DNA of 19,927 nucleotides from Candidatus Thorarchaeota archaeon (GCA_048882325.1 JBHLRS010000049.1:1-19927); one strand, 5' to 3'; counted from the first letter of the stretch, positions 1 to 19,927 are shown. The notes: generated from the letters alone by a model not told the origin. Numbers and translations are program-made.

Positions 1-81
1 CTTTCCAATTTGTTTATGAGGATTGAGATTAAGGTGTATTTTTCCATCAAGTTGATTAGTCGGGGTTTCTATTCCTAGTGT

Positions 82-456
82 ATGTCACTCCGAGACCGCA
101 TTCCAGACCAGCTTAGGATTGGAGAAGAGGTAATTTCAATAACTATTGAGGAAGACATTGCGGTCTATCCAACCAGTGACTATATTCTACTCGAGATCTC
201 TCACAATGCTGGAAAGGTGAACATCCCAAAGGTCGCAAATACTCTCCGAGACCTTGTAAAGACGGATAGGAAAATGGTTGCCATTCGTGGCTTTGGTTTT
301 AAAGGGATTGGCCTTGCGGTCCGTGTTGCTCATGAATTAAAAATCAGAGAGAGTAAGTTCACATATGAGATGACCTTTGACACTTTTGATGCATTAGATC
401 CTAAGACGGAACGTCCGGTTACAAGTGTTCAGATTATCGTGATGCCACCTGCATGA
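82..456 (+). CDS. Alba-like DNA/RNA-binding protein with N-terminal extension
   Basis: 124 aa. MVAIRGFGFKGIGLAVRVAHELK resembles the Alba core (V.IKARG.AI..AVDVAE), and the C-terminal RPVTSVQIIV resembles the last Alba strand (VS.IEI.L). Confidence 0.6.
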   Translation: MSLRDRIPDQLRIGEEVISITIEEDIAVYPTSDYILLEISHNAGKVNIPKVANTLRDLVKTDRKMVAIRGFGFKGIGLAVRVAHELKIRESKFTYEMTFDTFDALDPKTERPVTSVQIIVMPPA

Positions 457-474
457 CAGAAGGAGTCTGAACTA

Positions 475-1068
475 GTGACAAAGACACAGAAACGCTCAAC
501 GAGAGTAAAAGTGAAGATATCAAGAATCCAATTTCCAGAAGCTTGTCCAGTCTGTTTGGAGGAACCAGAGGACCTCGTGTTTGTCACAGTCATAGAGAAG
601 GTGTCGGATGATTATACTTCAAGTTCTTGGGCGAAGCAAGACCAGACAGATGTCGCACTAGAATCCGCCAAAGGATCTACTACTTTTGCAATTCCTACTT
701 GCATGCGTCATGGCAGCAAGAGTGTTCGTTCATTGAGGAAGAAGCTGATTGCAGCTCTTGGGTTCTTTATCCTGTTCTATCCTATCATTTACTTTCTGCT
801 ACGAATCAATGTATCATTAGTCTATTCAAGATCGTTGACAGAACCGCTGCTTGGCTTTGGAATCACAACCACAGCCCTCATCTTGATATTACTCTATGGA
901 CTCTTCCCACGAGCTTTGGAACGAGCCGTTCGTTTTCATGATGTTAATCGAGTGAGGGATACTGTTGACCTGTCACTAGCAAATGCTGAGTACTATGGAC
1001 TCTTCTTAGAAATCAATGAGATGTCATCCGATACTGTCGCCGATGAAGAGACGGAAGTCAACGATTAG
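475..1068 (+). CDS. Hypothetical membrane protein with putative Zn-binding motif (CxxC...CxxH) and two TM helices
   Basis: GTG start 18 nt after the previous stop, with AAGGAG upstream. Motifs CPVC and CMRH. Hydrophobic stretches LIAALGFFILFYPIIYFLL and LLGFGITTTALILILLYGLF. Confidence 0.75.
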   Translation: MTKTQKRSTRVKVKISRIQFPEACPVCLEEPEDLVFVTVIEKVSDDYTSSSWAKQDQTDVALESAKGSTTFAIPTCMRHGSKSVRSLRKKLIAALGFFILFYPIIYFLLRINVSLVYSRSLTEPLLGFGITTTALILILLYGLFPRALERAVRFHDVNRVRDTVDLSLANAEYYGLFLEINEMSSDTVADEETEVND

Positions 1069-1071
1069 GTC

Positions 1072-2334
1072 ATGGGTAAGCTTCAAGTGGTGTCAGAGTA
1101 CTGTGAATCAAGGCAACAGGAGGAATCTGACGTTAGAACGAATCGATTTGCTGCGACAACTCTACTTCTGTCTGTACTAGTTCTGTCATTTACTGCCAAT
1201 ATCGCAGTTACAACTAATCAGTTTGGTTTGAAGACTATCACATTAAATCTAAATTCTGAAACAATACCAGCACAGACTGATAGAGAGCCAATGGTCCTCA
1301 CAAGCAATGCTGATTTTGCACTCTTGGGTGCAACTGGTGTGGGTACTCCTTCAGATCCTTACACCTTTGATGGTCTGAGAATCCAGTCGACTGACACATG
1401 TATCCGAATCCAGAACACAACAGCTTACTTCGTCATATCTAATAGTTTCTTTGAAACAGATAATTCGGTTCCAGCTATCGAGTTTGACAACGTCGAGAAT
1501 GGTAGAGTGGAGCAATGTGTGATTACCGGAGGATCGAATGGTGTCATTTTCTATGATTCATTGGACTGCGAAGTAATAGATTGCATAATTTATAGCTGTT
1601 ATTATGGAGTTACTTTCATCAACACATCCAACAGTAGTATCGTGGAGACCAATATTCACAACAATGAGAAAGGTATTCTAATGGAACATTCGGACCATGT
1701 TGATATTGTCAATAACTCGATTTATTCCAGTACAGATTTTGGTTTAGAGGTCGCGTTCTACTCACATAATAACTCAATCTATGGAAATGACATTGGATGG
1801 AATAACAGTGGCGATGAGAATGTCCTTGACAGTGGAGCAGACAATGTATTCGATGATGGCGTGAGTGTGGGAAATCGCTGGACAGACTTCAATGGGACTG
1901 AACCGTTTACGATACCAGGGACTGGAGGATCAGTTGACAATTTTGCGCAACTTCTTGAGGACACCACGAATCCGGTCCTTTCTGAACTTCTTGACATGGC
2001 TATTGATGTTGACTCAGTTGGGAATACTGTAACGTGGTCAGGGTTTGACGAATTCCCCGAGTCATACATTCTCAAGTATAACGACCTCAATGTTGAAAGT
2101 GCGGTCTGGAACGGTTATGACATCACCTACAATCTAGATGAACTTGAAGTAGGTACGCACATAATAAAACTAGAAGTCTATGATGGTGCTGGGAATATGG
2201 CTTCAGATGAGATTCTTGTTTCAGTCGTGTCTTTTGTCCTGGGTGGAATTGGAACAGAACTTGTTATGATAGCTTCGGCTGTCACAGTTGTCAGCTTCCT
2301 AATTATAGTGGTTCTCATCAAGAAATTGTCTTAG
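1072..2334 (+). CDS. Membrane-anchored cell-surface protein with right-handed parallel beta-helix (NosD/CASH-like) and Ig-like domain
   Basis: N-terminal hydrophobic segment and a GTPSDPY-type lead-in. Asn/Ile-rich beta-helix repeats (e.g. IVNNSIYSS, SHNNSIYGNDI) and GNRWTD. Ig-like GTHIIKLEVYDGAGN. C-terminal TM followed by KK. Confidence 0.85.
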   Translation: MGKLQVVSEYCESRQQEESDVRTNRFAATTLLLSVLVLSFTANIAVTTNQFGLKTITLNLNSETIPAQTDREPMVLTSNADFALLGATGVGTPSDPYTFDGLRIQSTDTCIRIQNTTAYFVISNSFFETDNSVPAIEFDNVENGRVEQCVITGGSNGVIFYDSLDCEVIDCIIYSCYYGVTFINTSNSSIVETNIHNNEKGILMEHSDHVDIVNNSIYSSTDFGLEVAFYSHNNSIYGNDIGWNNSGDENVLDSGADNVFDDGVSVGNRWTDFNGTEPFTIPGTGGSVDNFAQLLEDTTNPVLSELLDMAIDVDSVGNTVTWSGFDEFPESYILKYNDLNVESAVWNGYDITYNLDELEVGTHIIKLEVYDGAGNMASDEILVSVVSFVLGGIGTELVMIASAVTVVSFLIIVVLIKKLS

Positions 2335-2338
2335 TAAA

Positions 2339-2356
2339 CTTCGGTGATTGCCGAAG
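2339..2356 (+). terminator. Short hairpin just after the beta-helix gene
   Basis: CTTCGG (2339-2344) and CCGAAG (2351-2356) form an inverted repeat 4 nt after the stop codon. No U-tract follows. Confidence 0.3.
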
Positions 2357-2711
2357 ATTCTTGCGCGGAAGGAGTAGTTAATATTCTCTAATACTACGTA
2401 TATGGGCGTATTCCGGTCCGATTCGAGGTCGACCGAATAGAGTTCGGAGTTACATAGCGTTCTCCTCACGTACATAAAAGGGCTGGAGAGGTGTCGACTC
2501 GTGTGCCTCGCATATGCTCTCCAGCAAGCACTCATTCTGTTTTTGGACTATTGCTAATTGGATACGATTGTTATTACCTATTGCAAGAGTGATACTGGGA
2601 AGTTTGATTAGCACTTCCGCAACATGAAGTTTATTTGCACAACATAGCGTCAACTTACTAATTACTACAATTTCGAAATTTACCAACACTCATCGTTAGG
2701 TTGTACTAATC

Positions 2712-3827
2712 ATGTCATCGCATCAAGTCTATCTCCACAAAATCACGACTGTTGTTCCTGAGAAGTTCTATACACAGGAATTTGCATTGAATTTTCTACT
2801 GAAGCTGGCAGGTGACTCTGAGAAGAAGAGAAAACTGTTGACGAAACTCTACAAAGGAACACAGATCAAGAAACGACACACAGTGATTGATGACTATGAT
2901 AAGGACCCGTCTGAGTATACATTCTATCCGAAAAATCCTACATTATTACCTGAACCTTCTACTGCTCAGAGGAACGATCTTTACATCAAAGAAGCCAAGC
3001 GACTAACTCTGAAAGCAGCAACTCAGCTTTTGGAGGAAACACCTGAGTTTGACCGTCAAAAGATATCTCATGTGATAACTGTTAGTTGCACAGGATTTGT
3101 GGCACCAGGGCTGGACTTCTTCTTGACACGCGATCTAGGACTTAAACCAACAGTACATCGATACAATATTGGATTCATGGGTTGTCAGGGTGCATTTCCA
3201 GGAATGAAGCTCGCTCGGGATATCTGTATTGCAGACCCAGAGGCACGTGTATTGCTTGTTAATGTCGAACTGTGTTCAGTACATATCCAACAGCGGGAGG
3301 AGATGGACATTGTCGTTTCAAATGCAATCTTTGCTGATGGAATCTCTGCTGCCTTGATCTCAGCCAACAAGGAGGATGTCAAGGGGATTAAGTATCGGAT
3401 GGACAATTTCGCCACAAGTTTTGCATCAAATACTGAGAATGACATGGCTTGGAGAATCGGTGACCACGGCTTCTTGATGAAACTCTCTGTCTATGTTCCT
3501 CAAATTGTCAAGGACAATATCAAACCACTCATGGATGGTCTGTTCGAGGAATCAGGGATCAAACAGGATGAAATCGATATCTGGGCTATACACCCGGGAG
3601 GTAGGTCTATCCTAGAAAGAGCTGAGGAATCGTTGGGGATAACAAAGGAGGATCTGGATGCTTCATACAGAATCATGCATGAATATGGAAACATGAGCTC
3701 TGCGACCATTATGTTTGTTCTTGATGACATTCTGAAGGATGAGAAAAAGAAAGGTAAAGTGTTCGCAGCGGCATTCGGCCCAGGCATAACAGTTGAAGTC
3801 GGATTGTTGGAAAAGATTTCTGGATGA
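2712..3827 (+). CDS. Type III polyketide synthase (chalcone/stilbene synthase family)
   Basis: 371 aa with an intact Cys-His-Asn triad: FMGCQG, IHPGG, YGNMSSAT. Also VSCTG, VELCS, AIFADG and FGPG, all typical of the family. Confidence 0.93.
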   Translation: MSSHQVYLHKITTVVPEKFYTQEFALNFLLKLAGDSEKKRKLLTKLYKGTQIKKRHTVIDDYDKDPSEYTFYPKNPTLLPEPSTAQRNDLYIKEAKRLTLKAATQLLEETPEFDRQKISHVITVSCTGFVAPGLDFFLTRDLGLKPTVHRYNIGFMGCQGAFPGMKLARDICIADPEARVLLVNVELCSVHIQQREEMDIVVSNAIFADGISAALISANKEDVKGIKYRMDNFATSFASNTENDMAWRIGDHGFLMKLSVYVPQIVKDNIKPLMDGLFEESGIKQDEIDIWAIHPGGRSILERAEESLGITKEDLDASYRIMHEYGNMSSATIMFVLDDILKDEKKKGKVFAAAFGPGITVEVGLLEKISG

Positions 3828-3907
3828 TTGAACCTGTATCACTAAATACATAAGCAGCCCCAAGCGAGCCTCTCTTGAATACTCTCCCAATGTAGGTGAG
3901 AATTACA

Positions 3908-4483
3908 ATGGCGATGGATTTCGCAAAAGGAATTACTGAATTTCGTTGGCACGGTCGTGGGGGCCAAGGCGTAGTGACAAGCAACCAGATGCTAGGTAAA
4001 GCCGCTCTTGCAGAAGGAGACTATATCCAGGCATTTCCTGAGTTTGGTCCTGAGAGGACTGGAGCACCAGTGAGGGCATTCTTGAGAATCAGTAAGAAGC
4101 CCATCCAAGTGTATGCTCAGGTGTACCATCCGGATGTGGTGGTCTGCATTGACCCCACCCTACTTGATGTTGTGAATCCTACCGAGGGACTCAAGAAGGA
4201 TGGCACTCTCGTGGTCAACAGCCGTTTAGAACCACAAACCATCAGGGATAAGTTTGGTTTCACGGGTGGTAAGGTTGTCACAGTTGATGCTAGCACAATT
4301 GCTATGGAGGTCATGGGTCGACCTTTTACCAACATGCCTACCATGGCAGCAGCAGTGAAGGTTACAGGTGTAGTATCTGTCGATACTGTAATCAACGAGG
4401 TTCTACAGAGATACCCCGGTAAGGTTGGAAACTTAAACAAGGTAGCAATTGAAAGAGCAGTAAAGGAGACTACCATAGGATGA
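3908..4483 (+). CDS. porC: Pyruvate/2-oxoacid:ferredoxin oxidoreductase, gamma subunit
   Basis: Motifs EFRWHGRGGQGVVT and QAFPEFGPERTGAPVRAF. ATG at 3908 is preferred because the ORF-track GTG at 3896 lies inside the RBS AGGTGA (3894-3899). Confidence 0.95.
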   Translation: MAMDFAKGITEFRWHGRGGQGVVTSNQMLGKAALAEGDYIQAFPEFGPERTGAPVRAFLRISKKPIQVYAQVYHPDVVVCIDPTLLDVVNPTEGLKKDGTLVVNSRLEPQTIRDKFGFTGGKVVTVDASTIAMEVMGRPFTNMPTMAAAVKVTGVVSVDTVINEVLQRYPGKVGNLNKVAIERAVKETTIG

Positions 4484-4788
4484 ATGAAAAATACAATGAG
4501 ATTCCAATTGCCGGGATTATTAAAGACCCGGGTAATTCACAGAAATACAAGACGGGAGGATGGCGTGCTCAAAAACCAATCCACAGTGACGAGAAATGTC
4601 TATGGATAAAGAATGGTACCTGCGGTCGATGTTGGATCTTCTGTCCAGATATGGCAGTTGTCCTGACTGAAAAAGATGGAAATTATCTCTACGCATTCAA
4701 TTACGATTACTGTAAGGGTTGTGGAATTTGTGCTACTGAGTGTCCAACGGACAGCATTCACATGCAGATGAATCATGTTGAAGACTAA
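4480..4788 (+). CDS. porD: Pyruvate/2-oxoacid:ferredoxin oxidoreductase, delta (ferredoxin-like) subunit
   Basis: Motifs YKTGGWR..KP, CGRCWIFCPD and YDYCKGCGICATECP. ATGA overlap with porC. Confidence 0.95.
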   Translation: MNEKYNEIPIAGIIKDPGNSQKYKTGGWRAQKPIHSDEKCLWIKNGTCGRCWIFCPDMAVVLTEKDGNYLYAFNYDYCKGCGICATECPTDSIHMQMNHVED

Positions 4789-5202
4789 ATCCAAGATAAT
4801 AGTGCAAAATAGACTAGAATTGTCCAGATTGAATCCCATATTAGCGTCTTGCCTTTAAGTCTTGGAGAACATTCCAATCGATTCAAGTTCCTATACCTAT
4901 TGTGTGCAAGGGGTGACATATTGGACATTGATTTATCAAAGTTAGTCTAGTTGATTAGGAGATATAGCCTATTGGAAGCTCGGTCATTACTGAGCTTTCC
5001 GAAGGAGATTCGCTCTCCTGCGTGGCTGATAATTCTCTCTTGTTCTTTGTCTAAAGAGACATATTTATTTATCAAAGTAAATAAGTAGATAAAGTTACAC
5101 AATGAAACTAAGACAATGTTCTATCATCAATAGGATTAACGTTTCATATTGAATTGACTGCTTACCAGCTTTAATATTCTATAATTGAAAGGTGAGAAAA
5201 GG

Positions 5203-5745
5203 ATGAAAAAGAAAATTACTTTTGCACTTCTCATTGTATTCCTTCTTTTCAACTCATTATCAAACCAGGTCAATGCAGACCAGCCTACGGCTGATAACAT
5301 TATTTTAGAATATGATTTCTCTTTACAGGAACTAACAGTGTCAGTCGTTCAGTGTACGCAGGTACTATGCCAATTAAGTGAGAATTATGTTTCACAGATT
5401 GCAATCTACAAAGTTTCTGTTCCTACAGATGTTTTCTTAGAGGAAAGAAACTATACCAAACCAGAACAGGCATGGGTGATGAGTGATTCGTTCCATGTAA
5501 ATGGATCTGAGGGTGATCAACTCAAAGTTCAAGTTTCAACGAAAGATTCTGATGATGCTGCATGGCCGGTTGTTACTAAATACATCACGATTAGTAATTC
5601 AACTCACACCGTTGCAGATTCACCTGGTACTCTTGAAACACCTAATACTATTCCAATGAAAATAATAACACAAATTGCGGCAATAGGTGGTATAATTCTA
5701 ATATTTGTAATAGGCGGTTTTGGAGGTAGAATTAAGAGAACTTGA
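5203..5745 (+). CDS. Hypothetical exported, C-terminally membrane-anchored protein
   Basis: ATG at 5203 after RBS AGGTGA. Signal peptide MKKKITFALLIVFLLFNSLSNQVNA, a beta-rich domain, a Thr/Pro linker, and a C-terminal TM with basic tail. Confidence 0.75.
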   Translation: MKKKITFALLIVFLLFNSLSNQVNADQPTADNIILEYDFSLQELTVSVVQCTQVLCQLSENYVSQIAIYKVSVPTDVFLEERNYTKPEQAWVMSDSFHVNGSEGDQLKVQVSTKDSDDAAWPVVTKYITISNSTHTVADSPGTLETPNTIPMKIITQIAAIGGIILIFVIGGFGGRIKRT

Positions 5746-5922
5746 GTCACTGTTTTTCGAGTTCGGATTCGTCAGTATTTAAAATTCCTCACGTATTTAT
5801 GACAAAGACAATATATCGGATGCATCTCTTTGGTTTACTCGTTGTTCAACTAGTATGAATACCTTCTATGCTTCAGTTGAGGAGATGCTGCTAAAGGACT
5901 GATGGTATTTCAAAAAATAATG

Positions 5923-6165
5923 TTATCCACCAGCAACTGGTGGAAAGATGACCAATAAATCTCCATCCTTTAATTGAAGGTCAATGTTTCGAACGTGTAC
6001 ACCATTTAAGAGTAACATCTTAGTCTTACTAATATCGATCTTAAGTTTTTCAAGAACTTCAGGAATAGTTCCAGATTCAAGTTCCAAAGGGAATGCCTCG
6101 CCTACCTCAGTCCCGGGAGGACTGAGATGCCTTAGTGTAGCGTATAGTTTGATGTTTACAATCAT
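5923..6165 (-). CDS. moaD: MoaD/ThiS-family sulfur carrier (ubiquitin-like, SAMP-like)
   Basis: 80 aa. N-terminal IKLYATLR and C-terminal LKDGDLLVIFPPVAGG with a free di-glycine. Lies downstream of aor. Confidence 0.9.
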   Translation of the reverse strand: MIVNIKLYATLRHLSPPGTEVGEAFPLELESGTIPEVLEKLKIDISKTKMLLLNGVHVRNIDLQLKDGDLLVIFPPVAGG

Positions 6166-6177
6166 AACATGACACCG

Positions 6178-6486
6178 CTAGTAGTAATCAACATCAAATT
6201 TGCCTTTTGTGATTCCATGACCGTTAATGTGATGACCGCCACAAAGCAAGACCATATTAAACGGAAATAGTCCAACTCTATCTCCATCTGAGAGGACCTG
6301 GTTCTTTTTGGCAATAGTCCCATTTATGAAACAATCACCAAGATCTTGAAGTTTAAGACCCATTCTAAGAATTAGTTCTGAATATGTTTCGTTCTCAACA
6401 AACTCCATCATAAGAATCGTATCTTCTGATAAACGACTTCCTTCAACCAGTTTCTTTAGACTTCCATAGAGATGTATCTCAATCAT
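6178..6486 (-). CDS. MoaD/ThiS-like protein with internal Gly-Gly and 18-aa C-terminal extension
   Basis: IHLYGSLK...FINGT...LSDGDRVGLFP is a beta-grasp pattern. It continues LLCGG-HHINGHGITKGKFDVDYY. Confidence 0.8.
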   Translation of the reverse strand: MIEIHLYGSLKKLVEGSRLSEDTILMMEFVENETYSELILRMGLKLQDLGDCFINGTIAKKNQVLSDGDRVGLFPFNMVLLCGGHHINGHGITKGKFDVDYY

Positions 6487-6533
6487 ACTCGTTGGGTCCT
6501 ATTAAATCAGATAAGACTTGTTGTTTGAAAAGC

Positions 6534-6560
6534 AAAAAAGGAAGGGGGAAGTTCCCCTTC
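6534..6560 (-). terminator. Intrinsic terminator-like hairpin plus U-tract after aor
   Basis: GAAGGGG (6541-6547) pairs with CCCCTTC (6554-6560). The A6 run at 6534-6539 reads as U6 on the minus strand. It starts 15 nt after the aor stop. Confidence 0.65.
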
Positions 6561-6575
6561 AACCATATTTCTGAG

Positions 6576-8369
6576 TTACATTCCCTTAAAGACTTCATCC
6601 AGCTCCGAGTCTGGAACATCAAATGTTACATCATGAGGCGGAAGCTTCTCTGTGTAGAAGAACTCAGCTAATCTGTCATCATTCTTTGTAAATCCAGCTC
6701 TTTTGTTGAAGTCTCTTTCATTCTTGAGAATTGATAGACCGAACTCCACTGGGTCAATTTCCTTACCCAAGAAACCATTTATTGTGTCAACCATTCCATT
6801 ATGACCGCTGTCAACATCATTGGTTGCAAATGTAATGAACAAACAGTATCCTGTGAAATCAACATATGCAGTTACTGCCTGGAAGGTTCGCGATAGTTCT
6901 GCCTTTTTTATATCTCGAGGATCTGTAATCTCACCTTTGATTCCGAGAATTTCTGCGGCAACTGTGTAGCCAGCTGTGTGATCAGCTCCTTGAGGAGTTG
7001 TTGCATAGGTCACACCAATACCCTTGACTGGACGGGGATCATATGCTGGTAGTCCTTGACCCTTAGCTACAGGAATCCTTGTCACACCAAGAGTTCTACC
7101 TGCATTAAGTGCTCCCGCACCTACTAGACGACCCATGGCAGATTTCTCGTCGTAAGCCTCTTTCAAAGCAGCAATAGCTCCAGCACCATCACCAAACTCA
7201 AGAAGACCCGATTCCATAATGACACCAAGTGTACAACCAGTTTCGATAGTATCAAGGCCGATATCATTACAAAGTCTGTTCAGCTCTGCAACATCAGAAA
7301 GTTTTCCGATTTCGAGGTTGCTACCAAGCGACCATGCAGTTTCATACTCAAGTGGTGAAACATGGGCCTTTCCAGTGTCTTCATAAGGAACTACATTAGA
7401 ACATGCAATTATGCACCCAGGATGGCATGAGTGAGCATATCGACCTTCAGCGGCATCACCAAACTTTTCCTTTGTTTTATCCACAAGTTCATGGACTGCT
7501 TCTCCTGAGATTTTAGCAGCATCCTTGAATCGACCAGACCTGAAGTTTCTAGTAGGTAGTCCACCTGCTTCGCTCATCACAGTTTGAAGGACATTTGTAC
7601 CATAATTCTTGAGACCTCCAAAGGGTTCTCCTTTATCATCTTTGAGATTTCCAGTAACACCATGACCTTGTAATGCTTCAACCAGAGCTTTTCGACCCTT
7701 TTCATATCGGTCTTTGTCTTTTGGCTCAGGTCTCTCAGCACCAGTGGGGTCACTAATCACAGTGACTACTCGTTTTGATCCCAAAACTGCACCTAATCCG
7801 CCGCGACCTGCATATCGACCTGGGTCAGAATTTTCAATATTGTTACCAAAAACACCAGCTCCAGCTAGAAGACGTTGACCAGCGATGCCACAACCAATAA
7901 TTCCTGGTTTGACTGGATAATCTTTCCAGACCTTCGCAATGATTTCATATGCTCCGATGCCTGCATATTTGTTTGTTTTCACAATTTCACATTTATCTTT
8001 GCCAACCACTATACTATACCAATCCTTGGTTCCAGCTGGTGGTGCTCCTTCAATGATGATACCTTGGACTCCAAGACGACCTAAACGATTGCCAGTTAGT
8101 CCTCCAGCATTTGCTTCTTTAATACCACCGGTTAAAGGTGACTTTGCACCGACACTTAGGCGACCTGAAGATGGAGCAGTTGTTCCAGCAAGAAGCCCCG
8201 GGGAAATTATCAACTTATTCTTCTCTCGGAGTGGGTGACACGTTGCCTCAACCTCTTCGTTAACGACTGCTGAGGTGAGAGCTCGCCCAGCAAGATCTTT
8301 GTACTTAGCGGGAATATTCTCCCATTTGTGGGTTAAATCACTCATATTTACTCTAAGCAGTTTTCCCAT
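6576..8369 (-). CDS. aor: Tungsten-dependent aldehyde:ferredoxin oxidoreductase (AOR family)
   Basis: Motifs KSPLTGGIKEANAGG, AGRGGLGAVLGSK, CHPGCIIAC, PLEYET, GLDTIE, PAYDPR and GADHTAG. ATG at 8369 follows RBS GGAAGGAG; TTG at 8378 is the alternative start. Confidence 0.95.
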   Translation of the reverse strand: MGKLLRVNMSDLTHKWENIPAKYKDLAGRALTSAVVNEEVEATCHPLREKNKLIISPGLLAGTTAPSSGRLSVGAKSPLTGGIKEANAGGLTGNRLGRLGVQGIIIEGAPPAGTKDWYSIVVGKDKCEIVKTNKYAGIGAYEIIAKVWKDYPVKPGIIGCGIAGQRLLAGAGVFGNNIENSDPGRYAGRGGLGAVLGSKRVVTVISDPTGAERPEPKDKDRYEKGRKALVEALQGHGVTGNLKDDKGEPFGGLKNYGTNVLQTVMSEAGGLPTRNFRSGRFKDAAKISGEAVHELVDKTKEKFGDAAEGRYAHSCHPGCIIACSNVVPYEDTGKAHVSPLEYETAWSLGSNLEIGKLSDVAELNRLCNDIGLDTIETGCTLGVIMESGLLEFGDGAGAIAALKEAYDEKSAMGRLVGAGALNAGRTLGVTRIPVAKGQGLPAYDPRPVKGIGVTYATTPQGADHTAGYTVAAEILGIKGEITDPRDIKKAELSRTFQAVTAYVDFTGYCLFITFATNDVDSGHNGMVDTINGFLGKEIDPVEFGLSILKNERDFNKRAGFTKNDDRLAEFFYTEKLPPHDVTFDVPDSELDEVFKGM

Positions 8370-8436
8370 AATGATCAAACTCCTTCCTTTCGGTTCTCAT
8401 TTTGCACCTAATATTCGTTGTGGCCAAGAGGTACAT

Positions 8437-8464
8437 ATCGACATGCATGTTTATGCATAACGAT
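8437..8464. promoter_or_regulatory. 28-bp pseudo-palindrome resembling a ModE (Mo/W-responsive) operator upstream of aor
   Basis: ATCGACATGCA-TGTTTA-TGCATAACGAT: 11-bp arms matching at 9/11 with a 6-nt spacer. Same geometry as the ModE consensus ATCGNTATATA-N6-TATATANCGAT. Confidence 0.5.
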
Positions 8465-8535
8465 TTGTTTTCGCTGAAAATGAATATTTTCGATGGTAAT
8501 CGAAAAATAAAATCAATCAAAAAAGATATGTCACA

Positions 8536-8584
8536 ATAAAAAGAGTGTTGGAGCTTCGTGCGATATTCTACCGCACTAGCTCCA
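8536..8584 (-). terminator. Hairpin plus T-rich tract ending the permease operon
   Basis: TGGAGCT(tc)GTGCG...CGCAC(t)AGCTCCA at 8549-8584, followed on the minus strand by CTCTTTTTATT. Confidence 0.5.
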
Positions 8585-8609
8585 TGTTTTGGATCGATAT
8601 CAAATCACG

Positions 8610-8963
8610 TTATCCACGTCTGGCCATGAATCCACGAATCAGAAGGAGTATCCCAATGACAAGTACAACCATGGAGAGGATTTGATATCCTCCCATTAGT
8701 ACATGTACGGAAAAACTCAGGTAGCTTGCTAAACCAAACAAAGTAACAAGCATTCCAACTCGTAGTTCCATAATACCGATTTGCTTCGTGATGAGTTCAG
8801 ACAGACCGATAAACACGATCACTAAACCAGGCCATAACCAATAACCAAATCCTCCGAATAGCCACCAGCTAAATAGCGTGACTACTATTCCAAAGACCAT
8901 GATTTCTAGTTGACCGACTATTCCTACGCTTGCGACGTTTCCAATAGTACTTTCTTCTGTCAT
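8610..8963 (-). CDS. Small hypothetical integral membrane protein (about 4 TM)
   Basis: About 117-120 aa, almost entirely hydrophobic, with a basic C-terminus. ATG at 8963 (or TTG at 8972) follows AGGGGG directly after the upstream stop. Confidence 0.75.
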   Translation of the reverse strand: MTEESTIGNVASVGIVGQLEIMVFGIVVTLFSWWLFGGFGYWLWPGLVIVFIGLSELITKQIGIMELRVGMLVTLFGLASYLSFSVHVLMGGYQILSMVVLVIGILLLIRGFMARRG

Positions 8964-8976
8964 CAAACTCAACCCC

Positions 8977-11013
8977 CTAAGTAAACCGGCCTCCCGGATG
9001 TGCTATGATTGCTTGCAATTCAGCAATCGCATAGCTCCATGAACCAACAGAACCAGCCAGAACATGATTGACAAATGACAAGATTTCTCTCGTCCTATCA
9101 CCAATCGTGATGAGATTCAAGAGGTGATAATCAACCTTGTACTGAAAGAGCTTACTTGTGTGCTGGAATGCATAAAGTGCCTTATAGTAGTCACCAGCTG
9201 GATATGAGGCACTTACATTTGCGTAGAAACCCAACAGTGTTGAGTTAGTTTCGGATGTGTAAGCTGTCCGATTTAGCTCAACAAGGCGATCAAGCTCCTG
9301 AAGTGTTGCTAAATAGTCCTCAGCAATTGGGACTAGTCCATTGACGGTTTCATTGTTGATGAACTCAAACACACTTACAAGTTCATCAAAGGATGTAGCT
9401 TCATCAGACGCCTCAAATGGCATGAATGGTCCTTCACCAGCCCAAGAAGTCGGTAGGATTTGATGTGGTTCTGAAGCAAAATTCTCTGTTGCATAGAACC
9501 AGCTTTCAATCATTCCCTGAGCTTCATCGATTAGTGCAAGGTTCACAGGATCTGTTATCGACGCTTTCAACAGGTTCAGTTTGTGATACTCATATTGAAA
9601 GTGTACTGCATCTCGTTGTATATCGTTTAGTTGTTCGTAGACCTCGTGTGCATATGTTTCCACAGTTGAATCATACCATAATCCAAGTGCAAAATAGTGA
9701 TCTCCCGCTCTAAGGTTAACAATTTCAGTTGCGACCCGCATTGTTTCTGCAAGTATTGGTTTGATTTCAGCAACTGTTGATGTGATTGAGTTGACTCTTT
9801 CTGCAGTGATATCAGCAGGCAGAGACGCACTGGGAGATAGTCTTGACCCTTGTACGTCATCAGCAACATAGTACAGGGCCTGTGCATAGATTCTAGCACC
9901 AGGTCCAGGCCATTCTGGATGTGGTGAGAAAGTCACAAATTGACCTTCACCAACCGGTCCAGTCAGGATACCTGGTGAGCCCCAAATATTCTCTACAATT
10001 GGAGAGGCTAATTGAGTAATTGGTGCTTCAAATCTACCTAGGACTTCTACACCAGGACCAAGAGATTCTTCAACTATAGCTGGTCCGCCATAATAGTAAA
10101 TGTTCACAAACTCGTAGCCAGGTCTTACTGCACCGGGACCATATCCAAAGGTCACAGGATTTGTAGGATCCTCTACAGATAATGAAATTGGTCCAATAAG
10201 AGTCCTCCAATGAGGCTCCCAGTACTCATCATGGTCGAACCAATCATAGCTGTATGATGCATTAACAATGTCCAAACTAGTATAGGGCGTTTGTATCAAA
10301 GATTCTGTCGCACCTGCGCATACTCCGATATATCCACCTCCATGTCGAAGGAACTCTGTTATGTTAGCGATAGCATTGGCTCGAGTAACGCCATAGGGGA
10401 ATGAATAGAGATGCAAAGCACCTCCTGGCATTACGAATACATTAGAGTGACTAAGTGGATTACTTGTGTCATTCCACCAAGAGGAATAAAGGTCGACAGC
10501 ATTTGCTAGAACAACCTTGAAACCCAACTCTTGGAACCTTTGGTAGTGCACTAATGCGTTCAGATATGTACTCGTATCATAGAACAGAGTTATCCTGGGT
10601 AAGACCAGTGCCTGAGCATTGGCTGTGAAGCTCACATCGTTTGTAATATCGATTCTCCAAACTCTGTAATTCTTCGCCTCATCCTTTAACCATCTAACGG
10701 TTTTAGCGCTACTGACTCCCAGTCTCGTTGTGAACGGAGTTTGGAAGTAGAATGTACCTGCAGGATAGGTTACACCACCTGCAGTGAACGATTCTTGCGC
10801 CCACATCACTGGAACTTCTTCTTCCAGTAATTGATTCACTAATTCAATCACACCGACATCATCATTTTTGATCCAATCTTCCATTGGTAAAATGATGGTC
10901 CGAGGTGTTTCAGCTTGTGCGGCCGATGGAGGAATTAGGATTAGCGACAGCAGCATTAAGGCCGCAAGACTCATAATTTGTAGTCGTCTGCTTTTTTGTT
11001 TTAATTTAATCAA
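8977..11013 (-). CDS. Secreted class I glutamine-amidotransferase-fold (BPL_N-like) protein, putative amidohydrolase/peptidase, with helical C-terminal domain
   Basis: In-frame TTG at 11013 follows GAGGAGGT, 1 nt after the permease stop (ATG at 10974 is the alternative). Signal peptide KLKQKSRRLQIMSLAALMLLSLILIPPSAAQA. Motifs VFVMPGG, GGGYIGVCAGA (nucleophile Cys) and FSPHPEW (His-Glu). Confidence 0.75.
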   Translation of the reverse strand: MIKLKQKSRRLQIMSLAALMLLSLILIPPSAAQAETPRTIILPMEDWIKNDDVGVIELVNQLLEEEVPVMWAQESFTAGGVTYPAGTFYFQTPFTTRLGVSSAKTVRWLKDEAKNYRVWRIDITNDVSFTANAQALVLPRITLFYDTSTYLNALVHYQRFQELGFKVVLANAVDLYSSWWNDTSNPLSHSNVFVMPGGALHLYSFPYGVTRANAIANITEFLRHGGGYIGVCAGATESLIQTPYTSLDIVNASYSYDWFDHDEYWEPHWRTLIGPISLSVEDPTNPVTFGYGPGAVRPGYEFVNIYYYGGPAIVEESLGPGVEVLGRFEAPITQLASPIVENIWGSPGILTGPVGEGQFVTFSPHPEWPGPGARIYAQALYYVADDVQGSRLSPSASLPADITAERVNSITSTVAEIKPILAETMRVATEIVNLRAGDHYFALGLWYDSTVETYAHEVYEQLNDIQRDAVHFQYEYHKLNLLKASITDPVNLALIDEAQGMIESWFYATENFASEPHQILPTSWAGEGPFMPFEASDEATSFDELVSVFEFINNETVNGLVPIAEDYLATLQELDRLVELNRTAYTSETNSTLLGFYANVSASYPAGDYYKALYAFQHTSKLFQYKVDYHLLNLITIGDRTREILSFVNHVLAGSVGSWSYAIAELQAIIAHPGGRFT

Positions 11014-11014
11014 A

Positions 11015-12598
11015 TTATTGAACCTCCTCAACTCTCTTAAGTATGCTATAACCCATCCCCACAAAAATGGCTGCAGCAACGACTAATGTTGTAGCAGTTG
11101 CTAATAAATCAACCGAGGCAAAGGGTGCAAGAATGTGCCACCAGAGGATAATGCCACTATAGAAGTTGTACCAGAAAGCAAATCCAGCTACAACCACAAT
11201 TAGTGCAATAAGGGACAACAGCAAACCCAACCAATGAACTTTTGGTACTGCAGGTTTGGTTCCCATTTCTGTTCCTCTTGCAAAGACCTTGGGTCTGAAA
11301 CAAGCATTAACGAAGACCAGAAAGACCCCAAGGACAAGCCAAATTAAGAGCATGAATTGAAAACGGAAGGGTAGTCCAACAATGACAAACCAAGAACAAA
11401 GAATGATACCAGCAAGCGGTATCAGCCCATGAAGGACTATGTTCTTGATTCCCCAACCATCCTTTTTGTAATGCCAGTATGCAAGGAAGTTAGTAAGGAT
11501 GAAAGCTGGAATAGCTCCAGAAGCTAATACATACACGATAACTTCCCATGGCACAAATTCAGCTAAGACCAATGTCACCACTGAAACAAAGAGAATTGAA
11601 GCGAGTGGTGTAATGTATTTTGTCTTGGTCTTACTGAATGCAGTTGGGAGAATATTATCTTCGCCTAATTTCTGAACCAATCTACTTGTTGCAGTTACAG
11701 CAGCCAAAGCAGATGTGATACCAGCTAATATTCCTGCAAAATTAAGGAGATTTGCTAAACCTCCACCCCAAATGACTTCAGCCATATAGGGAACAGGATT
11801 GAAGAAGTATTGTAAATTAAACAATCCTCTTGTAGGGATAGCTAATACAAATGCCCATGCAAGGAATGTATAGATAACAGTCCCAAGGATGGCTGAGAGC
11901 ACAATTGCCCTCGGGATATTTCTTGTTGGTTCATTTGTTTCTTCAGCCATTGTCGCTGATGACTCATATCCGATATATGAGAAAATTGCGACAGTTGCTC
12001 CAACCATAATTCCTGCGACCCCAAATAGAGATCCACTAGGTGTGAAGGCCAGTCCAGCCATAATATCATAACTGCCAGAAGACAACGACCAACCGATCGA
12101 GCTTCCAGCAAAAATGAATAGAATGGCGATTTCTATAATGAATAGGATTGCCATTGTTCTAATGCTTAATACAGCACCAAAAATGGAGAGTAGCATTACA
12201 ACCACTGCAAAAACTAATACGATTACCCATGGTGCGATTCCGAGCCAATAATAGGCAAAGAAGCCTACGGGGATAAGAGCTGCTGCTGGAGCAACAATCA
12301 ATTCTAGTAAATATATCCAGACTGATAATTGTCCAAACTTTGGTCCTAAAGTATCCTCCGCAAAATTCCAGATACTACCGGATTTTGGATAAGCTTTTAC
12401 AAGTTCTGCAAATGAAATGGCTGTGATAGTAGCGGCAATTCCAGCAACTAAGTAATCTAATGGAATTGCAATCCAGGAAAACCCTGCTGCTAACACAAGA
12501 CTGAATGTTGCTAGGAAAGAAAGCGCTGGCGCCATAAATGCCAGGCCTAATACAACATTCTGCCATAATCCGTATTTGCGTATTTCAGTTTCCGCCAT
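11015..12598 (-). CDS. APC-superfamily amino acid/amine permease
   Basis: 527 aa with about 14 hydrophobic segments. Motifs GLAFMAP (TM1), SFAELVKAYPKSGS, FSYIGYESSATMAEETNEPTRNIPRAI and SRLV...G..NILP. Confidence 0.93.
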   Translation of the reverse strand: MAETEIRKYGLWQNVVLGLAFMAPALSFLATFSLVLAAGFSWIAIPLDYLVAGIAATITAISFAELVKAYPKSGSIWNFAEDTLGPKFGQLSVWIYLLELIVAPAAALIPVGFFAYYWLGIAPWVIVLVFAVVVMLLSIFGAVLSIRTMAILFIIEIAILFIFAGSSIGWSLSSGSYDIMAGLAFTPSGSLFGVAGIMVGATVAIFSYIGYESSATMAEETNEPTRNIPRAIVLSAILGTVIYTFLAWAFVLAIPTRGLFNLQYFFNPVPYMAEVIWGGGLANLLNFAGILAGITSALAAVTATSRLVQKLGEDNILPTAFSKTKTKYITPLASILFVSVVTLVLAEFVPWEVIVYVLASGAIPAFILTNFLAYWHYKKDGWGIKNIVLHGLIPLAGIILCSWFVIVGLPFRFQFMLLIWLVLGVFLVFVNACFRPKVFARGTEMGTKPAVPKVHWLGLLLSLIALIVVVAGFAFWYNFYSGIILWWHILAPFASVDLLATATTLVVAAAIFVGMGYSILKRVEEVQ

Positions 12599-12695
12599 TG
12601 CGAGTACCTAAACGATGTTTCGTGGCGAGCCTCTACTTAAGGATTATGCTATTATTTTAATTTACTTTAACTATAATTATGAAATATTAATCAAA

Positions 12696-12720
12696 TATAG
12701 ATAAAGGTATAATATCTATA
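12696..12720. promoter_or_regulatory. Inverted repeat in the AT-rich divergent promoter between the permease and alanine aminotransferase
   Basis: TATAGATA (12696-12703), a 9-nt spacer, then TATCTATA (12713-12720), within a very AT-rich 166-bp intergenic region. Confidence 0.3.
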
Positions 12721-12764
12721 GAAACTAATATACGGCGTCATAGTACAGCACGCTAGAAGATAAA

Positions 12765-13964
12765 ATGAAGCTTAATATCACACCACGCGCCGCAAATCTC
12801 CAATATGCAATTCGTGATATAGTTGTTTTAGCAAGACAATACCAGAAGAAAACTGGTGAAAAACCACTTTATCTTAATATAGGAGATCCAATTAAGTATG
12901 ACTGGGAAACACCCCAATATATGGTAGATGCAATTTGTAATGCTACACAAGATGGATGGAATGGATACTCTCCGTCAGAAGGAGAAGAGCAACTTCGGAT
13001 AGCTGCAGCAGAAAAGGAAAAACGAGTTAATGGTATTGATGTGGACCCAAATCGGATGATTGTTACTGCAGGAGTTTCAGAAGCGATTCAGTTCCTCACA
13101 GGTGCGTTAATTGATAATGGCTCTGAACTATTAGTCCCCGGTCCAAGTTATCCTCCATATGTCAGCTATGTGAAATTTTTTGGAGGTATACCTGTTTCAT
13201 ATAGAACCATTGAGGAAGAGGATTGGAACCCGGACACTGAGGACCTGCGAAAGAAAATCACCGACAAAACAAGGGGAATTCTTGTTATCAACCCCAACAA
13301 TCCAACTGGTTCCGTATATAATGAGAAAATATTGAAGGAGATTGTTGGGATAGCTGGTGAACATGAGCTTCCCTTGATATCTGATGAAATCTACGATCAG
13401 CTTACGTATGACAAAAAACAAACTCCGATGGTCCGAATAGCAAAAGATGTACCAGTAATTGGATTTAACGGTGTAAGCAAAGTGTATCTGGCTCCAGGAT
13501 GGCGTGTTGGGTACACATATTTCTGTGACTCAAATGGAGAGCTTGATCCTCTGAATGATGCTATGATTCGTCAAGCTAGAGTAAGGATATGTTTGAACTC
13601 CCCAGCACAAATCGCATCTGCGGTCGCGCTTGCAGGTGATGGTAGTCATCTGAAAGCAACAATGGAACGTCTACGTATCAGGAGGGATTTTATTTACAAG
13701 AGACTGAATGAGATTGATTCAGTCTCAACAAGGCTACCTGAGGCTGCATTCTACATTATGCCCAAAATAGATCTACGCGGTAGATGGAAGGATGATGCCG
13801 AGTTTGTCAAGGATGTTCTTGCGAATACTGGCGTAGTCTTCGTTCCAGGTCGTGGTTTTTGTGCAGAGTATGGTGCGGGACACTTCAGGAGTGTATTTCT
13901 CCCTCCACCATACATGATTGAAGAAGCAATGAATCGTTTAGAAGAATTTATGGCCAAACACTAA
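12765..13964 (+). CDS. alaA: Alanine aminotransferase (class I/II PLP), Thermococcales AlaAT/AlaA-like
   Basis: Motifs YAIRD, LNIGDP, PGPSYPPY, INPNNPTG, SDEIYD, NGVSKVYLAPGWRVGY (PLP Lys) and GHFRSVFLPP. Confidence 0.88.
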   Translation: MKLNITPRAANLQYAIRDIVVLARQYQKKTGEKPLYLNIGDPIKYDWETPQYMVDAICNATQDGWNGYSPSEGEEQLRIAAAEKEKRVNGIDVDPNRMIVTAGVSEAIQFLTGALIDNGSELLVPGPSYPPYVSYVKFFGGIPVSYRTIEEEDWNPDTEDLRKKITDKTRGILVINPNNPTGSVYNEKILKEIVGIAGEHELPLISDEIYDQLTYDKKQTPMVRIAKDVPVIGFNGVSKVYLAPGWRVGYTYFCDSNGELDPLNDAMIRQARVRICLNSPAQIASAVALAGDGSHLKATMERLRIRRDFIYKRLNEIDSVSTRLPEAAFYIMPKIDLRGRWKDDAEFVKDVLANTGVVFVPGRGFCAEYGAGHFRSVFLPPPYMIEEAMNRLEEFMAKH

Positions 13965-14156
13965 AATCGGTCATAATCTAGGAACCGTCATGGAATAGAA
14001 TGCAAGTCTGGATAACATGATTTACATTTTATCACAAATGGGAAATTTGCTTCTGCTTTTTCAAGACACAGTGCATCTGACATTTCCTTTTTCTGCATTA
14101 AAATCAATTAAACTGACTCAACTGGTCAAGCTTGTGATTTTGAAAATAAGGTGAAA

Positions 14157-14181
14157 GTGGTCCAGAACTGTGCTGGACCAC
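14157..14181. terminator. Hairpin between convergent aminotransferase genes
   Basis: GTGGTCCAG (14157-14165) and CTGGACCAC (14173-14181) form a perfect 9-bp stem. A T-rich run follows on the minus strand. Confidence 0.5.
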
Positions 14182-14223
14182 CTCCCCTCAATAACCAAGC
14201 ATCGAGGAAAATTGTGTTATGTC

Positions 14224-15534
14224 TTATGCTATTTCCTTTAAGACTTCGTCAAGAACATCTAGGACTTTATCTGCTTGCTCATCAGTAATCGATAAGGGTG
14301 GTTTGAGTTTTATGATGTTGCCAACACCACCGATATTCGAAACACCGAAAAAGACTCCTTTCTCAAGAGCTTTTACAAATGCCTCTCCAGCTTCGTCGAT
14401 AGCAGGAGCTTTTGTTTTTCGGTCCTTGACTAATTCAACACCAATGAAAAGTCCAGGCCCTCGGACATCTCCAATTATCTTGTGATCCTCTTGCATCTCC
14501 AGTAATCTTTTGGTCATCCTCTTGCCTTGCGCTGCAGCCTTGTCAGCAAGTTTCTCTTCCTGCATAACATCAATGGTTGCATTGGCAGCGGCACATAGTA
14601 CAGGTCCACCTCCAAAGGTGAAGATGTGCCATTGACTATCAGGCATGTCCTTGGGAACATGGTCCTTGTTTATGACGGTTGCAGACACTGGCATTCCACC
14701 ACCGATAGCCTTCGCGGTTGTGAAGATATCTGGTGTCACGCCGTAATAATCACAGGCCCAAATCTTGCCGGTCCTACCCATTCCTGTCTGAATCTCATCA
14801 GCAATGAAGAAGATACCGTACTTATCACAGGTTTCCCTAATGATTTTGAAATATTCTGGATCTGGAGGGCATTGATGTCCACCATTACCTTGAATTGGTT
14901 CAAGGATAAACGCAGCTACTCCGTCCTCAGTTGCGCCATATTTTACCTGTTGTTCAAGGGCTCTTGCACATTCAAAGTCGCATCCGGGGTATTCCTTCCC
15001 ATAAACACACCTATAGCAGTATGCGTTCGGAATTTGACTGAATCCTGGGAATCTTGGATAACCCTTTATAATATAGGATTGACCAAGAAGACTCATCATT
15101 GCAAGGGTGCCACCATGGTAAGAGTAATGCACCGAAATTGCTTCACGCCTTCCAGTTATTTGCATTGCGAGTTTCAAAGCTGTCTCATTGGCTTCAGTTC
15201 CACCACATGAGAAGTAAGACATTGCATTTCCTTTCATTTTTCCAGGAGCAATATCTGACAGTTTCTTAGCAAGTTCTGCCCTTGGAGGGTTAGTGAACAT
15301 AGTCAGTGTGTGGGAAATCTTCGCTACTTGATCTTGTACTGCTTTCACGTATTTTGGATGAGAATGACCTATCCCTAATACTCCAGCCGTCTGACCCAGA
15401 GCGTCGATGTATTCTTTCCCATCAATGTCTCGTACTATGGCTCCTTTGCCTTCGACGAACACGATTGGGGAATAGCCCCAGCCATGTAGGCAATGTTCTC
15501 GACTTTGTTTTATTATTTCATCTTTCGACGGCAT
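14224..15534 (-). CDS. Class III PLP-dependent aminotransferase (omega-amine/GABA-AT/AGXT2-like)
   Basis: Motifs DIDGKEYID, GGTEANETALK, SYHGGT, EPIQGNGG, IADEIQTGMGRTG, PDIFTTAKAIGGG (PLP Lys), TFGG and GDVRGPGLFIGVELV. Confidence 0.93.
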   Translation of the reverse strand: MPSKDEIIKQSREHCLHGWGYSPIVFVEGKGAIVRDIDGKEYIDALGQTAGVLGIGHSHPKYVKAVQDQVAKISHTLTMFTNPPRAELAKKLSDIAPGKMKGNAMSYFSCGGTEANETALKLAMQITGRREAISVHYSYHGGTLAMMSLLGQSYIIKGYPRFPGFSQIPNAYCYRCVYGKEYPGCDFECARALEQQVKYGATEDGVAAFILEPIQGNGGHQCPPDPEYFKIIRETCDKYGIFFIADEIQTGMGRTGKIWACDYYGVTPDIFTTAKAIGGGMPVSATVINKDHVPKDMPDSQWHIFTFGGGPVLCAAANATIDVMQEEKLADKAAAQGKRMTKRLLEMQEDHKIIGDVRGPGLFIGVELVKDRKTKAPAIDEAGEAFVKALEKGVFFGVSNIGGVGNIIKLKPPLSITDEQADKVLDVLDEVLKEIA

Positions 15535-15890
15535 TTTAAGTCAAAGAATGTTGATTCACGCTATTATTAAGTGTTATTTAATTAATAATTGTTAATCCAA
15601 GATTTTGTGGGAGGTACATATAAACAGAATAATGCAAAGTCATATTCTATCCTATTTTTAGCAATTTGCTCGTAATAATTCATCACTTTGAAGCTGGTCA
15701 CGGACTGGTTTCTACGACCCTATAGAAGACGCATTCTTAAAGTAATCATCAAATCTCTTAAAGACTGCAATAAATTCTCATTATTTTTCTTTTCAACAAT
15801 TATTCTAGGTCTTTACTCATATGTAAGGATTTTTTGCGCTAGATTATTAAGACTTGGAAAGTTCAACAGCAACTCGATGGACCATTCTAC

Positions 15891-17036
15891 ATGAGCAATC
15901 AACTTGATTACACCTTTGGAGAATCAGAAATGTCCTATGACAAATGTGTCCGCTGCGGATCCTGCCTGATGTTCTGTCCTATGTTTGATGCAACTGGGGA
16001 GGAACAGTACTCACCACGGGGAAAGACCTACCTTTTACAGGTCATGGACGAAATCGATGATGACAAAGAACTGGCAAAGGAGTTCAGACAGCTTTTGTTC
16101 GAATGTACACTCTGCGGTCGCTGCGAAGAAAAGTGTGCCTCTGGAGTAGATTTGCTCAAAATCTGGCATGAACAGAGAGCCAAAGCAATTGAAAATGCAC
16201 CGGAGGAGTTTACATACCTTGAGCCATTAAAGAATGCATTAGCTAATGTGAAGAACATCTACGGTCTTGCAGCTGAGGATAGAGCAATCTATTGGCTAGA
16301 TGAACTGGAGGATGAGTTTCCAGGACTGGAGGAACGGGTTTATGAGAGACGCAAAACTGCAGAAGTCATGGTGTTTCTAGGTTGCCTTATGTCGTTCCGG
16401 GGAAGTCAGATTGGCGTGCTCAGGTCACTCTTCCAGACTCTAGAGGAACTAGATGTCGACTATCTAGTAATGGGTTCAGAGGAGTTCTGTTGTGGACACC
16501 CCCTCTATCTAATGGGAGATGATGAGGGAGCTGAGAAACTGAGGCAACACAACAAAGGAGTCATAGAAGCAGCGAAAACAAAGAATGTGATTACATGTTG
16601 CCCAGGCTGTCTCATTCAGTTGAGAGAACACCACAATCTTGACAATGTTGAGGCACTCCATCACACTCAGTTCTTTGACCGAAAACTAAAGACAATTCCG
16701 AAGTACAATCAGACAGAGGAGTTCTCCTATCACGACCCCTGTGAACTTCATAGAATTCTCGAAATAAAGACCGAACCCAGATCAGTCATAAACAAGATGG
16801 GAATCGAGTTCAGAGAGATGGACCTTAGTTGCTGCGGAGGTGGTGGTCTGCTTAGAATGACTGACTCAAACCTCAGTGACAAGATTATTCAACTCAAGGC
16901 GGCGCGAGAGAGTGTGAAGGACACCACAGTTATCACAGCCTGTCCCTCTTGCAGAGAGCAATTACTTGGTCAAGATTTGAATACCAAGGACATAATGGAA
17001 TTGATGTCTGAAGCGCTTGAGAGTGATGGTAAATAA
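15891..17036 (+). CDS. (Fe-S)-binding oxidoreductase subunit with 2x[4Fe-4S] and two CCG domains (GlcF/GlpC/HdrD family)
   Basis: Motifs CVRCGSCLMFCP, SPRGK, CTLCGRCEEKC, FLGC, EFCCGHP, TCCPGC, YHDPC, CCGGGG and TACPSC. Confidence 0.92.
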   Translation: MSNQLDYTFGESEMSYDKCVRCGSCLMFCPMFDATGEEQYSPRGKTYLLQVMDEIDDDKELAKEFRQLLFECTLCGRCEEKCASGVDLLKIWHEQRAKAIENAPEEFTYLEPLKNALANVKNIYGLAAEDRAIYWLDELEDEFPGLEERVYERRKTAEVMVFLGCLMSFRGSQIGVLRSLFQTLEELDVDYLVMGSEEFCCGHPLYLMGDDEGAEKLRQHNKGVIEAAKTKNVITCCPGCLIQLREHHNLDNVEALHHTQFFDRKLKTIPKYNQTEEFSYHDPCELHRILEIKTEPRSVINKMGIEFREMDLSCCGGGGLLRMTDSNLSDKIIQLKAARESVKDTTVITACPSCREQLLGQDLNTKDIMELMSEALESDGK

Positions 17037-18373
17037 TGAGAATAAAAGATGTTGCCATTGGCGCAAATGCAAGCATGTACTACAAGCTCGACTTCAGAAA
17101 AATCAAGGGAGTCTACTACCCCAGAAATACGCAGGAAGTCATCGCAGCAGTCAAGCATGCTAAAGACAATGGTTTCACCGTGACTCCGAAGGGTGGCGGA
17201 TCAGGACTCAGTGGAGCGTGCACTGGAGGAAAGGATGAGAGAGTCATGATTAGCAGCCTCCAGATGAAAGAGATTCTAACAATATCTAAGGATCAGGGGT
17301 ACATTGATGTCCAACCAGGTATCAATCCAAACCAGATTAACGCAATTCTAGATCCAATGGGTGTGCACTTCTATGTAGCCCCGAGCAGCAGAGATATCGC
17401 TACTGTTGGTGGGATTCTCAGCACTGACGGCGGTGGAAACGACACCTGGGTCAATGGTACAATGAGAGACAATACCATCCATGTAAAGATGGTCCTCTAT
17501 GATGGTCGTCTGTTGACAGTTGACAAGAAGGGAGTCAAGAGTAATGATGCAGACCTCGAGGAGAGGCTCAACAAGATTGGTGTCACGCTTCATGACGTGG
17601 CAAGCTCGCATGGAACACTTGGATTCATTACAGAGATGCGACTCCTCATTAAACCTACAGTGAATGAAGCTCTCATTGGTGGTGTCACTGAATTCCCAGA
17701 ATGTAATGCACTTGGGAAAGCTCTAACTGAAATGATAAAGAAAGGCAGTCCCATCAGATATGGAGAAGTAATCTCTTTTGTACATGAGGATATTCGCGAG
17801 GACTTGAAACCACCATTACAAATCGTTGAGTTTCCTGCAGAATATAAATCAGACATCAGCGAGATTATTGAATTAAAAGCACTTGATTATGAGCAGTTAG
17901 CCCGAATGAAGGAATTCAGAATCAATATGGCAAAACGAAATCCGAAAAAAGGACAACAAGTATCACTTTTTGAGGGATATGGTTTCCATGGAAATAATCT
18001 TTTGAAGCTACAAGATAGTATTAATGAAATAGATGAGTTACTTGCTTCTCAAGGCATGACTCCTTTTGCAAAATACGGACATGGACCTAGCAAATGGTAC
18101 AGGGGTGACAACACTGCAACCTTTGGGCTTATTCTTCATTCGAACGAGATATACCCTGAAAATAAGACTAGAAGCGAATTACTAAAAATAGTACTCAAAA
18201 TTGTGGACAAGTGTGATGAGTTGGGACTCACTCCAAAACCCGAACACAAATGGCCATTTTCGGATGAGGTTAAAAAGAAGCGACTTGATAAAATCAGACA
18301 AGTCATTGGAGAAGGTTTCAATCCGTTCATCCTTTCACCAGAGTGCAATAATGTTTTGAGTTCCATGATTTAG
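17036..18373 (+). CDS. FAD-binding oxidoreductase (PCMH/FAD_binding_4; GlcD/D-lactate dehydrogenase-like)
   Basis: Motifs P...QEV, PKGGGSGLSGA, ATVGGILSTDGGG and SHGTLGFITE, with C-terminal GH...ILH...PEH. TAATG 1-bp overlap with the Fe-S gene. Confidence 0.88.
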   Translation: MRIKDVAIGANASMYYKLDFRKIKGVYYPRNTQEVIAAVKHAKDNGFTVTPKGGGSGLSGACTGGKDERVMISSLQMKEILTISKDQGYIDVQPGINPNQINAILDPMGVHFYVAPSSRDIATVGGILSTDGGGNDTWVNGTMRDNTIHVKMVLYDGRLLTVDKKGVKSNDADLEERLNKIGVTLHDVASSHGTLGFITEMRLLIKPTVNEALIGGVTEFPECNALGKALTEMIKKGSPIRYGEVISFVHEDIREDLKPPLQIVEFPAEYKSDISEIIELKALDYEQLARMKEFRINMAKRNPKKGQQVSLFEGYGFHGNNLLKLQDSINEIDELLASQGMTPFAKYGHGPSKWYRGDNTATFGLILHSNEIYPENKTRSELLKIVLKIVDKCDELGLTPKPEHKWPFSDEVKKKRLDKIRQVIGEGFNPFILSPECNNVLSSMI

Positions 18374-18579
18374 GAAAAGGATCTGTAGATAGATAGCCTT
18401 CAGTGACATTTCGCCCATATTGGAGGATTTGTCTTCTGTGGTTCACAACATATAATCTACAAGATTAGGAGAACTTTCGTATTGAGTAATAGATAGCATC
18501 CAGAAAGCAAGATACTTATACAACAGCAATTGACCTTCGCATAATCAACATCTTGGAGAGCCCAGTAATATTGACGAAA

Positions 18580-19752
18580 ATGGTAGTTGAAGGATTAACT
18601 GGAAATGACGCTATTGCTTATGCGTTTAAACAAGCAGACCTAGACGTTATGGCTGCTTATCCCATAACGCCACAGACTTTGATTGTTGAGCAGTATCAGA
18701 AATTTGTGGCAAATGGAGAAATCAAGGCACGTGTCATTCCAGTAGAATCGGAACACTCAGCTATGAGTGCATGTGTTGGAGCTTCTGCTGTGGGCGCCAG
18801 AGTCGCAACTGCTTCAGCTTCAGCTGGACTGGCTCTCATGTGGGAAATACTATACTGTGCAGCATCGATGAGGATGCCAATCGTATTTGCAGTGGCAAAC
18901 CGGGCGTTATCCGGGCCAATTAACATCCACAATGACCATTCAGACGGAATGGGAATGCGCGACAGTGGATTCATCCAACTATATTGTCAAAGTTCCCAGG
19001 AAGCATATGATACAACCATCATGGCATTCAAACTTGCAGAGCGCCACGATGTGTTACTCCCAGTGATGGTCGGTATTGATGGATTTATCGTTAGTCACAA
19101 CGTCGAACGAGTAGAGATGCTCCCTGATGATGTTGTTCAGAAGTTCCTTGGAGTGCGTGAGCCATTTATAGTACTAGACCCTGACAACCCCATCACCATG
19201 GGTCCACTTACACTCACAGACTACTACTTTGAGTTCAAGGAGCAACAAGAGGAAGCGATTATGGGTGTGCCCAAGGCATACAAGGAGATTGAGGCAGAGT
19301 TCTCAAAACTCACAGGTCGTAAATACGGTCTCTTTGAAACCTACAAGACAAACGATGTAGACATCATCATCGTAGCAATGAGTTCCATGGGAGGAACAGC
19401 TAAGGTTGTTGCGGATGCAATGCGTGAGAAGGGTGACAAAGTTGGTGTCGTTCGACTCAAGATGTTTAGACCGTTCCCTGCAAAGGAGATTGCTAAGGTC
19501 CTTGGAAAAGCAAAAGCAGTAGCAGTCTTCGAGAAGGCAATGTCCTTCGGAGCAGCAACACATCCACTCGCTCTAGAGGTCAGAACTGCCCTCTATGATG
19601 CCAAGGAAAGACCCATGGTGGTCGACTTTGTGGTTGGACTGGGTGGTCGTGACGTTCCCCCTACAACATTCGTTGAAGGAATCGAGAAGACTAAGGAATA
19701 CCTCAAGAAGGGTGAAGCTCCGATGTACGAAACATTGGGGGTGCGCAAGTAA
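18580..19752 (+). CDS. porA: Pyruvate/2-oxoacid:ferredoxin oxidoreductase, alpha subunit
   Basis: Motifs GNDAIAYA, AAYPITPQT, VESEHSAMSAC, ANRALSGPINIHNDHSD, DGFIVSH, FRPFP and GLGGRD. Start at ATG 18580 (TTG 18571 or 18553 are alternatives). Confidence 0.96.
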   Translation: MVVEGLTGNDAIAYAFKQADLDVMAAYPITPQTLIVEQYQKFVANGEIKARVIPVESEHSAMSACVGASAVGARVATASASAGLALMWEILYCAASMRMPIVFAVANRALSGPINIHNDHSDGMGMRDSGFIQLYCQSSQEAYDTTIMAFKLAERHDVLLPVMVGIDGFIVSHNVERVEMLPDDVVQKFLGVREPFIVLDPDNPITMGPLTLTDYYFEFKEQQEEAIMGVPKAYKEIEAEFSKLTGRKYGLFETYKTNDVDIIIVAMSSMGGTAKVVADAMREKGDKVGVVRLKMFRPFPAKEIAKVLGKAKAVAVFEKAMSFGAATHPLALEVRTALYDAKERPMVVDFVVGLGGRDVPPTTFVEGIEKTKEYLKKGEAPMYETLGVRK

Positions 19753-19927
19753 TGAGTGATAAACCGGCAGTCTCAATCAAGGACATGCTCAAGCGCGAGC
19801 CAATTATCAGCTCAGGGCACAGAATGTGTGCAGGTTGCGCTGCGCCGCCAGTGATCAAGCTAATGGGGATGGCGCTTCGCGGTCCCACCATCATCTGTAA
19901 CAACACTGGATGTCTTGAGGTAGCTAC
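19752..19927 (+). CDS. porB: Pyruvate/2-oxoacid:ferredoxin oxidoreductase, beta subunit (5' part, runs off the window)
   Basis: Not in the ORF track. The ATG overlaps the porA stop (TAATG). Translates MSDKPAVSIKDMLKREPIISSGHRMCAGCAAPPVIKLMGMALRGPTIICNNTGCLEV, with the GHxxCAGC and TGCLEV motifs of PorB. Confidence 0.93.
   Translation, partial: MSDKPAVSIKDMLKREPIISSGHRMCAGCAAPPVIKLMGMALRGPTIICNNTGCLEVA

Follow-up and report, generated by a model that had tools for sequence, protein, structure and literature searches.

We found that the window, a stretch of 19,927 nucleotides from a Candidatus Thorarchaeota archaeon, carries a block of putative catabolic genes inside the pyruvate-oxidoreductase (POR) operon of its host, a sediment archaeon. 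The enzymes of this block very probably convert an amine and pyruvate to an aldehyde and the aldehyde to an acid. In the fuller reading, the block is a horizontally moving accessory cassette with which a small primary amine is broken down anaerobically, and that amine is a 2-hydroxy amine; this hydroxy-amine version we consider evenly poised. The most likely candidate substrates are of the ethanolamine, 1-amino-2-propanol or 3-amino-1,2-propanediol type. A literature search returned no description of this cassette.

The block belongs to an insert of ∼13.8 kb (4789–18579) that splits porD from porA, and the genes are thus nested among POR genes as the initial annotation had described, with porG-porD at 3896–4788 on one side and porA-porB from about 18580 onward on the other. 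Homology of the DNA to relatives ends at 4768 and restarts at 18586. Single contigs of run X2, which may be the source sample, cover 3916–5691 and 17497–19058 and so bridge both junctions; we therefore rejected mis-assembly as an explanation for the interrupted operon. The distance from porG to porA is ∼900 nt in 24 of 24 informative genomes of the genus, porD and porA being kept adjacent, and the link of the cassette to POR is therefore incidental. Only this genome has its por operon interrupted in this way, and in relatives the cassette lies elsewhere: genus-mate L191 carries it at a different site, where alanine dehydrogenase substitutes for the alanine aminotransferase and the class III aminotransferase is 93% identical. 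The position inside the operon is an accident of insertion, and the final arrow to POR in the initial annotation is not supported as a designed link. ORF and family HMM searches found no integrase, transposase or recombinase gene within the insert, and its ends showed a 7-nt repeat at the junctions and no long terminal repeat; the insert therefore has neither the recombinase gene nor the terminal repeats of an integrative mobile element. A circular intermediate joining the fad gene to the gene at 5185, suggested by G001:C16, was rejected, since the 5185 family is scattered and only ∼30% alike and the junction regions have no significant similarity (p ∼0.36). GC3 is 0.30–0.39 in the cassette core vs. 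0.40–0.47 in the por, pks and ccg/fad genes.

Every gene in the initial annotation was recovered at its position with a matching family hit. The two divergent AT-rich gaps are also present, and the promoters proposed there are putative. The gap between the permease and alanine aminotransferase genes (12599–12764, GC 0.30) is conserved in its permease-proximal part in L191 and L193; the slot of the other (15535–15890, GC 0.31) is occupied in L191 by a malic-enzyme gene. A promoter scan gave background-level scores with a sigma-70 model, whose coverage excludes archaeal promoters. Two further genes belong here. One encodes the four-helix membrane protein described below, and the other a small surface protein with N- and C-terminal hydrophobic stretches (5185–5745, plus strand) from a scattered Thorarchaeia family; this gene is part of the insert, is missing from the L191 cassette and is a passenger.

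The class III PLP enzyme (14224–15534, minus strand) belongs to an unnamed subfamily of ∼120 proteins and carries the motifs HGWG, QTAG, GNGGH, QWHIFT and Lys409-x-Lys411, with the PLP lysine at 275. Its score against PF00202 is 340.7 bits (cut-off 30.5), and D246, E247 and K275 are invariant. It falls below every curated subfamily cut-off shown: argD (286 bits, cut-off 410), GABAtrnsam (292, cut-off 507), putrescine aminotransferase (275, cut-off 612), LeuMetRace (324, cut-off 800) and PbfA (313, cut-off 525). At the sites that we take to be the acetylornithine/GABA aminotransferase signatures (an Arg that follows His-Gly, a Glu within EPxQGEGG and a C-terminal Arg), the enzyme has Gly142, Asn217 and Lys409. 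Asn217 aligns with the Asp in the racemase QGDGG motif of isoleucine 2-epimerase. Signatures of a racemase or an acetylornithine aminotransferase, the two identities that the initial annotation had set against its own chain, are thus absent. Lys stands in place of the Arg to which the carboxylate of pyruvate is usually bound. Lys409 and Lys411 are near-invariant, being found in 113 and 115 of 118 relatives, and line up with the Lys-x-Lys of human ethanolamine-phosphate phospho-lyase (6tor). Position 156 is Ile in this genome and Arg in 93 of the 118, so the substrate of this enzyme may differ from that of its relatives. The protein is a probable amine:pyruvate transaminase. A taurine reading was considered from Trp19 and Arg156, presumably residues of a taurine aminotransferase, and was dropped: neither alignment nor literature confirmed it, and the enzyme of this genome does not have the Arg. 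A vitamin B6 reading came from a Mycobacterium neighborhood (permease, aminotransferase, PdxS, MocR) and was set aside because it concerned one divergent member only. A 13-bp hairpin 3′ of the gene (14153–14185, minus strand) is a pattern match only.

Across the first divergent gap lies a class I, alanine-aminotransferase-like enzyme (12765–13964, plus strand), a second copy 83% identical to the resident copy on contig C10. It scores 525.1 bits against the archaeal alanine aminotransferase model PRK08363 (cut-off 534), the next model reaching 236. In L191 and L192 this slot is filled by alanine dehydrogenase (350 bits in L191, cut-off 392), and in L020 an alanine dehydrogenase above that cut-off (505 bits), with a GldA-family enzyme, adjoins the aminotransferase. 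Alanine-recycling genes therefore adjoin the class III enzyme in two lineages through two unrelated enzymes, a linkage characteristic of amine:pyruvate transaminase pathways.

Oxidation of the aldehyde would fall to a 600-residue enzyme of the aldehyde:ferredoxin oxidoreductase (AOR) family (6576–8378, minus strand), with AFOR_N and AFOR_C domains, the 4Fe-4S cysteines and AORs as its nearest solved relatives (E 4e-68). Its clade occurs in 43 of 85 family genomes, mostly without the cassette. As a family member the enzyme would be expected to carry tungsten; WtpA was not found in the genome. Two PBP_like_2 proteins are present, by family match only. A GC hairpin with a T-run 3′ of the AOR gene (6541–6560, minus strand) resembles a terminator by pattern match only. 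The two neighboring proteins had both been called MoaD-like, and the name suits one of them: a MoaD/SAMP-like sulfur carrier (5923–6165, minus strand; ThiS E 7e-9), conserved in L191 and L193, which ends in Gly-Gly and may serve pterin cofactor supply for AOR. The other (6178–6486, minus strand) is a ubiquitin-fold, ThiS/Ub-Mut7C-like protein with an internal Gly-Gly and a C-terminal tail; it is not a canonical MoaD and has a 37% identical paralogue on contig C18.

Uptake is represented by an APC-family permease with extra C-terminal helices (11015–12598, minus strand), from a tight family of 46 proteins. The exported 678-residue BPL_N protein encoded behind it (8977–11013, minus strand) had been placed correctly in location, fold and triad, and its start was corrected to a TTG at 11013, 1 nt past the permease stop, which makes it identical to database protein P0121. 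It has an N-terminal, signal-like hydrophobic stretch, a helical C-terminal bundle and a class I glutamine-amidotransferase fold; the structure model (pLDDT 91) matches class I GATase-like proteins, and a sequence search of the PDB gave no match at E 1. The Cys232-His365-Glu367 triad is intact and is invariant in 67 homologues (the family has 68 proteins). Fold and triad together place the protein among class I glutamine amidotransferase-like hydrolases, and it is a probable amide hydrolase. It does not fit PuuD (peptidase C26), as its family hits are to BPL_N only and it has 678 residues with a signal stretch. Directly behind the hydrolase gene, at every readable locus, lies the gene for a 120-residue, four-helix membrane protein (8610–8972, minus strand), which belongs with the permease–hydrolase unit and is supported by a 12-sequence alignment and by hydropathy. 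In Odinarchaeia this three-gene unit lies apart from the class III aminotransferase, and in one Bathyarchaeia genome it occurs without it. No hydrolase came up in 351 sampled genomes of the class to which a Bathyarchaeia genome belongs, but this search had no positive control and therefore shows nothing.

The last two genes of the block encode a GlcF/HdrD-like protein with 2×[4Fe-4S] and two CCG domains (15891–17036, plus strand) and a divergent FAD-dependent D-2-hydroxyacid dehydrogenase of the D-lactate dehydrogenase/GlcD fold (17036–18373, plus strand). The latter keeps the metal ligands His349, His368, Glu403 and His404, which with the fold mark this enzyme class, and both proteins miss the equivalog cut-offs (glcD, 95 of 568 bits; GlcF, 90 of 333). 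They are second copies, 83% and 78% identical to those on contig C19. The pair is a core gene of the family (66 of 85 genomes), nests among genus copies and has host-like GC3, and it may be a hitchhiker. A GldA-family enzyme is encoded on contig C5, and a matching GldA occurs in this genome only among 86 of its family. A close GldA is present in seven of eight Asgard genomes that have the aminotransferase. None was found in G364, which has the aminotransferase and is 85% complete. The GldA neighbors seen elsewhere exceed the glycerol dehydrogenase cut-off, with glycolaldehyde reductase (PMC9700705) as the next model, and are spread over different branches of the aminotransferase tree.

The same aminotransferase subfamily recurs in other lineages with an AOR or an aldehyde dehydrogenase (ALDH), a permease and a GldA-family or GlcD-type enzyme. 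At L183, an ALDH gene is followed by aminotransferase, permease, hydrolase, membrane protein, GlcD and CCG genes, so that ALDH replaces AOR and canonical GlcD/F replaces the FAD pair; at L262, permease, phosphoesterase, nucleotidyltransferase, aminotransferase, GldA and AOR form one operon. A ParB-fold gene at L183 was rejected as an amino-alcohol kinase because it carries a ParB HTH. We compared 11 subfamily loci with 92 control loci, which are generic class III enzymes returned by a search with the aminotransferase alignment. GldA or a 2-hydroxyacid dehydrogenase lies near 8 of 11 subfamily loci (GldA, 4/11 vs. 1/92; hydroxyacid dehydrogenase, 5/11 vs. 0/92), alanine recycling near 3 of 11 (vs. 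0/92) and AOR near 7 of 11 (vs. 1/92); this enrichment is overstated, since the 11 loci represent ∼5 independent events and were partly picked for long contigs and the controls were largely drawn from microbes of other types. The core chain of permease, pyruvate-linked transaminase with alanine recycling, and aldehyde oxidation thus passes the co-occurrence test that the initial annotation proposed, through AlaDH/AlaAT and ALDH/AOR swaps. Its single route is supported for that core, and the association with GldA independently favors its 2-hydroxy amine; POR as the designed end is not supported.

The decay of lipids and proteins commonly yields ethanolamine and related amino alcohols. In the route that we propose, the exported Cys-His-Glu amidase would cleave an extracellular amide conjugate to release the amine, the weakest step, and the presumably co-transcribed permease, of an established family, would take up the amine. 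The class III enzyme, judging by its context, would then transfer its amino group to pyruvate, so that alanine and a 2-hydroxy aldehyde are formed. Pyruvate would be regenerated by alanine aminotransferase here and by alanine dehydrogenase in relatives, a step well supported by the gene swap. AOR would convert the aldehyde to the 2-hydroxy acid while reducing ferredoxin; alternatively, the GldA-family enzyme on C5 may reduce it to the diol as an electron sink. The FAD/CCG pair, whose fold is clear, might couple to the route by turning the hydroxy acid into a 2-oxo acid. A C3 substrate would yield pyruvate for POR, and ethanolamine would yield glyoxylate, probably then glycine for glycine cleavage; the P protein of glycine cleavage is present, and malate synthase was not found. 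The classic anaerobic ethanolamine route requires B12, and EutB was not found in the genome.

PuuD has the class I GATase fold, and the triad and fold of our hydrolase could instead indicate an anaerobic analogue of E. coli Puu/Pat (pathway PMC9397018), in which the exported enzyme cuts γ-glutamyl (or acyl) amides that protein breakdown leaves behind, a diamine enters through a PuuP-like permease, the transaminase makes an amino-aldehyde, AOR makes an ω-amino acid and the FAD/CCG pair is a passenger. We consider such polyamine scavenging unlikely. The core-gene status of the pair suits it, as do the many permease relatives labeled “putrescine importer” by JGI, but these names are automatic. 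Aminobutyraldehyde and betaine-aldehyde models give the L183 ALDH its best scores, which stay below cut-off. On the other side, the aminotransferase lies far from the putrescine and GABA models by the scores given above, and PuuD is cytoplasmic while our hydrolase is exported. The repeated GldA and GlcD neighbors, and a GldA that only this genome of its family has, would also go unexplained. Phospho-lyases carry a phosphate-binding Arg at alignment positions 77–81, where no Arg is among the common residues of our subfamily. This and the low PbfA score argue against an ammonia-lyase like ETNPPL/PbfA, which would convert an O-phospho amino alcohol to aldehyde, ammonia and phosphate with no pyruvate, leaving the acid to AOR. 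Such lyases exist among class III enzymes (PMC8154272), the Lys-x-Lys motif matches that of 6tor, and a metallophosphoesterase-like gene lies beside many relatives; however, the cassettes hold no kinase gene, alanine-recycling genes adjoin the enzyme in two lineages, and a lyase would remove the hydroxyl and so leave GldA and GlcD without a role. We regard this reading as improbable.

The block might also be a mosaic of three independent modules with different substrates, joined in a few Thorarchaeia: the permease–hydrolase–membrane protein unit with AOR, the aminotransferase with alanine recycling, and the duplicated ccg-fad pair as a recombination anchor. The modules do occur separately, they form four predicted transcription units on both strands, and the AORs adjoining the hydrolase unit are not orthologous across loci (29%). 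Each of the three Thorarchaeia cassettes borders the local fad gene and not a cassette-specific fad lineage, as expected from homology-anchored insertion. Yet the two main modules came together in L183 and, independently, in Thorarchaeia, and both are present in six of the nine Asgard genomes that have either (400 searched). Repeated swaps by non-homologous enzymes of like function further indicate selection on function, and we think a mosaic unlikely too. If the 2-hydroxy amine route is correct, Asgard archaea and other sediment microbes would use this gene set to draw nitrogen, carbon and low-potential electrons from amino alcohols, a catabolic cassette would have moved between Thorarchaeia and split a POR operon, and two uncharacterized families, the aminotransferase subfamily and the exported amidase, would gain a short substrate list. 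In its fullest form, which we advance tentatively, this would be an undescribed anaerobic pathway for amino-alcohol head groups in sediment archaea and bacteria, combining a cysteine amidase that is exported and works with a permease and a four-helix partner of its own to release and take up the amino alcohol, a new Lys-x-Lys transaminase subfamily and a hydroxy-aldehyde branch (AOR to hydroxy acid and reduced ferredoxin, GldA to diol) that uses neither B12 nor a microcompartment.

The logic of such a pathway is familiar. Taurine:pyruvate aminotransferase with Ald forms a route of the ω-amine:pyruvate transaminase kind. Like E. coli PatA-PatD and other such routes with AlaDH and ALDH, the cassette combines a permease, a class III transaminase, alanine recycling and aldehyde oxidation, but it has an unnamed aminotransferase subfamily, AOR rather than NAD-ALDH, an exported amidase, and hydroxyacid dehydrogenase and GldA partners. 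With ETNPPL (6tor) and PbfA (PMC8154272) it shares the class III fold and a Lys-x-Lys near the C terminus, and it differs in its alanine-recycling neighbors, its score far below the PbfA cut-off and the lack of a kinase partner. The FAD protein shares with FAD-dependent D-lactate/glycolate dehydrogenases (LDHD 8jdb, Porcellio 9qit, GlcD/GlcF, LctD) the fold (TM ∼0.66), the His-His-Glu-His ligands and an Fe-S/CCG partner, but at ∼20% identity, and its gene is Thorarchaeia-wide and normally lies beside malic enzyme. The Streptomyces GlnA4 γ-glutamyl-ethanolamide pathway (PMC6529630) and E. coli puu (PMC9397018) likewise have an amine permease, a glutamine-amidotransferase-type hydrolase and an aldehyde-oxidizing enzyme; in contrast, the cassette has no glutamine-synthetase-like ligase, its hydrolase is exported and much larger, and the amine would be transaminated. 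Actinobacteria are already known to use ethanolamine without B12 (PMC6529630). The Mycobacterium route runs via glycolaldehyde and glyoxylate to glycine, with no genes named there for the steps (PMC6529630, PMC9397018); it has the same intermediates as our proposed ethanolamine case and likewise needs no B12, whereas the cassette is an anaerobic, ferredoxin-linked archaeal gene set with a putative substrate.

The window is the entire contig C49 of a 3.6-Mb genome that is 93% complete. All genes listed in the initial annotation are present with the expected family matches, and the cluster does lie nested in the POR genes. Two gene descriptions were corrected: the hydrolase gene (8977–11013, minus strand) truly starts at 11013, 1 base past the permease stop, and, of the two proteins called MoaD-like, both of ubiquitin fold, the second lacks a terminal Gly-Gly. 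The ubiquitin-fold protein at 6178–6486, conserved in the genus-mate locus L191, carries a tail of 19 residues behind an internal Gly-Gly. It could be a precursor that is processed by clipping, as happens with ubiquitin precursors.

In all 24 genomes of the genus that have both genes on one contig, porG and porA are spaced by ∼900 nt. DNA similarity of the window to relatives stops at 4768 and restarts at 18586. Contigs from public sequencing runs bridge both junctions; the insert (4789–18579) is therefore real. After the split, porD (4480–4788) has a new C-terminal tail, porA (in the porAB segment 18553–19927) has lost its first residues and likely starts at ATG 18580, and porAB transcription must now begin in the insert or at a new promoter. 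The remainder of porB, truncated at the contig end, was not found in the genome’s assembly. The 7-mer GTTGAAG lies at both insert edges (4777–4783 and 18586–18592), exactly where homology breaks; the pair may represent an eroded target-site duplication within the 5′ end of porA or, with five occurrences in the window, chance. Directly before porG in this Asgard archaeon is a type III polyketide synthase (chalcone-synthase-like; 2712–3827) with Cys-His-Asn motifs; genome G019 has a 94% identical copy in the same place, and three other relatives have none at that site. The surface protein encoded at 1072–2334 is a beta-helix (NosD-like) member of a family that is multicopy in the genome and whose copy number at this site varies among relatives.

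The cassette core has a GC3 of 0.30–0.39 compared with 0.40–0.47 in flanking host genes, which fits horizontal arrival. Its AlaAT, CCG, and FAD genes are second copies with 78–83% identity to the resident genes. In L191 this cassette is flanked by malic enzyme and a nitroreductase, and in genome G364 it adjoins a fad paralogue, so its position inside por is incidental, and we reject the designed link to POR with which the originally proposed route ended. The FAD/CCG pair (15891–18373, plus strand) belongs to the core genes of the family (66/85), and the copies in the window branch among those of the genus; the pair may thus have moved as an anchor for recombination. The clade to which the AOR belongs often occurs in the absence of the cassette. 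Across Thorarchaeia, the resident ccg-fad pair (contig C19; L014:5887–13574) has malic enzyme and a GcvH-like gene (identified by eye) as neighbors; by sequence, this core pair would be a divergent D-2-hydroxyacid dehydrogenase.

The class III aminotransferase (14224–15534, minus strand) belongs to an unnamed subfamily of ∼120 proteins at at least 48% identity and falls below all curated cut-offs shown. It has neither the Asp of epimerases nor the Arg/Glu/Arg set that serves GABA and acetylornithine enzymes, which speaks against a racemase or acetylornithine aminotransferase. It may be a lyase, as Lys409-x-Lys411 is shared with human phosphoethanolamine phospho-lyase; however, two unrelated alanine-recycling enzymes adjoin it, AlaAT in the window and alanine dehydrogenase in the same slot of L191, which otherwise keeps the full gene set in order, and these argue for pyruvate-dependent transamination. 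Locus L183 has ALDH, aminotransferase, permease, hydrolase, membrane protein, GlcD, and CCG in one row. A second version, in Odinarchaeia, a sister family, L020, and L262, combines the same subfamily with a GldA-family dehydrogenase, a different permease, metallophosphoesterase-like and nucleotidyltransferase-like genes, and, except in L020, AOR. Among 400 Asgard genomes searched, the aminotransferase occurs in 8, the hydrolase in 7, and both in 6. Because the 11 subfamily loci represent ∼5 independent events and the 92 control loci of other class III enzymes come mostly from other kinds of microbes, the direction but not the size of the enrichment is informative for nearby AOR (7/11 vs. 1/92), alanine recycling (3/11 vs. 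0/92), GldA (4/11 vs. 1/92), and hydroxyacid dehydrogenase (5/11 vs. 0/92). Read from its genes, the cassette quite probably converts an amine to an aldehyde and then an acid with alanine recycling, and this part of the proposed pathway is supported.

The metallophosphoesterase-like and nucleotidyltransferase-like genes, which matched no family above cut-off, occur together alongside APC permeases and AORs in both archaeal and bacterial loci (L016:12668–16254, L020, L185, L262, and contig C11:29252–38121 of the window’s genome). In Mycobacterium sp. 141 (L238:8439–12276), a divergent subfamily aminotransferase has an APC permease on one side and a PdxS gene on the other, with a MocR-type regulator nearby; a vitamin B6 link is possible there.

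The Fe-dependent dehydrogenase beside many aminotransferase relatives scores above the glycerol dehydrogenase cut-off, its next match being glycolaldehyde reductase (PMC9700705); GldA takes part in the route from hydroxyacetone/lactaldehyde to 1,2-propanediol (PMC8600716). GldA neighbors occur on separate branches of the aminotransferase tree, and GldA of this type is found in 7/8 Asgard genomes with the aminotransferase and in 1/86 genomes of the family, namely the window’s (contig C5). The window FAD protein has a D-lactate dehydrogenase-like fold and keeps the metal ligands of those enzymes. Taken as a whole, these observations suggest a 2-hydroxy aldehyde product and hence an amino alcohol substrate. 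We give a hydroxy amine about even chances, and sequence does not distinguish among amino alcohols; the rival, a polyamine, draws its main support from the JGI label of putrescine importer on many permease relatives. Neither EutB nor malate synthase was found in the window’s genome, where glycine cleavage P protein is present; ethanolamine-derived glyoxylate would thus more likely reach glycine than POR.

At every locus read, the permease (11015–12598, minus strand; close relative at 86% labelled Ca. Thorarchaeota) is encoded together with the hydrolase and the four-helix protein as a constant unit of three genes. The Cys232-His365-Glu367 triad of the hydrolase is invariant, its N terminus includes a hydrophobic stretch, and its structure, predicted with confidence, shows the fold of class I glutamine amidotransferases; the protein is probably an amidase, and no characterized close relative was found. 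The unit can occur apart from the aminotransferase, and in Bathyarchaeia-type loci unrelated AORs follow it, making the tie of the hydrolase to the same substrate the weakest step. The exported hydrolase has relatives in Methanothrix and Methanotrichaceae (P0181 and P0182; 38% identity), and G364 carries a second, closer copy (74% to the window; L019:16326–17244), truncated where the contig stops, immediately behind its first unit.

Our literature search found no paper on the cassette, the aminotransferase subfamily, or the hydrolase family. Streptomyces is known to use ethanolamine without B12, by gamma-glutamylation, and such use has been reported in Mycobacterium, through glycolaldehyde and glyoxylate (PMC6529630, PMC9397018). 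The cassette would follow the same logic as the known scheme of transaminase, alanine recycling, and aldehyde oxidation.
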